NCBI GenBank assembly: GCA_015233155.1
Contig: JADFYG010000002.1
Location: 110,734 to 174,733, forward strand
DNA from: Candidatus Rifleibacteriota bacterium
GTDB lineage: Bacteria > Muiribacteriota > Ozemobacteria > Ozemobacterales > Ozemobacteraceae
Reading direction: 5' to 3'
DNA: 64,000 bases
The position numbers were made by a program, and so were the translations under genes. Below are positions 1-64,000 of this stretch, piece after piece. Below the pieces are notes generated by a model. That model was not told the origin of the DNA. It did not search any database and was given only the letters and a program-made list of their open reading frames with translations. Positions within the stretch are counted from its first letter, which is position 1. Each line of letters starts with the position of its first letter.

Positions 1-9635: not shown

Positions 9636-11363
9636 TCACGATGCAGTAGCAGTCTTATGCATAAGATGCGAGGAGAAACAATCCAAAACCCGGTCGATTT
9701 CCTCCCGTGGTAAACGCCCTGTCTGGCGCTCCTGTAAAAGCGGAATCAGCGATCTCACATCAGCAATTTTCCCAAGTGCGTCAATGGCGTTTCGATAGAC
9801 GACATCTTCCTTGTCAGCCAGCAATTCAAGCAATACCGTAACCGATTCGCGATCACCAATCTCACCTAATGCAAAGGCCGCCGAAGCGCGCACCCACTTT
9901 AGCGATTCGCCGGTCATCGCTCCAAGTGTGGTCACCACACTGCGATCACCCAGTCGCCACATGGCAATCGCGGCATTCACGCGAACACGATCGTTGGCAT
10001 CGCGAAGATGAGCCTCAAGAGTCTTCTTAACCCCGGAACCGCCGAGTCGGGCGACACCCTCTATAGCATTGGCACGCACGCGTGCATCCTGATGATCAAC
10101 GAAACGAGTGAAAAGATGTGCCGATTCGCCAGTGCTCAGGCGGGCAATTGCGGAAAGCAATGTAGCCAGAACCCACACATCCTTTTCATTGGCCAGTAAC
10201 TCTATCAGCTTCGCCACATACGATTTTGCGCCCATACGCGCCAACGCTTCAATCGCATTCAGTCGAAGCCAGCGCTCTCTGGCGACACAAAATTCTTCCA
10301 GAACAGGAAGGACAACATCAGTCCCTATTTCTCCGAGAATAAGAAGCATTTGTTCTTTTACAATCAGAGAAAGTTTCGGTAATTCGCTGATGATACGATC
10401 AAGAATCACCGGCCCCATGTCGACAATAGCACGACGTCCCAACCGTTTATGTTTTTCCTGCGGCAAATTGAGGAGTTTTACGAATTCCGGATACAGGTGC
10501 AACGCTTTCTCCCGGGCAGCGAGTTCTAAAAGCTGAATACGCACCCCTTCCTCGCGCTCCTTCGACAATAGATCCATGAAAAGATTGCACCGCTCGGCAA
10601 CATTAAAGAGACTAAGACCCTCCAGAGAAAGCGCGCGAATCTGCGGATGAGCATCACGCAAAAAAAGTTCATACAAATCCCGATCCTGGATCATAGGCAA
10701 GCGGTTCAGACCGGTGAGGATGGCGAGACGAATAGGATGTGCCGGCGATTTAGCCAAACGCTTGAGCTGGGAATGCGCCCCCTCGTCTCCAAGACGCGAC
10801 AAAGCCAAATTGGCCGCCATCGCCACTTCCCATTGTCCGTTTCCAGATAGCATCTTTAGGACCGTGTGCCGGTCGGAGGCGGGAAATCTGACAAAATAGC
10901 CTATTGCTTCGACAAGCAGACCCCCATCCTGGGTCTGACCAAGAACCTCATTCATCGCGGCAACCACGCGAGCCTCTTTTACTCCCGCAATTAAGGCCAG
11001 CAAACGACGACGAAGCGCGGGAGGTCGATCAGAACCGGATACCTTTATAATTGGTTCCAATAAGGCTTTAGCATCGAATCTCTGCAGAGCCTGAAGGGCC
11101 CTCTCGACATATTGCGGGTCTTCACCAAGGACAAATGATAGAAGATGTTTGACTGAGCGAGGGTTTCCGATACTACCCATCGCATCTATGACTGCGTTGA
11201 CCACATCGCCATCAGGCGATGACAGCAAATCGACAAGTAGCTCTGCGTGTTCATGTACACGCAAAATTCCCATCGCTGCGATCGAAAGAAGCTTCTCTTC
11301 GCGATCGCGACTGAAGAGTCCTTTTTCAATCCGGGCGAACCGGTTGATCTCGGCATTGCTCAT
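9636..11363 (-). CDS. HEAT/PBS-lyase repeat protein
   Basis: 575 aa of repeated about 30-aa Ala/Leu/Arg-rich helical units (…VRxxAxxALGxIGD…) typical of HEAT/PBS lyase repeats. Confidence 0.7.
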   Translation of the reverse strand: MSNAEINRFARIEKGLFSRDREEKLLSIAAMGILRVHEHAELLVDLLSSPDGDVVNAVIDAMGSIGNPRSVKHLLSFVLGEDPQYVERALQALQRFDAKALLEPIIKVSGSDRPPALRRRLLALIAGVKEARVVAAMNEVLGQTQDGGLLVEAIGYFVRFPASDRHTVLKMLSGNGQWEVAMAANLALSRLGDEGAHSQLKRLAKSPAHPIRLAILTGLNRLPMIQDRDLYELFLRDAHPQIRALSLEGLSLFNVAERCNLFMDLLSKEREEGVRIQLLELAAREKALHLYPEFVKLLNLPQEKHKRLGRRAIVDMGPVILDRIISELPKLSLIVKEQMLLILGEIGTDVVLPVLEEFCVARERWLRLNAIEALARMGAKSYVAKLIELLANEKDVWVLATLLSAIARLSTGESAHLFTRFVDHQDARVRANAIEGVARLGGSGVKKTLEAHLRDANDRVRVNAAIAMWRLGDRSVVTTLGAMTGESLKWVRASAAFALGEIGDRESVTVLLELLADKEDVVYRNAIDALGKIADVRSLIPLLQERQTGRLPREEIDRVLDCFSSHLMHKTATAS

Positions 11364-11391
11364 GCTGCCTCATTCTCCTACGGCTGATTTG

Positions 11392-12657
11392 TCAATGGTT
11401 TTCTTCTTCGAGACGGTCGATACGAGCGCCGAGCAAGCGCAATCGCCCAACCAGGTTTTCATAACCCCTGTCTATGTGATGAATGTTTCCAACTTCGGTT
11501 TTTCCTTCGGCACAGAGCCCGGCGAGCACCATGGCCGCACCCGCACGTAAATCGGTGGCATTCACGGGAGCACCGATGAATTTTTCCACGCCCGTAACCA
11601 CAACCGTTCGATCGCGAATACTGAGGTTCGCTCCCATGCGAACCAGTTCAGCCACATGCATAAAACGATTTTCAAAAACCGTCTCGGTTATAACCGAAGT
11701 GCCACCAGCAAGACACATTGCTACCATTAATTGCGCCTGCATGTCCGTTGGGAAGCCGGGAAATGGAAGCGTCTTTATTTCCACGGGTTTCAGGCGCTCC
11801 GGGCCGCGCACGATCGCTCGTGATTCTTCACACTGAACATCGGCTCCCATTTCCTGAAGTTTAGCAACGACAGCCTGTAAATGTGCCGGGATACAATTAT
11901 CAACTATGATCGGTCCCTTGAACAGTGCTCCGAGGACCATAAACGTGCCGGCTTCTATGCGATCCGGTATTATGCTGTATTTTGCCGAATGAAGTTTCTG
12001 AACACCATTGATCGTAATCGTTGGAGTTCCCATGCCTGAAACGCTCGCGCCCATAGCGTTCAAAAAATTACCGAGGTCAGTTATCTCTGGTTCACAGGCT
12101 GCATTTTCGATTGTCGTCGTGCCTTCGGCGAGAACTGCCGCCATCATGAGATTTTCTGTAGCGCCGACTGAGGGGAAATCCAGCATGATTGGAGCACCGA
12201 TGAGACGGTCGGCCATTGCGACAGCACAACCAGCCTCAAGAGAAACACGCGCTCCAAGCGCCTCGAAACCCTTGAGATGAATGTTAACAGGCCTTACTCC
12301 GATGGCACATCCCCCGGGAAGAGGTATGCGGGCACGCTTCAGTCTGGCCAGCAACGGCCCCATGACAAAAAAACTGGCACGCATCGTCTTCACAAGATCA
12401 TATGGCGCTTCTTCGTTGCAGCCACCTGGCGAAGCCAGCTCCATGTCACCATTTTCAAGGCGACGACTCTTCACCCCAAGCGCTTCGAGCACCTTTTGCA
12501 TAGTGCCGACATCGTTGAGATACGGAATATTAGAAAGAATGATTGGACCTTCGCCGAGTATGCAGCCAGCCATGATAGGCAAAGCAGCATTTTTGGCTCC
12601 GCCGACGCAAACGGTACCAGCGAGAGAATTTCCGCCTTCAATCAGGATCCGTGACAT
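11392..12657 (-). CDS. murA: UDP-N-acetylglucosamine 1-carboxyvinyltransferase
   Basis: 421 aa with a MurA-like N-terminus [30 protein letters not shown] and the active-site region [13 protein letters not shown]. Confidence 0.9.
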
Positions 12658-13315
12658 GATCTTCCTCGAGTTGAATTCTTTCCATCTGAATTTTGCCTTC
12701 TTTTAGCATTTCCAGAGCAAGCGTGTCCGGGTAAGCACCCAGAAATACGACTTTCTCTATGCCCGCGTTTAACAACATCTTTGCGCAAGTAACACATGGT
12801 TGATGCGTACAGTATACGACGCCTCCCTTGAGAGAAACACCGAACGCGGCGGCCTGGAGAATCGCATTTTGCTCGGCATGCAAACCACGACATAATTCCT
12901 GACGCTCTCCTGACGGAATTCCCCGGGCTTCGCGTAAACAGCCGCCAGGTATCTCGAAGCAGTGACGCAACGTACTGGGAGCACCATTATATCCTGTAGC
13001 CAGAATGCGGTTCTCGCGTACAATGACAGCCCCGACGCGGCGACGCAGGCAGGTAGACCGGGTCGCGACGAGTCGGGCGATACGCATAAAATACGTTTCC
13101 CAGGACGGACGCTTGATCCCTGGGATTGGAATTCCGGGATCGGCGGTGGGCGGTATAGAAGTTACGGGCTGACGCGAAGACGCAACCGTCAGTCGTGCCG
13201 CCCGTCCCATGCGTAGGATAGGTTTGTTTTCCTCAACGATTTTTTTCACGGAAGCCTTGGACGCTTTTTTTGCGTGAGTGAGCTTCGCGGTCTTCACTGA
13301 TTTAGTCGCCTTCAC
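12638..13315 (-). CDS. dCMP/CMP deaminase (ComEB-like) with Lys-rich N-terminal extension
   Basis: Zinc-binding motifs HAEQNAI and PCVTCAKML. Overlaps the murA start. Confidence 0.8.
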
Positions 13316-13397
13316 GACATTTCACCTTTCTGATTTCGAATGAATTTGAGCCCATTCGCGGTTCAATTTTTGCTTCGCAGCAGGCATTCCATCTGTT

Positions 13398-14030
13398 CTA
13401 TTTCGTACCATACAGCCGGTCTCCGGCATCGCCCAGCCCGGGCATAATGTATCCATGTTCGTTCAGCCGCTCGTCTATCACGCATGTGAAGATATCGACG
13501 TCGGGGTGTGCTTCCTGTAAATATTTCACACCCTCCGGGCATGAAACTATACATAGAAAGCAAATACGCCTTGCACCGATTTCTTTCACTATTTTTATGG
13601 CTTCGGAAACCGAGCCTCCGGTGGCAAGCATCGGATCAAGAATGAATACATCCATGTTTTCGATATGATGTGGAAGCTTGCAATAATATTTTACCGGCTG
13701 GAGTGTCTCGTGATCACGATATAGCCCGATATGCCCGACTTTTGCCATAGGCATGAATTTGAGCAATCCCTCGACCATGCCCAAGCCGGCACGCAGAATT
13801 GGCACGAGCGCAATCAGCTGACTGGAGATCATGTATCCGGTAGTCTTGGTCAACGGCGTTTCACAATATGTTTCCTCTACAGGAATGCTTCGCGTGGCCT
13901 CATAGGCCAAAAACATGGACAATTCCTGCATCAGTTCCCGAAACATGTGGACATCGGTAAATTTTGAACGCAAGAAGGTGATCTTATGCTTGACCAGCGG
14001 ATGATCGATAACGGTAACGCTGCTCATCAA
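13398..14030 (-). CDS. upp: Uracil phosphoribosyltransferase
   Basis: 210 aa with VPILRAGLGM and the PRPP-binding LDPMLATGGS motif. Confidence 0.9.
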   Translation of the reverse strand: MMSSVTVIDHPLVKHKITFLRSKFTDVHMFRELMQELSMFLAYEATRSIPVEETYCETPLTKTTGYMISSQLIALVPILRAGLGMVEGLLKFMPMAKVGHIGLYRDHETLQPVKYYCKLPHHIENMDVFILDPMLATGGSVSEAIKIVKEIGARRICFLCIVSCPEGVKYLQEAHPDVDIFTCVIDERLNEHGYIMPGLGDAGDRLYGTK

Positions 14031-14036
14031 AGCCTC

Positions 14037-14537
14037 CTAAGGAATTTTTACGATTGGATCGATCGGGGAATGAGTCATCACATGTGTGAAGTCATGCGAA
14101 AGCCCCACATCTGATTCAATCTTTTTGACCCTGTTCGCATGACGACCGCCCATAAATGCTGTAGAGAGAAAGGTTTCCAGAGTATCTATCGCGGCTTCCT
14201 CGCCAAGAATGCGTCCACCGAGTACAAGTATATTGGCATCGTTGTGCTGCCGCGAAAGTCGCGCTTCAAGAGCGGTATGACAGAGCGCGGCCCTTGCGCC
14301 AGGATGTCGGTTGGCCGCGATAGACATTCCAATTCCTGAACCACATATCAGGAGACCGAGCGTGCCGGTTTCGGCAATGATACGACGCGCAACAGCATGA
14401 GCGAAATCCGGATAATCACAAGAATCTGTGCGATCGGTTCCGAGGTCGAGCGTCTCATGCCCCAACTCTTTTATACGCCCCAATAAACGCTTTTTCAAAG
14501 CAAAACCCGCATGATCGGAGCCCGCGATAATCTTCAT
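14037..14537 (-). CDS. rpiB: Ribose-5-phosphate isomerase B
   Basis: 166 aa starting MKIIAGSDHAGFALK; RpiB/LacAB fold motifs including GICGSGIG. Confidence 0.85.
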   Translation of the reverse strand: MKIIAGSDHAGFALKKRLLGRIKELGHETLDLGTDRTDSCDYPDFAHAVARRIIAETGTLGLLICGSGIGMSIAANRHPGARAALCHTALEARLSRQHNDANILVLGGRILGEEAAIDTLETFLSTAFMGGRHANRVKKIESDVGLSHDFTHVMTHSPIDPIVKIP

Positions 14538-14696
14538 GCGTTAACCTGCCCCCAATTTTCCCCGAGATGGCTTATATTATCACGAAGACATTCGAAGAGG
14601 AAACAACGGAACCCAAGTAATCGGAGATTGGCTAATTCCTTACTTTGCGAAACTGCCTCTGATGACTCTTTTTTATCGTTCCGGGTGAAATCAAAA

Positions 14697-14797
14697 TATG
14701 GGTATAATATCAATCCCAAAATGTTTGTGCGCACTCCACTGGCGATCCACCGTATCGTCCCTGGGCACCACTTACACACGAATTTTCTGGGATTGGT
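14697..14797. repeat. Copy A of a ~100-nt palindromic intergenic element (upstream of glnA)
   Basis: The core 14717-14752 is CAAAATGTTTGTGCGCACTCCACTGGCGATCCACCG. It is flanked by inverted arms GGTATAATATCAATCCCAAAAT and ATTTTCTGGGATTGGTATAAT. It is 30/36 identical to the core at 33836-33871. Confidence 0.6.
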
Positions 14798-14917
14798 ATA
14801 ATAACTACAAATACCTATGCGTGTGTTGCCGCCAGTCTCGGCATCAGGTATCCTTGTTTCGCGACTTTCTGCTTATTAATGGTCATTGATCACAGCAAAG
14901 AGGTGAATTACATCAAC

Positions 14918-16351
14918 ATGTTCAAATCCGTAAAAGAAGTGATAGGGTTCATCAAGAAAAACGAGATCATTGCTGTCGATCTCAAATGCTGTGATCTCTT
15001 CGGACGCTGGCGACATCTCACCATACCTGCAAGATGCGTCGACGAGTCGGTCCTGAATGAAGGCTTTGGCTTCGATGGCTCCAGCTATGGTTTTAAAAAG
15101 ATCGATAAATCGGACATGATTATTTTGCCGGATATCACCACGGGCTTTATCGATCCATTCTGTGAACATCCAACGCTTTCTTTCATCTGCAACATCCATT
15201 CCACTGATTTAGACGAGCCACGCTTTGAACAGGATCCGCGCTATGTGTGCGACAAGGCTGAAGATTATCTGAAAAAGCTTGGAATAGGCGAAACCATGCT
15301 GCTTGGGCCGGAATACGAATTTTATCTTTTTGATAACGTGTCGTTCGAAGATCGCATGGAAAAAAGCGGTTTTTCCATCAATTCCCACGCCGCTAACTGG
15401 AATACCGGAAACATGGAACAGAATAATTGTGGCTATCAGATGCCACTCAAAGGCGGATATCACGGGGGCCGCCCGGAGGACCGCCATGCCGACTACCGGA
15501 CTCGCCTGACCGAGATTTTGTTCAAAATGGGCATCGGAGTCAAATATCATCATCATGAAGTCGGCGGACCAGGGCAACTGGAAATCGAGACTGAATTCGA
15601 CACTCCTCGCCGCATGGCCGATAAGACCTTGGCAATAAAATATGCAACGAAGAATCTAGCTATTCGCGACGGACTGACAGCGACATTCATGCCCAAACCC
15701 ATGTTCGGCGCCCCCGGGAGTGGCTTTCACGTGCATTTCAAGCTCCTGGATAAAAAGCGAAATGCATTTGCCGATCCGACTGGGTATGCCGGGATGAGCA
15801 AGACGGCTATTCACTTTATAACGGGGATGCTGGTTCATGCGCGTGCCCTGTCCGCATTCGCAAACCCTTCGACGAACTCTTACAAACGCCTGGTGCCTGG
15901 ATACGAAGCTCCCGTCTCGATAGTTTTTGCCGAATCGAACCGCTCGGCAGCAATTCGCATTCCCGGCTATGTTAAAAATGCCGAAGACAAACGTTTCGAA
16001 TATCGCGCAGGCGATGCGACCGCCAACCCATACCTGATGTTTGCATCCATGATAATGGCAGGAATCGATGGGGTAAAACGCGAGCTTGATCCGAAACAAG
16101 AGCGTGTGGGCCCTATCGATGGCAATTTATACGAACTGCCGGAGAGCGAGCGAAAAAAGATCGGTATACTGCCGACATCACTGTTTGAAGCGTTGGATGC
16201 GCTTCATGCCGATCACCAGTTCCTGCTTGAGGGTGGCGTTTTCACTAAACATCTGATCGAAACCTGGATCCATCGCAAACGCGAAGAAGAAGGATTGCCT
16301 GTACATTTGCGCCCGCATCAATATGAATTTATACTATCTTATAACTGTTGA
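14918..16351 (+). CDS. glnA: Glutamine synthetase type I
   Basis: GS motifs TFMPKPMFGAPGSGFHVHF, NSYKRLVPGYEAP, SNRSAAIRIP. The start was chosen at MFKSVKEV. Confidence 0.9.
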   Translation: MFKSVKEVIGFIKKNEIIAVDLKCCDLFGRWRHLTIPARCVDESVLNEGFGFDGSSYGFKKIDKSDMIILPDITTGFIDPFCEHPTLSFICNIHSTDLDEPRFEQDPRYVCDKAEDYLKKLGIGETMLLGPEYEFYLFDNVSFEDRMEKSGFSINSHAANWNTGNMEQNNCGYQMPLKGGYHGGRPEDRHADYRTRLTEILFKMGIGVKYHHHEVGGPGQLEIETEFDTPRRMADKTLAIKYATKNLAIRDGLTATFMPKPMFGAPGSGFHVHFKLLDKKRNAFADPTGYAGMSKTAIHFITGMLVHARALSAFANPSTNSYKRLVPGYEAPVSIVFAESNRSAAIRIPGYVKNAEDKRFEYRAGDATANPYLMFASMIMAGIDGVKRELDPKQERVGPIDGNLYELPESERKKIGILPTSLFEALDALHADHQFLLEGGVFTKHLIETWIHRKREEEGLPVHLRPHQYEFILSYNC

Positions 16352-16411
16352 GGACGATGCGATGTATAATCGGCGGATGAAAGTCATGCAATGTCTTAGA
16401 GTCTTCCTGCT

Positions 16412-17542
16412 ATGATAGTCGGCGACGTAATAGTTCGCGGAGCTGGTGGTGGTAAGCCGATTAAGGAATGGCGGGAAAATGGTCTTGTTACAGCAGCCAC
16501 GGGCTGGGGTGAAATCGGATCCGCAAGAATTGCCGATGTTTTTGTCACTCACGATTCGAATGGCTCCATTCTCTCGATGAAAACCTCGAGAGGTCACACT
16601 CTCCGTTGTAGTCCTGAGCAGCTTTGTTTTTGTAAATTCGATCCCATGAGCCGGCTGTATTATCTGTACTTGATGGAACGCTCTACTATGGGGTTTCGCG
16701 TAGGAATGAGCCAGGATTTGTTGCGCGATGTTTTTGCGCTGCAAAGCACGAAACTCGTTGAAAATGATGCTTCTGAGATAGTTGATCGAATCTGGATCAT
16801 AGAAGGAACCGAAAGTCTCCCGAAAGCTGTTTTCCTGGCGCGTTATGCGTCATGCAAATATGGGTTGCCCGATGTCCCGTTCACAGGGCAGCATGCGACA
16901 GCCGAATTACCGGACGAACTTTTGCGCGAATTATTCAACCGCATTGACACCCCGTCACGTGCGCATCAGTTGCTGCTGGACTCGCTGATGTTTGAAGAAT
17001 ATCCACATATTACCGTAAAACTGAATAAAAATGCGCCCACGGCAAGCAATGCTGTTCAATTCATTGTTTTCGGTGCAGCCGAAAAAGCTGGTAATTGTCC
17101 GGGTTATGCTCATCTGATACGAATCGACTCAGCCATCGAACTGAATCGTGGTGAGCATAAAGCCTTCAAGCGACGGATGAACAATCGCGGTCTATGGCAT
17201 CTGGAAGTCGCACGCGAAGAATTTGAAGAAGCACAACTTTTTGTCAAGACCCTCGCAGCCCTGGATAATCTCGAAATCATTAAAAAAATTCAGTTAACCA
17301 AGAAAGCTCCCTTCTACATTCTCCCCGCGTCTCACGTGAAGCTTGGCATGACCGTGTCTGTCGCTGGCGGACGCAGCATAGAGGAGGACACAGTGACAAG
17401 TATCACCGTTGAATCCTGGGATAATCCTCTATACGATCTTAAGACTGAGGGAATACATAATTACATCGCTGGCGACTGGGTCGTTATGTCCTACTCCGGG
17501 CAGATCTCAACTGCTCCATCACTAAAGCGGGATGTCGTGTGA
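16412..17542 (+). CDS. Free-standing degenerate intein-like (Hint domain plus central endonuclease-like region) protein
   Basis: The N-terminus MIVGDVIVRG resembles intein block A (C-L-x-G-D-T-L-I) with Cys1 replaced by the initiator Met. The C-terminus LYDLKTEGIHNYIAGDWVVMS closely matches intein block F/G (vYDLtVeG.HNFiAnGilVHN), with the terminal HN replaced by MS. The ORF ends in an ATGA overlap with the pcrA start. Confidence 0.6.
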   Translation: MIVGDVIVRGAGGGKPIKEWRENGLVTAATGWGEIGSARIADVFVTHDSNGSILSMKTSRGHTLRCSPEQLCFCKFDPMSRLYYLYLMERSTMGFRVGMSQDLLRDVFALQSTKLVENDASEIVDRIWIIEGTESLPKAVFLARYASCKYGLPDVPFTGQHATAELPDELLRELFNRIDTPSRAHQLLLDSLMFEEYPHITVKLNKNAPTASNAVQFIVFGAAEKAGNCPGYAHLIRIDSAIELNRGEHKAFKRRMNNRGLWHLEVAREEFEEAQLFVKTLAALDNLEIIKKIQLTKKAPFYILPASHVKLGMTVSVAGGRSIEEDTVTSITVESWDNPLYDLKTEGIHNYIAGDWVVMSYSGQISTAPSLKRDVV

Positions 17543-19842
17543 TTGCGTCCGCCCCCCGATCTTCCGTCGTTCAGGCTGTTGCAACACTTAACCCGCGTCA
17601 GCGAGAAGCCGTCGAAATCCTTTCCGGGCCATTGCTTATCGTCGCAGGCGCCGGTTCGGGGAAAACCAAGACACTGACTATTCGGGTCGCGCATCTCATC
17701 GAGCAGGGAGCATCGGCGAACTCTATTCTTGGCGTGACATTTACCAATAAAGCTGCTCGCGAGATGCGTGAGCGTGTAGAAATGCTGATGCCAGGCGTCG
17801 GTTCAGCGATAACTTTGACGACATTTCATTCTTTCTGTGCCATGACATTGCGTAGATGGTGCAATCACCTCGGATACCCTCATGAATTCACCATCTACGA
17901 TGCTGATGATCAAGAACGTCTTATGAAACAGGTCATAGCGGAGCTGGATATCGATGGAAAGAAATTCTCCCCATCATTTCTTCTCAACTGCATTTCGATT
18001 GCAAAAAATGATTTGATTTCACCGACTGATTACCAACCGCCCGGCAAGGAAAAGGAGCTGATCAAATCAGTCTACGAAACATATCAGAAAAATATTTTCG
18101 CGGCTGGTGCAATGGATTTCGATGATCTGCTTTTTATGACATGGCGTTTGCTTTCAGAAAATCTGGATTTGCTTGAAAATATGCAACGCCGTTACAAACA
18201 TTTTTTTGTTGACGAATATCAGGACACCAATTTTGCACAGTATAAACTGATCTCCCTGCTTTCGCGTCAAAGCGGGAACCTCTGCGTGGTCGGAGACGAA
18301 GACCAGTCAATTTATGGTTGGCGTGGAGCAAGCATTCGGAACATCATCGAGTTTGAAAAAGATTTTCCTGGCGCTCGTGTTGTCGTACTTGACCAGAATT
18401 ATAGATCCACTCAACGTATTCTCGATGCGGCAAGCAGCGTCATAGCAAAAAATTCCGGCCCCAGAAAAAAACAACTTTGGAGTGAAATGAAGGGTGGCGC
18501 CCCGATAACTTTTATCTATGCTGATGATGATCGTGGAGAAGCAGATAGGGTGTCGAACGAAATAGAACGTCTCCATGTCGACGAACAACTTCCCCTCGGC
18601 AGTATGGCCGTGTTGTTTCGCATGAACAGCCAATCCCGTGCAATAGAGCAAGCTTTAGTGCGAAAACAGATTCCATATGAAATGACTGGTGGCACAAAAT
18701 TTTTTGGGCGAAAAGAGGTAAAAGATGTGCTCGCCTACCTGCGTGTCCTGGTAAATCCGCGCGATCACATCTCTCTGCGTCGCATTATCAATGTCCCGAC
18801 ACGTGGAATCGGCGATACTACGGTATCTCGTCTGACCGAAGAAGGCCCCCTCTGGGAAGCCTTGGCATCCCGCGCCACGGGACAAAAACCTGGAAAGCTG
18901 GCTCCATTCTATCGACTCATGCTTGATTTACGCGAACTTGCTGGAGAGGGTGGCATATTCGCCGTTGCCCAGTCCGTAATTGATCGCACTGAATATTTGC
19001 ACTTCCTGCGTCAGACAGACGAGGAAAAAGCGGAGGAACGTATATCCAACGTCGACAGTCTTCTCTCCGACATGAGGCTCCAGGAAGAAACAAATCCGGA
19101 GATTACACTTGCCGGTTATCTGGAGCAAGCCGCTCTCCACGCCGAAGCTGACGATCTCGATGAACGCGTTGAACGCGTACATCTGCTGACAATGCACAAC
19201 GCCAAAGGACTGGAATTCCCGAACGTGTTCATCATGGGCCTTGAAGAGGGAGTATTTCCTCATCACTCCTCGAAGGACGAGCCCGAAAAACTCGAAGAGG
19301 AGCGGCGTCTCGCATACGTTGGCATGACACGTGCTATGAAAAGGCTTTATCTATCGGCCGCACGTAGACGCATGATATTTGGTCAATGGGGATTTAATCC
19401 AATTTCCAGATTTATTCACGAGGTCCCACGAGATTTGTTCGACAGGGAAAAGCCTCCAATGCCGCTGTCCAACAATTTTAATCGAACAGCTCCTTCCTGC
19501 GGAGATTCGTCATCTCCTCGATCATTACAGGGATTTAACGGAAACGCCGTTGCCTTTTCGGCAAAATCAACAGAGTCATTAAAAGAGAAACCATACGCCG
19601 GTTTATTTTCGGGACCATCGAGACAATCGGTTACGGCTGAAGTGGTTCAAAATGGGATCCAGGGAACAATGGCAAATATTCATGTCGGCGTGAAGGTCTT
19701 TCACGTTATTTTTGGACCAGGCAGAGTGATAGCAGTGGATGGCGCATCACTGGCTGATTTTAGAGTCCATATCGAATTTTCTAAAGTCGGAAAGAAGACA
19801 TTACTCTTGCAGTATGCTCAGCTTCGGGTTATAAATATCTAA
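17539..19842 (+). CDS. pcrA: ATP-dependent DNA helicase PcrA/UvrD
   Basis: N-terminal LNPRQREAVEILSGPLLIVAGAGSGKTKTLTIRVAHLI (Walker A), then DEYQDTN, VGDEDQSIYGWRGA, and the C-terminal LAYVGMTRAM. Confidence 0.9.
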   Translation: MIASAPRSSVVQAVATLNPRQREAVEILSGPLLIVAGAGSGKTKTLTIRVAHLIEQGASANSILGVTFTNKAAREMRERVEMLMPGVGSAITLTTFHSFCAMTLRRWCNHLGYPHEFTIYDADDQERLMKQVIAELDIDGKKFSPSFLLNCISIAKNDLISPTDYQPPGKEKELIKSVYETYQKNIFAAGAMDFDDLLFMTWRLLSENLDLLENMQRRYKHFFVDEYQDTNFAQYKLISLLSRQSGNLCVVGDEDQSIYGWRGASIRNIIEFEKDFPGARVVVLDQNYRSTQRILDAASSVIAKNSGPRKKQLWSEMKGGAPITFIYADDDRGEADRVSNEIERLHVDEQLPLGSMAVLFRMNSQSRAIEQALVRKQIPYEMTGGTKFFGRKEVKDVLAYLRVLVNPRDHISLRRIINVPTRGIGDTTVSRLTEEGPLWEALASRATGQKPGKLAPFYRLMLDLRELAGEGGIFAVAQSVIDRTEYLHFLRQTDEEKAEERISNVDSLLSDMRLQEETNPEITLAGYLEQAALHAEADDLDERVERVHLLTMHNAKGLEFPNVFIMGLEEGVFPHHSSKDEPEKLEEERRLAYVGMTRAMKRLYLSAARRRMIFGQWGFNPISRFIHEVPRDLFDREKPPMPLSNNFNRTAPSCGDSSSPRSLQGFNGNAVAFSAKSTESLKEKPYAGLFSGPSRQSVTAEVVQNGIQGTMANIHVGVKVFHVIFGPGRVIAVDGASLADFRVHIEFSKVGKKTLLLQYAQLRVINI

Positions 19843-19864
19843 ACTCACCAGGAGGTGTGAAACC

Positions 19865-20323
19865 ATGTTCAGGTTTTTGCGGTTCTTGTGGAAGATTTTC
19901 GTTCTTGCCAGCGCTTTTGGTATTGGATATATCATTGGTCGCGAACATAGCTTCGAGGAAGATGAAGAGTGGGAAAACGAAGAAGCTGAGAACGATAAGA
20001 AGGATGAGAAGAATAAAGAGGCTACCAGCCCCACCCCATCTGCGGCTTCTGTTGTAACTGGGGCAGAAAAGCCATTTACCTTCGAGTATACTGATCCTAA
20101 GGCCACCCACGTTGCTGTAGTGGGCGATTTTAATGACTGGAACAAAGACAAGAGCTCCATGACGTTGGAAAATGGCGTTTGGAAGCTGACTGTTAATCTC
20201 AAGCCCGGTCGGCATGAGTACAAGTTGGTAATCAATCACACCGACTGGATCACAGATCCGAAATGCAGTGAAACCGTTGCTGACAAGGTCGGCGGCCGAT
20301 CATCACTGGTCGAGATCCACTGA
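19865..20323 (+). CDS. Membrane-anchored protein with AMPK-beta/CBM48 glycogen-binding domain
   Basis: N-terminal TM helix, acidic/Lys-rich linker, then FEYTDPKATHVAVVGDFNDWNKD…GRHEYKLVINHTDWITDP, which matches the CBM48/AMPK1_CBM signature. Confidence 0.7.
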   Translation: MFRFLRFLWKIFVLASAFGIGYIIGREHSFEEDEEWENEEAENDKKDEKNKEATSPTPSAASVVTGAEKPFTFEYTDPKATHVAVVGDFNDWNKDKSSMTLENGVWKLTVNLKPGRHEYKLVINHTDWITDPKCSETVADKVGGRSSLVEIH

Positions 20324-20382
20324 TCTGAGGCGTGTGCCCGCCCCGGTGCTGAATTCGGGATGGCGGGTCGGTTAGCGTTTCC

Positions 20383-20416
20383 CCCGCCGCTGCGAGTGCA
20401 TGTCGTTCGCGGCGGG
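20383..20416 (+). other. GC-rich hairpin downstream of the CBM48 gene (possible terminator)
   Basis: CCCGCCGC…(18 nt)…GCGGCGGG is a perfect 8-bp stem. A weak pyrimidine tract follows. Confidence 0.3.
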
Positions 20417-20483
20417 CGTGTCTTTCCTCTGGCCCCGGTTTTCGAGGCTATCGTTACCATCTTTTCAAAGACGATGAGGCATC

Positions 20484-23400
20484 TTGGTTAAACGAATCTA
20501 TCTTGAAGAAATAATTGAACGGGAGCTTTTGAAAAGCTTTCTGGCACGAATGCGTCTGTTTACGGGGCTGACTGTCGTGCCGTTCAACGACCGAGGCGAA
20601 GCCATATTTGGTGATCCTGTCGAATTGTTCGGCGCAAAAGATGAAATTCTCGATCTCGAGCGACTTGCCGGACGCGATCTCATAACACGAACCGATGGTG
20701 CGCTGATTCGTGTTGTCAGATTAAGCTGGCGCGGTAATCTATACGGCATAGTACTTTTGGGACCCTATTTTCCTGCTGAGGCAACCAAACCCGGATCAGA
20801 AATAGTTTCATCACAAATAATGTGTAGTAAAGCTGACGTTGTGCAAAACATAGAAGCCCCGACAGAGCCAACTTCTCATGCAACCAAATCACACGGGCGC
20901 GAGGAAAAAAAATCTCGTCGCGAAAACAAAATCGGTCTTCACTCAAAAATTGCCGCTTCTGCTGATGTTGCAGATAAAATTCGTCTTACAAATGAACAGA
21001 TACTTGCCGCTGCAGAGTTGATCGAACAGTTTTTCTCACAACAAGTAGAGATTACCGGGGAACGAGAAGCACTGCGCCGTAAGGAGAAAATTCTCTCGGT
21101 GCTCGAAGAAGCGTCAGACATTATGAATTCCAAGCTGGAATTCAACCGCCTCCTGGATTTTCTGATGGATATAGCCATCGACATAACCGGAGCCACATGC
21201 GGAGCATTACTTCTGAAAAAAGAAAGTAAGCGATATCTCGAAGTTGCCGTTGCTCGGGGCAAATACCCCCAGGAAGTTAAAAAAATTCGCGTTCCTATTG
21301 GCCAGGGCATTACTGGCTGGGTTGCTCGTAATCATGAATCACTCATTGTACCCAATGTTCTTCTTGAGCCACGATACATTGAAACCCCGGAAACAATCTA
21401 CTCTGAAATGGCGGTTCCATTGCTTGTCGGGGAAAAACTTATCGGAGTTATCGCCGTCGATTCGTCGGAAATAAATGCGTTTTCCAAGGAAGACTGTGCC
21501 ACTCTCGGAACTCTGGCGTCCATGGTGACCAAGGTTCTTGAGAATGCCCGCTTACTTGCAGTTTCAAATCAGAAGGTTCGGGAAATAACGCGTCTGTTTT
21601 CAATTTCAGAACGTCTGCTGGATGGCAATGGCGCACCCGCTCTAATTCCTGCGGTATTAGTCGATGTCGCTGAAGCACTCAGTTGCAAAGGCATCTCACT
21701 CATGGCATATGACAGTGATCGCGACGATCTTTCGATGATGGCGACCCATGGATTATCAGAAGAGGTCAGGGGACTGCGCATTCCGATGGGGAAAGGCATT
21801 CACGGATGGGTTGCACAACAGCGGAAACCACTGTTGATACAGGATACCACTTCGGAAGCCTCATTCGTCAGATATTCTCTTCTTGATCAGTTTTCTCGTT
21901 CTTCGCTGACGGTTCCCCTGCTTGCCGGCGACCATTTAATTGGAGTGTTATCCGCCTATCAGAAGTCCGAGGAAGCCTCTTTCCAGGAAGATGATGAACG
22001 GCTGCTCACAGCTATCGGTCGCATTTTGACGGTACATTTCGAAAATCGCCGACTGTTCGACGATTCACGACGGAAACTTGATTACCTGACCACATTATAT
22101 CAGGTCAGTTCGTCGGTTTCCCGCACTTTGAATCTTGCAAAGCTTTTTGGAACAATTCTCCAGCAGGTCCAGGATGTAATGGACGTGGAAAATTGTTCAC
22201 TTATGGCGTATGACTCAGTAAAAAATCATCTATCTCTTGATGCTGCCATAGGAGTTCCGAAAAAACTTGTAGGAATGGTCAATGTTCCGATGGGGGAAGG
22301 GATTTCCGGCTGGGTTGCCAAGATGCGTCAACCGGTGCTTATCAAGGATATAGCCAAAGATGAGCGATTCATCCACCATCCGGGTCGCATGGATTATAAG
22401 ACACGTTCGGCCCTTTCTGTTCCAATTATTCACAACAGAAATCTTCTTGGTGTAATCAACGTCAACAATAAACGTTCAGGTTGTATCTTTGACGACGATG
22501 ATCTTAATCTGCTGATCGGGATTTCCGGCCAGATCGCTCAGGCAATTGCAAACGCCAACCTGTATGAACGGACAGAGCAGCAAGTTGCTGAACTGAGCTT
22601 GATCCAGGAACTGGGTAAGGCGATCAATTCATCGCTCGACCTCGATTCAGTGTTGACTTACTTTATAGACATGACATCCCGTATCACTGATGCTGACAGA
22701 TCGACACTGATGTTATTCGATGATGAAAAACAAGAATTATATGTCCAGGCTTTCCGTGGATTCAAAGAAGCCGAGATTCGTGTAGTACGTTTTAAAATTG
22801 GCGAAGGCATTGCCGGACAGGCTGCTCAGACTCGTCGACCTATACGGGTTATAAACACACACGAAGATCCCCTCTATACGCAACTCGGAGTGCTTAATTC
22901 CGCGCAACCACTCACAATGATTTCCGCTCCACTGGTGAATCGCGACAAACTCGTTGGAGTCATAAACTGTGAACGTGAACTCGGGCGCAAGGGACCATTC
23001 TTGCCAGAGAACCTGGACCTGCTCGACACACTTTCCTCGCAAGCCTCAGTGGCAATAGAAAATGCGCGCCTATATCATAATCTATTGAACGTCTACCTCG
23101 AAACTATCCGCGCTCTTGCGGCCGCAATTGATGCAAAGGACAGCTATACGAGCGGCCATTCACGCCGCGTTACAGAGCTTTCTGTCGCGCTTGCACAAGC
23201 AATGGGATTGCATCGCGAAGAAGTCGATACGATCCGACATGCCGCCTTACTGCATGATGTTGGCAAGATCGGTATAAGTGAACGCATTCTCCTCAAACCG
23301 GGTCGCTTGACGGATGATGAATTCGAAACGATCAAATCTCATCCACACATTGGTGCCGGCATTCTTAATTCTATTGAGTTTCTGAAAAATGTTTGTTCAA

Positions 23401-23744
23401 TAATTGAACATCACCATGAAAGATTTGATGGCCGCGGGTATCCTTCCGGGTTGAAAGCTGCTGAAATTCCGCTCGGGGCAAGAATAATAATGGTTGCTGA
23501 CTCCTTCGACGCAATCACTTCCAGTCGCCCGTATCGCAAACCGCTGACTTTTGCTGAAGCAACTGAGGAAATTCGCCGATGTGGCGGGACTCAATTCGAC
23601 CCGAAAGTTGTTGAAGCATTCGTCGCTTTGCGGAATAATGTTTTCTGTCCAATCTGGCTGAAAAAAGAAGCACTTGAACCTGAAACAGAGAATGAATCTC
23701 AACTTACAGCGGAAATACAATCTTTTCCCGGCCTGCGTATTTGA
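20484..23744 (+). CDS. Multi-GAF-domain HD-GYP phosphodiesterase
   Basis: 1086 aa with at least four GAF-like units (repeating …GIxGWVA… motifs). The C-terminal HD-GYP domain has LHDVGKIGI and HHERFDGRGYP. Confidence 0.85.
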   Translation: MVKRIYLEEIIERELLKSFLARMRLFTGLTVVPFNDRGEAIFGDPVELFGAKDEILDLERLAGRDLITRTDGALIRVVRLSWRGNLYGIVLLGPYFPAEATKPGSEIVSSQIMCSKADVVQNIEAPTEPTSHATKSHGREEKKSRRENKIGLHSKIAASADVADKIRLTNEQILAAAELIEQFFSQQVEITGEREALRRKEKILSVLEEASDIMNSKLEFNRLLDFLMDIAIDITGATCGALLLKKESKRYLEVAVARGKYPQEVKKIRVPIGQGITGWVARNHESLIVPNVLLEPRYIETPETIYSEMAVPLLVGEKLIGVIAVDSSEINAFSKEDCATLGTLASMVTKVLENARLLAVSNQKVREITRLFSISERLLDGNGAPALIPAVLVDVAEALSCKGISLMAYDSDRDDLSMMATHGLSEEVRGLRIPMGKGIHGWVAQQRKPLLIQDTTSEASFVRYSLLDQFSRSSLTVPLLAGDHLIGVLSAYQKSEEASFQEDDERLLTAIGRILTVHFENRRLFDDSRRKLDYLTTLYQVSSSVSRTLNLAKLFGTILQQVQDVMDVENCSLMAYDSVKNHLSLDAAIGVPKKLVGMVNVPMGEGISGWVAKMRQPVLIKDIAKDERFIHHPGRMDYKTRSALSVPIIHNRNLLGVINVNNKRSGCIFDDDDLNLLIGISGQIAQAIANANLYERTEQQVAELSLIQELGKAINSSLDLDSVLTYFIDMTSRITDADRSTLMLFDDEKQELYVQAFRGFKEAEIRVVRFKIGEGIAGQAAQTRRPIRVINTHEDPLYTQLGVLNSAQPLTMISAPLVNRDKLVGVINCERELGRKGPFLPENLDLLDTLSSQASVAIENARLYHNLLNVYLETIRALAAAIDAKDSYTSGHSRRVTELSVALAQAMGLHREEVDTIRHAALLHDVGKIGISERILLKPGRLTDDEFETIKSHPHIGAGILNSIEFLKNVCSIIEHHHERFDGRGYPSGLKAAEIPLGARIIMVADSFDAITSSRPYRKPLTFAEATEEIRRCGGTQFDPKVVEAFVALRNNVFCPIWLKKEALEPETENESQLTAEIQSFPGLRI

Positions 23745-24139
23745 CGTTCGATTTCACAAAATATTCTAACGAACCTGTCGGAAAACTCATAAGCGCCTTT
23801 CAGAGACATATTTTTGAATTTGTACACCGAAATTCTTTAAAACCATACTTTTCCGACAAGCTCTAACGGCGCCGTTAACCATGTTCCCTGAAACGAGATA
23901 TTTGCCCATCTGCATGGGGGCATATGCGCTTACTTAAACGTCCAAATTCTACTTTTGTCATTTCGACCGAAGGGAGAAATATTGTATTTATGAGAGCTCT
24001 CACATTCGTTCGAGATGACAAGCTATTCCTAAGTAAGCGCATATGGTGCATGGGGAAGGCGACGTCGCGACGTCGCAGAAGCGAAGCTCGCGACGTTGCT
24101 GAAACAGATAAAAATAGACACAGTCATCATTTCAGCACT

Positions 24140-24154
24140 TGGCACAATGTTTGC
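24140..24154 (+). promoter_or_regulatory. Sigma54 (-24/-12) promoter upstream of hsp20
   Basis: TGGCAC-AATGT-TTGCT matches the consensus TGGCAC-N5-TTGCW with exact GG/GC spacing. It lies about 60 nt upstream of the hsp20 ATG (24214). Palindromes lie upstream: GCGACGTCGCGACGTCGC at 24060-24080 and TAACGGCGCCGTTA at 23862-23875. Confidence 0.5.
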
Positions 24155-24213
24155 TTAAACAATGGCAAGAGGAAATGACCTCAAGTATTCAAAATCCCAA
24201 AGGAGGTAAAATT

Positions 24214-24657
24214 ATGAATTTCTGGAAGTTGTTCAAAGAAATGGAGTCCCTGCAAAATCAGTTGAGTGATGTAACAAAAGAATATGGTATCCGACTTCCC
24301 AGACTCGCATTTTTGCCCGGTGTATCTGCTCGACACTTTCCGCTGCAGAATGTCGGAGAAGACCAGACTAATGTCTACGTAGAAGCTCTAGCCCCAGGAG
24401 TAGATCCAGGATCTCTAAATGTCAGCATCGTAAAGAATACGTTAACTGTGAGCGGTGAAAAAGTTAAATCCCAGATTTCTGCGGAAGATTATCATCGTTC
24501 CGAACGCGGGGCAGGAAAGTTTATACGTACCATTGAACTTCCCGTTGAAATCAATCCGGACCAGGTCTCTGCAGAATATAAGAATGGCATTCTAAATATC
24601 ACGATGGGCAAAGCAGAAGCTTCGAAACCTCGTCAGATCGAAATAAAACTCGGCTGA
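24214..24657 (+). CDS. Small heat-shock protein Hsp20/alpha-crystallin family
   Basis: Alpha-crystallin-domain features (…LTVSGEK…[14 protein letters not shown]). RBS AGGAGG lies 7 nt upstream of the ATG. Confidence 0.85.
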
Positions 24658-24827
24658 TTGAATCATGTGTAAAAAACATACTCGAGACCCAATATTCCCA
24701 GATCTGAATAAAACACATTCAAACCCTATCGACACAAGGAATATTCGATTCCGCAGTGTAACGATGCCTTGCAAATGCAGTCTATATCAATAACCACACA
24801 TTGAATTTCGCCAGGAGGAACGAAAAT

Positions 24828-25229
24828 ATGCCAGAGAAAACTATTCCCAACATTCAGCAGGAAGCTTCAACAGAAGTGAGTCGCGAGGTGACACGCACTC
24901 CAGAGCGATATGTCCAGCCACTGGTTGACATATATGAAACCAAGGACGGACTGACAGTTGTTGCTGATATGCCCGGTGTTCCCAAGGAAAATCTGAACAT
25001 CAAGGTGGAAAATGATATTCTCACCATCGAAGGACACATGACAAAGCCGGATCGAGAGCTGAATTTCGAACGGGAATTTGAGTTTGTAAGCTTTTTCCGC
25101 CAGTTCGAATTGTCCGAAGCTGTCGATCGGGAAAAAATCGCTGCTTCTATCGTGAATGGAGTTCTTACAGTCAACCTCCCAAAAACAGAGAGTCAAAAAC
25201 CTCGCCAAATAACAGTCCGTGTAAGTTGA
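24828..25229 (+). CDS. Small heat-shock protein Hsp20/alpha-crystallin family (second copy)
   Basis: …DILTIEGHM…ASIVNGVLTVNLPK. RBS GGAGGA upstream. Confidence 0.85.
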   Translation: MPEKTIPNIQQEASTEVSREVTRTPERYVQPLVDIYETKDGLTVVADMPGVPKENLNIKVENDILTIEGHMTKPDRELNFEREFEFVSFFRQFELSEAVDREKIAASIVNGVLTVNLPKTESQKPRQITVRVS

Positions 25230-25390
25230 TCGCATTCGTCTCTCACGGACTCTCTTGATCACGTCATCCAATCCCAGATAATACGGGTTTCGCACCATCT
25301 TAATAACCAAAACTCACGGATAATAATATTCGTGGGAGAGAGGTGATAGAATGGTGCGAAATTTTTTTGTTATTGGGAGTAAAAACTGCC

Positions 25391-26176
25391 ATGGAAGTCA
25401 TTATAAAAAATAACCAGGAACAGGCTTGTAAGCTCGGAGCAAAAATAGTTGCACGTTTCATGCGGAAAAAAACAAAAATGGTCCTCGGCCTGGCAACCGG
25501 GTCCACTCCTTTGCCCATCTACAAGGAATTGATACGAATGCATCGGGAAGAGGGCTTGAGCTTTAGCCAGACCGTTACATTCAATCTCGACGAGTATGTT
25601 GGGCTTCCTCCAGGGCATCCAGGGTCGTATCGCACTTACATGGAAGACAATTTGTTTAGACATGTGGATATTGCCACTTGTGCCACACATCTCCCCAATG
25701 GAAATGCTGATGATATTCCGACCGCCTGCGCTGAATATGAGCGCAGTATCCAAACAGCCGGAGGGATCGATCTGCAAATACTCGGTCTGGGTGGAGATGG
25801 TCATCTGGCATTCAACGAACCCAGCTCGTCGCTGCGATCCAGGACCCGGCTGAAAACCCTTACTACGGAAACCAGAAAGGCAAATGCGGCTGTATTCGGC
25901 AAAGCAGAAAAGGTGCCAATGCATGTTATCACCATGGGACTGGAAACAATCATGGCAGCGCGTTGCTGCCTGTTGTTCGCTTTTGGCCGTGGCAAGGCCG
26001 ATGCCACACAAAAAATGATAGAAGGTCCGGTTTCAGCTTCCTGTCCTGCCAGTATTCTTCAGTTTCACGAACAAGCAGTCGTCATTATCGATGAGGATGC
26101 TGCTTCGCAACTAATAAATCATGAATATTACCGTGAGGTCTATTCCGAAAAACCAGACTGGCAAAAATGGGAATAG
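25391..26176 (+). CDS. nagB: Glucosamine-6-phosphate deaminase
   Basis: LGLATGSTP, NLDEYVGL, LGLGGDGHLAFNEP motifs. Start taken at MEVIIKNNQE. Confidence 0.85.
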   Translation: MEVIIKNNQEQACKLGAKIVARFMRKKTKMVLGLATGSTPLPIYKELIRMHREEGLSFSQTVTFNLDEYVGLPPGHPGSYRTYMEDNLFRHVDIATCATHLPNGNADDIPTACAEYERSIQTAGGIDLQILGLGGDGHLAFNEPSSSLRSRTRLKTLTTETRKANAAVFGKAEKVPMHVITMGLETIMAARCCLLFAFGRGKADATQKMIEGPVSASCPASILQFHEQAVVIIDEDAASQLINHEYYREVYSEKPDWQKWE

Positions 26177-26341
26177 TTATGCTGAATTTTCTAATTAGAA
26201 ATTCAGACTCCAGTATTATAAATGTGTGTGTTCCGTTTTTTATTTTCTTGCTGTAGAATGACAAAGTAGAAATATCCTCAGTCATTCGGCCGATTATCTA
26301 CCAATGAGTAGACATTTTTGGCAAATGTGATGGAATAAAAA

Positions 26342-27787
26342 GTGGATCAGGTTGGACCTTCGACACCATTGACGACATCGACGGAAAGTGAAGCCAGCAT
26401 TACAAAACGGCTTCGCAATGTTCCTTTTTTAGAAGGTTTTAGTGATGCCGCAATACAAAAAGTGGTGGCGATTACCGGCGAAACAACTTTTCCCGCACGT
26501 TCTGTAATTTTCCGCGAAGGTGATCGCGGAGATACCCTATATATACTTAAATCCGGTCGCGCAACGATCTCCAAGAAAAATAGACTTGGAGTGAATGTTG
26601 TTATTGCCACTCTGGTCGAAGGGGCTGTCATAGGCGATATGGCATTGATCGATAATCAGCCGCGATCTGCCACATTAGAGACTCTTATTCAATCCACATT
26701 TTTCATAATCAAGGAAAGTGATTTTCAAAAGCTGCTCTATAACGATCGCGAGGTCACTCAGGGAACCCTGATCCTTCTTACTGACCGCATTCGTCGTTCT
26801 AATGAAAAGTTGATAGATTTTGCCCTCGATAATCATCCCGACATGGTCATACTGACTGATACGGATTTTCGCGTTACCGATATCAATAAACAGGCGCAGA
26901 ATCAATTGAAAATGAATCCTAAAGAAGGAATTCAGCCTGGAGTTCTCGGCAAAATACGTTTCCTGTTGGAAAAAGTTCGTCAACAGGCTCAAGAGCGAAA
27001 TCCATTTTTTCTGATTCTCATGAAACCGGAAAAGCTTTTTCTTTGGGTACATGTTAACCCCTTGAAAAATCCACAGGGATTTCTGCAAGGATATCTGATC
27101 GAACTTCGTGACATTACTCAGGCACGCGACAGCAGCCGTCGAAGTCTTGAAATTGCAAGTTTTATCATTCACCGACTTCCTGGTTTAGTTGAAAAAATGA
27201 AGGGCTTTACACCTGCTGAGTCGCGAGATACTTCTTCCGAGCAAACGGAATTGGTTCGTGAAATTAACCGTCAGGTGAACAAACTTGTAGCATTCACAGA
27301 TCTGGAAGCCGGCCCTCTTCGTATTCAGCGCGTCGACATGAACCCTGATCAGATTGCAACGGATGTAATTAATTCGCATCAATTCGTGATGGCCGCCAAA
27401 TCCCAGGCTCTCGATTGTCGTTTAGAATTTGGAGAGGGACAGATTTTTGCTGATGATGACTGGATCCGCAAGTTACTGACCATCCTTTTGTGCAATGCAA
27501 TCACATATTCGGAACCCGGTTCTCTCATTGTCTTTCAGACATCGCAACCAAACAATGGACGATTCCGTTGCAGAATCCAGAACCCGACAGATTTCACAGT
27601 TTCTGAAGATGATGCCCGCAGATTTTTCAGCATCAGTCAACAACTCGAAGATTTTGAATCTCTCCGCTCCACCGATTTCGGTTTAGAACTCCCACTCGCC
27701 AAGCATATAATTGATGCTCACAACGGACGGATCAGCATTGAACCTAATTTGAATAATAATCTATTTTCGGTGGTCTTTGAACTCTGA
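26342..27787 (+). CDS. Cytoplasmic cNMP-binding-domain sensor histidine kinase
   Basis: N-terminal cyclic-nucleotide-binding fold (FLEGFSD…FREGDRGDTLYILKSGRA…). C-terminal HATPase_c has N-box LLCNAITYS and G-boxes (FGLELPLAKHII). Putative H-box at IASFIIHRLPG. No TM segments. Confidence 0.7.
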   Translation: MDQVGPSTPLTTSTESEASITKRLRNVPFLEGFSDAAIQKVVAITGETTFPARSVIFREGDRGDTLYILKSGRATISKKNRLGVNVVIATLVEGAVIGDMALIDNQPRSATLETLIQSTFFIIKESDFQKLLYNDREVTQGTLILLTDRIRRSNEKLIDFALDNHPDMVILTDTDFRVTDINKQAQNQLKMNPKEGIQPGVLGKIRFLLEKVRQQAQERNPFFLILMKPEKLFLWVHVNPLKNPQGFLQGYLIELRDITQARDSSRRSLEIASFIIHRLPGLVEKMKGFTPAESRDTSSEQTELVREINRQVNKLVAFTDLEAGPLRIQRVDMNPDQIATDVINSHQFVMAAKSQALDCRLEFGEGQIFADDDWIRKLLTILLCNAITYSEPGSLIVFQTSQPNNGRFRCRIQNPTDFTVSEDDARRFFSISQQLEDFESLRSTDFGLELPLAKHIIDAHNGRISIEPNLNNNLFSVVFEL

Positions 27788-28251
27788 TGAAAGACATTCG
27801 CCCAGAACCTCTTAAACATCGACTGCAACTACCAACAAATCTTGCCAGTATTCCAGTGGGCCAGGATTTTTTAATGTCTGTCCTGCGGAAAGAGAATGCT
27901 CCGGAAGATTTTATTAGAAAAATGCGCCTCGTTTTAGATGAAGCCTTAACCAATGCAATTGAACACGGTGGTATCAGTGCTGGTGTAGATACCATAAGCC
28001 TGAGCTGTCAAATGATTGAATCATCTTTTCAGATCCAGGTGGAAGATTTTCAAGGCCGGATGTTCGATCCGGAATATTTTCGTCGTATTGCCGTAGCCAA
28101 AGGGTGGGGCAAAGGTGGTCGAGGAATTCTGCTTATTGATTCTATTGTAGACCACATGGCATACCTTATTGAACCCGGAAAACACACGATCTTATATATG
28201 GAAATCACCGCTCCATGGCTGAAAACCTCAGAATCTAAAACTTCTCCATAG
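27787..28251 (+). CDS. Anti-sigma-factor-type serine kinase (RsbW/SpoIIAB-like HATPase)
   Basis: 154 aa; LVLDEALTNAIEHGG and GWGKGGRGILLI are the HATPase N/G boxes typical of RsbW-like kinases. The start overlaps the upstream stop. Confidence 0.7.
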   Translation: MKDIRPEPLKHRLQLPTNLASIPVGQDFLMSVLRKENAPEDFIRKMRLVLDEALTNAIEHGGISAGVDTISLSCQMIESSFQIQVEDFQGRMFDPEYFRRIAVAKGWGKGGRGILLIDSIVDHMAYLIEPGKHTILYMEITAPWLKTSESKTSP

Positions 28252-28360
28252 CCGGTGAGCTTTCCCGGTTAAGATTTTCCCTGCATCGAAAATCTATATT
28301 TTCAAGCAAGCATCAACGGCTGATATTCGTATCTCTCCCTTGCGGTTTCTTCAAATTGTA

Positions 28361-28873
28361 TTATTTTGCGGAAGGACGCCTGTAACCGCACTTGCATGGT
28401 CCTTTCTTTACCATTACTCGTGCGCAATTCGGGCAGTATTTGCTTACCGCCTTTTCCGGATTCTGCAACTGTTGTTGCTTTGCGAGCTGATCCTTTTGCT
28501 TTTCAGATTCAGTTTTTTTCGCAGATTCGATAGAATCCTTACTTTCAGGAACTGATTTTGCTGAACAGTGCGGTTTTCCTGTGATTTCCTGGAATTTTTC
28601 TGCATAATCCGGATTATCATCCAGGTATTTTTCGAAGGCATCCTTCGGAGACAGCCCCTTCTTCCAAAGGTGGTCATAAGGATAAAGCGGCTCTTCATCG
28701 AGATACTTTTCGCAGAGCGAAACGAACGTATCATCCCAGGAGTCGTAAGATTCACGTGCCATATAGTCTTCCTTTCGAATGGCTCTGGCTTTTATCAATT
28801 GCTCGAAACGAACTTCAGTGTTAATGAAATACCCTAAAAACACTTTGGTTTCAAATACAATGACAAACAGCAA
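28361..28873 (-). CDS. Hypothetical Lys/Glu-rich protein with C-terminal zinc-ribbon
   Basis: C-terminal CPNCARVMVKKGPCKCGY (CxxC…CxC). Confidence 0.5.
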   Translation of the reverse strand: MLFVIVFETKVFLGYFINTEVRFEQLIKARAIRKEDYMARESYDSWDDTFVSLCEKYLDEEPLYPYDHLWKKGLSPKDAFEKYLDDNPDYAEKFQEITGKPHCSAKSVPESKDSIESAKKTESEKQKDQLAKQQQLQNPEKAVSKYCPNCARVMVKKGPCKCGYRRPSAK

Positions 28874-28925
28874 AATAATGATATGTTTATGATAGAGGCA
28901 GAATTATTCGGTTCCGGAGGTTTGT

Positions 28926-29804
28926 ATGGTCGATAAAGTCCAAATGCCATTGTCATTCTCACAGACGGAATCAGGAACAGTAAAAACATTATCATCACTT
29001 AATTCGTTAATCAGCAGTACAAGTAATGGAGTGACCGATCCATTAAAAGGGTTGAATATTGATCAAATGAATCTTTCAGTCGATGCCCAGAATAAGATAG
29101 CCTGGGCCAGATCTCAGTTTGAGGTGAACTACCAGGTAATAAAATCCATAAACACATCGCAAGGCGTTGAAACGTCCCAGGAGAGCTTCTCATTTCAGGC
29201 CAGTTACGATTTCTTGCAAAAGGTTTCCGGGCAGACACCGGTTCCAGTACCTGGCAGTGTAGCCCAATCGTCTTCCACAGACGGGCAGCAGGCTTCTCAA
29301 AATACTCAGGATGCTCAGGCTGCGCAAGGCACACAAACTTCGCAGGATGCTCTTTCTCAGCTTCAGGACTATTTTTCCCCGGAAAAAACCGCGCAACGGA
29401 TTCTTGATGTGGCAACCAGTTTTTATCCGGTCAGCGACACAGGACAAGCTGCGGGGAATACCGAAGCGGGGCGCCAGAAATTTTCGGATTTTATCGGAGC
29501 CAGTATCGAGGAAGGGTTTCGGCAGGCATATGGTTTACTCGGCACATTGCCGGATGACGTGAAAGCGGGAACTGATAAGACTCATTCTCTTGTGTTCGCA
29601 GGGCTTGATAATTTTGTAAAAAACGGCGTAGATCCCGAAAAAATGACGACGGGCGGAGTCATGGATAAAATCGCTGCATACAGATTGGAAGCTGCGCAAA
29701 ATACTGATCGTATAAGAAAATCCCTTGGGATTACCGGCTACAACGCACAAGGGGACCCGCGAAACACCTCATCTGATACTTCTACAATTTCCACAACGGG
29801 ATGA
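28926..29804 (+). CDS. Hypothetical Gln/Ser/Thr-rich protein
   Basis: 292 aa, low-complexity Q/S/T-rich middle, no recognised motif. The upstream segment is RBS-like. Confidence 0.5.
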   Translation: MVDKVQMPLSFSQTESGTVKTLSSLNSLISSTSNGVTDPLKGLNIDQMNLSVDAQNKIAWARSQFEVNYQVIKSINTSQGVETSQESFSFQASYDFLQKVSGQTPVPVPGSVAQSSSTDGQQASQNTQDAQAAQGTQTSQDALSQLQDYFSPEKTAQRILDVATSFYPVSDTGQAAGNTEAGRQKFSDFIGASIEEGFRQAYGLLGTLPDDVKAGTDKTHSLVFAGLDNFVKNGVDPEKMTTGGVMDKIAAYRLEAAQNTDRIRKSLGITGYNAQGDPRNTSSDTSTISTTG

Positions 29805-29825
29805 CCTGATAACTACATTTATTTT

Positions 29826-31457
29826 TTAATACCACTGTTTCAGGATACTTCCCGGGAAGTAGTGTGCAAGAATCCGGTCGTAGCTCCAACCGCGTTTAGC
29901 ACGACTCTGGGCCCCCGTCTGACACATTCCCACCCCGTGACCGAAGCCGGCTCCAGACAAGTCAGCACTTATGATGAACCCTGCCGCGTCACGATTCCAT
30001 GTCGCCACAAAGCAGGAACTGCGCAATCCACCCAACAGTTTTCGAATATTCAATTCTTTCATGATTGTTCGGGAGCCGCGCTCGCCAATAAATGTGAGTC
30101 GATATATTCGACCTGAATAACCGCGGGCAATATCTGTAATTTTCTGGATTCGTCCTACGCCGATCGCATTTTCTATATTTTTCCAGTCGATCGTTGAAAA
30201 TGTTTTCTTCCAGCGAAAATTGACTCCTCCCTCAACTGATGTGTCACCGCAGTAACAATCGGGAGGAGTATTGATGAAAACACCAACCTGCTGTTCCTCA
30301 GATAGATCCAGGTTTTGCGTGGTAACCGAATCCCAGTCCCCTTTCAGAATAGGGCTGGGAGGTGTAGACCAGACTATATCACACGCCTCACCATGCCCTC
30401 CGCAGTTACCCGAATATACCGCTCCCACAACTCCTCCGCTTGAACTAACCATGATAATTCCATGCGTTGGAGCAATTTTCTGAGCTATGATTGCTCCCTG
30501 GGAGGTTTCTCCTGCAAACACCTGACAATGTTGTTCAGAACAAATATCGAAGCCTTCGCCTGCATGAGAAGAACCTATTTTGCTCAGAATGTCTCCGCGA
30601 GCGGCAACTGCCTGGGCCTGCAAAGCACCTATTTCAGATTTTCCGGAGATTTCAGAAGGAACCACGCCAACAAGAATGTTTTCCAGCGAAGTTGTCAGAA
30701 CACAGTCGACAGCATCCTGGGCTCCCCATCGGTAAATCATCGGTCCCCGATAGGTGCGATCCTCGAATCCATGCCAGGAATAACCTGCGGCATATTCAAC
30801 TTTTTTCATAAGAACGGTTTGTGCTGGCGACAACAATAATTCATCGCCTTCCGCTTGAATCTGGCCATTTATCGTAAGAGTCAGGCGACCTTGAGAACGA
30901 CTGACGATTTCCACAAATATCCAGCTTGATTTCCCTTGGGAAGCGAGTTTATCAACCAGTGCCTGGGCGGACTGGTAATCTGAAAATACTCCCACATCCG
31001 CCTTCACATCTCGATTGTCTACAACTATCGTCTTGCCATCAGAAGCGACAAACTGCTCGCCTAAAATCATGGTATGAACTTGAAAACCCTGGGCTTCCCA
31101 TTCCGCAACGGTCTCATTTACCTTGCTCGTATCAGCTGCTCTCACTGAAGCGACCATTACATGGTAACGTTTCACTGCACGCTTTTCGAGAACACCTGAC
31201 AAATTACAATTCGCTTGCGCAGGCACTGAACCGGTTTTATCTCCCAATGCCCAGCTTCCCCCCTGTGCGCAAATGAAATCAATATTAGTGGCATATTGGG
31301 CGACTTTTATGGCAATCTGGCGCTCAGCGGCTGTAGCCGGCAAAGAGGCAACCAACAAAGCTCCAAAAATAGCATACAATGCTACTCCGAGGGTTCGGCG
31401 AAAGAGAGTATGAAATGGCAACATGCGCTGGCTCCTCAAAAAGCTCAGGATTCTCAT
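29826..31457 (-). CDS. SpoIID/LytB-domain protein (peptidoglycan-remodelling)
   Basis: YSGNCGGHGEACDIVW matches the conserved SpoIID CGGHTE-type motif. Signal peptide present; C-terminal GHGVGMCQTGA. Confidence 0.75.
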   Translation of the reverse strand: MRILSFLRSQRMLPFHTLFRRTLGVALYAIFGALLVASLPATAAERQIAIKVAQYATNIDFICAQGGSWALGDKTGSVPAQANCNLSGVLEKRAVKRYHVMVASVRAADTSKVNETVAEWEAQGFQVHTMILGEQFVASDGKTIVVDNRDVKADVGVFSDYQSAQALVDKLASQGKSSWIFVEIVSRSQGRLTLTINGQIQAEGDELLLSPAQTVLMKKVEYAAGYSWHGFEDRTYRGPMIYRWGAQDAVDCVLTTSLENILVGVVPSEISGKSEIGALQAQAVAARGDILSKIGSSHAGEGFDICSEQHCQVFAGETSQGAIIAQKIAPTHGIIMVSSSGGVVGAVYSGNCGGHGEACDIVWSTPPSPILKGDWDSVTTQNLDLSEEQQVGVFINTPPDCYCGDTSVEGGVNFRWKKTFSTIDWKNIENAIGVGRIQKITDIARGYSGRIYRLTFIGERGSRTIMKELNIRKLLGGLRSSCFVATWNRDAAGFIISADLSGAGFGHGVGMCQTGAQSRAKRGWSYDRILAHYFPGSILKQWY

Positions 31458-31610
31458 ACGAAGTTACTACATATTATACCTCGCAGAAGATAGACTCCGG
31501 AGTAAATATTTATTGTTTGAAATATTAACCCTAAATTATTCATGATTCCCCCTTGGAGGTACCCCAATATTTGGAGTATAATATTACAAGCTAAAAATAA
31601 GGAGCTGGAA

Positions 31611-32615
31611 ATGGGAAAATGGTCGCGCTTTTTTTTCCTTATTCTTTCCGTGGGCTTGTTCATGGCGATTTCTCCCCTTGAGGCAACGGAAGACTCCTCA
31701 AGTTATCAGGTCGCAGTGAATCCGGATTTTCTACTCGAGGGGCAATCCTATGGTCAGTTTGAAACGCCAGTGTACAATCTCGATCAGGAGCTGGACAATC
31801 TGCTGATATCGGTAGACATGATCAAGGCTCCCAACTCTCTGGTTCGTTCTTATGCCCGATTTTTAAATCAAAAGACTGGCCGCTGGACTCGATATCAGGC
31901 CTTTGACGGTGAATTCCATTTTGCTGATATTACTCCCGTTTCCGCTTATCAATTGATGTTTGTGGTTCGCGATCCCGACAAAGGAAAAACAGAGATTAGG
32001 CGTTTTACGGTTCAAGGGACAAAACTGGGCGAAGCAATCATGGAAGCTCTTTCTCAAAAACCAGCTCAATTCAATGCAGCCAGGGTTTGGCCAAAACCAT
32101 CGATTGTTTCACGTGAAGGCTGGAAAGCACGACCTCCCAAGGCGGAATACACCCCTCACCAGCCGCAAAGGATCGTTATACATCACAGCTGGAGTCCCAC
32201 CCAGGCACAATACACTGGCGCCGCCACTATTCGCGGAATTCAAAATTATCATATGGATGACCCAAGCACCGGGTGGATGGATATCGGTTATCATTTCCTG
32301 ATCGGCCCCGAAGGTATCATATATCAGGGTCGCCCGGAAACGGTCGTCGGAGCTCACTGTCCACCAAATACGAATATGGTTGGTATTTGCATCATCGGAA
32401 ATTACGATCCGAATGCAGACAATGTCAACGCAAAGATCGAATCATCCCTTACGAATCTTCTTTCCTGGCTGTCTTCAACCTATCACATCGATCCTCGCGT
32501 TAATTATTTTGGTCATCGCAATTTTTCCACAAAAACATGCCCGGGCGATATCGTCTATAACCGGCTTCCACTCTATGAGGAGCAAGTTATTAAAAACATA
32601 GGAGAGCTGAAATAA
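31611..32615 (+). CDS. N-acetylmuramoyl-L-alanine amidase (Amidase_2/PGRP fold)
   Basis: IVIHHSWSP, GYHFLIGPEGIIYQGRP, GAHCPPNTNMVGICIIGNY, KTCPGD. The signal peptide begins at MGKWSRFFF. Confidence 0.85.
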   Translation: MGKWSRFFFLILSVGLFMAISPLEATEDSSSYQVAVNPDFLLEGQSYGQFETPVYNLDQELDNLLISVDMIKAPNSLVRSYARFLNQKTGRWTRYQAFDGEFHFADITPVSAYQLMFVVRDPDKGKTEIRRFTVQGTKLGEAIMEALSQKPAQFNAARVWPKPSIVSREGWKARPPKAEYTPHQPQRIVIHHSWSPTQAQYTGAATIRGIQNYHMDDPSTGWMDIGYHFLIGPEGIIYQGRPETVVGAHCPPNTNMVGICIIGNYDPNADNVNAKIESSLTNLLSWLSSTYHIDPRVNYFGHRNFSTKTCPGDIVYNRLPLYEEQVIKNIGELK

Positions 32616-32646
32616 GCTCTGGTTGATTATTCGAATAAAAAAAACC

Positions 32647-32688
32647 AACACTTTTTCGGTGTTGGTTTTTTTTATCGTTATTATCTAT
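32647..32688. terminator. Bidirectional Rho-independent terminator
   Basis: AAAAAAAA-CCAACAC-TTTTTCG-GTGTTGG-TTTTTTTT, between convergent amidase (+) and epimerase (-) genes. Confidence 0.6.
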
Positions 32689-32689
32689 A

Positions 32690-33778
32690 TCAATCCCAGG
32701 ACACACCATCGATCCCATCGATTCCAAGTCCGGGAGCATCCGGGACGGTGAGCCAGGGACCATCAATTGAGATTCCACCACGCACGGGATCCTGACTGCA
32801 AAGCGATGGGCTATCGAGATCGCATTTTGTGATTATGCTTTTAGCACAAGCGAGATGAACTGCTGCGGTCACGCTCAATTTGCTCTCCATCATGCATCCC
32901 ATGAAACACTCCACACCATGGAGTTCTGCAACAGAACAGATCCTGAGTGCTGAACGCAATCCGCCGGTTTTCATGAGCTTGATGTTTACAAAGTCGGCAG
33001 CCTTCATTGCAATGATTTGCTCCGCATCGAGAGCCGAGAACACGCTTTCATCCGCAAGAACGGGCGTGGCAATCGATTCCTTAACCTGTTTCAAACCTTC
33101 TAAATCGTGCGCAATTACAGGCTGTTCCAGGAGTTCAATACCAAGATCAGCCTTCTCAAGAACTTTCATGATATTAACAGCTTCTCGCACCTTCCATCCC
33201 TGATTTGCATCTACTCTGATCAAAACGCTCGTTCCGACGGCTTCGCGTACGGCTCGAATCCGCTCTATGTCAAGCTCCGGTTCGAGTCCGACCTTTATTT
33301 TCAAAATCCTGAAACCGCGCTGCACTGCTTCCAGGCTGTCCTGGGCCATCTCCTTCGGACTGTTGACGCTGATAGTGAGATCCGTTTCCACTTTTCTTCT
33401 GAAGCCTCCGAAGAGTTTGAAAAGAGGTATTCCGTAAAGTTTGCCGAAGAGATCATGTACCGCCATATCCACGGCGGCTTTTGGACTTCCATTCTTCACG
33501 CAGGACGTGTCGAGGGCATTGAGAGTGTCTTCCAGATTGTCGATTCTTTTCCCCTTCAGTCGCGGCGCAATGTATTCATGGATTGCTCCGCGTATGCTGC
33601 CGAGAGAATCGCCTGTGATTGGCCCGGTGGGCGGTGCTTCACCGAAACCGACGACTCCGGTATCCGTGTCAACCGCCACAACAATTGTAAGAAGACGCTC
33701 GACCGTACGAAGTGCGGTCTTAAAAGGCTTTCTCAATGGAACTGAAAGAGTTCCTGTTCTTATGTTTGTTATAATCAA
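32690..33778 (-). CDS. L-Ala-D/L-Glu epimerase (enolase superfamily, mandelate racemase/muconate lactonizing enzyme family; YkfB-like)
   Basis: The N-terminus …TGTLSVPLRKPFKTALRTVERLLTIVVAVDTDTGVVGFGEA matches the dipeptide epimerase N-terminal sequence. KIKVG, VDANQGW, LEQP, DES, KLMKTGG catalytic motifs. The likely start is TTG at 33778, preceded by GGAGGA. Confidence 0.85.
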   Translation of the reverse strand: MIITNIRTGTLSVPLRKPFKTALRTVERLLTIVVAVDTDTGVVGFGEAPPTGPITGDSLGSIRGAIHEYIAPRLKGKRIDNLEDTLNALDTSCVKNGSPKAAVDMAVHDLFGKLYGIPLFKLFGGFRRKVETDLTISVNSPKEMAQDSLEAVQRGFRILKIKVGLEPELDIERIRAVREAVGTSVLIRVDANQGWKVREAVNIMKVLEKADLGIELLEQPVIAHDLEGLKQVKESIATPVLADESVFSALDAEQIIAMKAADFVNIKLMKTGGLRSALRICSVAELHGVECFMGCMMESKLSVTAAVHLACAKSIITKCDLDSPSLCSQDPVRGGISIDGPWLTVPDAPGLGIDGIDGVSWD

Positions 33779-33814
33779 GGTGTTCCTCCAGATACAAGGC
33801 CGTATTTGCAATCA

Positions 33815-33915
33815 GCGGCAGATTTTATACCAATCACAAAATGTCTGTGCACACTCTACGGGCAACCCACCGGGCGCCCCTACGACATCATTACCAACGT
33901 ATTTAGGTATAACAA
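33815..33915. repeat. Copy B of the ~100-nt palindromic intergenic element (between ykfC-like and ykfB-like genes)
   Basis: The core 33836-33871 is CAAAATGTCTGTGCACACTCTACGGGCAACCCACCG. It is flanked by ATTTTATACCAATCA (left) and AGGTATAACAAC (right, the inverted TTATACC arm). It overlaps the -35/-10 (TGCACA-16-TGgTATAAAAT) of the minus-strand epimerase promoter. Confidence 0.6.
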
Positions 33916-33926
33916 CGCGCGCCCAA

Positions 33927-35477
33927 TTATTCCAGCCTGAATTCACGCGCGGCATACAGACCTTCCATGTATGTTTTATTAGTTGAAAGGAATGTGGCAA
34001 CAAGGGGTGTCACAAGAACGCCTCTCGTTTTCGAACGTATTAGTTTTCCGCTCTCGTCCGGAGCGCTGAAGCCGGCAAAGTCATGGATTATGAAGTAATC
34101 TTTTTCATATTTCCAGAGATAGAGCATGGCATGTCCGCTCATATAGACGGGAGTCGCCGGGGGCAGACGATCGAACAGTTTTTTTCTTGCATCAAGATCC
34201 ATGTTTTCAGGTATCTCATAAGTTACGCCGAGTGCCTGCTTTCCCTGTTCTCCGGCATTTCGTGGAAGCATCACTCCCATGCTTCTGAAATTGTCCATTA
34301 TGAATGCACTGCAGTCTCGCGTGTTAAACATTCCGCCCCAACCATAACGTTGGCCAAGGAACTTGAATGCCTGGATAATTATGTTGCGCTTAGTGAGCGG
34401 AAGGAATCCGACGCGAACGTCATCCGCACGCGATATGAGACCAAGTCTCCACTCCAGTTGCCCATCTTTGCCACGTGCGGGAAGTTTGACCACATAATTT
34501 CCCGCGGGATGTTGCCCGCAAATCTCCGCAGGTATCTCATCTCGGGATGCAAGAGGGATTCTCACTCCCATATCGAGTTGAAGTTCAGAAATTTCAGGCT
34601 GGAATGGGTTGAATCCTGTGAAAACTCCCTTGCCGGTAACAACGAGAAAATCCTTCGTATCCAGATATGAAAAAAGCGTCTTACGGTCGGTCAAGGCGAC
34701 ATCACTTGCCGGAACCCAGGCACGATAATTGAATGCCTGAACAAAAAACCATTTTTTATCAGCACTTTCGTGGAGTATGGCAAGAGGTTCGACAGGGTAA
34801 AGAGCCGTTTCGACGAAACGGTCGAACTCATAGTCATCCGGCTCGGAAAAAACTCTATCGGAGCTGGGAAATGCCCTCATTTCCGTTCGTTTGACTGTGA
34901 TACCGAAACGAATGACAACGCTTTCCGGAATGGAATCCAGATTAAGAGCACGATTCAATGAATCGTAGTAACTGTCGGGGACTACTTTTCCAGTGAGATA
35001 TCTTGTTTTTGTCGGCCGGGCACTGACGCTTGCGATCATATCTCTAACTTCTTTTCCAGGCAAAACTCTACGGAATATTCGCAAGTCTTTCAGCATTTCA
35101 CACTCACGCAAACTCCTGTGGTTATATCGTTCGATTTCAATTGGCGACATTACTATTCTGTCTGGATCAGGAATACGGCTCACCCAGAAAGAGCTTTCAA
35201 GCATCTCCTGCGTCACTCCGGGAATATTCAGATCAAACTGTACGAATGTAGTCGAATGACCTTTTAAATTTTTTCTGCAAACGACATCGTCAGAGGCTCC
35301 AGCAATGACCACGCCTGAAGATAAACAGGCAAGGAGGAGAAAAAACGCCTGTCTCCAAACGCATGATCGCAGAATATGTATTTCTATTTGAGATTTTATA
35401 AACAATTTCATGTTATGCAATCGTACAGAGATTATCATATGTAAATAACTCCCTGAATCTAACTGTAGTCGGTCCAA
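33927..35477 (-). CDS. NlpC/P60 gamma-D-glutamyl-L-diamino-acid endopeptidase with N-terminal SH3b-like domains (YkfC-like)
   Basis: C-terminal catalytic Cys in GGMFNTRDCSAFIMDNFRSMG and His in SGHAMLYL. It pairs with the adjacent YkfB-like epimerase as in the B. subtilis ykfABCD cluster. Confidence 0.8.
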   Translation of the reverse strand: MDRLQLDSGSYLHMIISVRLHNMKLFIKSQIEIHILRSCVWRQAFFLLLACLSSGVVIAGASDDVVCRKNLKGHSTTFVQFDLNIPGVTQEMLESSFWVSRIPDPDRIVMSPIEIERYNHRSLRECEMLKDLRIFRRVLPGKEVRDMIASVSARPTKTRYLTGKVVPDSYYDSLNRALNLDSIPESVVIRFGITVKRTEMRAFPSSDRVFSEPDDYEFDRFVETALYPVEPLAILHESADKKWFFVQAFNYRAWVPASDVALTDRKTLFSYLDTKDFLVVTGKGVFTGFNPFQPEISELQLDMGVRIPLASRDEIPAEICGQHPAGNYVVKLPARGKDGQLEWRLGLISRADDVRVGFLPLTKRNIIIQAFKFLGQRYGWGGMFNTRDCSAFIMDNFRSMGVMLPRNAGEQGKQALGVTYEIPENMDLDARKKLFDRLPPATPVYMSGHAMLYLWKYEKDYFIIHDFAGFSAPDESGKLIRSKTRGVLVTPLVATFLSTNKTYMEGLYAAREFRLE

Positions 35478-35715
35478 TAAATCAGCAAAATAGTGTTCAT
35501 GCCTGTGTCAATATATCTTCACAGGGAATATTGCTTTAACGAAGTCTACCAGAGAAGGAAGAACGTTACAAGAAATGATGTGGAATACAGGCATCAAAAG
35601 TAATTTTTCGCAGCAAAGTCAGATCACTTTAGATAATGGTCAGACTGATATAATTGACTTGAAAAATTATGCTGCTAAAATTCCATATAATTTATCAGTA
35701 AAGACAGCCAAAAGG

Positions 35716-37053
35716 ATGAGAAAAATAACTATGCGCTCACTATGCCTCCGTCAGATTTGTGGAGTGGTAATACTGATTGTATTTCTGCCGTTTTTGGCCT
35801 CGGGCTCCGATGTGCTCCAAATGAGTGCAAAAGCCGTAAAGAGCCCGGTAGCAGGCATTGCCAGAATCACCAGTAAACAAATTTTGCCGGAACCGTCCTT
35901 CCCTGAACCTTCCGCAGGAAAGCCAGTGATCGACCCGACATTTGGAACTAGTTTGCAAAGGCTTACAGACGCTGGTCTGCTCAAGCAACCCGGGGTTGTC
36001 CCTGACTACTCGAAACGACAGGCCTTCAGTCCAGACGGCAAATATCTGTTATTGCGAAACACCGAGAGCCAGGCCCTGTTGTTTTCAGCCAAAGATTACA
36101 GCTTCATCAAACCGCTTGAGGGAGTTGCCGGCGAGGATCTGTTCTGGGATCCAAGACATCCGGGCACATTATTGTTTGCCATAGAAAATGTACTGTCTAG
36201 TTGCGATGTGGTTTCAGGCAAGATTAAAGAAATTCACCGTTTCGACGGGTATGCATTTGCCGATACACGCGGCGAAGGCAATCTTTCACTGGATGGCCGC
36301 TACTACGCCATTGCCTGTCGTACATATGATGCAAAATCCGGTGATGTTGGTTACAAGAATTTGCTGGTTTTCGATCTTCAGGAAATGCGTGAAATTGCAC
36401 GTCTGGCCTTTCCGCCGAAAATAGAAAACTTTGACTGGGTCTCGATATCTCCGCGCGGCAACTATGTCGTAGTTGATTACGCCGACACTGAAAAAGGACG
36501 TTTTCACGGAGTGGAAGTCTACGATCGCAATCTGAAAAATATATGGCAAAAACCACTTGGAGCCGGCCATAGCGACATTGGTCTTGATATTAATGGTGAC
36601 GAGGTATTGGTTATGGATATATATGACGAGCAACGCAATCAGACTCTGATCAAAAAGTTCCGACTATCTGACGGAAAAGAGACGGAGTTATTTGCCGTAT
36701 CTCCTTTATTCGATCTGCATATTTCGTGTCGAAATACCGCCAGGCCTGGCTGGTGTTATATAAGTACGTTCGATTATGTCCAACGCTTAACACATAACGC
36801 AAATGATTTTCTGCCATTCGAGGATGAGATTTTCGCGCTTTCTCTGGATGGCAACGCGACAACAGAGCGTCTGGCACATCACCATAGTCGTCGTTTTGCA
36901 CCAAATGCACCGGATGCCGATCATAGCTGTTATTTTGCTGAACCACACGCATCGGTAAGTCCTGAAGGCGATCGCATAATATTTGGCAGCAACTGGAATC
37001 ACGAAGTCAATAACGCCTCAGCCCTGGACACATTCCTGATTGATCTCCGTTAG
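35716..37053 (+). CDS. Secreted beta-propeller-like protein (hypothetical)
   Basis: Signal peptide MRKITMRSLCLRQICGVVILIVFLPFLASGS, then repeated about 40-aa strands rich in D/G/Y/V (…GNYVVVDYAD…, …DINGDEVLVMD…). Confidence 0.5.
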   Translation: MRKITMRSLCLRQICGVVILIVFLPFLASGSDVLQMSAKAVKSPVAGIARITSKQILPEPSFPEPSAGKPVIDPTFGTSLQRLTDAGLLKQPGVVPDYSKRQAFSPDGKYLLLRNTESQALLFSAKDYSFIKPLEGVAGEDLFWDPRHPGTLLFAIENVLSSCDVVSGKIKEIHRFDGYAFADTRGEGNLSLDGRYYAIACRTYDAKSGDVGYKNLLVFDLQEMREIARLAFPPKIENFDWVSISPRGNYVVVDYADTEKGRFHGVEVYDRNLKNIWQKPLGAGHSDIGLDINGDEVLVMDIYDEQRNQTLIKKFRLSDGKETELFAVSPLFDLHISCRNTARPGWCYISTFDYVQRLTHNANDFLPFEDEIFALSLDGNATTERLAHHHSRRFAPNAPDADHSCYFAEPHASVSPEGDRIIFGSNWNHEVNNASALDTFLIDLR

Positions 37054-37111
37054 CGCGCTTTCACAGTAGTTTCGATACTTCGATACTATCCGGCCATGAT
37101 TAACAAAGGAT

Positions 37112-37136
37112 GCTAACCGGTTAGCTGAGATTTTTT
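37112..37136 (+). terminator. Probable intrinsic terminator after the 35716-37053 gene
   Basis: GCTAACC-GGTTAGC palindrome followed by TGAGATTTTTT. Confidence 0.4.
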
Positions 37137-37262
37137 CCCTTCGGTCGAAATGACAGTATTGTTTGTCATTCCGAACGAATGTGAGGAATCTCGCTTGGCG
37201 TAAAGTCGTGAATATTTCGTCTTCTTTGGTAGTCATGTATCCGACTTAAATTTCGTCAGAGT

Positions 37263-38588
37263 TCATTCCTGATCAAAACCGTTCTCTGTACCCAATGCGA
37301 CGCGGGCCTCGGCAACAAGTTTGTCCACTTCCTCCTGAACTTTTTCGGAATCCAGACGAAATTTAGGAACATCAAGATATTGTGCAAAAATGCTGTCGCG
37401 AAGCAATTCCTTGGCTTCGAGGGTAGCCGGATATCCGTCTTCCAGAGCAGCAACATTGGATACAGCTTTCTCGACGCAGTTGAGAACCATCTGGTCCTCC
37501 AGATGTGACTTCAATAGTCGAACCTGCCCCAGGCTCTCGAACAGGCCTTGAGCTTGCGGAAATTTGCTTATGAGGCCATCGTCTTCCAGAGGAAACGGCG
37601 GCAAGCGCTGTAGCCAATAAGATCTTCCCTTGAAAGGAAGGTCGAGAGGCACATTTTCAAAGTTTGCAGCCAATGGTTCCGCGACGGGACCAAAGTGTGT
37701 CAGGTGAAATTTCTCCAGAACAGAGGATCCATACGATGTAGAGACCTTTGTTTCCTTGGTATTCGGGGCCTCAATGAATTCCTGTAACAAGTCGTGAATT
37801 TCACCTATTGTCATCAACCATCGAAAGCGAATGAGCAAAGCCTCCGCTTCCCGAATTTTGCTGGCTATTGCAAATACCTTATCCTCAGGAGTCGAATCCA
37901 TGGAAAGAATCGCATAAACGTTATTGCGCCATATTATGGAGGCTGTTTCGAGAGAAACAATCGCATATTTTCGAATGCGCTCCGTAAGAACCTTTACAGC
38001 CGCTAAAAAGCTGTCAGAAGATCTTTTCAGATCCGGACTACTTTTTGTCCAGTCGCGTTCAAAAATAGATCCCGTTATCGATCTCAGGCTTTCCAGCAAT
38101 TCTTCCAACTGGTTTTCCAGCTTGAAATGTACAGAATATGGCGCCAAACCAATTTTCATTTGCAGCCGCTTCGACAAATATGCGGTAAAAACAGCCCGCA
38201 GAAAGACTACGCTATCATATCCCACATAAACCAACCCGGCCCAAAACAACATAAAACTGATCGGAAAAGCAAAATGCAGGAAAAGAAAGAGACCTCCGAA
38301 TATGACCGACAGAAAGGAAAAACCAAGATATGGATTCTGAAATACTGTGTTCAGGTGTTGCCATAGTTCGTTGCGAATATTTTCTACAAGGCTGTTTTTC
38401 GGATCAACTGACTCGCACATCCCACTAAACTGTTGCGGAACAAGGGGGTTGGCAAGCAAAAATTCCTGCTCAAGAGCGTTAAGATCTTCTTTTTTCGGCC
38501 GCATCAACCCACACAAGGGACAGACCTGGGCATTATGTAGCAATGACGCCCGACATCGCCGACAACACGATTTCAGTAAGTACTTCAT
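37263..38588 (-). CDS. Hypothetical membrane protein with N-terminal zinc-ribbon
   Basis: N-terminal CCRRCRASLLHNAQVCPLCG; two central TM helices (FSFLSVIFGGLFLFLHFAFPISFMLFWAGLVYVGY). Confidence 0.55.
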   Translation of the reverse strand: MKYLLKSCCRRCRASLLHNAQVCPLCGLMRPKKEDLNALEQEFLLANPLVPQQFSGMCESVDPKNSLVENIRNELWQHLNTVFQNPYLGFSFLSVIFGGLFLFLHFAFPISFMLFWAGLVYVGYDSVVFLRAVFTAYLSKRLQMKIGLAPYSVHFKLENQLEELLESLRSITGSIFERDWTKSSPDLKRSSDSFLAAVKVLTERIRKYAIVSLETASIIWRNNVYAILSMDSTPEDKVFAIASKIREAEALLIRFRWLMTIGEIHDLLQEFIEAPNTKETKVSTSYGSSVLEKFHLTHFGPVAEPLAANFENVPLDLPFKGRSYWLQRLPPFPLEDDGLISKFPQAQGLFESLGQVRLLKSHLEDQMVLNCVEKAVSNVAALEDGYPATLEAKELLRDSIFAQYLDVPKFRLDSEKVQEEVDKLVAEARVALGTENGFDQE

Positions 38589-38860
38589 TTCTGTTCTGAC
38601 TTTCCTGTAAATTCAGTATTTCCCGGGCGGGTTACTCAGAAAACGCTCTGCACCATGATATTCTCATATGATTTTTAAAAGCAAGCATGATAGAATTTCA
38701 TTCTCGAAAAAAACAGGATAAAACCAGACACTGTCAATTTAGTGACGTGAAAGAAACAATCCAAAATTTCCAATTCTCAGAACGAGATTAATAAAGTATA
38801 CTGCGCGAGATTTCAACCTTTAACCATCTGGAACAGATGGGACTCTAGAAAATAATCGGG

Positions 38861-41800
38861 ATGAATGCTATGTCTGTGGCAATCGTTGGCAAAAGTTCGC
38901 TGTTTTCCGCATCATTGCAACGAAAGACCTTTTGGTTAAACCTTCTTGGCATCAAAGGGCTGATATCAGGGTTAGCCACGGGACAATGGCCTTTCAGCGA
39001 TTTTATTTCCGAAAAAGATCTGAACAAGCTTAAAGAGTTTGTCATGAACAGCGGTATCATTTCTTCCGGCGGACTTCCCAAAGATGGTTTTGAGATTCCT
39101 TCAGAGATCCTGAAGATGTCAGATGTTATTCCAATTCTTGCATTATTTCAGGCAAAGCAGGCGCTCGAAGATACAAAGAGTTTTTCTACCCGAAAATTTT
39201 CCCCTGAGAAAGCCGGGGTCATTTTTGGAACACTTCATGATACAGCTTTGATTAAAGAATATTGTATTGATCATCAGCACTCAATTTGGACAAATGCTCT
39301 TCGCAAGATCAATTGCAGTGAAGAACAAATCAAAAGCGTCTGTGAGCCCGTTATGCAGATGTTGTCTGATCAGGGAAATGATCTCTCAGAAGAAAGTATC
39401 GTAAAAAAAATCGAGAAAAAATTTGCCAATCAGTTTGGTTTCACAATTTGCCTTGCCAGGGAAAATGCACCCATCCCCGGAGTTACTGGATTGGTTTGGC
39501 TTGCTATCCGAGAACTTCGAGCAAATAAAGCAGACCTGATGATTGTTGGCGGAATCGATTGTGTTAATTCTGTTTTTTCATATCTGGATGGACTTACAAA
39601 TTCTACATCCACACAGGACAAACGCTATCGGGAAGGCCTTGGAATGATCGCTCTGCGAAGGCTGGAAGATGCTCAAAGAGATGGCGATAATATTTACGCT
39701 GTAATGTCCGCTACTGACGCATCTTTCATAACCATTTCTGAAAAACCTTCCGTGCAATGTATTAATCCGCAACCTTCTACTCCAGTAGTCGAATCAACAA
39801 AAACTGAATCTTTTCCTCGCGAATCAGGAAGCGTCGCCTCTGTAGTTGTTCAAGAGCAAACCTTTACTTTCACCGATTGCCTGATCAATGGCGAAAATGG
39901 AACCCGGGAAATCCCATGGACCATGAATCTTTCTGACAATCCATGGATTCTAGATCACAAACCTAATTATGTAATTCCAGCTCTTCCACTTATGTGCACT
40001 CTTGACTGGATGGTTCGATTTCTGGAGAAAGAAACCGGAAACAAAGTTATAGGTGTTAACAAAATGGAAGCATTGCGATGGGTCGGCTTTGATCAGCCGT
40101 CGATTCATGGCAGCATTTTGTATCGACAAACCGAATCAGGATCATGGCGAGTGGACTTGAAAACCGATCGTAATGGGGAGATGATCCGCGCCGTAGCTGC
40201 AGAATTGCAAATAGGTGCTGCTTTCCCTATCAATGAAAACAAGGAACTCTCGACACTTTTCTCCGCCGAAGATCAACCTCTTCCCTATCAAACTCATGAG
40301 GTTTCCCATGGACCATGCTTTCATTTGATGGAGCAGTGGAAATTGGGAAGAAATGGCGCTTCATGCGATATTCGAAATACAAGCCAGGGTGTTCCGTTGT
40401 ATTCGATCAATCCGGGAATGCTGGATGCATCTCTCCACGGCATTCCATGGACGCGTTTGAATCGCTGGTTTCGCGATCTTCCTGACGGACAGACAGGTTT
40501 TCCAATATCTCTTGAAAATGTGCGTTTTTTTGATCGAATTCCAACCGAAGGAATGACTCACGTCGAAACCAGACTTCTTTTTTCAAAGGGAGTTCCCAGG
40601 GTCCAGCTTTGGCTTTTTCATAATGGCGCTTGTTTCGCCACATTCAGAGTCGCCATTTTTTCCTTGCCTCTTGGCAGGTTTGGCCCCCTTTCACCGCTCA
40701 AACGTCGAGCGTTTTTTAGAGATAACAGATATGTAACTGGGGCATCCATTTCAGAAACTGGCTCAGATCAAACTCATACTGATAAAAATACACTGCGAAA
40801 TATAGACTGGCTACCGAACACTCTTTCCCGACTTTATCGAGTTTCCGGAACATCTTCAGACTGCTACAGACAGATTATCCGGGCAGAACATATTGCCCAG
40901 TTTGCACGACTTCATCCTGCTGATATCGTCTGCGATTCTACCGGTAATTCCTGCAGAAATTTGCCCTTTAACCCCATCTCCGTTTCCGTTGAAGAAAGTG
41001 GAGAGCAACTGATCGCTCGCGGCACTCCAGCTTCATCACTTGATTGGAAAAAAATTCGGTCATCCTGGGTGCAAACAATAGGACCGCGACGGTTCTTCCA
41101 TGATTTGCTGGGCGCACTTTTAGGGACTTTTGTAAATCGGGTTGTTTTGCAAAAGCCTGAGGAATTCAATTCTGTAGCTTCTCGGCCGGTAATGTATCTT
41201 GCAAATCATCAAATTGGTCTCGAATCTCCTTTATTCATGGCTCTCTCGTATGCTATGACCGCAAATACCGTTCAAGCCATTGCAAAACCTGATCATGTAA
41301 ACGCCTGGTTAGGCTTTCTTCTGGCCTTTGCCAAAGATTCGATCGGAGACAATCATCCATTCCAGTTGCTGTATTTCGATCGCTTCAAACCTCAGGGATT
41401 GCTGGAATCCCTGAAAAAAGAGGGAAGCCAGAAAGCGTCTCTTTTAGTTCATGTTGAGGGAACCAGAGCTACTGAAGCCGGACAACCCGTAACAAAATTG
41501 AGTTCCGTGTTCCTGGACATGGCTATTGCAAAAAACATTCCTGTGATTCCGGTTCGATTTGTCGGGGGTTTGCCACCTGACAAAACCTCTGAGAGACTTG
41601 ATTTTCCTTTTGGCAACGGCAAACAGGATTATTTTATCGGGGGGCCAATTCTTCCCGAAACGTTAAAAAAAATGCCCTACGGTCATCGTCCCAAATATGT
41701 CATGGATCAGATTAATTCAATGGGACCACTGAACGACGAGGATGTACTTCTTCCACCTGATAAAAAATTTGAAGATAAGACAAAGTTTTTCATGGAAACC

Positions 41801-41980
41801 TTCGGGTTTCCCAAAATGCAGGCCATGCTTTTTGCCCTGCTCGGGATAATTGATGATCCATGCGAGGAAACCGCCTTGCTCATAAAAGCTGTCCAGTCCG
41901 GAAAACTAAGCGGCGACAGCTCACAGGTTCCTCCCGTACTAAAAAACTTTCTTATTCATGTGAAAACGAAATTTTCCTGA
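38861..41980 (+). CDS. Multidomain lipid-metabolism protein: ketosynthase-like N-terminal half, hotdog/dehydratase-like middle, C-terminal lysophospholipid (AGPAT/PlsC-type) acyltransferase
   Basis: The N-terminus has KS-like FTICLA (Cys) …LMIVGGID… and YREGLGMIALRRLEDAQRDGDNIYAVM (the KS motif GEGxGxxVLKRLxDAxRDGDxIxAVI), but lacks the C-terminal His motifs of a complete ketosynthase. The middle has PWILDHKPNYVIPALP (PKS dehydratase-like HxxxGxxxxP variant). The C-terminus has AGPAT motifs LANHQIGLE (block I variant), VEGTR (block III) and IPVIPV (block IV). Confidence 0.75.
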   Translation: MNAMSVAIVGKSSLFSASLQRKTFWLNLLGIKGLISGLATGQWPFSDFISEKDLNKLKEFVMNSGIISSGGLPKDGFEIPSEILKMSDVIPILALFQAKQALEDTKSFSTRKFSPEKAGVIFGTLHDTALIKEYCIDHQHSIWTNALRKINCSEEQIKSVCEPVMQMLSDQGNDLSEESIVKKIEKKFANQFGFTICLARENAPIPGVTGLVWLAIRELRANKADLMIVGGIDCVNSVFSYLDGLTNSTSTQDKRYREGLGMIALRRLEDAQRDGDNIYAVMSATDASFITISEKPSVQCINPQPSTPVVESTKTESFPRESGSVASVVVQEQTFTFTDCLINGENGTREIPWTMNLSDNPWILDHKPNYVIPALPLMCTLDWMVRFLEKETGNKVIGVNKMEALRWVGFDQPSIHGSILYRQTESGSWRVDLKTDRNGEMIRAVAAELQIGAAFPINENKELSTLFSAEDQPLPYQTHEVSHGPCFHLMEQWKLGRNGASCDIRNTSQGVPLYSINPGMLDASLHGIPWTRLNRWFRDLPDGQTGFPISLENVRFFDRIPTEGMTHVETRLLFSKGVPRVQLWLFHNGACFATFRVAIFSLPLGRFGPLSPLKRRAFFRDNRYVTGASISETGSDQTHTDKNTLRNIDWLPNTLSRLYRVSGTSSDCYRQIIRAEHIAQFARLHPADIVCDSTGNSCRNLPFNPISVSVEESGEQLIARGTPASSLDWKKIRSSWVQTIGPRRFFHDLLGALLGTFVNRVVLQKPEEFNSVASRPVMYLANHQIGLESPLFMALSYAMTANTVQAIAKPDHVNAWLGFLLAFAKDSIGDNHPFQLLYFDRFKPQGLLESLKKEGSQKASLLVHVEGTRATEAGQPVTKLSSVFLDMAIAKNIPVIPVRFVGGLPPDKTSERLDFPFGNGKQDYFIGGPILPETLKKMPYGHRPKYVMDQINSMGPLNDEDVLLPPDKKFEDKTKFFMETFGFPKMQAMLFALLGIIDDPCEETALLIKAVQSGKLSGDSSQVPPVLKNFLIHVKTKFS

Positions 41981-41982
41981 TT

Positions 41983-43179
41983 CTATCGCCCTCTGTCTGA
42001 TTCTGAAGCCAAAGAATTACCAGGCGTATTACGGCGCAATGAATCATCACGAATCTTCAGATCAAGCATATTTGAGCCGCTCCCCTGGTTACTTTTCGTT
42101 CCTTCGCTCACGGAAGTCGTGCTTGCGGGTTCCGATTTTCCGGGCCATGGCGGAAGTTCAATCGAAGCGGATTTCGAGCTTGTAATATTCCGCACTGAAG
42201 CCGGCGTTACCGCGTGATCCACATGGTATTTATCAAGAGGCGCTTCGTATTCAAGATCGATATCCCTGCCATTACCGCCGAATCGACAGGAGAAGCGAAT
42301 TTTATGTTTCGAAGCGTCTTTTTTAGGATTAGGAGTCAGATAGGAAACGGTAAAATGACGTTCCTGGCGCATTCTCTGCACAATTTTCTGGTACAATCCC
42401 GCAAGATCTTTCGATGTCGGAGCAAAAAGATACCAGCCGTGAGTTTCACGGGTAAGTTCGAGCAATACTTTCTCATCTATAAGCGAACCCATGCCAACAC
42501 TGATTATTCTTACATTGCGCTTGCGGGCTGCAGTAATAACTTCGGACAGATTACGTGTAGACATCTGACGATTACCAACGGGAGTTTCGTCTTTGCCGTC
42601 GGTGAAAAGAACTATGGTTCTCAAATCGCGGGGATCGGTGTTTGCATACAGCATCTCGATTCCAAGATACAGTGCATCGTACAGTGAGGTTCCGCCCCAT
42701 GCCCGTATCGTCTCTACTGCGTGTGTCAGCTCTTTCTTCACGGTGGTGAAGTCCTGGTTGATTTCAACATCGCTGGCAAAAGAGATCACGGAGGTTTTTA
42801 CGTCTGATGGAAGTGATTCAAGGAACAGTGCAGCAGACCGACGAATATCACTGATCGAGTTTTCCAGACTCGAACTGCGATCCAGCAACAGAACCAATCC
42901 CTGTCTGGGAACGGCGCTGGCGATAATAATATTACTGATGGGTATGTCATCCTCGATAATATTGAATGTGCCGGATGTGATCTCAATCGGGGCGGTCGCC
43001 AGAATTTTTATTCGCAATGACATCAGCGGAAAATCGACTGTCAGCGGAGTGACTGTCACCCGCCCTGACAACGAGGCCAGTTCTTCGGAGCACGCCATTC
43101 CTTGAACAAAGAGAAAGCTCAATAAAACCAACAATGGCAACGCCGCTGAATAAGAAGGCCTGCCACTGATAAATTTCAT
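41983..43179 (-). CDS. Secreted von Willebrand factor A (vWA) domain protein
   Basis: Signal peptide; MIDAS-type LLLDRSSSLENS…GGTSLYDA…LFTDGKD. Confidence 0.75.
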   Translation of the reverse strand: MKFISGRPSYSAALPLLVLLSFLFVQGMACSEELASLSGRVTVTPLTVDFPLMSLRIKILATAPIEITSGTFNIIEDDIPISNIIIASAVPRQGLVLLLDRSSSLENSISDIRRSAALFLESLPSDVKTSVISFASDVEINQDFTTVKKELTHAVETIRAWGGTSLYDALYLGIEMLYANTDPRDLRTIVLFTDGKDETPVGNRQMSTRNLSEVITAARKRNVRIISVGMGSLIDEKVLLELTRETHGWYLFAPTSKDLAGLYQKIVQRMRQERHFTVSYLTPNPKKDASKHKIRFSCRFGGNGRDIDLEYEAPLDKYHVDHAVTPASVRNITSSKSASIELPPWPGKSEPASTTSVSEGTKSNQGSGSNMLDLKIRDDSLRRNTPGNSLASESDRGR

Positions 43180-43258
43180 AAAATTAACATTGCGCTGCCG
43201 TCTTTATTTTCTCAGGATGGGGTTGGCGTCGTTGTAAATCGTGCGAAAATTAGAATGA

Positions 43259-43810
43259 TCAGAGACGTTTTCCACAATGCTTGAATCCATGCTTTTTATT
43301 ATATTCGCGCAGATAGGCCAACTCATCTTCGAGTCCCTTCATCGCGGGAGTCTTTTCGGTCGCAGTCTTTTCGATACAATATAGTTTCCAGGCTTCCCCG
43401 CGATACCCCTTCTGTCTGACATACCATTCGGCACCATCGCCATCCTGGGAAATTGGAAATAACACGCAAAGATGTGGTTTATATTTCCACTTTGCGCCAT
43501 CTGCCTCTCCGGCTTTCTGCAGTATGCATCCTTCATTTGCAAAAATACACCAGCCATCGACCACTGCCATAGTGCGCCGATTCTCTTTTGTACGACCTGT
43601 CACGAAGCCTTGTGCCTCAAGAACTTCAACTGCATGTGGTCGCATGAGTGGCTTGAACTTGGCCAGATTGCGTTCTATAAGTGCAATTTCGTGACCATCC
43701 AGCCCGGGGCGGCCATTTTTACAACACACTCCACCGCACTCCGGAAAACAACACCGGAATTTAGCTTCACAAAGATTTACTACAAGAGAGTTTTCATTCG
43801 AAGTTGTCAT
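43259..43810 (-). CDS. Cys-rich hypothetical protein (possible metal-binding, UPF0153/DUF3109-like)
   Basis: N-terminal CEAKFRCCFPECGGVCC cluster. No other recognised motif. Confidence 0.45.
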   Translation of the reverse strand: MTTSNENSLVVNLCEAKFRCCFPECGGVCCKNGRPGLDGHEIALIERNLAKFKPLMRPHAVEVLEAQGFVTGRTKENRRTMAVVDGWCIFANEGCILQKAGEADGAKWKYKPHLCVLFPISQDGDGAEWYVRQKGYRGEAWKLYCIEKTATEKTPAMKGLEDELAYLREYNKKHGFKHCGKRL

Positions 43811-44002
43811 ACTGCCTTTCCCTCTTCAAGTGCGAATATATACGAAGAATGGTTGAAATATATCTCATTGAAACAAATTACATCTCGCCCGCACACATTG
43901 CGAGGCATGGTTAAAAGCTCTGTGGTCGGGCGCGACCGCCGGGCGCGCCGCTTCGCATTTCGGCATGCCCGACCATCATGCCCTATAATCATAGTTGCCA
44001 TA

Positions 44003-44533
44003 TCAGACAAAAATGGCTGCATTGCCGAGATGTTTGGTGAACATTACCAGATCATCACCTGGTCGGTAAAAATCAACCAGGCGTGCTTCTTCACGATATC
44101 CTATGCGCTTATAGAATTCGCGAGTAGAATCGTATTCAGGTTTACCGGATGTCTCGGCCAGTACAATCCGACCTCCGCGTTCATGAATACGCCGCTCGGC
44201 CCATCTCATGAGCGCTCGTCCAACACCTCCACGCTGCGCATCAGGATTGACAACGATCCAATACAAATCATAAGTTCCTTCAGTCAAAGGCCGCTCGCCA
44301 AAACAGACATATCCGGAGACGGACGACTTACTCCCACCATCAGGACACACGGCGACACCGAAAAAATAATCTTGCTGATCAGGTTTTTCGAGCGCTTCAT
44401 CGACCAACTCAATCGCCACATCGACTTCTTCAGGGGAAAAAAAGCCTGTCGCTTTGACAATTTCCCGGATAGGCTCACGATCGGAAGCATATAATTCGCG
44501 AATATGTACGGTATCGGAGAAAGGTGGTGTCAT
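44003..44533 (-). CDS. GNAT family N-acetyltransferase
   Basis: Acetyl-CoA-binding motif NPDAQRGGVGRALM in the motif A position of the GNAT fold. Confidence 0.8.
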   Translation of the reverse strand: MTPPFSDTVHIRELYASDREPIREIVKATGFFSPEEVDVAIELVDEALEKPDQQDYFFGVAVCPDGGSKSSVSGYVCFGERPLTEGTYDLYWIVVNPDAQRGGVGRALMRWAERRIHERGGRIVLAETSGKPEYDSTREFYKRIGYREEARLVDFYRPGDDLVMFTKHLGNAAIFV

Positions 44534-44550
44534 ATAGTCTTACAATCCTT

Positions 44551-45141
44551 CTATATTTTCTGCTGATTGAGTTTGCTTAGTAAATTCCATCCCCGGGGAA
44601 TAATGAGAGCTGCAATAATCAGTTTTACTAAATCGCCCGGAATGAATGGAATCAAACCAGCACTCATTACGCATTTCCAGCCTGTGAACTTTGCAAGCCA
44701 CGGCAATCCGAAAACATATATGGCGATATTGCCGAAGAGCATTGCCGCGGCGGTTGTAGTGCAGCGCCGATCCCATCCCATCTCCGCGAAAGCTCCAGTA
44801 ATCCACGCAGCAGCTACCATCCCAATAAGATAACCCCCCGTTGGTCCCATCAGGTGAGCAAAACCAGCCGCTCCCCCAGCAAAAACCGGAAGTCCCAGGC
44901 AGCCTTCCGCAATATACATTATGAGGCTGGCCGCTCCCCTTTCTTTGCCGAGAAGTATTCCGACAAGTAGCACACCAAAGGTTTGTCCTGTGACAGAAAC
45001 AGGCACAAAAGGAATTTCCAGTCGGGCACTGAGAGCGACAATGATACTTCCCAGAATGATAAGGGCAATGTCTCTCACCAACCCTCTTGATGCCGGGAAG
45101 ACGTCTGCAAAAACCGGAAAAGACAAAGATTTCGTATTCAT
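44551..45141 (-). CDS. bioY: Biotin transporter BioY (ECF-type S component)
   Basis: 196 aa, six hydrophobic helices. VSVTGQTFGVLLVGILLG and MGPTGGYLIG are characteristic of BioY. Confidence 0.8.
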   Translation of the reverse strand: MNTKSLSFPVFADVFPASRGLVRDIALIILGSIIVALSARLEIPFVPVSVTGQTFGVLLVGILLGKERGAASLIMYIAEGCLGLPVFAGGAAGFAHLMGPTGGYLIGMVAAAWITGAFAEMGWDRRCTTTAAAMLFGNIAIYVFGLPWLAKFTGWKCVMSAGLIPFIPGDLVKLIIAALIIPRGWNLLSKLNQQKI

Positions 45142-45259
45142 AATTCACCCCCGAAAGTCACTAAAATAAGTCTCCACAGGATAACACAGAAATCGGTCTG
45201 AGAGACGTTGTCTTTGAATCAATATTTAGGCCGACATGCCATTTTATTCCGAATGGTGG

Positions 45260-45778
45260 TCAGTGAATTTTAGACGCCGGGAAAACATTCATGCGCTTGA
45301 GTTTTTGTGACAGATCTAGTTCGAATTCAATCTTCAGATCGTTTATATCGAAAAAAAGTATAATCTCGACCTCATCTTCATCGATCTTTTGAGGGTCGCC
45401 GAGAAAGGCAACCAGATCGTTTTTTGCAGAATTTTTTGAAAGAATGATTGTTTTTCCATCAGCGTCAACCAATGTTGTCTGAGCCTCGGCAAAGCCTTCT
45501 TTGGCATCATCCTGAATGATGAATGCAAAAAAATCTATTTTTTGATCGTCCAGTTCGACGATCAAACCATGACGAAGATAATGGAAGGTCTTATCATATA
45601 TTGGCATTTCATTGTCGGGCTTGCCGAATATCTCGAGTGCCTCGAAGGAATGTCCGAACGTCATGCCGTTCAATGTCTTATCAGCAAGGCTGAACTTCAG
45701 AGATTTACGTGGCATGGCAGGCCAGTTGCGCGTTGGATCCGACTTGAAAAACTCAATGATTCGTTTAAGAAAACTCAT
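45260..45778 (-). CDS. Hypothetical protein
   Basis: 172-aa acidic ORF with no recognised motif. Its coding likelihood rests on length and codon usage only. Confidence 0.45.
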   Translation of the reverse strand: MSFLKRIIEFFKSDPTRNWPAMPRKSLKFSLADKTLNGMTFGHSFEALEIFGKPDNEMPIYDKTFHYLRHGLIVELDDQKIDFFAFIIQDDAKEGFAEAQTTLVDADGKTIILSKNSAKNDLVAFLGDPQKIDEDEVEIILFFDINDLKIEFELDLSQKLKRMNVFPASKIH

Positions 45779-45903
45779 TTTTTATGCCTTTACAAACGAT
45801 AAAAATGTCTATCTTTGTTTTGAAAATATCGAAAGCATGTTGCTGAAAATCAAATTTGGCTTTCCCGGACAGATGCATTGCCGATGTCTGGCAATAGCGA
45901 AAC

Positions 45904-48786
45904 TCATATACTGGATTCTTCAGAAGACAGTGCCTCAGAACCAGGCTCCGGAGAGACATCGTCATCGCGCACCCAAAGAAAGCCATTCGGCAAGGCTTCC
46001 CCAAATGATTCGGCGATTTCAGACTCTTCAAGTCTCCGAATATTGTGAAGCGGAGCGAGAAACTCTTTTTTTCGGTTATTACGCTTGAGCTGTTCGATGA
46101 TTCGACGTCGCGTCTGCTCGTCTATTTGTACCAGAAGATCTCCGACCTTGCGACCAAGTTCTTTCAGCGCCCAATCAAGATATGAGATGTTTGCCGCCCC
46201 GTGTTTTATCAATTCTACCGCCCAGTTCTGACATACTGTGCGGCTCACCAGCAACGTATGGTCAGCATACGACAATTCGCGAGCGCCGAGCCGTCCCAAA
46301 GCATATAGAGCGACTGTATCGCGACTGAACGTAGGCGGAGCTTTTGTTATCCAGGTGCCGAGTCGTTCTTTTTCGGAAACAGGAAGACGCTCGAGATGCC
46401 CAAGCAATCTCCACAGATGATTCCGCTCATGTTGCTCGACCTTGCGTACTCCTTTTTCAATACGTTTGGGAGGAAACAATGTCGATTCTATGCGTTCGAG
46501 AAGACCTCGCTGACGATCTGCCGATAAGCCGGCTGCCACACGTTTCCAGAGAATCCACCATTCCGACCAGAACTCCGTGTTCGATGAATCGAAAGAAATG
46601 GCGGTCATAAGCGCCCATAGACGATCCAGGCGTTCATCGTCAGTGACCGTGCCAAACCCGGGACGCGCACAAAAACCCAGTATGCGAAACCAGACAATAC
46701 GCGCCTCGTCCACGGTGTTAAATCTTTCATCATTGATGAACATGTCAAACAAAGCGCGTAATGTTGACAGCTCCCAGTCTTTGCGCGATACTTGGAGAAT
46801 CTCTTCAATTCGCTTGAAAACCAGATTAAAGGAAACAGGATCTTCCGCATTTTCGACGAACAATGAGTCGCAAAGTTTTTTAACTTGTGCAGCTTCACGC
46901 TTTGTCAAAGGTTGCCGGGTTTTGCGTTGCTGTTTTTTGCCAACAGCTTCATCACCAACCGCGACCTTGCTTTCGCTTCTGGAAGCAGCTTCACGCGCCG
47001 AGTCACCAATAGCGAATGCCAGCTCCCGTTGAAATTTTCCCTCTAATGCTTTGCAGGTAATCTCTAAATAGCCTGTCTCGCGCAGTTTTACGAACAGGTT
47101 TACCTGTTCGATCGCCGTCTCGCTCTTTGAAACATTTTTCTCGGCACGCATGAATAACGGTGGAAGTGATTTATGACGACGTCCATTATAACGCGCCGTT
47201 TCACCCACTTTTTCGCCTGTTGATGACACACTGTAATACAAGTAAAATGCTGAATCACGTCCGCGGTCGAAACCGAAACTTTTGCCCTCTACATGCTCCT
47301 CCCGCTCGCTCTCGGCGCCCTTCGGAAGAAGACAAAGAACCTGTTCGGGCACATGACGCACAGGGGTTGAACTCCTGGCAGTACCGATACCGAGATACAG
47401 GGAAACAGGATTCCCGCTTTGTATACGTTCTCCCAGACCGTGTCTCGCCATTCCAAACGCCACTGCGCCGGCAGCTACCGCAAGTGTCGGATGCGGATTA
47501 TCAAGGACCGTTGGAGTCTTCCCACCGCGCCATGCGGTTATCTGATCTATCAGTCTGCGACGCAAAGCAGGCGCATTCATGGTGCCACCGTTGAACAACA
47601 CGGCATCGGGCATAATACCATTATCCGCAAGAAACGCCGCAAGATGTCGGGTGACAGCCGGATCACGCGAGTAGGGCAGGCCCGCCTCAGACAGGCCGAA
47701 TGCACCTTCTTCCATGGGCCTGGTTTCGAAAGGCGTGATAGGAAAAAAGCCTTCCAGTAAGGTATTACGGGTTTCCCTGGAGCCCAATTTTTCTTTCAAT
47801 GTGCCCGCCAAAACAGAACTTCCGGCTCCGGAAAGCGTGAATGTCAGCGTATCGTCGCTATCATCAGCAAGCAGTCGCTCTTTCGCCACCTTGCTTTGCC
47901 CAAGCAGTGCGAGCCATTGGCGCGTAAGAAGTCGCTTATTTCGGTGTTTGAGCCGTGTTTCAACTTCACGAGCCACTGCCAGATCCAGATTATCGCCACC
48001 TATAAGTAAATGTGGGCCAACAGCAAGACGTGTAAATGTAAACTTGTCGTTATTCTTTTGTAACTCAGCTGCGGGAGGGGTTATCCCTATCAGAGAAAAA
48101 TCCGTGGTTCCGCCGCCGATATCTATTACAAGAACTGTTTTAACATTATCAAGGTCTGTTTTGAGAGTTTTCGCCCGACGCACAAGAAAATCATAAAAAG
48201 CAGCCTGAGGCTCTTCCAGCAAAGTCACATCAGGAATCCCCGCCGCCGTGATTGCTTCGATGGTCAAATTGCGCGCGGCGGGGTCAAATGACGCCGGAAC
48301 AGTTATTACGATGTCCTGCTTGCTGAACTCAGCATCCGGGGATAGCGGAAGCATCACGTGATTCCAGGCTTGAACTAAATGTCGTAAGAGAAATGCGCCT
48401 GCCGCGACTGGTGACAATTTCTCGGATACCGTATCGCTTTGCCACGGCAAAATTGAAGCTGTACGATCAATGCGTGGATGAGACAGCCATGATTTAGCGC
48501 TATGGATGAGACGTGACGGAACAGAAGCACCCAATTCCCGGGCAGCTTCTCCAATTATCGGACCAAAATTCCAGGGGGTATCAGGTAAAACCAGATTTTC
48601 TTCGGGAAGATACAAAAGTGAGGGAAGTGTTGGCAAAGCCGCTGTCTCGCGAGGTGAAACAAATTGTGGAATCTTCAGAAAACGAACGCCTGCCTCTGGT
48701 TCCTCGACATCGATCCAGGCAAGCGCTGATTGAGTGGTGCCAAGATCGATGCCGATCAGATAACGCACATGTTTTCGTTTAGTCAT
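45904..48786 (-). CDS. Atypical Hsp70-family protein with long C-terminal extension (960 aa)
   Basis: N-terminus IGIDLGTTQSALAWID (phosphate-1 motif), VIDIGGGTTDFSLI (phosphate-2), an actin-like ATPase fold of about 580 aa, then a 380-aa non-DnaK C-terminal region. Confidence 0.8.
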   Translation of the reverse strand: MTKRKHVRYLIGIDLGTTQSALAWIDVEEPEAGVRFLKIPQFVSPRETAALPTLPSLLYLPEENLVLPDTPWNFGPIIGEAARELGASVPSRLIHSAKSWLSHPRIDRTASILPWQSDTVSEKLSPVAAGAFLLRHLVQAWNHVMLPLSPDAEFSKQDIVITVPASFDPAARNLTIEAITAAGIPDVTLLEEPQAAFYDFLVRRAKTLKTDLDNVKTVLVIDIGGGTTDFSLIGITPPAAELQKNNDKFTFTRLAVGPHLLIGGDNLDLAVAREVETRLKHRNKRLLTRQWLALLGQSKVAKERLLADDSDDTLTFTLSGAGSSVLAGTLKEKLGSRETRNTLLEGFFPITPFETRPMEEGAFGLSEAGLPYSRDPAVTRHLAAFLADNGIMPDAVLFNGGTMNAPALRRRLIDQITAWRGGKTPTVLDNPHPTLAVAAGAVAFGMARHGLGERIQSGNPVSLYLGIGTARSSTPVRHVPEQVLCLLPKGAESEREEHVEGKSFGFDRGRDSAFYLYYSVSSTGEKVGETARYNGRRHKSLPPLFMRAEKNVSKSETAIEQVNLFVKLRETGYLEITCKALEGKFQRELAFAIGDSAREAASRSESKVAVGDEAVGKKQQRKTRQPLTKREAAQVKKLCDSLFVENAEDPVSFNLVFKRIEEILQVSRKDWELSTLRALFDMFINDERFNTVDEARIVWFRILGFCARPGFGTVTDDERLDRLWALMTAISFDSSNTEFWSEWWILWKRVAAGLSADRQRGLLERIESTLFPPKRIEKGVRKVEQHERNHLWRLLGHLERLPVSEKERLGTWITKAPPTFSRDTVALYALGRLGARELSYADHTLLVSRTVCQNWAVELIKHGAANISYLDWALKELGRKVGDLLVQIDEQTRRRIIEQLKRNNRKKEFLAPLHNIRRLEESEIAESFGEALPNGFLWVRDDDVSPEPGSEALSSEESSI

Positions 48787-48808
48787 ACCGGGAAACTGAT
48801 TTTTGGTT

Positions 48809-50635
48809 TTATTTTATAGCCTCACGAACATTAAATTCCAATTTCCAGCGACCATCGCCTCCGACTTCCCGGCACCAGATCTCAAGTGTCCCGATTTCAG
48901 TAATGGCAACCTGTAATGTGACGCTCACGGGCGTTCCCGGAGTAACTCCTTCGCGGGCAGGGAGATCCAGCTTCAGGCTGCTGGTCTCCTCCATGTCGCT
49001 GCTCAAATCATCAAGTAATTGTCCGGGTTTGTCGTCACGGCGTGCGTTGGCCTTGAAAAACTTGAATTCGACAGGACGTCCTACCATGAGACTGAAACTG
49101 CGATTCTCTATATCCGCAATAGAACCCTCTTCCATGCCTTGTGCCGCTACGCACAACGCTTTGAGTGGCGGAGTCATTCCCGGGATGGCTGGAAGTGCTG
49201 ACTCGATGCCGATATAATATGACTGGGAGACGCCTCCGCGAATCCGGATGCCTTTCCCGCAACGCGCCAGACCAAATGCCGTCGCTCCTACCGCAACGGC
49301 GCGAGTAAGATCCATGCCTTCAAGCACCTTGATTGCGGGTTTTCCCGCTTCCTTCAGCCATGAGTTTACAACCTCGATCAGACGATCGCGGAAGGGCTGG
49401 GAGAGAAAAACACCACCATTGAACAGTATCGCTTTCGGATAGCGGAATGCATCACCGGAAGGGAGTGCATTATCGCTAGTTGATGACTGATTTTTTTCGC
49501 CGCCCTGAGCCGAAAGAAATTTGGCCAAATGCCGTGTAATTGCAGGATCAGCCGCGTAGGCAAGATTAACTTCCCGAAAACCCGCACCAGTGTCTTCCCG
49601 GGGGAAATCGGACATTTTGCATGGTGGAAAGAAGCCATCGATCAGGATCGACTCAATATCTTTGCGATCAAGAGTGGTTTTCATCGTTCCGCCGATTACT
49701 GAGCTGCCGCGCCCGGAAATAACCAGCGGCTCGGATTTGAGTTCCGGGTTGTTCAGTAAATTCTCTTTGGCTTTTCTACAGGCATGACTTAGTACAAGAG
49801 TTTGCCATGTGTCGATTTTCTTCTTAGCGGCTTCGAGTTTGCTTTTTGCGTGAAATGCGAGCGTGAGATCCATGTTGTCGCCGCCGAGAAGAATGTGATT
49901 GCCTACCGCTACTCGCTTAAGTGCAAGGTCACCATTTTCTTCCTCTATCGCAATCAGGGAAAAATCAGTCGTTCCCCCTCCGACGTCGACGACCAGTACA
50001 ACGTCGCCCTTCTTTATCTGATCGCGCCATGGAGCTTCAGACTGGGTTATCCAGGAGTAAAAAGCGGCCTGAGGTTCTTCAAGCAGTGTGACATCAGACA
50101 AACCGGACTGCTTTGCCGCTTCGACGATCAAATCACGTGCAGCCGCATCGAATGAGGCTGGAATCGTTATAATGACCTGCTGGTCTTCGAGTTTGTGTTT
50201 GTTTTTATGGTTCCAGGAGGCACGGGCATGTGCGAGATATTCGCTCATTGCTTCCAGGGGCGAGATTTTTTTGGTTCCTTCCGGGGCATTCCAGGGTAGA
50301 ATCGGATCGCGTCGGTTGACGCGCGGATTGCATAACCATGATTTTGCAGAACTGATTAATCGCGCTGGAACTTCGGCACCGCGTTCCCTGGCATACTCGC
50401 CAACGATGAATGGACTTTCTCTTTTCCAGGGGAGGGCAGCTTTTTCCTGAAGGCGTTCGAATAAAAATGAAGGTAGAATATCGCGCTCTTCAACGCTTCC
50501 CTGAGCGAATTCCTGGATTAGTGGAAAAACTTTTATTTCAGGCTTCTTGTCTTCGGCCGCCGAAATAGTAGTGTGTGTAACTACCGTGTTGGTTGTTCCG
50601 AGATCGATTCCAACAATGCTTTTTGCCTGACTCAT
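48809..50635 (-). CDS. Atypical Hsp70-family protein (608 aa)
   Basis: VGIDLGTTNTVVTH, VVDVGGGTTDFSLIA; a DnaK-like NBD with a divergent substrate-binding region. It overlaps the upstream DUF2760-like gene by 4 nt. Confidence 0.85.
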   Translation of the reverse strand: MSQAKSIVGIDLGTTNTVVTHTTISAAEDKKPEIKVFPLIQEFAQGSVEERDILPSFLFERLQEKAALPWKRESPFIVGEYARERGAEVPARLISSAKSWLCNPRVNRRDPILPWNAPEGTKKISPLEAMSEYLAHARASWNHKNKHKLEDQQVIITIPASFDAAARDLIVEAAKQSGLSDVTLLEEPQAAFYSWITQSEAPWRDQIKKGDVVLVVDVGGGTTDFSLIAIEEENGDLALKRVAVGNHILLGGDNMDLTLAFHAKSKLEAAKKKIDTWQTLVLSHACRKAKENLLNNPELKSEPLVISGRGSSVIGGTMKTTLDRKDIESILIDGFFPPCKMSDFPREDTGAGFREVNLAYAADPAITRHLAKFLSAQGGEKNQSSTSDNALPSGDAFRYPKAILFNGGVFLSQPFRDRLIEVVNSWLKEAGKPAIKVLEGMDLTRAVAVGATAFGLARCGKGIRIRGGVSQSYYIGIESALPAIPGMTPPLKALCVAAQGMEEGSIADIENRSFSLMVGRPVEFKFFKANARRDDKPGQLLDDLSSDMEETSSLKLDLPAREGVTPGTPVSVTLQVAITEIGTLEIWCREVGGDGRWKLEFNVREAIK

Positions 50636-51348
50636 GCTATCTCGACCTCAGCGGGAGCAATAACGCGACCTTCCCAACCTGAAACGAGTTCCGGAAGTTT
50701 ACACTCCCTCAGGCGCCATCCGCGATGAACGAGTGTTCCACGATATGGTCCCGTGGGAGCCACATTTCCGGTAAGTTTTATGGCATGCTGATCAATGCTT
50801 GTTCCCAGATCGACTGTTTCTCCTTCGGGCGCTTCGATTATGTGCTCGATTATCAGCCGGTCCTGGAGTATTTTTTTGAGATCAGCATGAATCGGACGAA
50901 TGGCCCCCCCAAGCTCTTCATCCTGGAAAGGCGTGATGTCTTCCATCAGGAAATCGAGCAAACGCCCCTCCTTCTGCAATAAATACAGGATCTGCAATGC
51001 TATGGCGGGTGGCGCGCCGGAGTCGCTGGAAGGAACAGGTTTGGGCTCCGGTTTAGGCTCGGGCTTCGGAGTCTCTGGAGCGGGCACCGGCATCGGTTGT
51101 GGAGGAGGGGCAGGCAACGTTACTGACGCTTTAGCGCACGGTTCGTCCATCGAAAGCAAACTGGCAATGGAAGTGAACAGAGCCGCAAAGAAAAAAAGAC
51201 TGATTCCTATTGTCAGATTAATCTTATTGATCTCAATCAAAAAGAGAAGCAATTTTGCTGATGGGGCTTTGTGCAAAATTGCAGCAGTACCTGAAATGAT
51301 AATGGTTGAACCTGCGAGGGTAAGCAGGGCCATGAACTTTTTCAGCAT
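50632..51348 (-). CDS. DUF2760-like membrane protein (Hsp70-associated)
   Basis: Two N-terminal TM helices, a Pro-rich PEPKPEPKPEPKP linker, and a conserved C-terminal region (ALQILYLLQKEGRLLDFLMEDITPFQDEELGGAIRPIHADLKKIL…). The domain assignment is from memory of the family pattern, not from a search. Confidence 0.55.
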   Translation of the reverse strand: MLKKFMALLTLAGSTIIISGTAAILHKAPSAKLLLFLIEINKINLTIGISLFFFAALFTSIASLLSMDEPCAKASVTLPAPPPQPMPVPAPETPKPEPKPEPKPVPSSDSGAPPAIALQILYLLQKEGRLLDFLMEDITPFQDEELGGAIRPIHADLKKILQDRLIIEHIIEAPEGETVDLGTSIDQHAIKLTGNVAPTGPYRGTLVHRGWRLRECKLPELVSGWEGRVIAPAEVEIA

Positions 51349-51621
51349 CGCTGACCTCGTTTTTTATACAATTTGAAGCATGTTAGTATGATGGAAAGTC
51401 TTTATGCAAGTCAAGAGGTCTTCGAATCGAAAAAACTTGTCGCTCAAGGGCTTGCGTTATTTTGGTCTGTCCGGTAAGCTTATCAAAGTATATTTCTTCT
51501 AAGCATGAAGAAATTGTATTTATTATTGAGTATTGCGTAGATGTTCGTTCCTGGAAATCTCGTTTAAAAACCTAAGTTGTTCGTGTGTTTTCACACATTT
51601 TGTATCAAGTAGGGAGTAAAA

Positions 51622-52707
51622 ATGCGACGTATATTATCTGCATTGATAGGTTTTTCTCTCTTTGTCGGGACTCTTGTTTTTGTTCCGACCCTCTATGCCG
51701 GAACTCTTGAACAGTGGTCTGGCCGCCTTGAAGCTGTCGAAGATCAGGAAATCCGACAAACCCTCCAGAACAGCATTATCGCAGGTCTGATTGTCAGTCC
51801 AGCCGATTTTGATACCGCTCTCGCGTGTGCAAATTCTCGTAAAAATGGCGGAAACCCACATAACGGCGGAAACACAAATGGTGGGAGTCTGAATGAGACC
51901 ATAGCCAAATTGTCCGCTTCTATTCCTCAGCTTGATCGCGACGCAGTCGCTGCACAAAAAGGTGACGGAATGCGCGGACATCTTTTCGAACCTATAATTG
52001 GGAATCTGCCCCCCAGCTTCGAAGCAGCATACAATCTGGCCATAAAATTTGATCCGCGGTCCGGAACGAATGACGCCCCACGTCTCGACAAAGACATTGA
52101 CGCCTTTTTGGCAGTCATTGCTGACGACCCCGTTATCAAACAGGCACTGAGTTCGACCGGCACAACTATAAGCGATCTTAAGCGCAACTGGTTTGGCCCC
52201 GGATTGGGCTTTGAACACGTAATCGCAGGCGAAATCAAAGGCAGTGAAGTCAGCGGATACCATTGGTGGTATAAGTTTTATCGTGATGAAATTGCAGGCA
52301 ATGCGAAATACATATCGACTATGGGCAATGTAGGTGACCAGCATGCTTATACCGGCCAGTTCTCCTGGGACCCGGACGGCGACGGCCCGCTACCTCGTGC
52401 CGTCAAGCACAAAGGCGGCTTCATTATAGGAAATTCCGTTCAGGCAATTTTGGCTCTCGGTCATATAGCTATTGAGTCAGCCCGTAAGCTCGGAAACATT
52501 CCAGGCGCCTTCACTTTCGACGCGAATGTTAACGGTGAAACCTTTACTTGGCAATGTTACACGATTAGCGGCTCAATCCGAAGTCTTTATCCGATGGGTG
52601 GAAAAGCGGGGTTGCCGGCTCCGGCAGATGCAAGTCGAGAGTATTACGAGCTGGAAGAAGATGCAGCGAAGGCCTTGAATCACGCAGGAAGTCTTACAGT
52701 TCACTAA
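51622..52707 (+). CDS. Secreted hypothetical protein
   Basis: Signal peptide MRRILSALIGFSLFVGTLVFVPTLYAG; an RBS-like GGGAG upstream. No recognised catalytic motif (HWWYKFY…SWDPDGDG). Confidence 0.55.
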   Translation: MRRILSALIGFSLFVGTLVFVPTLYAGTLEQWSGRLEAVEDQEIRQTLQNSIIAGLIVSPADFDTALACANSRKNGGNPHNGGNTNGGSLNETIAKLSASIPQLDRDAVAAQKGDGMRGHLFEPIIGNLPPSFEAAYNLAIKFDPRSGTNDAPRLDKDIDAFLAVIADDPVIKQALSSTGTTISDLKRNWFGPGLGFEHVIAGEIKGSEVSGYHWWYKFYRDEIAGNAKYISTMGNVGDQHAYTGQFSWDPDGDGPLPRAVKHKGGFIIGNSVQAILALGHIAIESARKLGNIPGAFTFDANVNGETFTWQCYTISGSIRSLYPMGGKAGLPAPADASREYYELEEDAAKALNHAGSLTVH

Positions 52708-53499
52708 TTATTTGCCAGCGAGACGCAAGCGGTTAACCTCTATGTGAGCCAGACGCGTTGGCTCCGGGAGTCGATACTGGCGGCAGCCTGAAAGCGTAAG
52801 GCTGATTGCTCCGGCAATGTCTATGAGATGCCCGGGAGAAATCCAAAGAGGTTTAACACCGCGTTTTGTTCTAACGAGCGCCCCGATGATTTCGTCGCGA
52901 TCGATAATCGGAGTATGCGCTCCCACTTCATCCGCCGGCTCCATGGCTTCTCCAATCAGACGACTTTTTGCAACACCGACAGTTGGAACACCCAGTCGGA
53001 GACCGATATGAGCCGCGATGCCGAGGCGCCTCGGGTGCGCAATTCCTTGTCCGTCAAACAAAAAAGCGTCTGGGGCGGTCTTTAAGCGATCGATAGCTTG
53101 AACTACTATTGGCCCCTCACGAAATGCAAGAAACCCGGGAATATAAGGAAACATTGCCTTTCCTGATGCCCCAGCGATTTCAACAATACGATTTTCAGCA
53201 AGATCGTAGATGACAGCCGCCGCCCATATATGCGATCCGCGCCATTCGCATGAACAATCGATTCCTGCAACAAAGCGTATATGATGCAGAGGATTAGTCA
53301 GAACCAATCGCTTTACGAGTCGGCGTTGAAGCTCAACAGCCTCAGCCGGCGTCAGATTCCATGGATGATTTAGGTCATCATCATTCGAAGAGACGAACGT
53401 CGATGATTTCTGATCCTGCCCACACGCCAGGGAAAAAACCATGGGCGTTGACGAAATACTACCGAGATAATCAGTGCAGAATCTGCAGCCACTGATCAA
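52708..53499 (-). CDS. nfi: Endonuclease V
   Basis: AGIDCS…YIPGFLAFREGP…LFDGQGIAHPRRLGIAAHIGLRLGVPTVGVAKS match the Nfi catalytic core. The true start may be the internal Met near 53442. Confidence 0.8.
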   Translation of the reverse strand: MISGCRFCTDYLGSISSTPMVFSLACGQDQKSSTFVSSNDDDLNHPWNLTPAEAVELQRRLVKRLVLTNPLHHIRFVAGIDCSCEWRGSHIWAAAVIYDLAENRIVEIAGASGKAMFPYIPGFLAFREGPIVVQAIDRLKTAPDAFLFDGQGIAHPRRLGIAAHIGLRLGVPTVGVAKSRLIGEAMEPADEVGAHTPIIDRDEIIGALVRTKRGVKPLWISPGHLIDIAGAISLTLSGCRQYRLPEPTRLAHIEVNRLRLAGK

Positions 53500-54904
53500 T
53501 TATTTTTAAAACATCTGGGTGACACGCCAAGGCAAGATGATTCAGTTTTAATTCTTTCATGCCTAACAGAGATGCCCCACGTTTGAGCGCATTCGTCGTA
53601 GCCCTCGCCGAGCAGAGAGGCAGGAGTCCGTCGCCATCCGGAGTGAAATATTCCCATGGCATCGGAACAACTTTCCCATCAATAAAGGTGATATAGGGAG
53701 AGGTGCCAGCAATCACGCCAAGCCTTATCGAAGGATCCAACCCCTTATCTTCCAGACGGTAGATCAGTCGCTCGCCTTGTTCTATGGCGGCGTCGATTCC
53801 ACGCGACTTCAGGAACATTGATGTCCCGCCATTATATAGAGCAAGCATACTGACACCAGCATCTGGCGTAAGGCTATCCAGACCCAGGGGTAGGCGCGAG
53901 CTCTTATTTTTACTGAATTGTTTGACATCCTGAATGAAAAGGTCCAGATTCAATGGAGCGGACTCATCGCGAACCAAGTTATACAGCAGCTGACATTGCC
54001 CTGGGAAATAATTCTTCGACGTGTCAGTATAGATCGACAGATCCGCGGTATTCTGCCACATACCGTAGAGCAACATTGCTTCAGCACCAATGGCAGCCCC
54101 GATACTGTGATCAGCCGCGGCCGCGAGGTTGAGTCCATAGTATCGAAACGCAGTGTCAATACCCTTGAACGGGCATGCGATAGCGATGAATGCCCGGACG
54201 TCTTTTCTGAAAGGAGTCAGAAAAGTCTTCCGGGGGAAAATCGATCGCCCGTCAGAGCAGTAAAGACGAGCTGCAACATTCCCTTTTGAATGGGCGATAA
54301 CATCGACTTTAAAATTCGGATCGTCGGTCTTATGCATTAAAATGCGAATACGTCGAATAGCATCCGCAATCTGTTCGGCCTGCAGAAAATTATCGCCCTG
54401 TCCATGTGCAAACGTTACTGCGAACACAGAATAGCCAAGCTTGGACAACCAGTATGCATAGCCACGGATAATTTTCTGATTGGTGTCGAAGTCAGCAGGA
54501 CACTCCGAAGTCCCAGGATGCATCCAGGCACGATTTGCATTATCAGCACAGCCATGGACAAGGAGAATGGGAACAGGAAAAGTTTTTCCCGACCATCCAG
54601 GGGCACAATGCAATAGAAAACGACTGGATGGCGGAGTATCACGACCACCGAACCATTTCACGATCAACGAACTTTGTTGATGTCCTGCCGGGTGAAAGGC
54701 CTCCTGAATAAATGCTTTGTGCATGTCAGCGAGTCGTTCTACACGCTCCCAGGGGGCTGCTTCAGATGCTGTAAAAATCGCTTCCGGTTCAGGGTTGAAC
54801 TGTTCGGAAGCCGGCAAACTGGGACAAACACAGGCGAGAAGAAGGGTAATAATAGATCTTATTATGAGCAGACGTCGCCATGATAAGTGACGAGTGGATT
54901 TCAA
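53471..54904 (-). CDS. Secreted alpha/beta-hydrolase (lipase/PGAP1-like)
   Basis: Signal peptide; nucleophile elbow VIAHSKGN (GxSxG-type) and an HG oxyanion region LLVHGCADN. Confidence 0.6.
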   Translation of the reverse strand: MKSTRHLSWRRLLIIRSIITLLLACVCPSLPASEQFNPEPEAIFTASEAAPWERVERLADMHKAFIQEAFHPAGHQQSSLIVKWFGGRDTPPSSRFLLHCAPGWSGKTFPVPILLVHGCADNANRAWMHPGTSECPADFDTNQKIIRGYAYWLSKLGYSVFAVTFAHGQGDNFLQAEQIADAIRRIRILMHKTDDPNFKVDVIAHSKGNVAARLYCSDGRSIFPRKTFLTPFRKDVRAFIAIACPFKGIDTAFRYYGLNLAAAADHSIGAAIGAEAMLLYGMWQNTADLSIYTDTSKNYFPGQCQLLYNLVRDESAPLNLDLFIQDVKQFSKNKSSRLPLGLDSLTPDAGVSMLALYNGGTSMFLKSRGIDAAIEQGERLIYRLEDKGLDPSIRLGVIAGTSPYITFIDGKVVPMPWEYFTPDGDGLLPLCSARATTNALKRGASLLGMKELKLNHLALACHPDVLKIIDQWLQILH

Positions 54905-55016
54905 AATTAACCTCCCATCCCGCTGTTGAATCGAATTTCAAAAATCAAAAGTATATTTGTTAATTGTATGAATTTCTCAGGATGTGTCAATATTTCCACA
55001 CAGATGAACAAAAATA

Positions 55017-55430
55017 TCAGAATCTTCTGTGACGAATGCCGTCAATAATATGCATTAGCGCTAGCAGTGGCCGAACAAAAAGAAGTCTTGGACCCGCAAA
55101 ACGCATCACTTCGCGCACTGCTTTGCGTGATTCAACAGAGTAACAATGGATTTTACAATTTGCACATGTGGGCTTGTCTGAGCCGAACGGGCAGCGGGAA
55201 AGTCTTGTCCGGGCTATGTTTTTTAACTCGAAACACGTTTTACAAAGCCGGCTGTTTTTTTCATGCGAGGGCTTGTCCTGACATGTCTCCGGTCTGTTAT
55301 GGCCATGATCACAATATATTTGGATCATAGCTGCAATAGTGCGATATTCCCTTGTGAGACGGTCTTTGCACGGAAAAAACATCATTACCTCCATGGATTT
55401 TTCCTGTATTACGTCAGTGAAGTTTCGCAC
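55017..55430 (-). CDS. Cys-rich small protein, possibly nitrous-oxide-stimulated promoter (YgbA-like) family
   Basis: CDHGHNRPETC…LCKTCFELK…CPFGSDKPTCANCKIHCY. Multiple CxxC pairs. Family assignment tentative. Confidence 0.45.
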   Translation of the reverse strand: MRNFTDVIQEKSMEVMMFFPCKDRLTREYRTIAAMIQIYCDHGHNRPETCQDKPSHEKNSRLCKTCFELKNIARTRLSRCPFGSDKPTCANCKIHCYSVESRKAVREVMRFAGPRLLFVRPLLALMHIIDGIRHRRF

Positions 55431-55468
55431 ATTTATACCGGCCGTGGAACTTCACTCCAGGAACTTGT

Positions 55469-55484
55469 TGGCGGGAAATGTGCA
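55469..55484 (+). promoter_or_regulatory. Possible sigma54-type promoter upstream of ferredoxin-aldehyde:ferredoxin oxidoreductase operon
   Basis: TGGCGG-GAAAT-GTGCA: GG and GC at the consensus -24/-12 spacing, with -12 TGC instead of TTGC. About 100 nt upstream of the ferredoxin start. Confidence 0.25.
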
Positions 55485-55588
55485 AAAGTCCATCGTCACA
55501 AGAATAAAACTATGCTCGTATATGGTCAAGAAACGGAATATCATATTAGATAATGTCGGTTTTTTGATCGTTGTATCAGGAGGGTATC

Positions 55589-56044
55589 ATGTCAAAGCTA
55601 TTGAGAGTCCTTCAGCGGGAACAATGTATCGGGTGTCTGAGCTGTATGCTTGCGTGCAGTCGATCATGGTTTGCAGCGCTGACGGTTGAAAAAGCTGCGT
55701 TGCGCATTCGCAATTACGCTGGTGTCGAAGGAGCTTTTTCAATCAGAGCTTGCTACGGTTGTCTGGAACCTGACTGTGCACGAGCATGTCCGACGGGAGC
55801 GTTGTCCAATCGTTCCGGTGGTGGAGTGATTCTCGACGTCAAAAAATGCGATAACTGCGGTGATTGTGTCAAAGCATGTGTTCCCAAAGCCCTCCAGTGG
55901 GATGTTGAAGCGCGCCAGCCGATTCCATGTCGTCACTGCGGGATCTGCACCGGATTTTGTCCAAATGCGGTTATCGGTATGACGGATTCCGACGCAGGCA
56001 CCAATGGCCCCGACATGATCAAACCGGCCCGAAAGGATCAATGA
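55589..56044 (+). CDS. 4Fe-4S ferredoxin-domain protein
   Basis: CIGCLSCMLAC, CYGCLEPDCARACP, CDNCGDCVKACVP and CRHCGICTGFCP cysteine clusters. RBS AGGAGGG upstream of ATG 55589. ATGA overlap with aldehyde:ferredoxin oxidoreductase. Confidence 0.8.
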   Translation: MSKLLRVLQREQCIGCLSCMLACSRSWFAALTVEKAALRIRNYAGVEGAFSIRACYGCLEPDCARACPTGALSNRSGGGVILDVKKCDNCGDCVKACVPKALQWDVEARQPIPCRHCGICTGFCPNAVIGMTDSDAGTNGPDMIKPARKDQ

Positions 56045-57813
56045 CGATGGCTACGCGCAAATTTCAAATGATGGATGTGAACCTCACGACAGGCGAGTCA
56101 GGAATAACTGATATTTCCGACTTGTTTGACGAATTTCTTGGTGGGACTGGCGTTGCAACTAAACTGTTGTCGGAAATGCCTCCCGGGATGGATTCATATT
56201 CTGCGGAAGCCCCTGTGATCTTTGCCATCGGACCATTCGACACAATATTTCCGGTTGCAACAAAGACTGTGGCATTGTTCAAGTCTCCCCTCACCGGAAA
56301 TCTTGGCGAGTCACACGCCGGTGGACGCCTGGCTATGGCAATGTATGGAGCCGGTATTCACGTACTGCGTATCAGGGGGCGTGCTCCAACATTGTCATAT
56401 CTCGTAATAGATGAAGAGACGGCTGTTGTGAAACGTGCCAACTCTCTCAAGGGAATGTCGGCTCTCGCGACTGAGCGGATGTTGCGCGACCGTGAAGATT
56501 CCGAATTCAAGCGATCTATTATTCGTATCGGTCCGGCCGGCGAAAGGTTGTCGCCAATCGGTGAAGTTACCGTCGATGCCGCGCGACATTTCGGACGTCT
56601 TGGCCTTGGAGGTGTTCTTGGTTCAAAAAATCTTAAAGCCATCATGATTTCCGGAGGCAAATACTGGAAGATTGATAATAAGGGACAATTCAATATCTTC
56701 TACAAGAAGCTTTATGACAGTGTCGTAAACTCACCACTCATGAAAAAATATCACGAACTTGGAACATCGGTAAACGTAATTCCACTGTCGAAAATCAATG
56801 GAATGCCGACTCGAAATTTTAGCCAGGGCTCATTCGAGGGCGCGCGTGAAATCAGCGGCGAACGTTTTGCCGAGAAACATCTCAATCAACAGATAGCCTG
56901 TGCGCACTGCCAGGTTGGTTGCATTCACGTAGCTTCGCTTCGTGAACGATTCAGTGCCGAAGATCAGCATTACAAGACGTTCAAGGTATCATATGATCAC
57001 GAACTTATTTATGCCTGGGGCTCCAATCTTTCAATAGGTTCGACGGAAGAAATTTTGCGCCTGTTGCTTATCGTAGAAAAACAAGGCTGGGACGCCATTT
57101 CAATGGGTACAACTCTTGCTTGGACGGTTGACGCCTACGCTCATGGCTTCATAGGTGATAAGGAAACAGTTGGTTTGATTCCTGCATTTGGCGATGCGAA
57201 GACGTTTGAAAAAATGCTCGGTCGCATTATATCCGGGCATAACGAGTTTTATCGCAGTCTTGAAAAAGGTTCCGTTTTTTGTGCGCGCATTTATGGTGGA
57301 AAAGAATATTCAATCGCTTTTGGAGGAAATGAAGCAGCCGGATATTCGACAGGATTATGGGGATTTCTCGGTTACGCGACAGGAGTTCGCCATTCACATC
57401 TTGATGCGGCTGGTTATTCGATTGATCAAGGCAATATATCCAATCCGCAAAGCGACGAAATACTCACCAGAAATTTATATAATGAATCCGTCTGGAGAAT
57501 GATCCTGAATTCGCTTGTCATATGTCTATTTGCGCGAAATGTCTATACGAAAGAAATTATTCTCGAAGGACTTGATGTATTAGGCATTAGTGGCTGGACC
57601 GAAGATCGTCTGATCAAGACTTCACGACACATTCACGCACTAAAATACAAATTCAAGGAAGATTGCGGTTTTAAATTTGAGGACCAGGAGCTTCCGGGAC
57701 GATTGCTCAGGACGGTCACCAGCAGTGGGATGCTATCGAGCGAACGCTTCCGCACTGAAATCGATCGGTACAAGTCATTCATTGCCGATGATCGGCGGTC
57801 TTTGGGAATATGA
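56041..57813 (+). CDS. aor: Aldehyde:ferredoxin oxidoreductase (tungsten-containing AOR family)
   Basis: The N-terminus MTMATRKFQMMDVNLTTGE fits the aldehyde:ferredoxin oxidoreductase N-terminal signature (…VNLTTG…). Length about 590 aa. Coupled to the upstream ferredoxin. Confidence 0.85.
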   Translation: MTMATRKFQMMDVNLTTGESGITDISDLFDEFLGGTGVATKLLSEMPPGMDSYSAEAPVIFAIGPFDTIFPVATKTVALFKSPLTGNLGESHAGGRLAMAMYGAGIHVLRIRGRAPTLSYLVIDEETAVVKRANSLKGMSALATERMLRDREDSEFKRSIIRIGPAGERLSPIGEVTVDAARHFGRLGLGGVLGSKNLKAIMISGGKYWKIDNKGQFNIFYKKLYDSVVNSPLMKKYHELGTSVNVIPLSKINGMPTRNFSQGSFEGAREISGERFAEKHLNQQIACAHCQVGCIHVASLRERFSAEDQHYKTFKVSYDHELIYAWGSNLSIGSTEEILRLLLIVEKQGWDAISMGTTLAWTVDAYAHGFIGDKETVGLIPAFGDAKTFEKMLGRIISGHNEFYRSLEKGSVFCARIYGGKEYSIAFGGNEAAGYSTGLWGFLGYATGVRHSHLDAAGYSIDQGNISNPQSDEILTRNLYNESVWRMILNSLVICLFARNVYTKEIILEGLDVLGISGWTEDRLIKTSRHIHALKYKFKEDCGFKFEDQELPGRLLRTVTSSGMLSSERFRTEIDRYKSFIADDRRSLGI

Positions 57814-57828
57814 AGCTTACTGGCCACT

Positions 57829-60800
57829 CTATTTGTATGCCGGTTTATTATCCGATTTACTGAATCGTCGAAGTACATTCTCAATAGTTTCCATGCTTAC
57901 AGGTTTGGCTAGATAATCGTCCATACCCGCTTCTATGCAATGGTCACGATCTCCGGACATGGCCATGGCAGTCAAAGCAATCACCGGAGTGTGTGATCGT
58001 CCTTCAGCGGCTTCTATGCTGCGAATTGTATGAGTCGCGGTGAAACCATCCATTTCAGGCATCTGGCAATCCATGAGAATCAAATCGAACTTCTTTCGTT
58101 TGAAACATTCTATTGCCGAAAAACCAGTTTCCGCGACTTCGACACGACAGCCAAAACATGAAATCATGGACGTCATAACTTTTTGGTTGACTACATTGTC
58201 TTCGGCAAGCAGCAAATCCATGTCATATCGATCACCGGCAATATCAGGCTTATGGGCTTCTGATGAAGCTGCTGAGTGAATATTTCCGGTCGGGATGGCG
58301 CTACCTGTCGACAAAAATTCATCGCTCTGACGAGCGATTGTTGGTGGAACTTCCTTTGGATTAACATTTTTATCGGGCAGTATCTTCGAATCTTCACTCG
58401 GAGCCATTGGCAAATCCAGATTGATGATGAATGTCGAACCTTCATTTACTCGACTGGTAAAGTCCATTGTTCCACCCATAAGATCAATCAATTGTTTGGA
58501 AATGGCCAAGCCAAGGCCGGTTCCGCCAAACTGTCGTGTTATCGTGGAGCTACCCTGCGAAAATTTCTGAAACATGGTGGCCTTTTGACTGTCCGGAATT
58601 CCTATTCCTGTATCTGAGACTTCGATGCGTATTCGCGCGTGCCCGGTCGAAGTGTCGATTGCAAAAACATCAACTGTTACGCGACCGCGTTCCGTAAATT
58701 TTATGGCATTGCCAACCAGGTTGGTGAGAATCTGGCGCAAGCGGCCGGGATCACCCAGGAATCGCCGGGGAGTCTCAGGTGAATATCGGACCAAAAACTC
58801 GAGATTTTTTTGTTCAGCGGAGGTGGAAAGAAGGCGGCGAATTGAATCGACGACAGTGGAAAGATCAAAGGGAATTATTTCGAGCGTCATTTTCCCTGCC
58901 TGGATTTTTGAAAAATCCAGTATGTCATTGATAATAGTCAGGAGAGCATTGGCTGATCCCAGGATAGTCTGGACCCATTCGCGTTCGCGCGGTGCCATGG
59001 ACGACTCGAGCAGTAATTCCGAGAAACCTATAATGCTGTTCATCGGGGTACGAATCTCATGTGACATGTTAGCCAGAAACTGGCTTTTGGCACTGTTAGC
59101 GATTTTAGCCTGTTCAAGCGCTTCGGCCAAATGTTTCTGATTTCTTTCAAGATCATTTTGTATCGACTTTTGCATTGTCAGATCGACGATAATGCCCACG
59201 AATTTATTGATCCTGCCATCCCTTTCCACGATCGGATTCAACGCAACCTGACAGGAAAGCAACGCGCCAGTGCGTGGGTGGACATATTCCGAGTCGAACA
59301 TCACTCGCTTCCCCTGCAACGACTGTTCAATGGATTTCTCGATGATCGGTTCGAAACCGTTTGGCCATATTTCGCAGAAATGATGTCCGATTATTGTTTC
59401 TGGATCGCGCCCAAGCCATTCAAGACCGGTTGGATTAACCGTACGACATTTTCCTTCGAAATCGAATAGAATTATGCAGTTCGGGGATCCCTGAACTATT
59501 GTGTGATACAAACTTTCGCTGGCTGTACGCAGTTCAGCTGATTCCTGAATATTTTCGAACGCGATGAAGCTCCCTATTAGCCCGAGGCTTAACAGCAACA
59601 TTACGATGATTCCGAAGAATCTGGCTATTGGAATTTCCTCGGATGGCCGAATAATAACCGTACTCCAGCCACTGATTTCAACCGGTGTACGCGTGATAAA
59701 CGCAGGGCGTTTTTCCCAGGAAATAATTCCTTCCTCCGGAACGGAATCAGCAAACAATGGTTTGCCGATAAGACTACCGAACCCGGAACCTGCGGAAAGA
59801 TCGGCTACTTTCGCGACTTCAGATGCTGAGAGAGGCCGAATCGGTCGGAATAAAAAATCGGGGTGGTTAGCTGCGAAAATAATTCCAAATGGATCCACCA
59901 ACATGCATGGAATGTCGTCACGCAGAAGCTGGGCCATATTCACCAACGGATTTTTTACCACGGCCGCTCCAATGGTGCCACCGGTTGGATGAAATATCGG
60001 ACAGCTTGCAAACATAGCCGGAAATTTAGAGTTCGCATCATACGCAATATATCGAGTCGGGAAGCCTCTCATGGATCTAAAGAAATATTTGCGGAACACA
60101 TCTGATGTTCCGGACGCACCTTCGGAGGAATCACTACTCGAAGTCGTCATTACTGCTCCACTCTCGTTCATGAGATAACAAGTGGAATTCTTGAATGGTA
60201 AGGAAAGACGGACGACCAGATCGTGAGCCTCAGAGACTACATTAACACATGGTTTAACTGATTTGCAGATTTCCAGGGCCTCCGGTGCGCGTGAAAGAAT
60301 TCCGGCTACGCGCTCTGTTTCGGTGAATACCTGATTTAATCTTTCGGCTATAACGCCTGAATATAAGCGTGCCGCCTGGGAGATCGAGGAATGAGCCAAC
60401 TGACCCAGCAAACATACCCCCCCCCAACCGGCGGTCAGAAGACAGAAAAGCATTACCGTGACACGTGGGCCATAACTGATTCTACGGCCATGCTGAGTTT
60501 CGCCAAGGGCTTCAAGTTCGTCATTTCCATATCTGCTTTGAGTTCGACAGAAAGCCCATATGCTGATGGTAATCCAGCAGGCTGCGCCGGCTCTCAATAT
60601 TTGGACAGGAATTCCGATTAGTCCCGTGAACGAAGTATAGTTTAGTACATTGGCGGGGAAAAATGGCGCCTCCGGTGTTATGAGACCGCTTACAATTGCA
60701 TAAAAGAGCATTCCGATAGAAGCTCCACCCAGGTAATTAGTGAAAACGCTGCCGCCATTGCCATTTTTCGACGGATATCGATCGATAAAACTTTTTTTAC

Positions 60801-61182
60801 GATTAACGTTCTCAAAGTAAAAAAGGCATCCAGCCAATAATGCACCCGGAAGGCCCAGTGTATAACGTAGAGTTGCATTTGCGCCGGCCGGACCAAACGT
60901 AAATCCGGCAACTCCTGTGGCGATTAGCGGAATATGTATCCATGCCCCGATGGAAAGAGTTTTACTCAAAGCGAGACCGCGTCGCCCGAATTCGAAGAGG
61001 CAAATGAATGAAGAGGCCATGATGATCGTTCGCACGATCGAAAAGCGAAGAGAGTCACCAAATGAGATTGCAACAAGATCGGTCCACTCGGCAAATCCGT
61101 GAATCAATCCAAAGTAAGTAAGCCAGAGCCACGGAAATGCTTTTTCCCGAGCGTGAAAGATTAGCGTTTGCGCCGCAAGCAA
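57829..61182 (-). CDS. Hybrid sensor histidine kinase with large N-terminal multi-TM domain, PAS, HisKA, HATPase_c and C-terminal receiver
   Basis: More than 8 N-terminal TM helices; PAS-like regions; H-box MSHEIRTPMNSIIGFSELL; HATPase G-boxes (GGTGLGLAISKQL); REC domain with DLLLAEDN…LILMDCQMPEMDG. Confidence 0.85.
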   Translation of the reverse strand: MLAAQTLIFHAREKAFPWLWLTYFGLIHGFAEWTDLVAISFGDSLRFSIVRTIIMASSFICLFEFGRRGLALSKTLSIGAWIHIPLIATGVAGFTFGPAGANATLRYTLGLPGALLAGCLFYFENVNRKKSFIDRYPSKNGNGGSVFTNYLGGASIGMLFYAIVSGLITPEAPFFPANVLNYTSFTGLIGIPVQILRAGAACWITISIWAFCRTQSRYGNDELEALGETQHGRRISYGPRVTVMLFCLLTAGWGGVCLLGQLAHSSISQAARLYSGVIAERLNQVFTETERVAGILSRAPEALEICKSVKPCVNVVSEAHDLVVRLSLPFKNSTCYLMNESGAVMTTSSSDSSEGASGTSDVFRKYFFRSMRGFPTRYIAYDANSKFPAMFASCPIFHPTGGTIGAAVVKNPLVNMAQLLRDDIPCMLVDPFGIIFAANHPDFLFRPIRPLSASEVAKVADLSAGSGFGSLIGKPLFADSVPEEGIISWEKRPAFITRTPVEISGWSTVIIRPSEEIPIARFFGIIVMLLLSLGLIGSFIAFENIQESAELRTASESLYHTIVQGSPNCIILFDFEGKCRTVNPTGLEWLGRDPETIIGHHFCEIWPNGFEPIIEKSIEQSLQGKRVMFDSEYVHPRTGALLSCQVALNPIVERDGRINKFVGIIVDLTMQKSIQNDLERNQKHLAEALEQAKIANSAKSQFLANMSHEIRTPMNSIIGFSELLLESSMAPREREWVQTILGSANALLTIINDILDFSKIQAGKMTLEIIPFDLSTVVDSIRRLLSTSAEQKNLEFLVRYSPETPRRFLGDPGRLRQILTNLVGNAIKFTERGRVTVDVFAIDTSTGHARIRIEVSDTGIGIPDSQKATMFQKFSQGSSTITRQFGGTGLGLAISKQLIDLMGGTMDFTSRVNEGSTFIINLDLPMAPSEDSKILPDKNVNPKEVPPTIARQSDEFLSTGSAIPTGNIHSAASSEAHKPDIAGDRYDMDLLLAEDNVVNQKVMTSMISCFGCRVEVAETGFSAIECFKRKKFDLILMDCQMPEMDGFTATHTIRSIEAAEGRSHTPVIALTAMAMSGDRDHCIEAGMDDYLAKPVSMETIENVLRRFSKSDNKPAYK

Positions 61183-61317
61183 TATAAACGAAAGACCGTA
61201 AACGGCGAAAACAAAATCGAGCTGGTTTTGAAAAAAATCCGTCAGATCAATATATCCTTATGATGAAGTTGTAAATATATCCTGTGAGGCACTTACAATA
61301 TTCACGAGATATCACGC

Positions 61318-61346
61318 AGGGGCGGGTTCGAAACCCGCCCCTACAA
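61318..61346. other. Strong GC hairpin (10-bp stem) without U-tract, 3' of the SPFH gene
   Basis: AGGGGCGGGTT-CGAA-ACCCGCCCCT. It is T-arm-like but no tRNA cloverleaf can be built around it. Confidence 0.5.
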
Positions 61347-61409
61347 ATGGACGATGCGTATTCACTCATGATTGCCACATAATTTGGCAAGTTGCTCCTG
61401 TGAATAGCA

Positions 61410-63056
61410 TTAACGGCTCTGGGGAGTCGACTCCTGACTGGGCCCGATGGGGTGCTCAACCTCCGGGGTTGTGATAGAGGTTCCCGGACTTGAAGAAGCG
61501 GAGTTTTCGAGAGTCGCATGAGTACCCGTTCCATCTCTCAGAAGTTTCATGCCGGCAAGATCGGGAATGCCAGCCGTGCCGGAAAGATCGGTCCAAAGTG
61601 TGCCCGGGCCGGAATACATCATACGCAGTTTCAAATCGGGCGACATTTTCCTGGCGAATGAAAAATTTACGAACGCTTTGGGATTATCCCCGAAAGCCTT
61701 GATTTTGGCTTCAATGCCTTTGGATGTTGCCTCACCCTTGAGACGCACTACTGTGGCGGCCGCATCTCCAAGCATAATGGTTTTTGACGCTTCAATCGAG
61801 GCTATTTCTTGTTGCTTCTGTGCCACTTGTAATCGTGTATCGGCCTCGACGCGACCGATTTCCTGGTCGGCTTCGGCCTGTGTAATGTTCACGAGTGCGG
61901 CAGTTTGTGCGGTAACCTCTGCGCGTCTCTGAGCGATCATCGATCTTTCACGCTCGAGATCTCCGGCCGATTTTTTTGTCTCTTCCCAGACTTTGGCCGT
62001 TTTCTCTCTTTCGACAGAGATAAATGATTCGCGAATAGGCATTAACAAGTTATCCGGAATAGTAAGATGACGAATGAACGCTGAATGCACCGTAACATTC
62101 TTCATCTCGCATATGCGCTCCAGTTCATGGGTGAACGTCTGCTGAAATTTTTCGCGCTCCATTCCGAGCAAAAATTCCTTGGCTCCATAACTCGAACCCT
62201 GGATGCGGCCAATGGACTTACTTTGAGGAATTATGATCTTTTCTTCGATAGCCTGTTTGTTTCCGAACTCGACCATTACCTCGGCAACATGCTCGGGAAA
62301 CAGCTCCCATTCAACAGTCGCTTCTATCGTTATGTCGAATGCATCTTTTGATGGAAAACGAATGTTATTTTTATCCAGGAAATTGATCTGATACATTCCG
62401 ACTTCGACTTCCTGAACTCTGAATTCAAGCGGATTCAAATAATACAAACCTGGCGGCAACACATCCTTGTGGACACCGCGTTCGCCCTCGCCCGCAAATA
62501 CGATCCCCGAAGCCGAGGCGTTTTCCTGACCGGGTTTTGCATCTGCCGCCTTGGCAGTTAAAGCTTTTGGCTCCCGACCAACTAATGACGTAACGAAACC
62601 AACATATCCGGCTCGTATCAGCACGGCATCATGCTCCGTGATTACATAACCGTATGGATTCAGGCGATATGCGCCAGGTGTCAGCACGCGGCGGCGCGTT
62701 CCCCGTTCGTCTTCTCCAACGAGGATGGTTCCGGAAGCGGGCAACTTACCAACTTTAGATACGACCACCCCGATCTTACCGGGAGGAATCCTGACGATCG
62801 GTTTGATCTCAGTATGATAGATAACCGGCATAACAAAATGCAGGCCTTCACCGAGAACTTCCTCTAGAACGCCCTTTTGTCCTGGTTTAGCAAGCATCTG
62901 CCCAGAGGGCATTTCATCACCGTTTTTGGAAATAAGCACGAGCATATGACCAGGCGGAACATAGACCATGAACATGCTGTATATAACCGATAAGCAGACG
63001 CCTATCATCAACACCACCACTAATATCATTGAAACAAGATATCTGTTGAATATCAT
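61410..63056 (-). CDS. SPFH/band-7 (flotillin-like) membrane protein
   Basis: N-terminal TM helix, tandem PHB-like segments with repeated LTPGAYRLNPYGY and LPPGLYYLNPLEF motifs, and a C-terminal coiled-coil (AQRRAEVTAQTAALVNITQAEADQEIGRVEA). Confidence 0.8.
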   Translation of the reverse strand: MIFNRYLVSMILVVVLMIGVCLSVIYSMFMVYVPPGHMLVLISKNGDEMPSGQMLAKPGQKGVLEEVLGEGLHFVMPVIYHTEIKPIVRIPPGKIGVVVSKVGKLPASGTILVGEDERGTRRRVLTPGAYRLNPYGYVITEHDAVLIRAGYVGFVTSLVGREPKALTAKAADAKPGQENASASGIVFAGEGERGVHKDVLPPGLYYLNPLEFRVQEVEVGMYQINFLDKNNIRFPSKDAFDITIEATVEWELFPEHVAEVMVEFGNKQAIEEKIIIPQSKSIGRIQGSSYGAKEFLLGMEREKFQQTFTHELERICEMKNVTVHSAFIRHLTIPDNLLMPIRESFISVEREKTAKVWEETKKSAGDLERERSMIAQRRAEVTAQTAALVNITQAEADQEIGRVEADTRLQVAQKQQEIASIEASKTIMLGDAAATVVRLKGEATSKGIEAKIKAFGDNPKAFVNFSFARKMSPDLKLRMMYSGPGTLWTDLSGTAGIPDLAGMKLLRDGTGTHATLENSASSSPGTSITTPEVEHPIGPSQESTPQSR

Positions 63057-63058
63057 TG

Positions 63059-64000
63059 TTAATTTCCTCTCTTCTCTTCATGAGCCGGAATCATGCTCGA
63101 AAAGATGCGCCCGAATATCCCTTCGGTGTTCGCAAATATTGTTCCGATTGACGGTGCAACTCGCATCAGAAACTCGTGATATGCGAATAATTCAGGATTC
63201 TTGAATGCCTCGACAGATTTTCTGAAGGCCTCAGCTTCCGCAGTACTGTTAAGAAGTATAACGTCAGCCTCTGCCTTTCCGCGAGCCAGGGTGGCTTGCG
63301 CTTCTTTCTGCGCAGCTTCGAGGAAAGTTGTTTCCATGAGTAGGCGCCGATTCTGATCAACAAGCGCCACAGTCTGCTTGTTCTTGGCTTCGATAACACG
63401 AACCATATTGGTGGTCTTTGCTTTAACCTTCTCGGTTTCCTGTTTCACCAGTTCTTCGGATCGCGCCAGGTTCTGCTCCGCCTGAGCCTGTTTAAGCTGG
63501 TTCTTGTTGCGATTCAGCTCTTCTTTCGCGATCTCGCGTTCGCGAATTGGTTTCGCTATTTCGAGAGGGGGCTCAATGTCGTTGATCAATACGGATTTTA
63601 TGAAAATGCCTTTCGGCTCGCAGGAAGCTTTTATTTTGGCGATAAGAGTATTTTGAAATAACTGACGAGAGTCGCCGCCGATATACTCGATTGCGGAATA
63701 TTTCGAACCTTCGATGCGTCCGAAGCCGCGAACAGCGGGAATAATAATCTTCTGAAGGATTTCATTCTTTTCCGCTTTCTCGTCAAAGCAACCGACACGT
63801 ACAAAAATTTCTGGAGCGCGAGACTGATCTATTGCCCATTCAATTGTCATCAGCACGTTCATTTCAAAGGCATCGCTCGATGGAAATTTTAGTGCGTCAT
63901 CGCCGGTAAGTTCGAAACGCTGTGAGCGGCAATCCATGATGTCGACATGCTGTATATACGGATGCAGATAATAAGTCCCGGGTGTCAGCACCTTCCTGGA
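63059..64000 (-). CDS. Second SPFH/flotillin-like protein (N-terminus runs off window end)
   Basis: LTPGTYYLHPY motif plus a long coiled-coil (…QAQAEQNLARSEELVKQETEKVKAK…) paralogous to the downstream gene. Partial. Confidence 0.7.
   Translation of the reverse strand, partial: SRKVLTPGTYYLHPYIQHVDIMDCRSQRFELTGDDALKFPSSDAFEMNVLMTIEWAIDQSRAPEIFVRVGCFDEKAEKNEILQKIIIPAVRGFGRIEGSKYSAIEYIGGDSRQLFQNTLIAKIKASCEPKGIFIKSVLINDIEPPLEIAKPIREREIAKEELNRNKNQLKQAQAEQNLARSEELVKQETEKVKAKTTNMVRVIEAKNKQTVALVDQNRRLLMETTFLEAAQKEAQATLARGKAEADVILLNSTAEAEAFRKSVEAFKNPELFAYHEFLMRVAPSIGTIFANTEGIFGRIFSSMIPAHEEKRGN

Follow-up and report, generated by a model that had tools for sequence, protein, structure and literature searches.

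A probable family of miniature inverted-repeat elements in the intergenic DNA of a Riflebacteria genome

The sequence that the region upstream of glnA shares with the region upstream of a dipeptide-epimerase-like gene in this Riflebacteria DNA probably belongs (we put the probability at about 0.65) to a family of small, selfish and non-autonomous miniature inverted-repeat elements of the Correia and ERIC type. In the window, by which is meant the whole 64-kb stretch of DNA that was analysed, the shared sequence is a discrete unit with inverted arms, present in three copies, all located between genes; one of the copies is an insertion into an otherwise conserved gene junction, and the unit is absent from the corresponding positions in relatives. 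The first-pass annotation had left open a nitrogen-responsive operator, a REP/MITE-like repeat and a small divergently transcribed RNA, and the repeat is the sole one of these three that fits the evidence. Most likely it is a new repeat family of an already known kind of element, specific to this Riflebacteria genome.

The 36-nt core on which the likeness rests is confirmed, and at 30/36 identity it is far beyond chance. It reads CAAAATGTTTGTGCGCACTCCACTGGCGATCCACCG in the glnA-side copy (copy A; plus strand, 14717-14752) and CAAAATGTCTGTGCACACTCTACGGGCAACCCACCG in the epimerase-side copy (copy B; 33837-33872), and so the second core exists as claimed but had been placed one base too low, at 33836-33871. 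A degenerate pattern covering both cores has 2 matches in the window and 0 in 100 dinucleotide-preserving shuffles. A third copy, C, had been overlooked and lies on the minus strand at 3878-3965; it was found by sensitive blastn of A or B against the window, and a profile made solely from A and B also detects it along almost its entire length (E 0.0014). No further copies beyond these three are detectable in the 64 kb by profile search. The weaker echoes of the element that had been suggested (26220-26235 and 51585-51600) are at chance level, given 5 matches at three or fewer mismatches when 5.9 are expected. Also put down to chance was a 12-nt match to the left arm of copy A at the stop codon of the epimerase gene (32687-32698), since about 0.7 such matches are expected and the C-terminus of the epimerase aligns to its end in relatives.

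Copy A occupies 14708-14798 on the plus strand (91 nt, TATC...GGTA) and is the most intact; copy B occupies 33828-33909, also on the plus strand (82 nt, TACC...GGTA), and has a right arm about 8 nt shorter; copy C, at 88 nt, runs from TACC to GGTA when read on the minus strand. The unit starts with TA(C/T)CAATC and finishes with GGTA in all three, has about 50% G+C and is solitary wherever it occurs, and TA(C/T)C is kept at 6/6 ends, the arms in B and C having eroded. Within the unit A and B are 72% identical, A and C 61% and B and C 51%, so the copies are old and diverged, C being the most diverged, with a 2-nt and a 1-nt deletion relative to A. Outside the unit the 60-nt flanks agree between copies at 16-20/60 positions, as random sequences would. 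Homology therefore ends sharply at the unit borders, and it is a discrete unit that has been dispersed and not a block together with its surroundings. If the ends are taken as TACC...GGTA, short direct repeats of 2-3 bp stand beside the copies in A/T-rich flanks, TAA/TAA for A, TA/TA for B and TTT/TTT for C; with three copies, these are suggestive of target duplications but statistically weak, and could be chance.

Inverted arms surround both of the originally noticed cores, as had been described. The left arm of copy A is TAATATCAATCCCAAAAT, its right arm in reverse complement is TTATACCAATCCCAGAAAAT, the left arm of copy B is TTATACCAATCACAAAAT, and GGTATAA(T/C)AAC forms the right end in A and B alike. 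In copy A the arms are about 22-29 nt long with the outer part matched at 13/15 positions, the imperfect pairing reaching about 14703-14805, and the profile of A and B also matches the reverse strand of copy A (E 5e-4). The right arm of copy A agrees with the left arm of copy B at about 18/19 positions and with its own left arm at about 13/15, and this closer likeness across copies argues for an end shared through recognition by a protein and not for the co-evolution of a hairpin within each copy. The palindromic unit claimed for both copies is strong in A, which folds at -32.7 kcal/mol (z -3.0), but weak in B, because the right arm there has lost about 8 nt; copies B and C fold no better than their shuffles (z -1.0 and -1.3), and the inverted arms are convincing in copy A only.

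The three copies are found in both orientations and in unrelated gene contexts. Copy A sits between the divergently transcribed genes rpiB (14037-14537, minus strand) and glnA (14919-16351, plus strand, true start ATG 14919), in a spacer of 381 nt, glnA coding for a type I glutamine synthetase 100% identical to a protein of a Candidatus Riflebacteria MAG. Directly after glnA comes a gene for 376 amino acids (16412-17542, plus strand) that is also conserved in relatives (loci L002-L006); it matches no Pfam family, a sub-threshold intein-splicing hit (E 1.4e-4) remaining below the cut-off. Copy B lies in a 148-nt spacer between the stop of an SH3b and NlpC/P60 peptidase gene (33927-35477) and the start of the dipeptide-epimerase-like gene of the enolase superfamily (MR_MLE; 32690-33778), both on the minus strand, the epimerase likely starting at TTG 33778 after a GGAGGA ribosome-binding site. 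Where a free-standing promoter region had been assumed there is instead the spacer of a conserved co-directional gene pair, which is probably co-transcribed. The stretch 29826-35477 is a peptidoglycan-recycling neighbourhood, with a SpoIID-like gene, an Amidase_2 gene (31542-32615), the MR_MLE epimerase and the SH3b-NlpC/P60 gene, and this gene context alone lends support to the earlier YkfB/YkfC-like assignment.

Copy C is placed between a terminator hairpin upstream (about 3985-4010, z -3.3) and a gene on the minus strand for a 741-aa membrane protein with a CAAX-protease domain (1498-3723), a protein unlinked to nitrogen metabolism, and no function is common to the three downstream genes. 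A terminator after copy C was considered and rejected, as the G+C-rich stretch there folds no better than shuffles. Just downstream of copy C lies one half of a perfect 20-nt G+C-rich inverted repeat, GCGGCGCGCCCGGCGGTCGC / GCGACCGCCGGGCGCGCCGC, the two halves of which (3823-3842 and 43932-43951) are intergenic and 40 kb apart, the second forming part of a stable hairpin of 55 nt (-32.6 kcal/mol); the chance expectation for a match of this kind is about 0.007. By simple ORF tiling the window is about 92% coding, and copies A, B and C all (3/3) fall within the non-coding 8% or so, which is the pattern that purifying selection on a selfish insert would give. Pfam searches of the window return no transposase genes, the sole recombinase is a XerC/D-like gene at 8632-9525, and no larger segment bounded by paired arm-like sites is seen in it.

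The closest other glutamine synthetases among 5.8 billion proteins are only 72% identical, and so the lineage is one without a close sequenced relative. At the glnA loci of relatives (L001-L006, glutamine synthetases 68-72% identical) the region ahead of glnA does not contain the element, and a profile search of these loci gave no match; the genes that follow glnA are common to the window and to loci from two of the relatives. A genome scan with the epimerase protein yielded eight Riflebacteria/Ozemobacteraceae loci (L009-L016; 70-74% protein identity), and in 8/8 of these the orthologous NlpC/P60 gene, whose orthologues share the C-terminus ...IIHDFAG...GLY(A/S)AREF..., ends 17-59 nt before the epimerase start, with the element absent from the junction. 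The junction in the window measures 148 nt, and taking away the 82-nt unit brings it to about 64 nt. A conserved junction that is empty in all eight relatives and filled here makes copy B a lineage-specific insertion, although relatives as distant as these (70-74% protein identity) document absence and an insertion in the lineage and not recent mobility. Lack of conservation in relatives had been named in the first-pass annotation as an outcome that would speak against its proposal, and it is the outcome that the orthologous upstream regions gave.

Wider searches gave a similar result. A profile search of 1.39 Mb of fetched loci, some 170 kb of which is non-redundant DNA of Riflebacteria relatives (some 250 kb if five overlapping loci of one genome are all counted), found no significant match. 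Exact-pattern scans with the A/B core gave 0 matches in species-representative genomes, JGI metagenomes and viral contigs, and blastn against plasmid and phage collections gave nothing relevant. A metagenome scan with the stretch common to A and C did return two matches, both within unrelated coding genes, for a radical-SAM enzyme and an aminotransferase, and these were judged to be chance. In the aminotransferase gene (unrelated metagenome contig L008, 1618-1644) 27 nt are identical to copy C (3901-3927, ACGATGCTCAGGGACGATGCGTGGATC); the identity exceeds the search pattern by 7 bases, the flanks are unrelated, and it too is probably chance.

Bacterial MITEs are described as short, foldable and intergenic, with terminal inverted repeats around a core, short direct repeats, no transposase, and filled and empty sites (PMC3184786). 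The present unit, at 82-91 nt, is well within a size limit of about 400 bp and has neither a transposase gene nor a conserved open reading frame with a start codon; terminal inverted repeats (those of copy A), dispersal in multiple copies, three of them in 64 kb, and a filled site of 148 nt against the 17-59 nt of eight relatives are likewise present, and the 64-kb window was found to contain neither a transposase nor a parent insertion sequence having the same ends. In the MITE-like reading the family would consist of dispersed, short, non-coding imperfect palindromes with ends of the form TTATACCAATC...GATTGGTATAA, and a transposase encoded elsewhere in the genome would have recognised the terminal inverted repeats, the consensus of which is about TTATACCAATC(C/A)CA(G)AAAAT. 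We infer that the copies transposed into A/T-rich intergenic targets, presumably with the 2-3-bp duplications TAA, TA and TTT, and that drift after insertion would have left A most intact and B and C eroded.

How the ends of the unit might bear on transcription can be outlined from the junctions. The end ...TTGGTA joined to an A/T-rich flank would create extended -10-like boxes that face outwards, -35-like hexamers being located within the element. Towards glnA there is a promoter-like site at 14773-14802 on the plus strand (TACACA, 18 nt, TATAAT with an upstream TG; a 10/12 sigma-70 match), its predicted -35 inside copy A and its -10 straddling the right end, TA coming from the element and TAAT from the flank, 117 nt ahead of glnA. 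A second TATAAT box is found at the left junction of copy A (14703-14708, plus strand; the flank supplies TATAA and the element T), so that the two boxes earlier described as flanking this copy are indeed present, one at each junction. Insertion with a TAA duplication (14705-14707 and 14799-14801) into one -10 box would turn it into two TATAAT boxes, and the empty site as rebuilt, ATGGGTA-TAA-TAACTAC, would hold a single GGGTATAAT box.

Towards the epimerase gene a promoter-like site at 33822-33851 on the minus strand (TGCACA, 18 nt, TAAAAT; a 9/12 match) has its predicted -35 inside copy B and its -10 in the left flank, with TGGTATAAA overlapping the junction, 45-50 nt before the epimerase start. 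The copies may provide rpiB, glnA and the epimerase gene with additional or substitute promoters, and a copy read through inside an operon, as B could be, may add a hairpin to the mRNA. In two distant relatives -10-like boxes of the form (T)GGTATAA(T/A) also occur upstream of glnA (L001 9940-9960 and L002 9965-9980), 25-45 nt before its start codon, and the group may as a rule use extended -10 promoters of this kind.

One feature of the alignment is not expected under a plain MITE model, namely that in the 45-nt stretch beginning at the left terminus and extending to CCACCG 7/8 differences between A and B are on one codon phase. The P value of the codon-phase pattern is about 0.003-0.007, for a pattern found post hoc in two sequences and 15 codons, with about 0.003 by simulation for the phase excess and about 0.0065 over six frames for there being a single amino-acid change in the plus frame. 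That frame reads YQSQNVCAHSTG(D/N)PP in A and B, the matching minus frame reads GG(S/L)PVECAQTF(W/C)D, and both are open across the whole element in these two copies. The pattern is unexplained and hints that the end of a coding element gave rise to the unit, and on such a view the left arm and core would once have evolved within an open reading frame, an origin that we regard as possible but unlikely. It could be the 3' end of a transposase gene running into the inverted repeat of the parent insertion sequence, in the minus frame, or else, in the plus frame, a palindromic element encoding a peptide, of the sort known from Rickettsia (RPE). The former overlaps with the MITE explanation because a MITE derived from an insertion sequence would keep such a fragment, and the stop that copy A has inside its arm, that is inside the terminal repeat, in the minus frame is the arrangement expected for a transposase gene ending in the right repeat. 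However, neither the remainder of the unit nor copy C, where frameshifts and a stop occur, shows the phase pattern, and both conserved frames lack a start codon. Searched with a composite of the peptides from the two frames, 5.8 billion sequences, the annotated glutamine synthetase of this MAG among them, gave no protein at E <= 10, in a search in which a match of about 14 residues would be borderline. It is distinctly unlikely that the element is a mobile promoter cassette, co-opted by this lineage, from which glnA, rpiB and the epimerase gene take their working extended -10 promoters, or that it descends from, or still acts as, a peptide-encoding palindromic element; if the latter were true, the 15 codons of the plus frame, with almost only synonymous changes, would represent an RPE-like element outside Rickettsia.

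The position of copy A in a divergent promoter region with -10-like boxes towards rpiB and glnA, the promoter-like site that the left end of copy B makes before the epimerase start, and the location of the best -10 matches in the three arms facing nearby genes are what would be expected of a cis-regulatory module kept by selection, with the core as the binding site of a regulator, nitrogen-responsive or other, and the arms as back-to-back promoters. Such a module is nevertheless very unlikely, given that no relative examined has the element conserved ahead of its glnA or epimerase orthologue, that the third copy stands ahead of an unrelated gene, that copy B is in an operon spacer with its core in the orientation opposite to that of copy A, and that the core has no dyad symmetry common to the three copies, the differences following codon phase and not a binding-site pattern. 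Scans for the GlnR/TnrA box (TGTNA-N7-TNACA) and for sigma-54 sites gave 31 and 45 near-matches in the window, respectively, and none within the three intergenic regions (14538-14918, 33779-33926 and 3724-4027). With no GlnR/TnrA box or sigma-54 site, an unrelated third gene and absence both upstream of glnA and at the NlpC/P60-epimerase junction in relatives, the nitrogen-responsive operator first envisaged is left without support. A structured-RNA family, made up of small RNAs or cis-acting leaders with the long hairpin as the functional unit, is highly improbable. Copy A can form a 100-nt hairpin, A and C each stand ahead of a gene that has their own orientation, and a central hairpin around CCAC(C)G is possible in each copy, but B and C fold like shuffles, copy B lies antisense with respect to its operon, neither a promoter nor a terminator is conserved at the unit borders, nor is a pair of the two around the copies, and the hairpin after copy C is not terminator-like. 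The comparison with Rfam that had been suggested gave no hit over the whole window at the gathering score, for known families including the glnA/glutamine riboswitch, and only chance-level hits for the three copies at E <= 10 (E >= 0.86). When the structure of copy A is projected on the three copies 73% of cells are paired, compared with 72% in shuffles, and the compensatory pairs number 2 when 2.0 are expected. Without an Rfam match, covariation or any folding excess in B and C, the small-RNA reading also lacks support.

Further features of the window deserve mention in their own right. A second and unrelated intergenic repeat family is present at 23956-24026 and 37132-37192, in two long spacers and in opposite orientation; its modules TGTCATTTCGACCGAAGGGAGAAA and GAG..CTCACATTCGTTCGAGATGACA are inverted relative to each other and form hairpins, with arms 80-96% complementary, and the family looks REP-like. 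A perfect sigma-54 -24/-12 consensus, TGGCACAATGTTTGCT, is located at 24140-24155 on the plus strand, at the 5' end of a called Hsp20 ORF (24139-24657), the real start of which is probably further downstream than called, in which case hsp20 would be driven by sigma-54. An operon on the minus strand at 45904-51348 codes for a DUF2760 protein and two divergent ATPases of the Hsp70/actin fold, one of 960 aa with DUF3731 and one of 608 aa, together a non-canonical Hsp70-like system. The 361-aa protein encoded at 51622-52707 on the plus strand contains an endoribonuclease domain of the XendoU family (E 1e-14), which is familiar chiefly from eukaryotes and nidoviruses.

Taken as a MITE-like family, the element removes a false lead, since the sequence likeness between the glnA and epimerase regions would reflect common descent of a repeat and not a shared nitrogen regulon. 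It would be a previously undescribed interspersed repeat in the uncultivated phylum Riflebacteria, for which hardly any mobile-element biology is on record, and it would illustrate on a small scale that a -10 box can be duplicated by an insertion into it, with promoters re-created on both sides. Repeats of this sort matter for assembly breaks in MAGs, for promoter annotation and as strain markers, and no new mechanism is opened by them.

Among known element families the Rickettsia palindromic elements (RPE), reportedly described by Ogata et al. in 2000, are said to be about 100-150 bp long and to keep an open reading frame across their copies. The codon-phase pattern and the frames open across copies A and B recall them, but RPEs are inside protein-coding genes, whereas A, B and C are all intergenic and no protein with the peptide was found. 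With the REP/BIME elements and their RAYT transposases the present unit has in common that it is intergenic, repeated and hairpin-forming. REPs, however, are 20-40-nt G+C-rich hairpins, usually clustered and without terminal inverted repeats about 85 nt apart, in contrast to the solitary Riflebacteria unit with its 50% or so of G+C. On inspection of the sequence a REP/RAYT element was rejected, as was an integron attC site, and a template/variable repeat pair of a DGR was discarded because the differences are not adenine-specific.

Closer parallels are provided by the Correia elements (CREE/NEMIS) of Neisseria, which generate promoters at one or both of their ends and of which some copies are co-transcribed as hairpins (PMC2649163, PMC3184786). 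They are likewise units of about 100-150 bp with terminal inverted repeats and a core, intergenic, in both orientations and at TA-containing targets (PMC2649163, PMC3184786), but they belong to another phylum, the Riflebacteria copies are far more diverged, and promoter activity of the latter is a prediction. The ERIC/IRU elements of Enterobacteriaceae are old and diverged units of about 127 bp, imperfectly palindromic along most of the sequence, with TA at both termini and no known transposase, and are also intergenic, often in transcribed regions including operon spacers (PMC3184786); the Riflebacteria unit is shorter (82-91 nt) and has kept the whole-length palindrome in copy A only. RUP of Streptococcus pneumoniae and Nezha of cyanobacteria, at 107-170 bp, resemble it in their terminal inverted repeats, in their filled and empty sites and, if the direct repeats beside the present copies are real duplications, in their short target duplications (PMC3184786), although for these a parent insertion sequence with matching ends has been identified and for the present unit none was found in the 64-kb window. 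The likeness to Correia, ERIC and RUP elements is one of architecture and probable behaviour, by analogy with their published descriptions and not by sequence, and membership in any of these families is not claimed. The size of the unit, its inverted repeats and foldability, the putative target duplications, the predicted promoters at its ends and the logic of filled and empty sites all match what has been published for MITEs and Correia elements, and this agreement speaks for a MITE-like family.

Follow-up and report, generated by a model that had tools for sequence, protein, structure and literature searches.

A free-standing, non-splicing intein derivative is maintained by purifying selection directly upstream of an intein-free pcrA in Riflebacteria

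[quoted passage not shown] Such an open reading frame (ORF) lies in a 64,000-nucleotide stretch of DNA from a Candidatus Rifleibacteriota bacterium (GCA_015233155.1, JADFYG010000002.1:110734-174733; called the window hereafter), where it is placed between glnA (14879-16351) and the gene of a UvrD-family helicase (Table 1). The original prediction described a 376-aa ORF starting with MIVGDVIVRG, and translation of positions 16412-17542 of the plus strand yields exactly this protein, including the internal motifs YYLYLMERSTMGFRVG and FLARYASCKYG that had been singled out. The sequence given as its end, LYDLKTEGIHNYIAGDWVVMS, is present as well, but the protein goes on for 16 residues beyond VVMS (YSGQISTAPSLKRDVV). 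A hypothetical protein from a Candidatus Riflebacteria MAG has the same sequence as the ORF product (100% identity). Searches of the ORF against NCBIfam, PADLOC and PHROGs returned zero matches. Under current public names, several proteins of the family are called "PcrA helicase" by JGI, and NCBI mostly lists them as "hypothetical"; the present assignment corrects these annotations.

The ORF had been claimed not to be embedded in a host protein, and this is indeed the case, as there is an in-frame TAG upstream, the ORF has its own stop codon and pcrA has a separate start. Since the in-frame TAG stands 15 nt before the ATG, an N-extein can be ruled out. The overlap with pcrA, which had been read as ATGA, is in fact GTGA, with the GTG at 17539 being the sole start codon 5' of the conserved LNPRQ/Walker A region of pcrA. 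No terminator-like site was found between the ORF and pcrA in the window. We also considered that the C-terminal tail could be the remnant of a C-extein (M-S-Y-S-G compared to N-S-I-Y-S-W-R-G), but this similarity is too short and gapped and the idea was dropped. The base composition of the ORF is native, with a GC content of 0.484 compared to 0.473 for the window, and thus gives no compositional signal of a recent horizontal acquisition.

Table 1. Positions of the intein-derived ORF, its parts and its neighbors, counted from the first nucleotide of the window.
Feature	Position	Strand	Remarks
Free-standing intein-derived ORF, 376 aa	16412..17542	+	Full-length homology to UvrD/PcrA motif-III inteins
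In-frame TAG	16397..16399	+	15 nt 5' of the ATG of the ORF
Hint N-terminal lobe, residues 1-78	16412..16645	+	Met1 at the position of intein Cys1; block B S67-P-E-Q70
Nested domain, first part	16658..16891	+	Y86 kept; Y95 to Phe, R104 to Leu, R118 to Asn, E143 to Ala
Nested domain, second part, residues 161-296	16892..17299	+	Helices and beta sheet; includes invariant P198-H199
Segment of residues 262-305, WHLEVAREEFEEAQLFVKTLAALDNLEIIKKIQLTKKAPFYILP	17195..17326	+	Conservation far higher in the free-standing clade than among inteins
Hint C-terminal lobe, residues 297-360, blocks F and G	17300..17491	+	Ends V-V-M359-S360, replacing V-V-H-N
C-terminal tail of the ORF, 16 residues, YSGQISTAPSLKRDVV	17492..17539	+	Low model confidence; varies across the family
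GTGA overlap	17539..17542	+	GTG start of pcrA at 17539, TGA stop of the ORF at 17540-17542
pcrA, 767 aa, complete, intein-free	17539..19842	+	
pcrA motif III codons (GDEDQSIY)	18292..18315	+	Empty insertion point between 18306 and 18307 (Q/S)
Small CBM48/AMPK1_CBM protein	19865..20323	+	Part of the conserved downstream context in Riflebacteria
GAF/HD-GYP gene	20484-23744		With the CBM48 gene, conserved downstream context in Riflebacteria

The downstream helicase was then assigned by its domains. Among curated families, TIGR01073 pcrA fits best, with 768 bits (below the equivalog cut-off of 911 bits) over model positions 3-724 of 725, and the helicase carries the UvrD N- and C-terminal domains together with a weak Tudor-domain match slightly below the Pfam threshold. 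The near-full-length TIGR01073 alignment and the GTG start agree with the earlier description of a complete PcrA with its own N terminus in another frame. Motif III of this PcrA is uninterrupted (GDEDQSIYGWRGA, 18292-18315) and the intein insertion site is unoccupied, and motif III is likewise uninterrupted in every related locus whose sequence reaches that region of pcrA. An arrangement of a nuclease with a UvrD helicase could also represent a defense pair such as Gabija; PADLOC gave no match for the ORF, and its GajB matches on the helicase reflect generic UvrD-family similarity, the best curated family being pcrA.

Homology of the ORF to inteins was weak when profile libraries were used. 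The Pfam Intein_splicing model matched the C-terminal part only, under its gathering score (E = 1.4e-4, 22 bits), and phmmer against PDB sequences gave marginal matches only, to the intein C terminus. In contrast, an exhaustive HMMER scan of a database of 1.84 billion representatives retrieved 446 proteins at E <= 1e-3, and among the matches listed, most relatives are bona fide inteins whose host proteins are UvrD/PcrA helicases according to Pfam. Matches outside the close family span residues ~5-359 of the query and are located at ~260-615 of helicases that are 1000-1100 aa long. The identity of the ORF product to these UvrD/PcrA motif-III inteins is 24-32%, with E-values down to 6e-50. The matched inserts are flanked by VVGDxDQ/C and VHN/[SC]IYxWRGA and are thus canonical class-1 inteins in helicase motif III. 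In the alignment, Met1 of the ORF stands opposite Cys1 and V-V-M359-S360 opposite V-V-H-N, which bears out the proposed replacement of Cys1 by the initiator Met and the loss of the C-terminal splice motif. The homology covers both Hint lobes plus everything between them. An AlphaFold model of the ORF protein (pLDDT 84, pTM 0.82, from a 32-sequence alignment) matched solved intein/Hint structures in Foldseek, including VMA and DnaB, with E-values down to 3.5e-6.

The intein resemblance of the ORF is far beyond chance. The predicted intein relationship therefore holds, on strong HMMER relatives despite the weak Pfam match, and the closest intein family turned out to be that of PcrA itself, at motif III. 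Since the closest relatives are PcrA inteins, the position of the ORF beside pcrA is meaningful. The ORF descends from a PcrA motif-III intein.

The splicing residues were compared between inteins and the 63 full-length members of the family. Position 1 is Met in 57 members and Val in 2, with 4 unaligned, and is never Cys, Ser or Thr. The His of the block-B T-x-x-H motif is found in 100% of 123 inteins; at this position, 38 of the 63 family members, including the window copy (Q70), have Gln, and 25 have His. The penultimate position is Met in 57/63 and never His, and the terminal splice position is occupied by Cys, Ser or Ala and never by Asn. The C-terminal splice site of the window copy reads M359-S360-Y361, without His-Asn plus nucleophile. 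Because the splice residues are lost and exteins are absent, canonical splicing or cleavage is impossible for this family. The ORF product is thus an intein by fold and homology only, and it lacks the other features by which inteins are defined.

The region between the two Hint lobes had been suggested to be a decayed LAGLIDADG endonuclease. We obtained zero Pfam LAGLIDADG matches even at E <= 10, superposition of the model on LAGLIDADG inteins was poor (TM 0.25, rmsd above 20 A), and a Foldseek search with the nested domain alone gave no match to LAGLIDADG structures. Instead, residues 83-150 are arranged as beta-beta-alpha-beta-alpha in the AlphaFold model, which is the topology of the GIY-YIG core (PMC3384342). 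The Pfam GIY-YIG model gave sub-threshold matches in 5 of 28 related true inteins (profile positions 2-69 of 78, best E = 0.0086) and no match in the window protein itself. When the nested domain alone was submitted to Foldseek, Slx1 was the top match in the PDB (E = 0.23), UvrC was also listed (E ~5), and several viral GIY-YIG proteins were found with probabilities of 0.97 and 0.93. A profile of the nested domain found nothing at E <= 10 among PDB sequences, and hhalign of this profile against residues 1-103 of E. coli UvrC aligned the GIY strand alone, without significance. The domain-only AlphaFold model has a pLDDT of 68 overall and is good for the first ~115 residues only. Taken from topology and profile matches, the first part of the nested domain appears, with moderate confidence, to be GIY-YIG-like, and together with a second subdomain it is shared with PcrA motif-III inteins.

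We mapped the residues of the nested domain onto the catalytic Tyr/Tyr/Arg/Glu of GIY-YIG enzymes by topology, so that the correspondence is a predicted one. True inteins conserve Y86, Y/F95, R104 (75%), R118 (93%), E122 (97%) and E143 (94%), and the positions listed for the first part of the domain in Table 1 are conserved in 64-94% of them. In the stand-alone family, residues 104 and 118 are never Arg, position 95 is Phe in 60/63 members and E143 is kept in 30/63; the window copy has Y86, F95, L104, N118 and A143. By analogy with GIY-YIG enzymes, the disappearance of these conserved Arg and Glu residues predicts that nuclease activity has most likely been lost. On the other hand, among the polar residues shared with inteins, R96, D125 and H199 are still invariant in the family and E122 and H234 are nearly so, and a residual or altered active site may therefore persist.

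We then investigated how widely the ORF is distributed. A word-indexed search yielded 65 clusters of proteins of 364-380 aa with 37-79% identity, and the named clusters are labeled Riflebacteria, Ozemobacteraceae or Rifleibacterium. Scanning GTDB species representatives gave 49 loci, of which 48 are stand-alone; at the remaining locus (L058, Methylomirabilota), the match is a true intein within a PcrA of 1102 aa. The ORF is intact in all of the ~49 species representatives found. Forty-seven loci have sequence running past the ORF, and in ~45 of these an intein-free pcrA (GDEDQSIY or GDDDQSIY) starts -17 to +17 nt from the ORF stop, the exceptions being L041 (~1.9 kb away) and L048 (~200 nt). 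Neither pseudogenes nor empty sites were seen among the ~47 loci. The upstream neighbors vary, with glnA in the window and PfkB, polysaccharide deacetylase, M20 peptidase or mnmA elsewhere, and the downstream order of pcrA, CBM48 protein and GAF/HD-GYP gene is kept among the Riflebacteria loci. The ORF is thus linked to pcrA in the manner of an operon. In five loci (L025, L028-L030 and L032), the ORF and pcrA are in the same frame, parted by a stop codon and one further codon. A conserved programmed frameshift or readthrough joining the ORF to PcrA was considered and is excluded, since junction offsets and frames vary between loci.

Stand-alone derivatives of the same intein family were also observed in other lineages, with 22-33% identity to each other and to inteins. 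One of them (P0068), from a deep Riflebacteria branch, is located upstream of pcrA and still has the block-B His and the terminal Asn. Three others (P0181, P0182 and P0204) each lie upstream of a response-regulator/MCP/CheR/CheA cluster, P0171 precedes a radical-SAM gene, and P0092 is found near dnaG, rpoD and dnaE. The copies beside chemotaxis operons suggest more than one recruitment of members of this intein family. Crude distance comparisons gave no resolution between a single and a multiple origin of the free-standing forms.

In a further step, selection on the ORF was compared with that on the adjacent helicase. Across 40 loci (780 pairs), the pairwise identities of the ORF protein and PcrA are correlated (Pearson r = 0.89), with means of 0.565 for the ORF protein and 0.599 for PcrA. 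Nei-Gojobori dN/dS, taken from pairs with unsaturated dS, ranges from 0.019 to 0.125 for the ORF and from 0.050 to 0.241 for PcrA, and the ORF is at or below PcrA in most pairs. Moreover, 48 columns are invariant in the family. The ORF is under strong purifying selection, and the word "degenerate", which had been applied to it, is for this reason misleading. Co-divergence, low dN/dS and native GC together characterize a functional host gene that is passed on vertically, and they fit neither a decaying relic nor an actively homing element.

Constraint is also distributed differently than in inteins, as seen when column entropy was normalized within each group (stand-alone clade and inteins). 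It is relaxed in the stand-alone clade in block A (residues 1-25), in the R118-N-Q-E segment and in blocks F/G (residues 341-360). The segment that has become more conserved, residues 262-305, forms the strand-helix-strand unit where the C-terminal Hint lobe joins. Such a shift would be expected if splice chemistry was dropped and a new interaction surface was gained, and residues 262-305 are thus a candidate for this surface.

We consider it probable that the ORF encodes an exapted intein, that is, a non-splicing and most likely nuclease-dead protein that stands alone beside PcrA and that we guess to be a DNA- or PcrA-binding partner or regulator. It would derive from a class-1 intein of the family that inserts at motif III of UvrD/PcrA helicases, with a GIY-YIG-like endonuclease domain nested in it. 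In the Riflebacteria lineage, this element would have turned into a gene in its own right, immediately 5' of a pcrA that carries no intein. Splicing ability would have gone with the exteins, Cys1, the terminal His-Asn and, in the window, the block-B His, and DNA cleavage most likely disappeared as well, two conserved Arg being absent family-wide and a putative metal-binding Glu being absent in about half of the members, including the window copy. The stand-alone protein would then have been kept by purifying selection and made from the PcrA operon, presumably with translational coupling in the window. How it acts is a guess, and the best that we can offer is a partner or regulator without catalytic activity that would use the old DNA-recognition scaffold and the newly constrained residues 262-305 for binding DNA and/or PcrA. 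It is conceivable, although we hold it to be doubtful, that the protein, built from a whole intein with a dead GIY-YIG-like domain, serves PcrA as an accessory subunit or regulator that is obligate and co-expressed in stoichiometric amounts. Such an accessory protein might target PcrA to particular DNA, or might sit on the old homing site in pcrA.

A domesticated protein could also have a function unrelated to PcrA, for example as a DNA-binding regulator elsewhere, its adjacency to pcrA being a fossil of its origin. Indeed, free-standing homologues of other lineages adjoin unrelated genes, and since these homologues outside the main clade are not beside pcrA, the function need not involve PcrA. 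We nevertheless regard this as unlikely for the Riflebacteria, where the junction stays within ~17 nt in ~45/47 loci despite reshuffled upstream genes and where the reading frames in the window overlap by 4 nt; a functionless adjacency would be expected to break more often at a divergence down to 37% identity. Less probable again is an active free-standing homing endonuclease, WHO-like or similar to phage Seg/Mob, which would cut sensitive pcrA and spread by co-conversion with a resistant pcrA. Its relatives are homing inteins of pcrA, it lies beside the same target, as WHO does at FBA1 (PMC7282813), and Y86, R96, E122, D125 and H199 remain conserved. However, selfish homing genes typically show a patchy distribution and decay, whereas the ORF co-diverges with PcrA, has a dN/dS as low as or lower than that of the essential helicase and a native composition, and shows zero pseudogenes or empty sites in ~47 loci; moreover, the Arg and Glu that are conserved in true inteins have been lost.

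Two further explanations were considered. If an intein had left pcrA by excision or frameshift and its relic or pseudogene were now decaying, the loss of every splice-site residue and the weak Pfam match would be accounted for, but this is very improbable given intact ORFs of 364-380 aa in 49 species and in no fewer than 63 protein clusters, a dN/dS of 0.02-0.13, 48 invariant columns and one segment that is more conserved than in inteins. Of the two alternatives in the original prediction, the domesticated Hint-domain protein is thus retained, and the relic is set aside by the intact ORFs, the low dN/dS and the co-divergence with PcrA. It is hardly credible that the layout results from an assembly or sequencing artifact, or from a programmed frameshift or readthrough, and that the ORF is really in frame with pcrA or glnA as an ordinary intein. 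The five same-frame loci, in which a stop and one codon part the two genes, could be read in this way. Against it, ~47 independent assemblies show the same free-standing layout, their junctions ranging from -17 to +17 nt in inconstant frames, a stop codon precedes the ATG by 15 nt, PcrA starts with an N terminus of its own and has an unbroken motif III, and a nucleophile is absent from both ends of the intein. An exapted, stand-alone protein co-expressed with PcrA is thus the reading that we prefer.

Riflebacteria keep a stand-alone intein derivative under selection matching that of an essential helicase, right beside the gene that its relatives invade. This locus is therefore a natural experiment in how a mobile protein-splicing element becomes a host gene, and it offers a candidate for a new PcrA-associated factor. 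It also presents a Hint scaffold that would be stably folded without any splicing chemistry. Furthermore, according to this analysis, the nested domain of the very widespread PcrA motif-III inteins appears to be GIY-YIG-like, and not of the usual LAGLIDADG or HNH type.

Among known systems, PcrA motif-III inteins resemble the ORF product in having both Hint lobes, the nested GIY-YIG-like domain and the second subdomain. They differ from it in having exteins, Cys1, His-Asn, the block-B His and the Arg/Glu of the nested domain, whereas the ORF is a gene of its own, 5' of an uninterrupted pcrA, and is inherited vertically under purifying selection instead of occurring sporadically. Bacterial intein-like (BIL) domains likewise display a Hint fold in bacteria without being canonical inteins, and the ORF model matches BIL structures in Foldseek. 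BILs, however, are short modules of the Hint type that lack a nested endonuclease, form part of larger proteins and keep cleavage chemistry. The ORF product, in contrast, is a whole intein homologue that stands alone and lacks the nucleophiles.

A comparable loss of catalysis is represented by WhiA/DUF199, a bacterial regulator that arose by domestication of a LAGLIDADG homing endonuclease whose catalytic residues were lost (PMC3384342). As in the ORF family, a homing-endonuclease scaffold was kept across a large bacterial clade without catalytic residues, and the role of WhiA is non-nucleolytic. Unlike the ORF, which keeps the entire intein, WhiA is of LAGLIDADG origin, has gained an HTH domain and has no Hint domain.

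In the literature that we searched, whose coverage is incomplete, we found no description of a free-standing or domesticated intein in bacteria, and yeast HO was the only domesticated whole intein found. The yeast HO and WHO elements are stand-alone, non-splicing, intein-derived proteins, HO being domesticated (Coughlan et al. 2020, PMC7282813), and WHO genes adjoin their target gene FBA1 (PMC7282813). Similarly to the ORF, they are free-standing genes that combine a Hint-like domain with a nested endonuclease-type domain and have neither exteins nor splicing, and WHO lies beside its target FBA1 as the ORF lies beside pcrA. HO and WHO differ in being eukaryotic, in carrying LAGLIDADG and a C-terminal zinc finger, and in being active site-specific nucleases; the ORF product comes from bacteria, is GIY-YIG-like, lacks a zinc finger and probably no longer has the catalytic residues, and the ORF does not form clusters of genes and pseudogenes such as those that WHO elements build. 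If the ORF product were indeed a subunit or regulator of PcrA, bacteria would have their first counterpart of yeast HO, and an intein would for the first time have turned into a trans-acting partner of the protein that it once parasitized.

Downstream of pcrA in the window, we observed two genes, encoding a small protein with a CBM48/AMPK1_CBM domain and a large protein with GAF and HD-GYP domains (table below). Both genes were also found 3' of pcrA in four other Riflebacteria loci, i.e., in all of those whose called genes were read. The intein-like gene, pcrA and the CBM48/AMPK1_CBM and GAF/HD-GYP genes form a conserved block.

The junction between the intein-like open reading frame (ORF) and pcrA was compared among loci. 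In five loci of the Rifleibacterium type (L025, L028, L029, L030 and L032), the two genes share a reading frame and are separated by just the stop codon and one more codon, the junction lying about 3 nt past the ORF stop. Stop-codon readthrough in these loci would yield an ORF-PcrA fusion protein. The frame relation between ORF and pcrA differs in other loci. Spacing varies as well, with a distance of about 200 nt in locus L048 and a gap of about 1.9 kb in L041 (L041:4589-6488), the single locus of such distance, which is possibly due to an inserted gene. Within the intein-like ORF of the window, about 270 nt 5' of the pcrA start, we found a sigma-70-like promoter match (17241-17269; TTGTCA, 17-nt spacer, GATAAT) agreeing with the consensus at 10 of 12 positions. 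From this putative promoter, pcrA could be expressed independently of the intein-like ORF.

Eight stand-alone proteins of about 370 aa (P0023, P0029, P0031, P0033, P0054, P0056, P0060 and P0063) are named "DNA helicase II / PcrA" by JGI and in one NCBI record, presumably because annotation was transferred from intein-containing helicases; the helicase domain is absent from all eight. Four loci (L031, L040, L048 and L049) show the typical Riflebacteria arrangement of intein-like ORF and pcrA, at 45-50% identity, in metagenome-assembled genomes labeled Methylomirabilis sp., Erysipelotrichia bacterium or Avigastranaerophilus sp., and the bins have probably been assigned to the wrong taxa. The 358-aa gene call P0067 matches P0016, the family member of Ozemobacter sibiricus, over its first ~216 residues and continues as unrelated sequence; it is probably no natural variant but stems from a frameshift or misassembly in a single record.

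Splicing residues were partly kept in two stand-alone homologues. P0068, which shares 33% identity with the window protein, retains the block-B T-P-D-H and ends in Ser-Asn followed by only five residues (HSCKS); it may be an intermediate that is still able to cyclize Asn. P0171 ends in IFIHN directly before the stop codon, so that His-Asn is kept with nothing beyond it; its Cys1 position is occupied by Gly, preceded by a 15-aa leader. The P0171 gene is followed by a radical-SAM/SPASM gene, along with the genes for glycine-cleavage T and H.

Three further homologues, P0181, P0182 and P0204, share just 22-25% identity with each other, and all three are directly followed by a chemotaxis cluster (response regulator, HAMP-MCP, CheR and CheA). 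This adjacency may represent a second, independent conserved linkage of a domesticated copy.

Stand-alone homologues and genes downstream of pcrA
Feature	Location	Remarks
P0182	L008:4001-5029	stand-alone homologue, same intein family as window protein
P0204	L010:4001-5062	stand-alone homologue, same intein family as window protein
P0181	L062:442-1491	stand-alone homologue, same intein family as window protein
P0068	L006:5001-6104	labeled Riflebacteria; pcrA directly downstream
P0171	L061:4001-5074	stand-alone homologue
Small CBM48/AMPK1_CBM protein	window 19865-20323	N-terminus hydrophobic by eye
Large multi-GAF HD-GYP-type protein	window 20484-23744	

The UvrD/PcrA motif-III inteins constitute a very large family, with 446 representatives at 50% clustering (P0069-P0212 among them). 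On sub-threshold sequence matches and modest fold scores, their nested domain, located between the two Hint lobes, looks GIY-YIG-like and not LAGLIDADG or HNH. Two phage proteins, a DNA methyltransferase and a helicase (BFVD matches A0A8S5TZY8 and A0A8S5V111), also showed nested domains of similar structure.

Follow-up and report, generated by a model that had tools for sequence, protein, structure and literature searches.

What is a protein for that joins part of a ketosynthase (KS), a dehydratase (DH) and an AGPAT-type acyltransferase when it stands alone, and where does such a protein come from? The question is raised by a gene in the window, the whole 64-kb stretch of DNA analysed here, for which an earlier note had described a three-part product of 1039 aa. 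The reading frame is real, and an identical protein is known at NCBI (P0001, 1036 aa, from Met4). All three parts were borne out as well, as was the lack of PKS/FAS genes nearby, but the catalytic KS cysteine and the zinc-ribbon label of a neighbouring gene were not. The gene is built as follows:

38774..38802, + strand: sigma-70-like promoter, a weak, consensus-only match within the 272-bp AT-rich divergent intergenic region
38861..41980, + strand: whole gene, complete, 1039 aa plus stop (NCBI start at Met4, 38870)
38861..39730, + strand: KS stub, N-terminal half of a PfaA-type ketosynthase, aa 1-290 (PF00109, TIGR02813, 6riw alignment)
39470..39475, + strand: Pro204-Ile205, replacing the former KS active-site Cys position (family motif A-P-[LIV]-[PT]-G)
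39731..39895, + strand: disordered, non-conserved linker, aa 291-345 (pLDDT ~30; tblastn break points)
39896..40780, + strand: PKS-type double-hotdog DH, aa 346-640 (Foldseek, 6obt_A alignment, invariant residues in alignment A2)
40781..41092, + strand: inter-domain segment, aa 641-744, from ~aa 676 the N-terminal extension of the acyltransferase
41093..41740, + strand: GPAT/AGPAT-superfamily acyltransferase core, aa 745-960 (PF01553, invariant columns, Foldseek)
41741..41977, + strand: helical C-terminal extension FGFPKMQAMLF...DDPCEET...PPVLKNF, aa 961-1039, common to megasynthase tails

Promoter and terminator scans at the gene gave scores no better than those of shuffles. The domain annotation and structure prediction that had been proposed as checks both gave results: Pfam detected PF00109 and PF01553, with PS-DH only sub-threshold (E 0.007), while AF2 and Foldseek recovered a full PKS-type DH fold and a GPAT/AGPAT-superfamily fold. 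The idea that the PlsC domain might be the only real one therefore falls, the N-terminus matching PF00109 and TIGR02813 and the middle folding as a PKS DH. The full-length AF2 model has a pLDDT of 82, with disorder confined to aa 297-344. Membrane anchoring through transmembrane (TM) helices was ruled out (0 TM helices in the protein).

The N-terminal part is half of a ketosynthase. PF00109, the KS N-terminal domain, covers aa 5-128 (E 3.6e-8), model positions 6-301 of TIGR02813 (PfaA in NCBIfam) align with aa 3-288 (E 5.8e-22), and the family profile matches KS domains in the PDB at E 1e-33 to 1e-46. The GEGxG…RDGDxIxAVx signature described earlier was found as REGLGM...RDGDNIYAVM at aa 257-283. 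MAFFT alignment with complete KS domains shows that the stub carries the PfaA-type insertion, not PfaC-type sequence, and that it stops exactly at the KS_N/KS_C boundary, where PF02801 would start. For this C-terminal half with its His/His(Asn) no PF02801 match was obtained, the disordered linker coming next, and alignments against complete KS domains confirm that its His motifs are truly absent, as claimed. The Cys in FTICLA (Cys197), which had been taken for the nucleophile, is off position and not conserved in orthologues; it is Pro204/Ile205 that stand opposite the catalytic Cys of DAACASS in complete KS domains (Cys196 of PDB 6riw). Lacking both the Cys and the His-bearing half, the KS part cannot be catalytic. 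Since purifying selection nevertheless persists (median dN/dS in the stub 0.17), its role is probably structural, and our guess is dimerisation or carrier docking. CLF, KSQ and KS0 are likewise thiolase-fold KS homologues retained without the nucleophilic Cys, but both halves of the fold are still present in CLF and KS0, whereas the window stub is the N-terminal half alone. To our knowledge, there is no characterised precedent for such a half being retained by itself.

The segment proposed to be a dehydratase or hotdog domain turned out to have a complete PKS-type DH fold in the predicted structure. Foldseek matched this double hotdog to the DH domains of MlnB, CurK, CurJ and PpsC (E 1e-11 to 1e-12, target TM 0.65-0.73), and 6obt_A was matched by sequence at E 0.012. 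The catalytic motifs of PKS DH domains are a His in HxxxGxxxxP and an Asp in DxxxQ/H, plus YGP. In the window protein, the motif LDHKPNYVIPALP is found at aa 364-376, and His366 (39956-39958) lies inside DHKPNYVIPALP, a variant spacing without the Gly; the HGPxF motif reads HGPCF (aa 483-487), and Asp522 and His526 form D522-ASL-H526 (40424-40438). Riflebacteria and megasynthase tails agree without exception in H366, D522 and H526 (alignment A2). Judging from these residues, the DH of the 1039-aa protein is apparently intact, with a catalytic His/Asp pair. Identity between two long forms is 59% in the DH versus 13% in the linker; because dS is saturated between these forms, constraint on the DH was judged by amino-acid identity and not by dN/dS.

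The GPAT/AGPAT-fold acyltransferase unit, extensions included, occupies aa 676-1039. PF01553 matches aa 770-900 with only 25 bits (E 1.4e-5), and the three blocks that had been claimed (I, NHQIGLE; III, EGTR; IV, IPVIPV) are all present. Block I, N782-H783-Q784-I-G-L-E788 (41204-41224), contains the H-x4-D/E dyad in its Glu variant, and its N, H, Q and E do not vary across 36 family members or in megasynthase tails. Block III, EGTR 866-869 (41456-41467), lies within VEGTR 865-869; its G, T and R are invariant in the 36-member family, G867 and R869 also against megasynthase tails. Block IV (893-898) is followed by FVGGLP 900-905, and block II is YFDR 838-841, with Y and D near-invariant and R variable. 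The N-terminal extension (ARLHP...C698-x-NLPFN...W729K), kept in all family members and megasynthase tails, folds as a single unit with the acyltransferase in the AF2 model of aa 640-1039 (pLDDT 89, pTM 0.90). The top 13 Foldseek matches of this model in the PDB are all of the GPAT/LPLAT superfamily (GPAT1, PatA, LpxM, squash GPAT; E 9e-6 to 1e-3), PlsC itself being absent from them, and solved acyltransferases reach TM-scores of only 0.3-0.4. In a PDB search with the family profile the KS stub columns dominated, and nothing further on the acyltransferase was recovered. The window acyltransferase thus shares its fold and all four sequence blocks with the PlsC/LPLAT (AGPAT) superfamily PF01553, but it is very divergent from it, with extensions of ~70 aa at the N-terminus and ~80 aa at the C-terminus, without a TM segment, and fused to a DH and a KS stub. 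LpxM also has a catalytic Glu, like the His-x4-acidic dyad of the window protein.

A HMMER search against 1.84e9 representatives returned 391 cluster representatives at E<1e-30. Beyond the Riflebacteria forms, the matches are single stretches in the last ~680 aa of proteins of 2300-3000 aa: the DH-acyltransferase portion (aa ~344-1020) aligns to the DH-AGPAT tails at the C-termini of hundreds of megasynthases, whose taxonomic labels, where obtained, were 'bacterium' and Thermodesulfobacteriota. Among them are the PfaC/Pfa3-type proteins P0023 and P0025 (KS, three FabA domains and a C-terminal PF01553), which match aa ~350-1020 end to end at 32-37% identity. The closest complete relatives are P0027, P0186 and P0187, uncharacterised metagenomic proteins with a PfaA-like single module (KS-AT-ACP-KR-DH-PF01553) and with the KS insertion of the window protein. 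The gene cluster in which P0027 is encoded also contains CdsA, CDP-alcohol phosphatidyltransferase, GT4 and inositol-1-phosphate synthase. P0027 possesses a complete KS with Cys/His/His, a malonyl-transferase, an ACP and a KR; the window protein has none of these. In tblastn, residues 1-294 of P0027 fall on 38861-39706 and residues 1601-2282 on 39890-41911, and nothing else of it was matched in the 64-kb window or in the 20 related loci. The giants P0023 (PfaC-type), P0027 and P0015 (PfaA-like) gave matches solely within the target gene. The linker, with 13% identity to the L001 orthologue versus 47-82% in the domains, would be the scar: the KS C-terminal half, AT, ACP and KR sit there in P0027-type relatives. 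In a tree of the acyltransferase domain (simple NJ, without support values), the Riflebacteria clade is monophyletic and its sister group is made of P0027 and DH-AGPAT proteins of 700-800 aa.

Of the kinship with the Pfa3 subunit of PUFA synthases that the earlier note had proposed, the link to AGPAT-bearing subunits stands, but the nearest complete relatives (P0027, P0186, P0187) are PfaA-like; a Pfa3-type ancestor, our first reading, was dropped once P0027 had proved to be so. The gene does stand alone and, compared with Pfa3, is truncated, there being no PKS/FAS gene in the 64-kb window and the matching megasynthases having 2300-3000 aa. Pfa3 of Minicystis rosea has a PKS-like domain, DH4, ahead of its AGPAT domain; Aetherobacter lacks DH4, the influence of DH4 on the product spectrum disappears when its active-site His is mutated (H2270A), and the acceptor of Pfa3 is only 'presumably' 1-acylglycerol-3-phosphate (PMC6731297). 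The window protein resembles this subunit of an AA/DTA-type PUFA synthase in having a PKS-like DH directly before an AGPAT-type acyltransferase, a likeness judged from Pfa3-like metagenomic proteins and not from the M. rosea sequence itself. His366 would be equivalent to the mutated His of DH4, and both the Pfa3 system and the window family include natural forms that have the DH and others that lack it. In contrast, Pfa3 additionally contains KS-CLF, AT and a pair of FabA-like DH domains, none of which Pfam or NCBIfam detected in the window protein, and its gene belongs to a pfa1-3 cluster that includes ACPs, whereas no such cluster surrounds the window gene.

The window gene is a reduced version of a synthase-linked AGPAT off-loading module. 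Its product is probably a stand-alone, soluble or peripheral lipid acyltransferase that derives from the off-loading end of a PfaA-like megasynthase (KS-AT-ACP-KR-DH-AGPAT). An internal deletion in such an ancestor would have removed the KS C-terminal half, the malonyl-transferase, the ACP and the KR, leaving the KS N-terminal half, the disordered scar, the DH and the AGPAT. The AGPAT-type domain, with its His783/Glu788 dyad and the EGTR phosphate-binding block, would acylate a lysophospholipid-type acceptor, most probably at the sn-2 hydroxyl of 1-acyl-glycerol-3-phosphate, although the acceptor could be another lipid because PatA (the PIM acyltransferase) and LpxM are equally close. With the cis ACP gone, the acyl donor would have to be a free thioester carrier, either FAS-II acyl-ACP or acyl-CoA. 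The DH, which is dispensable in most relatives, may still act on the ACP-bound acyl chain or merely bind and present it.

The family was seen in 20 fetched loci plus the window, nearly all labelled Riflebacteria. The loci come from independent assemblies (19 GTDB species-representative genomes, plus L001) and were found by a genome scan with alignment A1, which is biased towards Riflebacteria; a profile search with the diverse alignment A2 gave almost only Riflebacteria forms, and the family appears to be confined to them. Its members form a size series of 1040, ~790, ~640 and ~365 aa, the last being the acyltransferase only. The DH has been lost from most Riflebacteria members, and three genomes lack even the KS stub, but the acyltransferase stays throughout. 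The function that is conserved would therefore be acyl transfer, and not the 'acyl processing' that had been suggested as the enzyme's role. All parts are under purifying selection, with a dN/dS of 0.11 in the acyltransferase and 0.14 in the C-terminal extension.

The 64-kb window and the 20 related loci (±10 kb) contain neither PKS/FAS genes nor pfa cluster genes (ER, KS-MAT-ACPn-KR-DH subunit, PPTase). Family members lie in housekeeping neighbourhoods that vary by lineage, with no conserved operon partner across the family loci; the candidates pyrD/pyrK, serine dehydratase, ferric reductase and a HEAT protein are all lineage-specific. The neighbour at 37263-38588 had been labelled a zinc-ribbon membrane protein, a label left unconfirmed as it has no family match, and it is not conserved beside orthologues. 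Together with the vWA protein it was rejected as a functional partner, neither being syntenic beside orthologues, where the context varies by lineage. One sub-lineage has a flippase-like protein and an unknown 509-aa ORF upstream, which hints at lipid metabolism.

Such neighbourhoods, housekeeping in character and differing by lineage, make it unlikely that the protein is a detached subunit of a working PUFA or polyketide synthase, taking chains from the ACP of a megasynthase encoded at another place in the genome, as the AGPAT domain of Pfa3 would do in cis. Our view of the source genome spans 64 kb, synthase tails of the PfaC/Pfa3 and PfaA types are homologous to the DH-AGPAT portion, the long forms retain the catalytic dyad of the DH, and split DH-AGPAT proteins of 700-800 aa exist in other phyla, all of which would suit a detached subunit. 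PKS/FAS genes are nevertheless absent from the window and from the other 20 loci (±10 kb), the DH is lost in most members and the stub in some, and nothing in the literature searched ties Riflebacteria to PUFA. A weaker point in the same direction is that no Riflebacteria protein occurs in the KS-containing matches, among the matches listed.

Equally improbable, in our judgement, is a fusion in which a stand-alone DH-AGPAT protein gained an N-terminal KS fragment by domain shuffling. The KS stub is about equally similar to P0027 (94 bits) and to further KS domains of the PfaA and type I PKS kinds (P0015 with 108 bits, P0016 with 95.5), so the N-terminus alone does not pin the ancestor and P0027 is not uniquely closest to it; the sister group also includes stand-alone DH-AGPAT proteins (P0029-P0031, P0035 and P0043, one from Thermodesulfobacteriota). 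A fusion would, however, have to account for a collinear match to a single protein type from residue 1 to the C-terminus that breaks at domain borders, with P0027 as the best giant at both ends, and there is no obvious selective route to recruiting exactly half a thiolase fold.

We also entertain, as a rather doubtful idea, that the long form is a 'dehydrate-and-install' enzyme, whose DH would intercept FAS-II 3-hydroxyacyl- or enoyl-ACP and whose AGPAT would put the unusual chain, for example enoyl or isomerised, into phospholipid. The KS half would here pair with that of a second copy, the two rebuilding a pseudo-thiolase fold as a dimerisation and ACP-docking platform. Finally, the view that the gene is a functionless chimera of assembly or a relic in pseudogene-like decay, which the lost KS catalytic residues, the disordered junction linker and the repeated domain loss across the family might suggest, is effectively refuted by intact frames in the 20 fetched loci and the window, a dN/dS of 0.1-0.2 in the retained domains, dozens of invariant residues (all acyltransferase motifs included) and confident AF2 models, and the same architecture in independent assemblies disposes of the assembly error in a larger PKS that the earlier note had considered.

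The stand-alone acyltransferase that we favour is no new kind of system: its three domains come from known families and had already been named by automatic annotation. The hand-over of products from PUFA and iterative synthases to membrane lipids is, however, poorly understood, and Riflebacteria offer naturally excised off-loading modules in four nested sizes, from the acyltransferase alone up to stub, DH and acyltransferase. These forms are small and probably soluble, and donor and acceptor specificity, as well as the contribution of the DH, would be measurable on them without a 2500-aa megasynthase. The locus would be a clear example of a megasynthase reduced to an enzyme of housekeeping type, and it shows that selection can maintain half a thiolase fold whose catalytic residues are gone. 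If the long form did dehydrate and install unusual chains, an uncultured anaerobic phylum would have a new, minimal way of bringing fatty-acid intermediates into its membrane lipids, and the protein would serve as a naturally excised model for PUFA-synthase off-loading.

The open reading frame (ORF) at 38861-41980 (+) encodes a protein of 1039 aa, identical to an NCBI entry from a Candidatus Riflebacteria MAG (P0001, 1036 aa) whose start is placed at Met4. Pfam recognizes a ketosynthase (KS) N-terminal domain (PF00109, aa 5-128, E 3.6e-8) and an acyltransferase domain (PF01553, aa 770-900, E 1.4e-5), together with a sub-threshold PS-DH match, and in NCBIfam positions 6-301 of the PfaA model align with aa 3-288 (E 5.8e-22). 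The earlier note had read the protein as a KS N-terminal half, a dehydratase (DH) and an acyltransferase; these searches, and predicted structures for the last two parts, bear this out, and all the motifs it quoted lie where it had placed them. It had also described the gene as lacking PKS or FAS neighbours, which holds within the 64-kb window: no PKS or FAS domain was found in its other ORFs of at least 150 aa, and tblastn with whole megasynthases gave no match outside the target gene. The identity with P0001, the domain and motif matches and these negative searches together show that the protein is real, three-part and solitary in the window.

The closest solved structure to the N-terminus is the KS of a PfaC KS-CLF didomain (6riw 'ORF10', residues 3-286), and the family profile matches PKS KS domains with E values of 1e-33 to 1e-46. 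The stub has an insertion of ~60 residues that is characteristic of PfaA-type KS and absent from PfaC-type KS. At the position of the KS catalytic Cys (DAAC*ASS) the target has Pro204/Ile205, within a family-wide A-P-[LIV]-[PT]-G motif; Cys197 of 'FTICLA', initially taken for the catalytic residue, lies seven or eight residues upstream and is not conserved. The C-terminal His motifs are indeed absent, as the alignment ends exactly at the KS_N/KS_C border and both catalytic His are hence missing. Judging from its sequence, such a half-KS cannot perform condensation. Its dN/dS of 0.17 (18 orthologue pairs) indicates that the stub is kept by selection and is not decaying; a structural role, in dimerization or carrier docking, is speculative. 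The 55 residues that follow are disordered in the AlphaFold model (pLDDT ~30) and only 13% identical between two long orthologues, versus 47-82% in the folded parts.

The full-length predicted model (pLDDT 82.1) contains a double hotdog at aa ~346-640, as expected from the hotdog-like segment first noticed there. All top PDB matches of this region are PKS DH domains (MlnB, CurF/H/J/K, PpsC, borrelidin; Foldseek E about 1e-11, TM about 0.7). It has the DH motifs His366, HGPxF and Asp522/His526, and H366, D522 and H526 are invariant across Riflebacteria and the tails of distant megasynthases. Modelled separately, aa 640-1039 form a compact structure (pLDDT 89, pTM 0.90) whose significant PDB matches belong only to the GPAT/LPLAT superfamily (human GPAT1, mycobacterial PatA, LpxM, squash GPAT). 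Together with PF01553 and blocks I-IV (NHQIGLE, YFDR, EGTR, IPVIPV), this substantiates the proposed lysophospholipid-acyltransferase-type domain, whose His-x4-Glu dyad is shared with LpxM. No transmembrane segment is predicted in the protein. Conservation within the family is highest in the acyltransferase unit, which runs from ~aa 676 to the C-terminus (dN/dS 0.11, and 0.14 for the C-terminal extension; 18 orthologue pairs).

A scan of species-representative genomes yielded 19 loci, nearly all labelled Riflebacteria, Ozemobacteraceae or Rifleibacterium, with several 'uncultured bacterium' and one Erysipelotrichia MAG. The latter contig (L019, 6557-8578) carries a short form of the usual Riflebacteria type (63% identity) and is probably mis-binned or mislabelled. 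Genome loci and metagenomic proteins fall into four nested sizes.

Nested forms of the family
Stub-DH-acyltransferase, 1011-1042 aa: window, P0002/L001, P0018
Stub-linker-acyltransferase, 764-813 aa: P0003, P0004, P0167
Stub-acyltransferase, ~600-710 aa: majority of the family
Acyltransferase only, 363-437 aa: L016-L018

One subclade of the neighbour-joining (NJ) tree mixes long and medium forms, which means that the DH has been lost repeatedly; the domain is therefore accessory. The acyltransferase-only genes, from three Riflebacteria genomes (L016 9962-11059, L017 4391-5704, L018 9968-11059), have no KS stub and are flanked by a serine dehydratase gene on one side and one for a ferric-reductase-like membrane protein on the other.

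Among the matches listed in a word-index search, the full architecture occurs only in Riflebacteria/Ozemobacteraceae. With aa 331-1039 as query, an exhaustive HMMER search matched 804 cluster representatives (391 at E<1e-30). Beyond Riflebacteria, the matches in this stricter set cover the whole DH-linker-acyltransferase unit in one stretch, which forms either the C-terminal ~680 residues of proteins of 2300-3000 aa or a DH-acyltransferase protein of 700-800 aa. Two types of giant carry this tail. The PfaC/Pfa3-like P0023 and P0025, with a KS, three FabA-like matches and a C-terminal PF01553, agree with Pfa3 of Minicystis rosea as published (KS2-CLF-AT2-DH2-DH3-DH4-AGPAT), in which mutating the DH4 active-site His alters the product spectrum; Aetherobacter Pfa3 has no DH4 (PMC6731297). 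P0027, P0186 and P0187 are PfaA-like single modules (KS-AT-ACP-KR-DH-PF01553). The likeness to Pfa3 drawn in the earlier note thus stands for the tail, which is not exclusive to Pfa3-like proteins.

An NJ tree built from the acyltransferase domain, without support values, recovers the Riflebacteria sequences as a monophyletic group whose sister group includes P0027 and the 700-800-aa forms. P0027 has a PfaA-type KS like the stub, plus the KS-C, AT, ACP and KR that the target lacks, and its residues 1-294 and 1601-2282 map collinearly to window 38861-39706 and 39890-41911 (tblastn). The simplest reading of these sequences is that a P0027-like ancestor would have given rise to the target architecture by losing KS-C, AT, ACP and KR in an internal deletion. 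Fusion of a KS fragment onto a stand-alone DH-AGPAT protein would fit the stub being about as similar to the KS of further PfaA-type and type I PKS proteins (P0015, 108 bits; P0016, 95.5 bits) as to that of P0027 (94 bits), and we consider it improbable.

The P0027 locus (L021 9199-18039, also L022) encodes a 2300-aa KS-AT-ACP-KR-DH-AGPAT synthase, with divergent genes for a CDP-alcohol phosphatidyltransferase, a CdsA-like cytidylyltransferase and a GT4 glycosyltransferase, and an inositol-1-phosphate synthase downstream on the same strand. It looks like an inositol-phospholipid/glycolipid cluster, and the PKS may load its product directly onto lipid.

No PKS/FAS genes were found within 10 kb of the related loci, whose neighbours vary by lineage (pyrD/pyrK; serine dehydratase and ferric-reductase-like; HEAT protein; flippase-like and unknown ORF). 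In one sub-lineage (L009 7080-9794; also L007, L011, L015) the orthologue is immediately preceded on its own strand by a flippase-like gene (LPG_synthase_TM/TIGR00374) and an unknown ORF of 509 aa, possibly a lipid-related operon. The closest long-form genome, L001, has MR_MLE and NlpC/P60 in common with the window; its vWA gene has no detectable homology to the window's, and the 'zinc-ribbon' neighbour previously singled out is not there. Toxin-antitoxin pairs (ccdA/ccdB and PIN/PhD-type, 13309-14783) immediately downstream of the L001 orthologue break local synteny. Other genes of the window are as follows; neither of the first two was found beside target-gene orthologues.

35575-37053 (+): 492-aa protein, N-terminal hydrophobic segment, no family match
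37263-38588 (-): the 'zinc-ribbon' ORF, 441-aa CxxC...CxxC protein with hydrophobic helices, no family match
5282-9525 (-): 1117-aa ORF without Pfam match, which directly follows, and overlaps, the gene for a XerC/D-type tyrosine recombinase (8632-9525)
16412-17542 (+): ORF of 376 aa flanked by glutamine synthetase and UvrD-type helicase genes; sole match a weak, sub-threshold intein splicing domain (E 1.4e-4)
45904-51348 (-): clustered genes for two Hsp70/MreB-like ATPases, one of 960 aa whose C-terminus is DUF3731 ('DnaK-related') and one of 608 aa, and for a DUF2760 protein
51622-52707 (+): bacterial XendoU endoribonuclease homologue (PF09412, E 1e-14) adjoining endonuclease V

The AGPAT-type acyltransferase being the invariant core, the conserved activity is predicted to be transfer of an acyl chain to a lipid. 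The analogy with Pfa3 makes 1-acyl-glycerol-3-phosphate the most likely acceptor, itself only presumed for the Pfa3 AGPAT (PMC6731297). Other acceptors are possible, since PatA and LpxM are structurally as close to the model as the other matches and the gene cluster around P0027 is of an inositol-phospholipid type. With no cis ACP left, free acyl-ACP or acyl-CoA would be the donor; where retained, the long-form DH with its catalytic dyad may process or present the acyl chain. Individual domains are already flagged in database protein names, and the literature searched gives no account of this architecture nor of PUFA-type genes in Riflebacteria. We conclude that the gene is a new reduced version of the synthase-linked DH-AGPAT off-loading module. 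The family offers a naturally minimized model for synthase-to-lipid off-loading, and its KS stub is an unusual half-thiolase domain held by selection.

Follow-up and report, generated by a model that had tools for sequence, protein, structure and literature searches.

A conserved bacterial module of a DUF2760 protein and two atypical Hsp70 paralogs: a possible membrane-tethered Hsp70 machine

By the textbook account, Hsp70 chaperones need two helpers to function, a J-domain protein and a nucleotide-exchange factor. Specialised bacterial Hsp70s that serve a single operon-encoded client are established (HscA-IscU), and chaperone-client pairs include HscA with IscU and DnaK with sigma-32. Membrane partners encoded nearby are also known for specialised Hsp70s, as in E. 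coli HscC with the membrane-anchored J-proteins DjlB and DjlC, and in the DjlA-DnaK pair. In M. xanthus, the Hsp70-like exopolysaccharide regulator StkA (540 aa) is followed by the SCP2-like StkB and the PhaE-like StkC (PMC4319316); only the canonical DnaKs of this species are essential or complement E. coli dnaK, and its other Hsp70s look like helpers (PMC8265645). Bacterial DnaK-derived paralogs that contain a nucleotide-binding domain (NBD) have been proposed as Hsp110-like cochaperones (PMC13580251), and the roles of many divergent bacterial Hsp70 paralogs are an acknowledged open question (PMC13580251, PMC8265645).

We examined a 64-kb stretch of DNA (hereafter the window) from a Candidatus Riflebacteria MAG and detected three genes of one operon on the minus strand, where all the features given below also lie. 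In transcriptional order they are gene D, encoding a DUF2760 protein of 238 aa (50632..51348; MBF0498821.1, an exact GenBank match), gene A, a lidless Hsp70 paralog of 608 aa (48809..50635; MBF0498820.1), and gene B, an Hsp70 paralog of 960 aa with a DUF3731 extension (45904..48786; MBF0498819.1); the three ORFs correspond to GenBank gene calls. A preliminary description of the locus had given this same order, strand and position, and had called the genes tightly spaced or overlapping, which was borne out: the stop codon of D and the start codon of A share an ATGA (50632..50635), suggestive of translational coupling, and a spacer of 22 nt separates A from B (48787..48808). A consensus scan gave a candidate sigma-70-like promoter, TTGACT-18-CATACT (51385..51414; a pattern match only), which precedes the start codon of D by about 36 nt and lies inside a 273-bp divergent intergenic region. 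No CIRCE operator was found within 3 mismatches in the window, and isc genes were not found beside the triad, whose neighbours here include BioY, GNAT and endonuclease V, among others. Neither DUF2760 nor DUF3731 was mentioned in the literature searched, where we also found no characterised function for the triad, in agreement with the preliminary description.

At least 582 species-representative genomes, spread over about 10 phyla, carry DUF2760. The 80 loci that we examined were those that scored best in a pattern-based scan, with crudely called ORFs: D-A-B was colinear in 49 loci, 29 had the identical 4-nt overlap of D and A (-4 spacing), and an Hsp70 lay directly downstream of DUF2760 in at least 66, in agreement with the co-occurrence of DUF2760 and Hsp70 genes noted in the preliminary description. 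D-A without an adjacent B was observed in about 13 of the 80 loci, and D alone in about 5. D-A is the tighter core of the module, with B usually, not always, adjacent, and the conservation of D showed no clear change where B was absent. Natural proteins in which A and B are fused end to end were found in three lineages and are mutually only 40–54% identical. No fourth gene was conserved across the 80 loci, and the genes around the triad, of metabolic and housekeeping kinds, show no conservation. As had been noted for the immediate vicinity of the triad, genes for the usual co-chaperones were missing or rare: the six-frame translations of the window contained no J-domain or GrpE ORF, J-domain ORFs were near only 2 and GrpE near 0 of the 80 related loci, and neighbour clustering gave no linked dnaK at any of them. 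The module spans Riflebacteria to Vibrio, Burkholderia and myxobacteria, and its inheritance looks vertical, not island-like, given its retention over whole genera such as Massilia and Duganella. None of 50,697 phage records carried it, and among 72,556 plasmid records only 11 did, mostly chromids. The D-A-B triad is a conserved module, and its arrangement is far beyond chance, as long ORFs and strong family matches recur in the same layout in dozens of distant genomes.

The D protein, previously described as DUF2760-like, matched PF10816 (DUF2760) with 134.9 bits (cutoff 25; E=1.7e-39) over residues 116-236, a match that spans profile positions 4-124 of 124. The TM helices and PEPKPEPKPEP linker read earlier from its sequence were recovered as two hydrophobic segments and a disordered Pro-rich linker. 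In particular, residues 2-65 (51154..51345) form an N-terminal hydrophobic helical hairpin, with hydrophobic segments at 5-26 and 33-52 (Kyte-Doolittle) and helices at 2-27, 31-40 and 42-65 in the AF2 model (pLDDT 85-94). The confidently modelled helices, together with at least one hydrophobic segment in 61 of 72 D homologues (a clear segment is missing from the other 11), point to a membrane anchor. Homologues with one and with two segments would need different insertion orientations to give a cytoplasmic domain. The disordered Pro-rich spacer, PEPKPEPKPEP included, occupies residues 66-115 (51004..51153; pLDDT 46-62) and is swapped for a coiled coil of about 200 aa in some relatives, according to the alignment and to coiled-coil Pfam matches in homologues. 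Residues 116-238 (50635..51003) make up the conserved acidic alpha/beta DUF2760 domain (72-sequence alignment; model pLDDT 80-95), modelled as helices within 116-164 followed by six strands within 165-237, with a median pI of 5.5 in 80 orthologues. Its invariant residues in the 72-sequence alignment are Q125, D132, G147, R151, E175, G194, P201, G204, H208, G210, W211, P219, E234 and E236; L218-P219 is likewise invariant and lies within a lower-confidence surface loop (residues 211-230, pLDDT 60-79).

At E<=0.001 the model of the DUF2760 domain matched nothing in the PDB or BFVD, and its fold is probably novel. Its top two protein-specific PDB matches, both non-significant, were the GrpE structures 9a81_A and 3a6m_A (E=0.44 and 3.0, TM 0.24-0.28, rmsd about 8 A), and both GrpE and the DUF2760 domain consist of helices followed by a small beta domain. 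By sequence and profile we rejected a homology to GrpE: the hhalign probability was 0.05% with a low-diversity GrpE alignment of enterobacterial sequences only, and no PF01025 (GrpE) signal appeared in the 72 DUF2760 homologues at E<=10. TonB was also rejected (NCBIfam 21.6 bits vs a cutoff of 265), as only the anchor and the Pro-rich region matched. A Pfam search of the homologues found no J-domain in the DUF2760 protein.

Both Hsp70s matched PF00012, the model proposed for a check in the preliminary description, above its cutoff of 20.6 bits, A with 64.6 bits (E=7e-18) and B with 44.4 bits, in alignments that cover only part of the NBD (profile positions ~106-302 of 599). The NBD of A, placed by alignment to DnaK, comprises residues 1-460 (49256..50635) and has a complete catalytic set (D11, T14, K98, E187, D217, T222, D224 and G407-G408) that is at least 97% conserved in 59 orthologues. 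Residues 461-608 (48812..49255) are assigned, by homology to B residues 455-593, to an SBD-beta-like domain: residues 461-604 align with the SBD-beta region of B, which is itself modelled as SBD-beta, and this part of A is conserved as much as its NBD (0.48 vs 0.49). The alpha-helical lid (SBD-alpha) is absent from A, which stops directly after the beta domain at residue 608.

The AF2 model of B (pLDDT 83.7, pTM 0.79) comprises five parts. The NBD (residues 1-450; 47437..48786), placed by alignment and motif mapping, drew Foldseek matches to both DnaK and BiP with E values between 1e-25 and 1e-21, and its catalytic residues D14, T17, K98, E192, D222, T227, D229 and G400-G401 were invariant in 46 orthologues. 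It is followed by an SBD-beta, all-beta in the model (residues 460-591; 47014..47409). NBD and SBD-beta together superpose on lid-truncated docked DnaK and BiP (E ~1e-23, TMt 0.66-0.68; 7krv with TMt 0.68, 6eoc with an rmsd of 6.6 A over 620 columns), and Sse1 (2qxl) fits no better than DnaK does. The preliminary description had called the substrate-binding regions divergent; this stands for their sequence, and is refined in that the SBD-beta fold is retained. In place of a canonical alpha-helical lid, the model shows a disordered basic linker (residues 592-628; 46903..47013; pLDDT 32-46, pI 10) and then an unrelated 300-aa domain, basic and all-alpha with about 17 helices (residues 629-928; 46003..46902). 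The long non-DnaK C-terminal extension reported before can now be named: PF12531 (DUF3731, 'DNA-K related protein') matched residues 698-936 with 191.4 bits (cutoff 25; E=3.1e-56). DUF3731 has a median pI of 9.4 among orthologues, and its invariants are W671, R677, R708-P-G-x-G712, D716, R719, W744, R749, R832, R836, W855 and R879. We found it in about 1,000 cluster representatives (1,004 matches), always C-terminal in the best 150 of the 1,004, and neither the PDB sequences nor the remaining Pfam families gave a relative; it appears to be restricted to the C-terminus of this Hsp70 lineage. Finally, a conserved GExLPxG motif, with P933 and G935 invariant, precedes an acidic disordered tail (residues 929-960; 45907..46002; pLDDT 31-43, pI 4.05).

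A and B form a pair of sister paralogs that stands far from DnaK and HscA: they are 35% identical to each other over 600 residues, and the identity of A with DnaK is 25%, over 265 residues. The DnaK catalytic residues D8, T11, K70, E171, D194, T199 and D201 (in a reference sequence whose numbered residues came out as expected) are all identical in A and B, and the near-complete to invariant conservation of the catalytic sets among orthologues suggests that both are working ATPases. Instead of the hydrophobic interdomain linker VLLLD, A has RIRGG and B has RIQSG, and R167 of DnaK, a J-domain contact, is a threonine in both; judged by these positions, the two proteins have lost the features of J-domain coupling.

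How does the triad compare with the described systems? It resembles the eukaryotic Hsp70-Hsp110 (Ssa/Hsc70-Sse1) and Ssb-Ssz1/RAC systems in having two Hsp70-superfamily paralogs that, here, may cooperate, in the enlarged C-terminal helical region on one of them, and in the loss of the usual linker and of the features for J coupling; RAC, too, has a partner protein that tethers it to a cellular structure. However, both paralogs of the triad keep fully conserved catalytic residues and SBD-beta, DUF3731, which is basic and about 300 aa long, shows no sequence relationship to SBD-alpha, and the triad is bacterial, its putative tether being a membrane protein of apparently novel fold without a J-domain. 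It would share with HscC-DjlB/DjlC and DjlA-DnaK a specialised bacterial Hsp70 with a dedicated membrane-anchored partner, but the Djl partners carry a J-domain and HscC possesses a lid, whereas DUF2760 has no J-domain. Like HscA-HscB-IscU, it would encode a dedicated Hsp70 beside a specific partner or client; it differs in having two Hsp70s rather than one and a lidless A, and in lacking isc genes and HscB. The StkA locus, too, is a small operon that joins non-chaperone genes to an atypical, non-heat-shock Hsp70, but it contains neither DUF2760 nor DUF3731 and is a separate operon (PMC4319316); myxobacteria also bear the D-A-B triad (loci L030 and L043).

The reading we favour, tentatively and as somewhat less than an even chance, is that the triad forms an Hsp70 machine complete in itself, a heterodimer that is tethered to the membrane and has a partner protein of a new kind. 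We infer its tethering to the membrane, which the preliminary description had already suggested, and its physical contacts, cytoplasmic topology, heterodimer, division of labour and client. The three genes would build one machine working on the cytoplasmic side of the inner membrane: the N-terminal hydrophobic hairpin would anchor D, and the flexible Pro-rich spacer, or the coiled coil in relatives, would present the acidic DUF2760 domain, which would recruit Hsp70-A, the translationally coupled and most constant partner of D. The lidless A (NBD and SBD-beta) would then pair with B (NBD, SBD-beta and the basic alpha-solenoid DUF3731) as a heterodimer of active sister ATPases. The end-to-end fusions argue for a physical pairing of A and B; the loci with D-A or D alone argue that the heterodimer is not obligatory in cis. 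Given the R167 replacement, the altered linkers and the rarity of J-domain and GrpE ORFs nearby, the pair is probably not canonically J/GrpE-driven, and ATPase control and nucleotide exchange, the jobs of DnaJ and GrpE for DnaK, may be supplied by the paralog and/or by D. A or B could nevertheless be served by a canonical DnaK, DnaJ or GrpE whose gene lies elsewhere. DUF3731 may function as an extended lid, or its surface may dock an acidic partner, whether the D domain, a client or anionic lipid, and the charges of the D domain and DUF3731 are complementary across orthologues. Lipid or nucleic-acid binding explains this complementarity equally well.

A different role for D, which we consider unlikely, is that of a client dedicated to the two Hsp70s, or of a substrate under their regulation, whose activity at the membrane would be switched by ATP-driven remodelling. 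The SBD-beta of A or B would then bind an exposed conserved motif of D, for instance the invariant [KR]-L-P-x-L loop (residues 217-222). HscA-IscU is a precedent, and the invariant L218-P219 in its surface loop, the tight coupling of D and A, and an SBD-beta in A conserved like the NBD, as would fit a fixed ligand, all agree with it. However, HscA itself still depends on HscB, a J-protein, and no J-protein gene is linked here; the only ground for the LP motif idea is its likeness to LPPVK; and the need for two active, sometimes fused Hsp70s is left unexplained. The client reading is compatible with an adaptor model. The loss of J-domain coupling features from both A and B also agrees with a role of one or both as Hsp110-like nucleotide-exchange co-chaperones of the housekeeping DnaK, concentrated by D at the membrane, where they would boost DnaK-driven disaggregation or membrane-protein quality control. 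This is the hypothesis offered for NBD-containing DnaK derivatives (PMC13580251), and the helper-like non-canonical Hsp70s of M. xanthus (PMC8265645) are in keeping with it, but the full catalytic sites and conserved SBD-beta of both paralogs indicate strong selection, the A~B fusions indicate that A and B are mutual partners, and dnaK is linked at no locus, which leaves it rather improbable.

A small TM protein beside large ATPases is a common layout of defence systems. The triad could accordingly act in conflict or defence, or as a membrane effector triggered by stress; D would perturb membranes, and the ATPases would restrain or activate it. A weakly matched the PADLOC candidate PDC-M61B (E=2e-6). 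That match covers only 95 residues of the generic ASKHA phosphate-2 region and was the only one of A, D matched no PADLOC defence model, and the variable housekeeping neighbourhoods, near-absence from phage and plasmid records and vertical-looking, genus-wide retention described above make a defence role very unlikely. Least credible is that A and B are ordinary DnaK, HscA or HscC with standard co-chaperones just outside the window. Both do pass the generic PF00012 threshold; nonetheless, they scored 36-78 bits against NCBIfam cutoffs of 331-1019 (DnaK, HscA and YegD models). Canonical DnaK was rejected at 46-55 bits (cutoffs 648-822; TIGR02350, NF001413), YegD at 36-40 bits (cutoff 331; NF008673), and HscA, the best-scoring model with 78 bits, at 60-78 bits (cutoffs 620-743) and for its missing isc context; no HscC model was among the NCBIfam matches. 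The preliminary statement that neither Hsp70 is canonical DnaK therefore holds (54-78 bits vs 620-822), and HscA falls with it. The closer kinship of A to B than to DnaK, the lidless A with its non-canonical linker, the scarcity of J/GrpE genes here and at other triads, and the lack of isc and CIRCE further oppose this reading, which is refuted for practical purposes.

The favoured machine may be taken one step further, to a claim that we regard as rather doubtful: DUF2760 would be an unrecognised, new-fold class of Hsp70 cofactor that replaces the J-protein and/or GrpE and tethers an Hsp70-Hsp70 heterodimer to the membrane. If true, prokaryotes would have a paired-Hsp70 machine of their own, the analogue of Hsp70-Hsp110 or Ssb-Ssz1, and the design of an Hsp70 plus an Hsp70-like regulator would have arisen in bacteria too, running without a J-domain. 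The module is a concrete, genetically tractable system in which to ask whether other cofactors can drive Hsp70s, whether Hsp110-like pairing exists in bacteria and which membrane-proximal process needs the module, and its study would give a function to two Pfam DUFs, DUF2760 and DUF3731.

The three tightly packed minus-strand ORFs of the preliminary description were found exactly where it had placed them: the DUF2760 gene D (50632-51348, 238 aa), followed by the genes of two Hsp70 paralogs, A (48809-50635, 608 aa) and B (45904-48786, 960 aa). GenBank has the same three proteins, one after another, in a Candidatus Riflebacteria MAG (MBF0498821.1, MBF0498820.1 and MBF0498819.1, respectively), where their names go no further than "DUF2760 domain-containing protein" and "Hsp70 family protein". 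The D stop overlaps the A start in an ATGA, and the A-to-B gap is 22 nt. A sigma-70-like candidate (TTGACT-18-CATACT, a consensus match only) was detected ~36 nt upstream of D; membership of the triad in a heat-shock regulon was dropped, as no CIRCE was present in the window.

On the same strand, 125 nt downstream of B, a 172-aa ORF (45260-45778) had no match in Pfam, NCBIfam or PADLOC and no homologue in any of 80 related loci; it may be co-transcribed with the triad and is outside the conserved module. Divergent from D, a gene at 51622-52707 (plus strand) encodes a protein of 361 aa. Its N-terminus resembles a signal peptide, and it matches part of XendoU (PF09412, E=1e-14, profile positions 141-262 of 262), a eukaryote-type endoribonuclease domain uncommon in bacteria; the gene had no counterpart in the 80 loci. 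Elsewhere in the window, a 1,039-aa ORF (38861-41980, plus strand) combines a weak beta-ketoacyl-synthase match (residues 5-128) with an acyltransferase domain (770-900) in an unusual fusion whose large middle region has no assignment. At 55017-55430 (minus) and 55927-57813 (plus), a YgbA_NO ("nitrous oxide-stimulated promoter") family protein adjoins a ferredoxin-like ORF and an aldehyde:ferredoxin oxidoreductase, and a 1,117-aa PAS hybrid histidine kinase comes next (57829-61182). These last genes, from YgbA_NO to the kinase, are unrelated to the triad.

The 238-aa protein, described earlier as DUF2760-like, matched PF10816 (DUF2760) with E=1.7e-39 over residues 116-236; a TonB relationship was rejected, the match being confined to the Pro-rich region. 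Both A and B passed the PF00012 threshold, across part of the nucleotide-binding domain (NBD) only. The long non-DnaK C-terminal extension noted for B was confirmed and could be given a name, PF12531 (DUF3731, "DNA-K related protein"; E=3e-56). The claim that neither Hsp70 is a canonical DnaK also held: on NCBI curated models A and B reached 36-78 bits, against the 331-1019 required for DnaK, HscA and YegD, and by these scores both appear to lie outside every named bacterial Hsp70 family. A and B are each other's closest relatives, with 35% identity over their full ~600 residues of NBD and beta domain (E=1e-102); A is 25% identical over 265 residues to an E. coli DnaK sequence that served as a ruler only.

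These sister Hsp70s keep intact ATPase sites and a beta substrate-binding domain (SBD-beta), and have lost the canonical linker, R167 and, in A, the lid. Residues D8, T11, K70, P143, R151, E171, D194, T199 and D201 (DnaK numbering) are kept in both proteins, with at least 97% conservation in 59 A orthologues and no variation in 46 B orthologues. The hydrophobic linker VLLLD is replaced by RIRGG or RIQSG, and R167, the J-domain contact, is Thr in both. In the structural model of B (pLDDT 83.7, pTM 0.79), the NBD (1-450) is followed by an all-beta domain (460-591), then by a disordered basic linker, an all-alpha domain (629-928) and an acidic disordered tail, five parts in all. DnaK and BiP, both full-length and lid-truncated, can be superposed on the predicted NBD and beta domain (E=1e-25 to 1e-21; TMt 0.66-0.68 for docked lidless states), so the beta domain of B is a genuine SBD-beta. 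A stops directly after the homologous beta domain and therefore has no lid.

The all-alpha domain of B is DUF3731, modelled with about 17 helices. A HMMER search with DUF3731 alone against 1.84 billion cluster representatives gave 1,004 matching proteins, taking E<=1e-3 as the limit (672 at 1e-10), and the domain was always C-terminal among the best 150 of the 1,004 matches. The length of full-length proteins is about 890-1,000 aa; those that are shorter appear to be fragments truncated at the N-terminus. Its profile gave nothing significant against PDB sequences and other Pfam families, only faint HEAT-type matches. Arg, Trp and Gly account for most of its invariant positions. Orthologues show the domain to be basic, with a median pI of 9.4; A (pI 5.2), the rest of B (pI 5.9) and the DUF2760 domain (pI 5.5) are acidic. 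A nearly invariant Trp- and Arg-rich helix of DUF3731 (B 737-753, window ~46528-46578, EFWSEWWILWKRVAAGL; consensus EWWxLWRRxAGGL) may either form part of a solenoid core or bind membranes at their interface.

D is a partner of novel fold. Its model, built on a 72-sequence alignment (pLDDT 81), predicts an N-terminal helical hairpin (2-27 and 42-65) coincident with two hydrophobic segments, a disordered Pro-rich spacer (66-115) and a compact alpha/beta end domain with helices at 116-164 and six strands at 165-237. In the end domain 15 columns are invariant across the 72 sequences, which come from several phyla, and the fold had no significant match in PDB or BFVD. The predicted membrane anchor is common among DUF2760 proteins, not universal. 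In many Rifleibacterium-type relatives (e.g. P0032, P0044 and P0088) a coiled coil of ~150-200 aa, matching Pfam coiled-coil families (Fez1, CENP-F and others), replaces the ~50-aa Pro-rich spacer (columns ~150-300 of the homologue alignment); the distance from anchor to end domain is thus highly variable and the end domain nearly invariant. Homology of D to GrpE was considered since GrpE took the top two places among protein-specific PDB matches when the model was searched with Foldseek (E=0.44 and 3.0; TM 0.24-0.28). A profile-profile comparison in hhalign gave a probability of 0.05% against a GrpE alignment of low diversity, collected with an E. coli GrpE query (its matches, 97-99% identical, have PF01025 and are named GrpE), and HMMER found no PF01025 match at E<=10 in the 72 DUF2760 proteins. 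These results do not support homology of D to GrpE; the model leaves room for a loose topological likeness.

Together D, A and B make up a module of three genes that is conserved and autonomous. Two DUF2760 peptide patterns from a domain-only alignment were used to scan GTDB, with each species represented by one genome; DUF2760 was encoded in at least 582 of these species-representative genomes, belonging to Riflebacteria, Beta- and Gammaproteobacteria, Myxococcota, Desulfobacterota, Acidobacteriota, Planctomycetota, Chloroflexota, Gemmatimonadota, Binatia and others. We compared the 80 top-scoring loci of this pattern-dependent scan, with ORFs called as maximal ORFs. D-A-B occurred on the same strand and in the same order in 49 of the 80; one locus had A and B fused, one had B inverted, about 13 had D-A with downstream room and no B, two had D-B and about five D alone, and the remainder were cut by contig ends. 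Comparison with 10 D-A-only loci gave no clear signal of D residues peculiar to loci with B. Clustering of all flanking ORFs revealed no conserved neighbour beyond the triad in the 80 loci: the clusters were the Hsp70s, D, a shadow ORF, and heterogeneous histidine kinases and response regulators. A cluster present at 25 loci was rejected as a fourth gene, as it consisted of these scattered kinases and regulators, with no fixed position. In one Bradyrhizobium locus (sp. CB82, 900-kb conjugative plasmid pCB82_1; L082, 9866-11910) a groES-groEL pair lies ~1 kb downstream of D-A-B, a single case. Six loci (L021, L026, L027, L033, L058 and L076; Desulfosarcina, Gemmataceae and other Planctomycetota, Polyangiaceae) have DUF2760 with no adjacent Hsp70. 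There the next gene encodes a histidine kinase, GH32 glycosidase or Ser/Thr kinase, and residues that are invariant in other DUF2760 proteins show some relaxation. This may mean that DUF2760 can serve without an Hsp70, or that its partners are encoded elsewhere.

Within the module D and A are tightly coupled, fusions of A to B occur, and no J-domain or GrpE gene is linked. The identical 4-nt D/A overlap recurs in 29 of the 80 loci. As the preliminary description had noted for adjacent genes, dnaJ and grpE are missing: no J-domain or GrpE ORF occurs in the 64-kb window, and within 10 kb J-domain ORFs were found at 2 of the 80 loci and GrpE at none. The fusion protein P0185 (1,536 aa) aligns end to end, A first (48% over 608 residues) and then B (34% over 955); P0186 (1,501 aa) and a 1,545-aa ORF of locus L035 share this layout. 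The three fusions are mutually only about 40-54% identical, and, of all the evidence, the stability of the fusion over such distances points most strongly to A and B acting together physically.

The papers searched contained no mention of DUF2760, DUF3731, PF10816 or PF12531, in line with the earlier statement that the triad has no characterised function. The Myxococcus xanthus stk operon was rejected as a characterised counterpart; it is a different Hsp70 locus, in which StkA (540 aa) is followed by SCP2-like and PhaE-like genes (PMC4319316), and the triad is not covered in a survey of the Hsp70s of M. xanthus (PMC8265645). In Vibrio cholerae, the annotation "DnaK-related protein" is given to VC1373 and to VC1374, which are listed together with VC1375 as a single operon repressed in biofilm. 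We infer that VC1373-1375 correspond to D-A-B because of this annotation and because a Vibrio locus (L056) carries the triad. A HapR site is reported in the VC1375/VC1376 intergenic region, a fragment termed the VC1375 promoter is activated by HapR in vivo and in vitro, and the transcription start listed for this region is on the plus strand. The published HapR site was not present in L056.

The overall reading of the preliminary description was supported and sharpened. We tentatively propose, at somewhat short of an even chance for the whole, that D would tether A, and through A also B, to the cytoplasmic face of the membrane; that A and B would pair in a heterodimer as Hsp70-Hsp110 or Ssb-Ssz1 do; that D and/or the paralog would take over the J-protein and GrpE functions; and that the basic DUF3731 would serve as an enlarged lid or as a docking surface for an acidic partner. 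D might instead be a dedicated client of the Hsp70 pair, which we regard as rather unlikely. A slightly slimmer chance falls to A and B acting as membrane-recruited cochaperones of the housekeeping DnaK; a 2026 review proposes that bacterial NBD-containing DnaK derivatives may be Hsp110-like cochaperones (PMC13580251). That the triad is a conflict or defence system is very improbable: it had no PADLOC support, and the module is absent from phages (0 of 50,697 records) and rare on plasmids (11 of 72,556 records, mostly Burkholderia and Caballeronia chromids, where annotation is generic). The identity of A and B as ordinary DnaK or HscA is effectively refuted. The remaining probability belongs to mechanisms other than the tethered heterodimer and these four alternatives. 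The triad is an Hsp70 system whose architecture and partner are non-canonical; it is widespread, unstudied and accessible to experiment in model bacteria.
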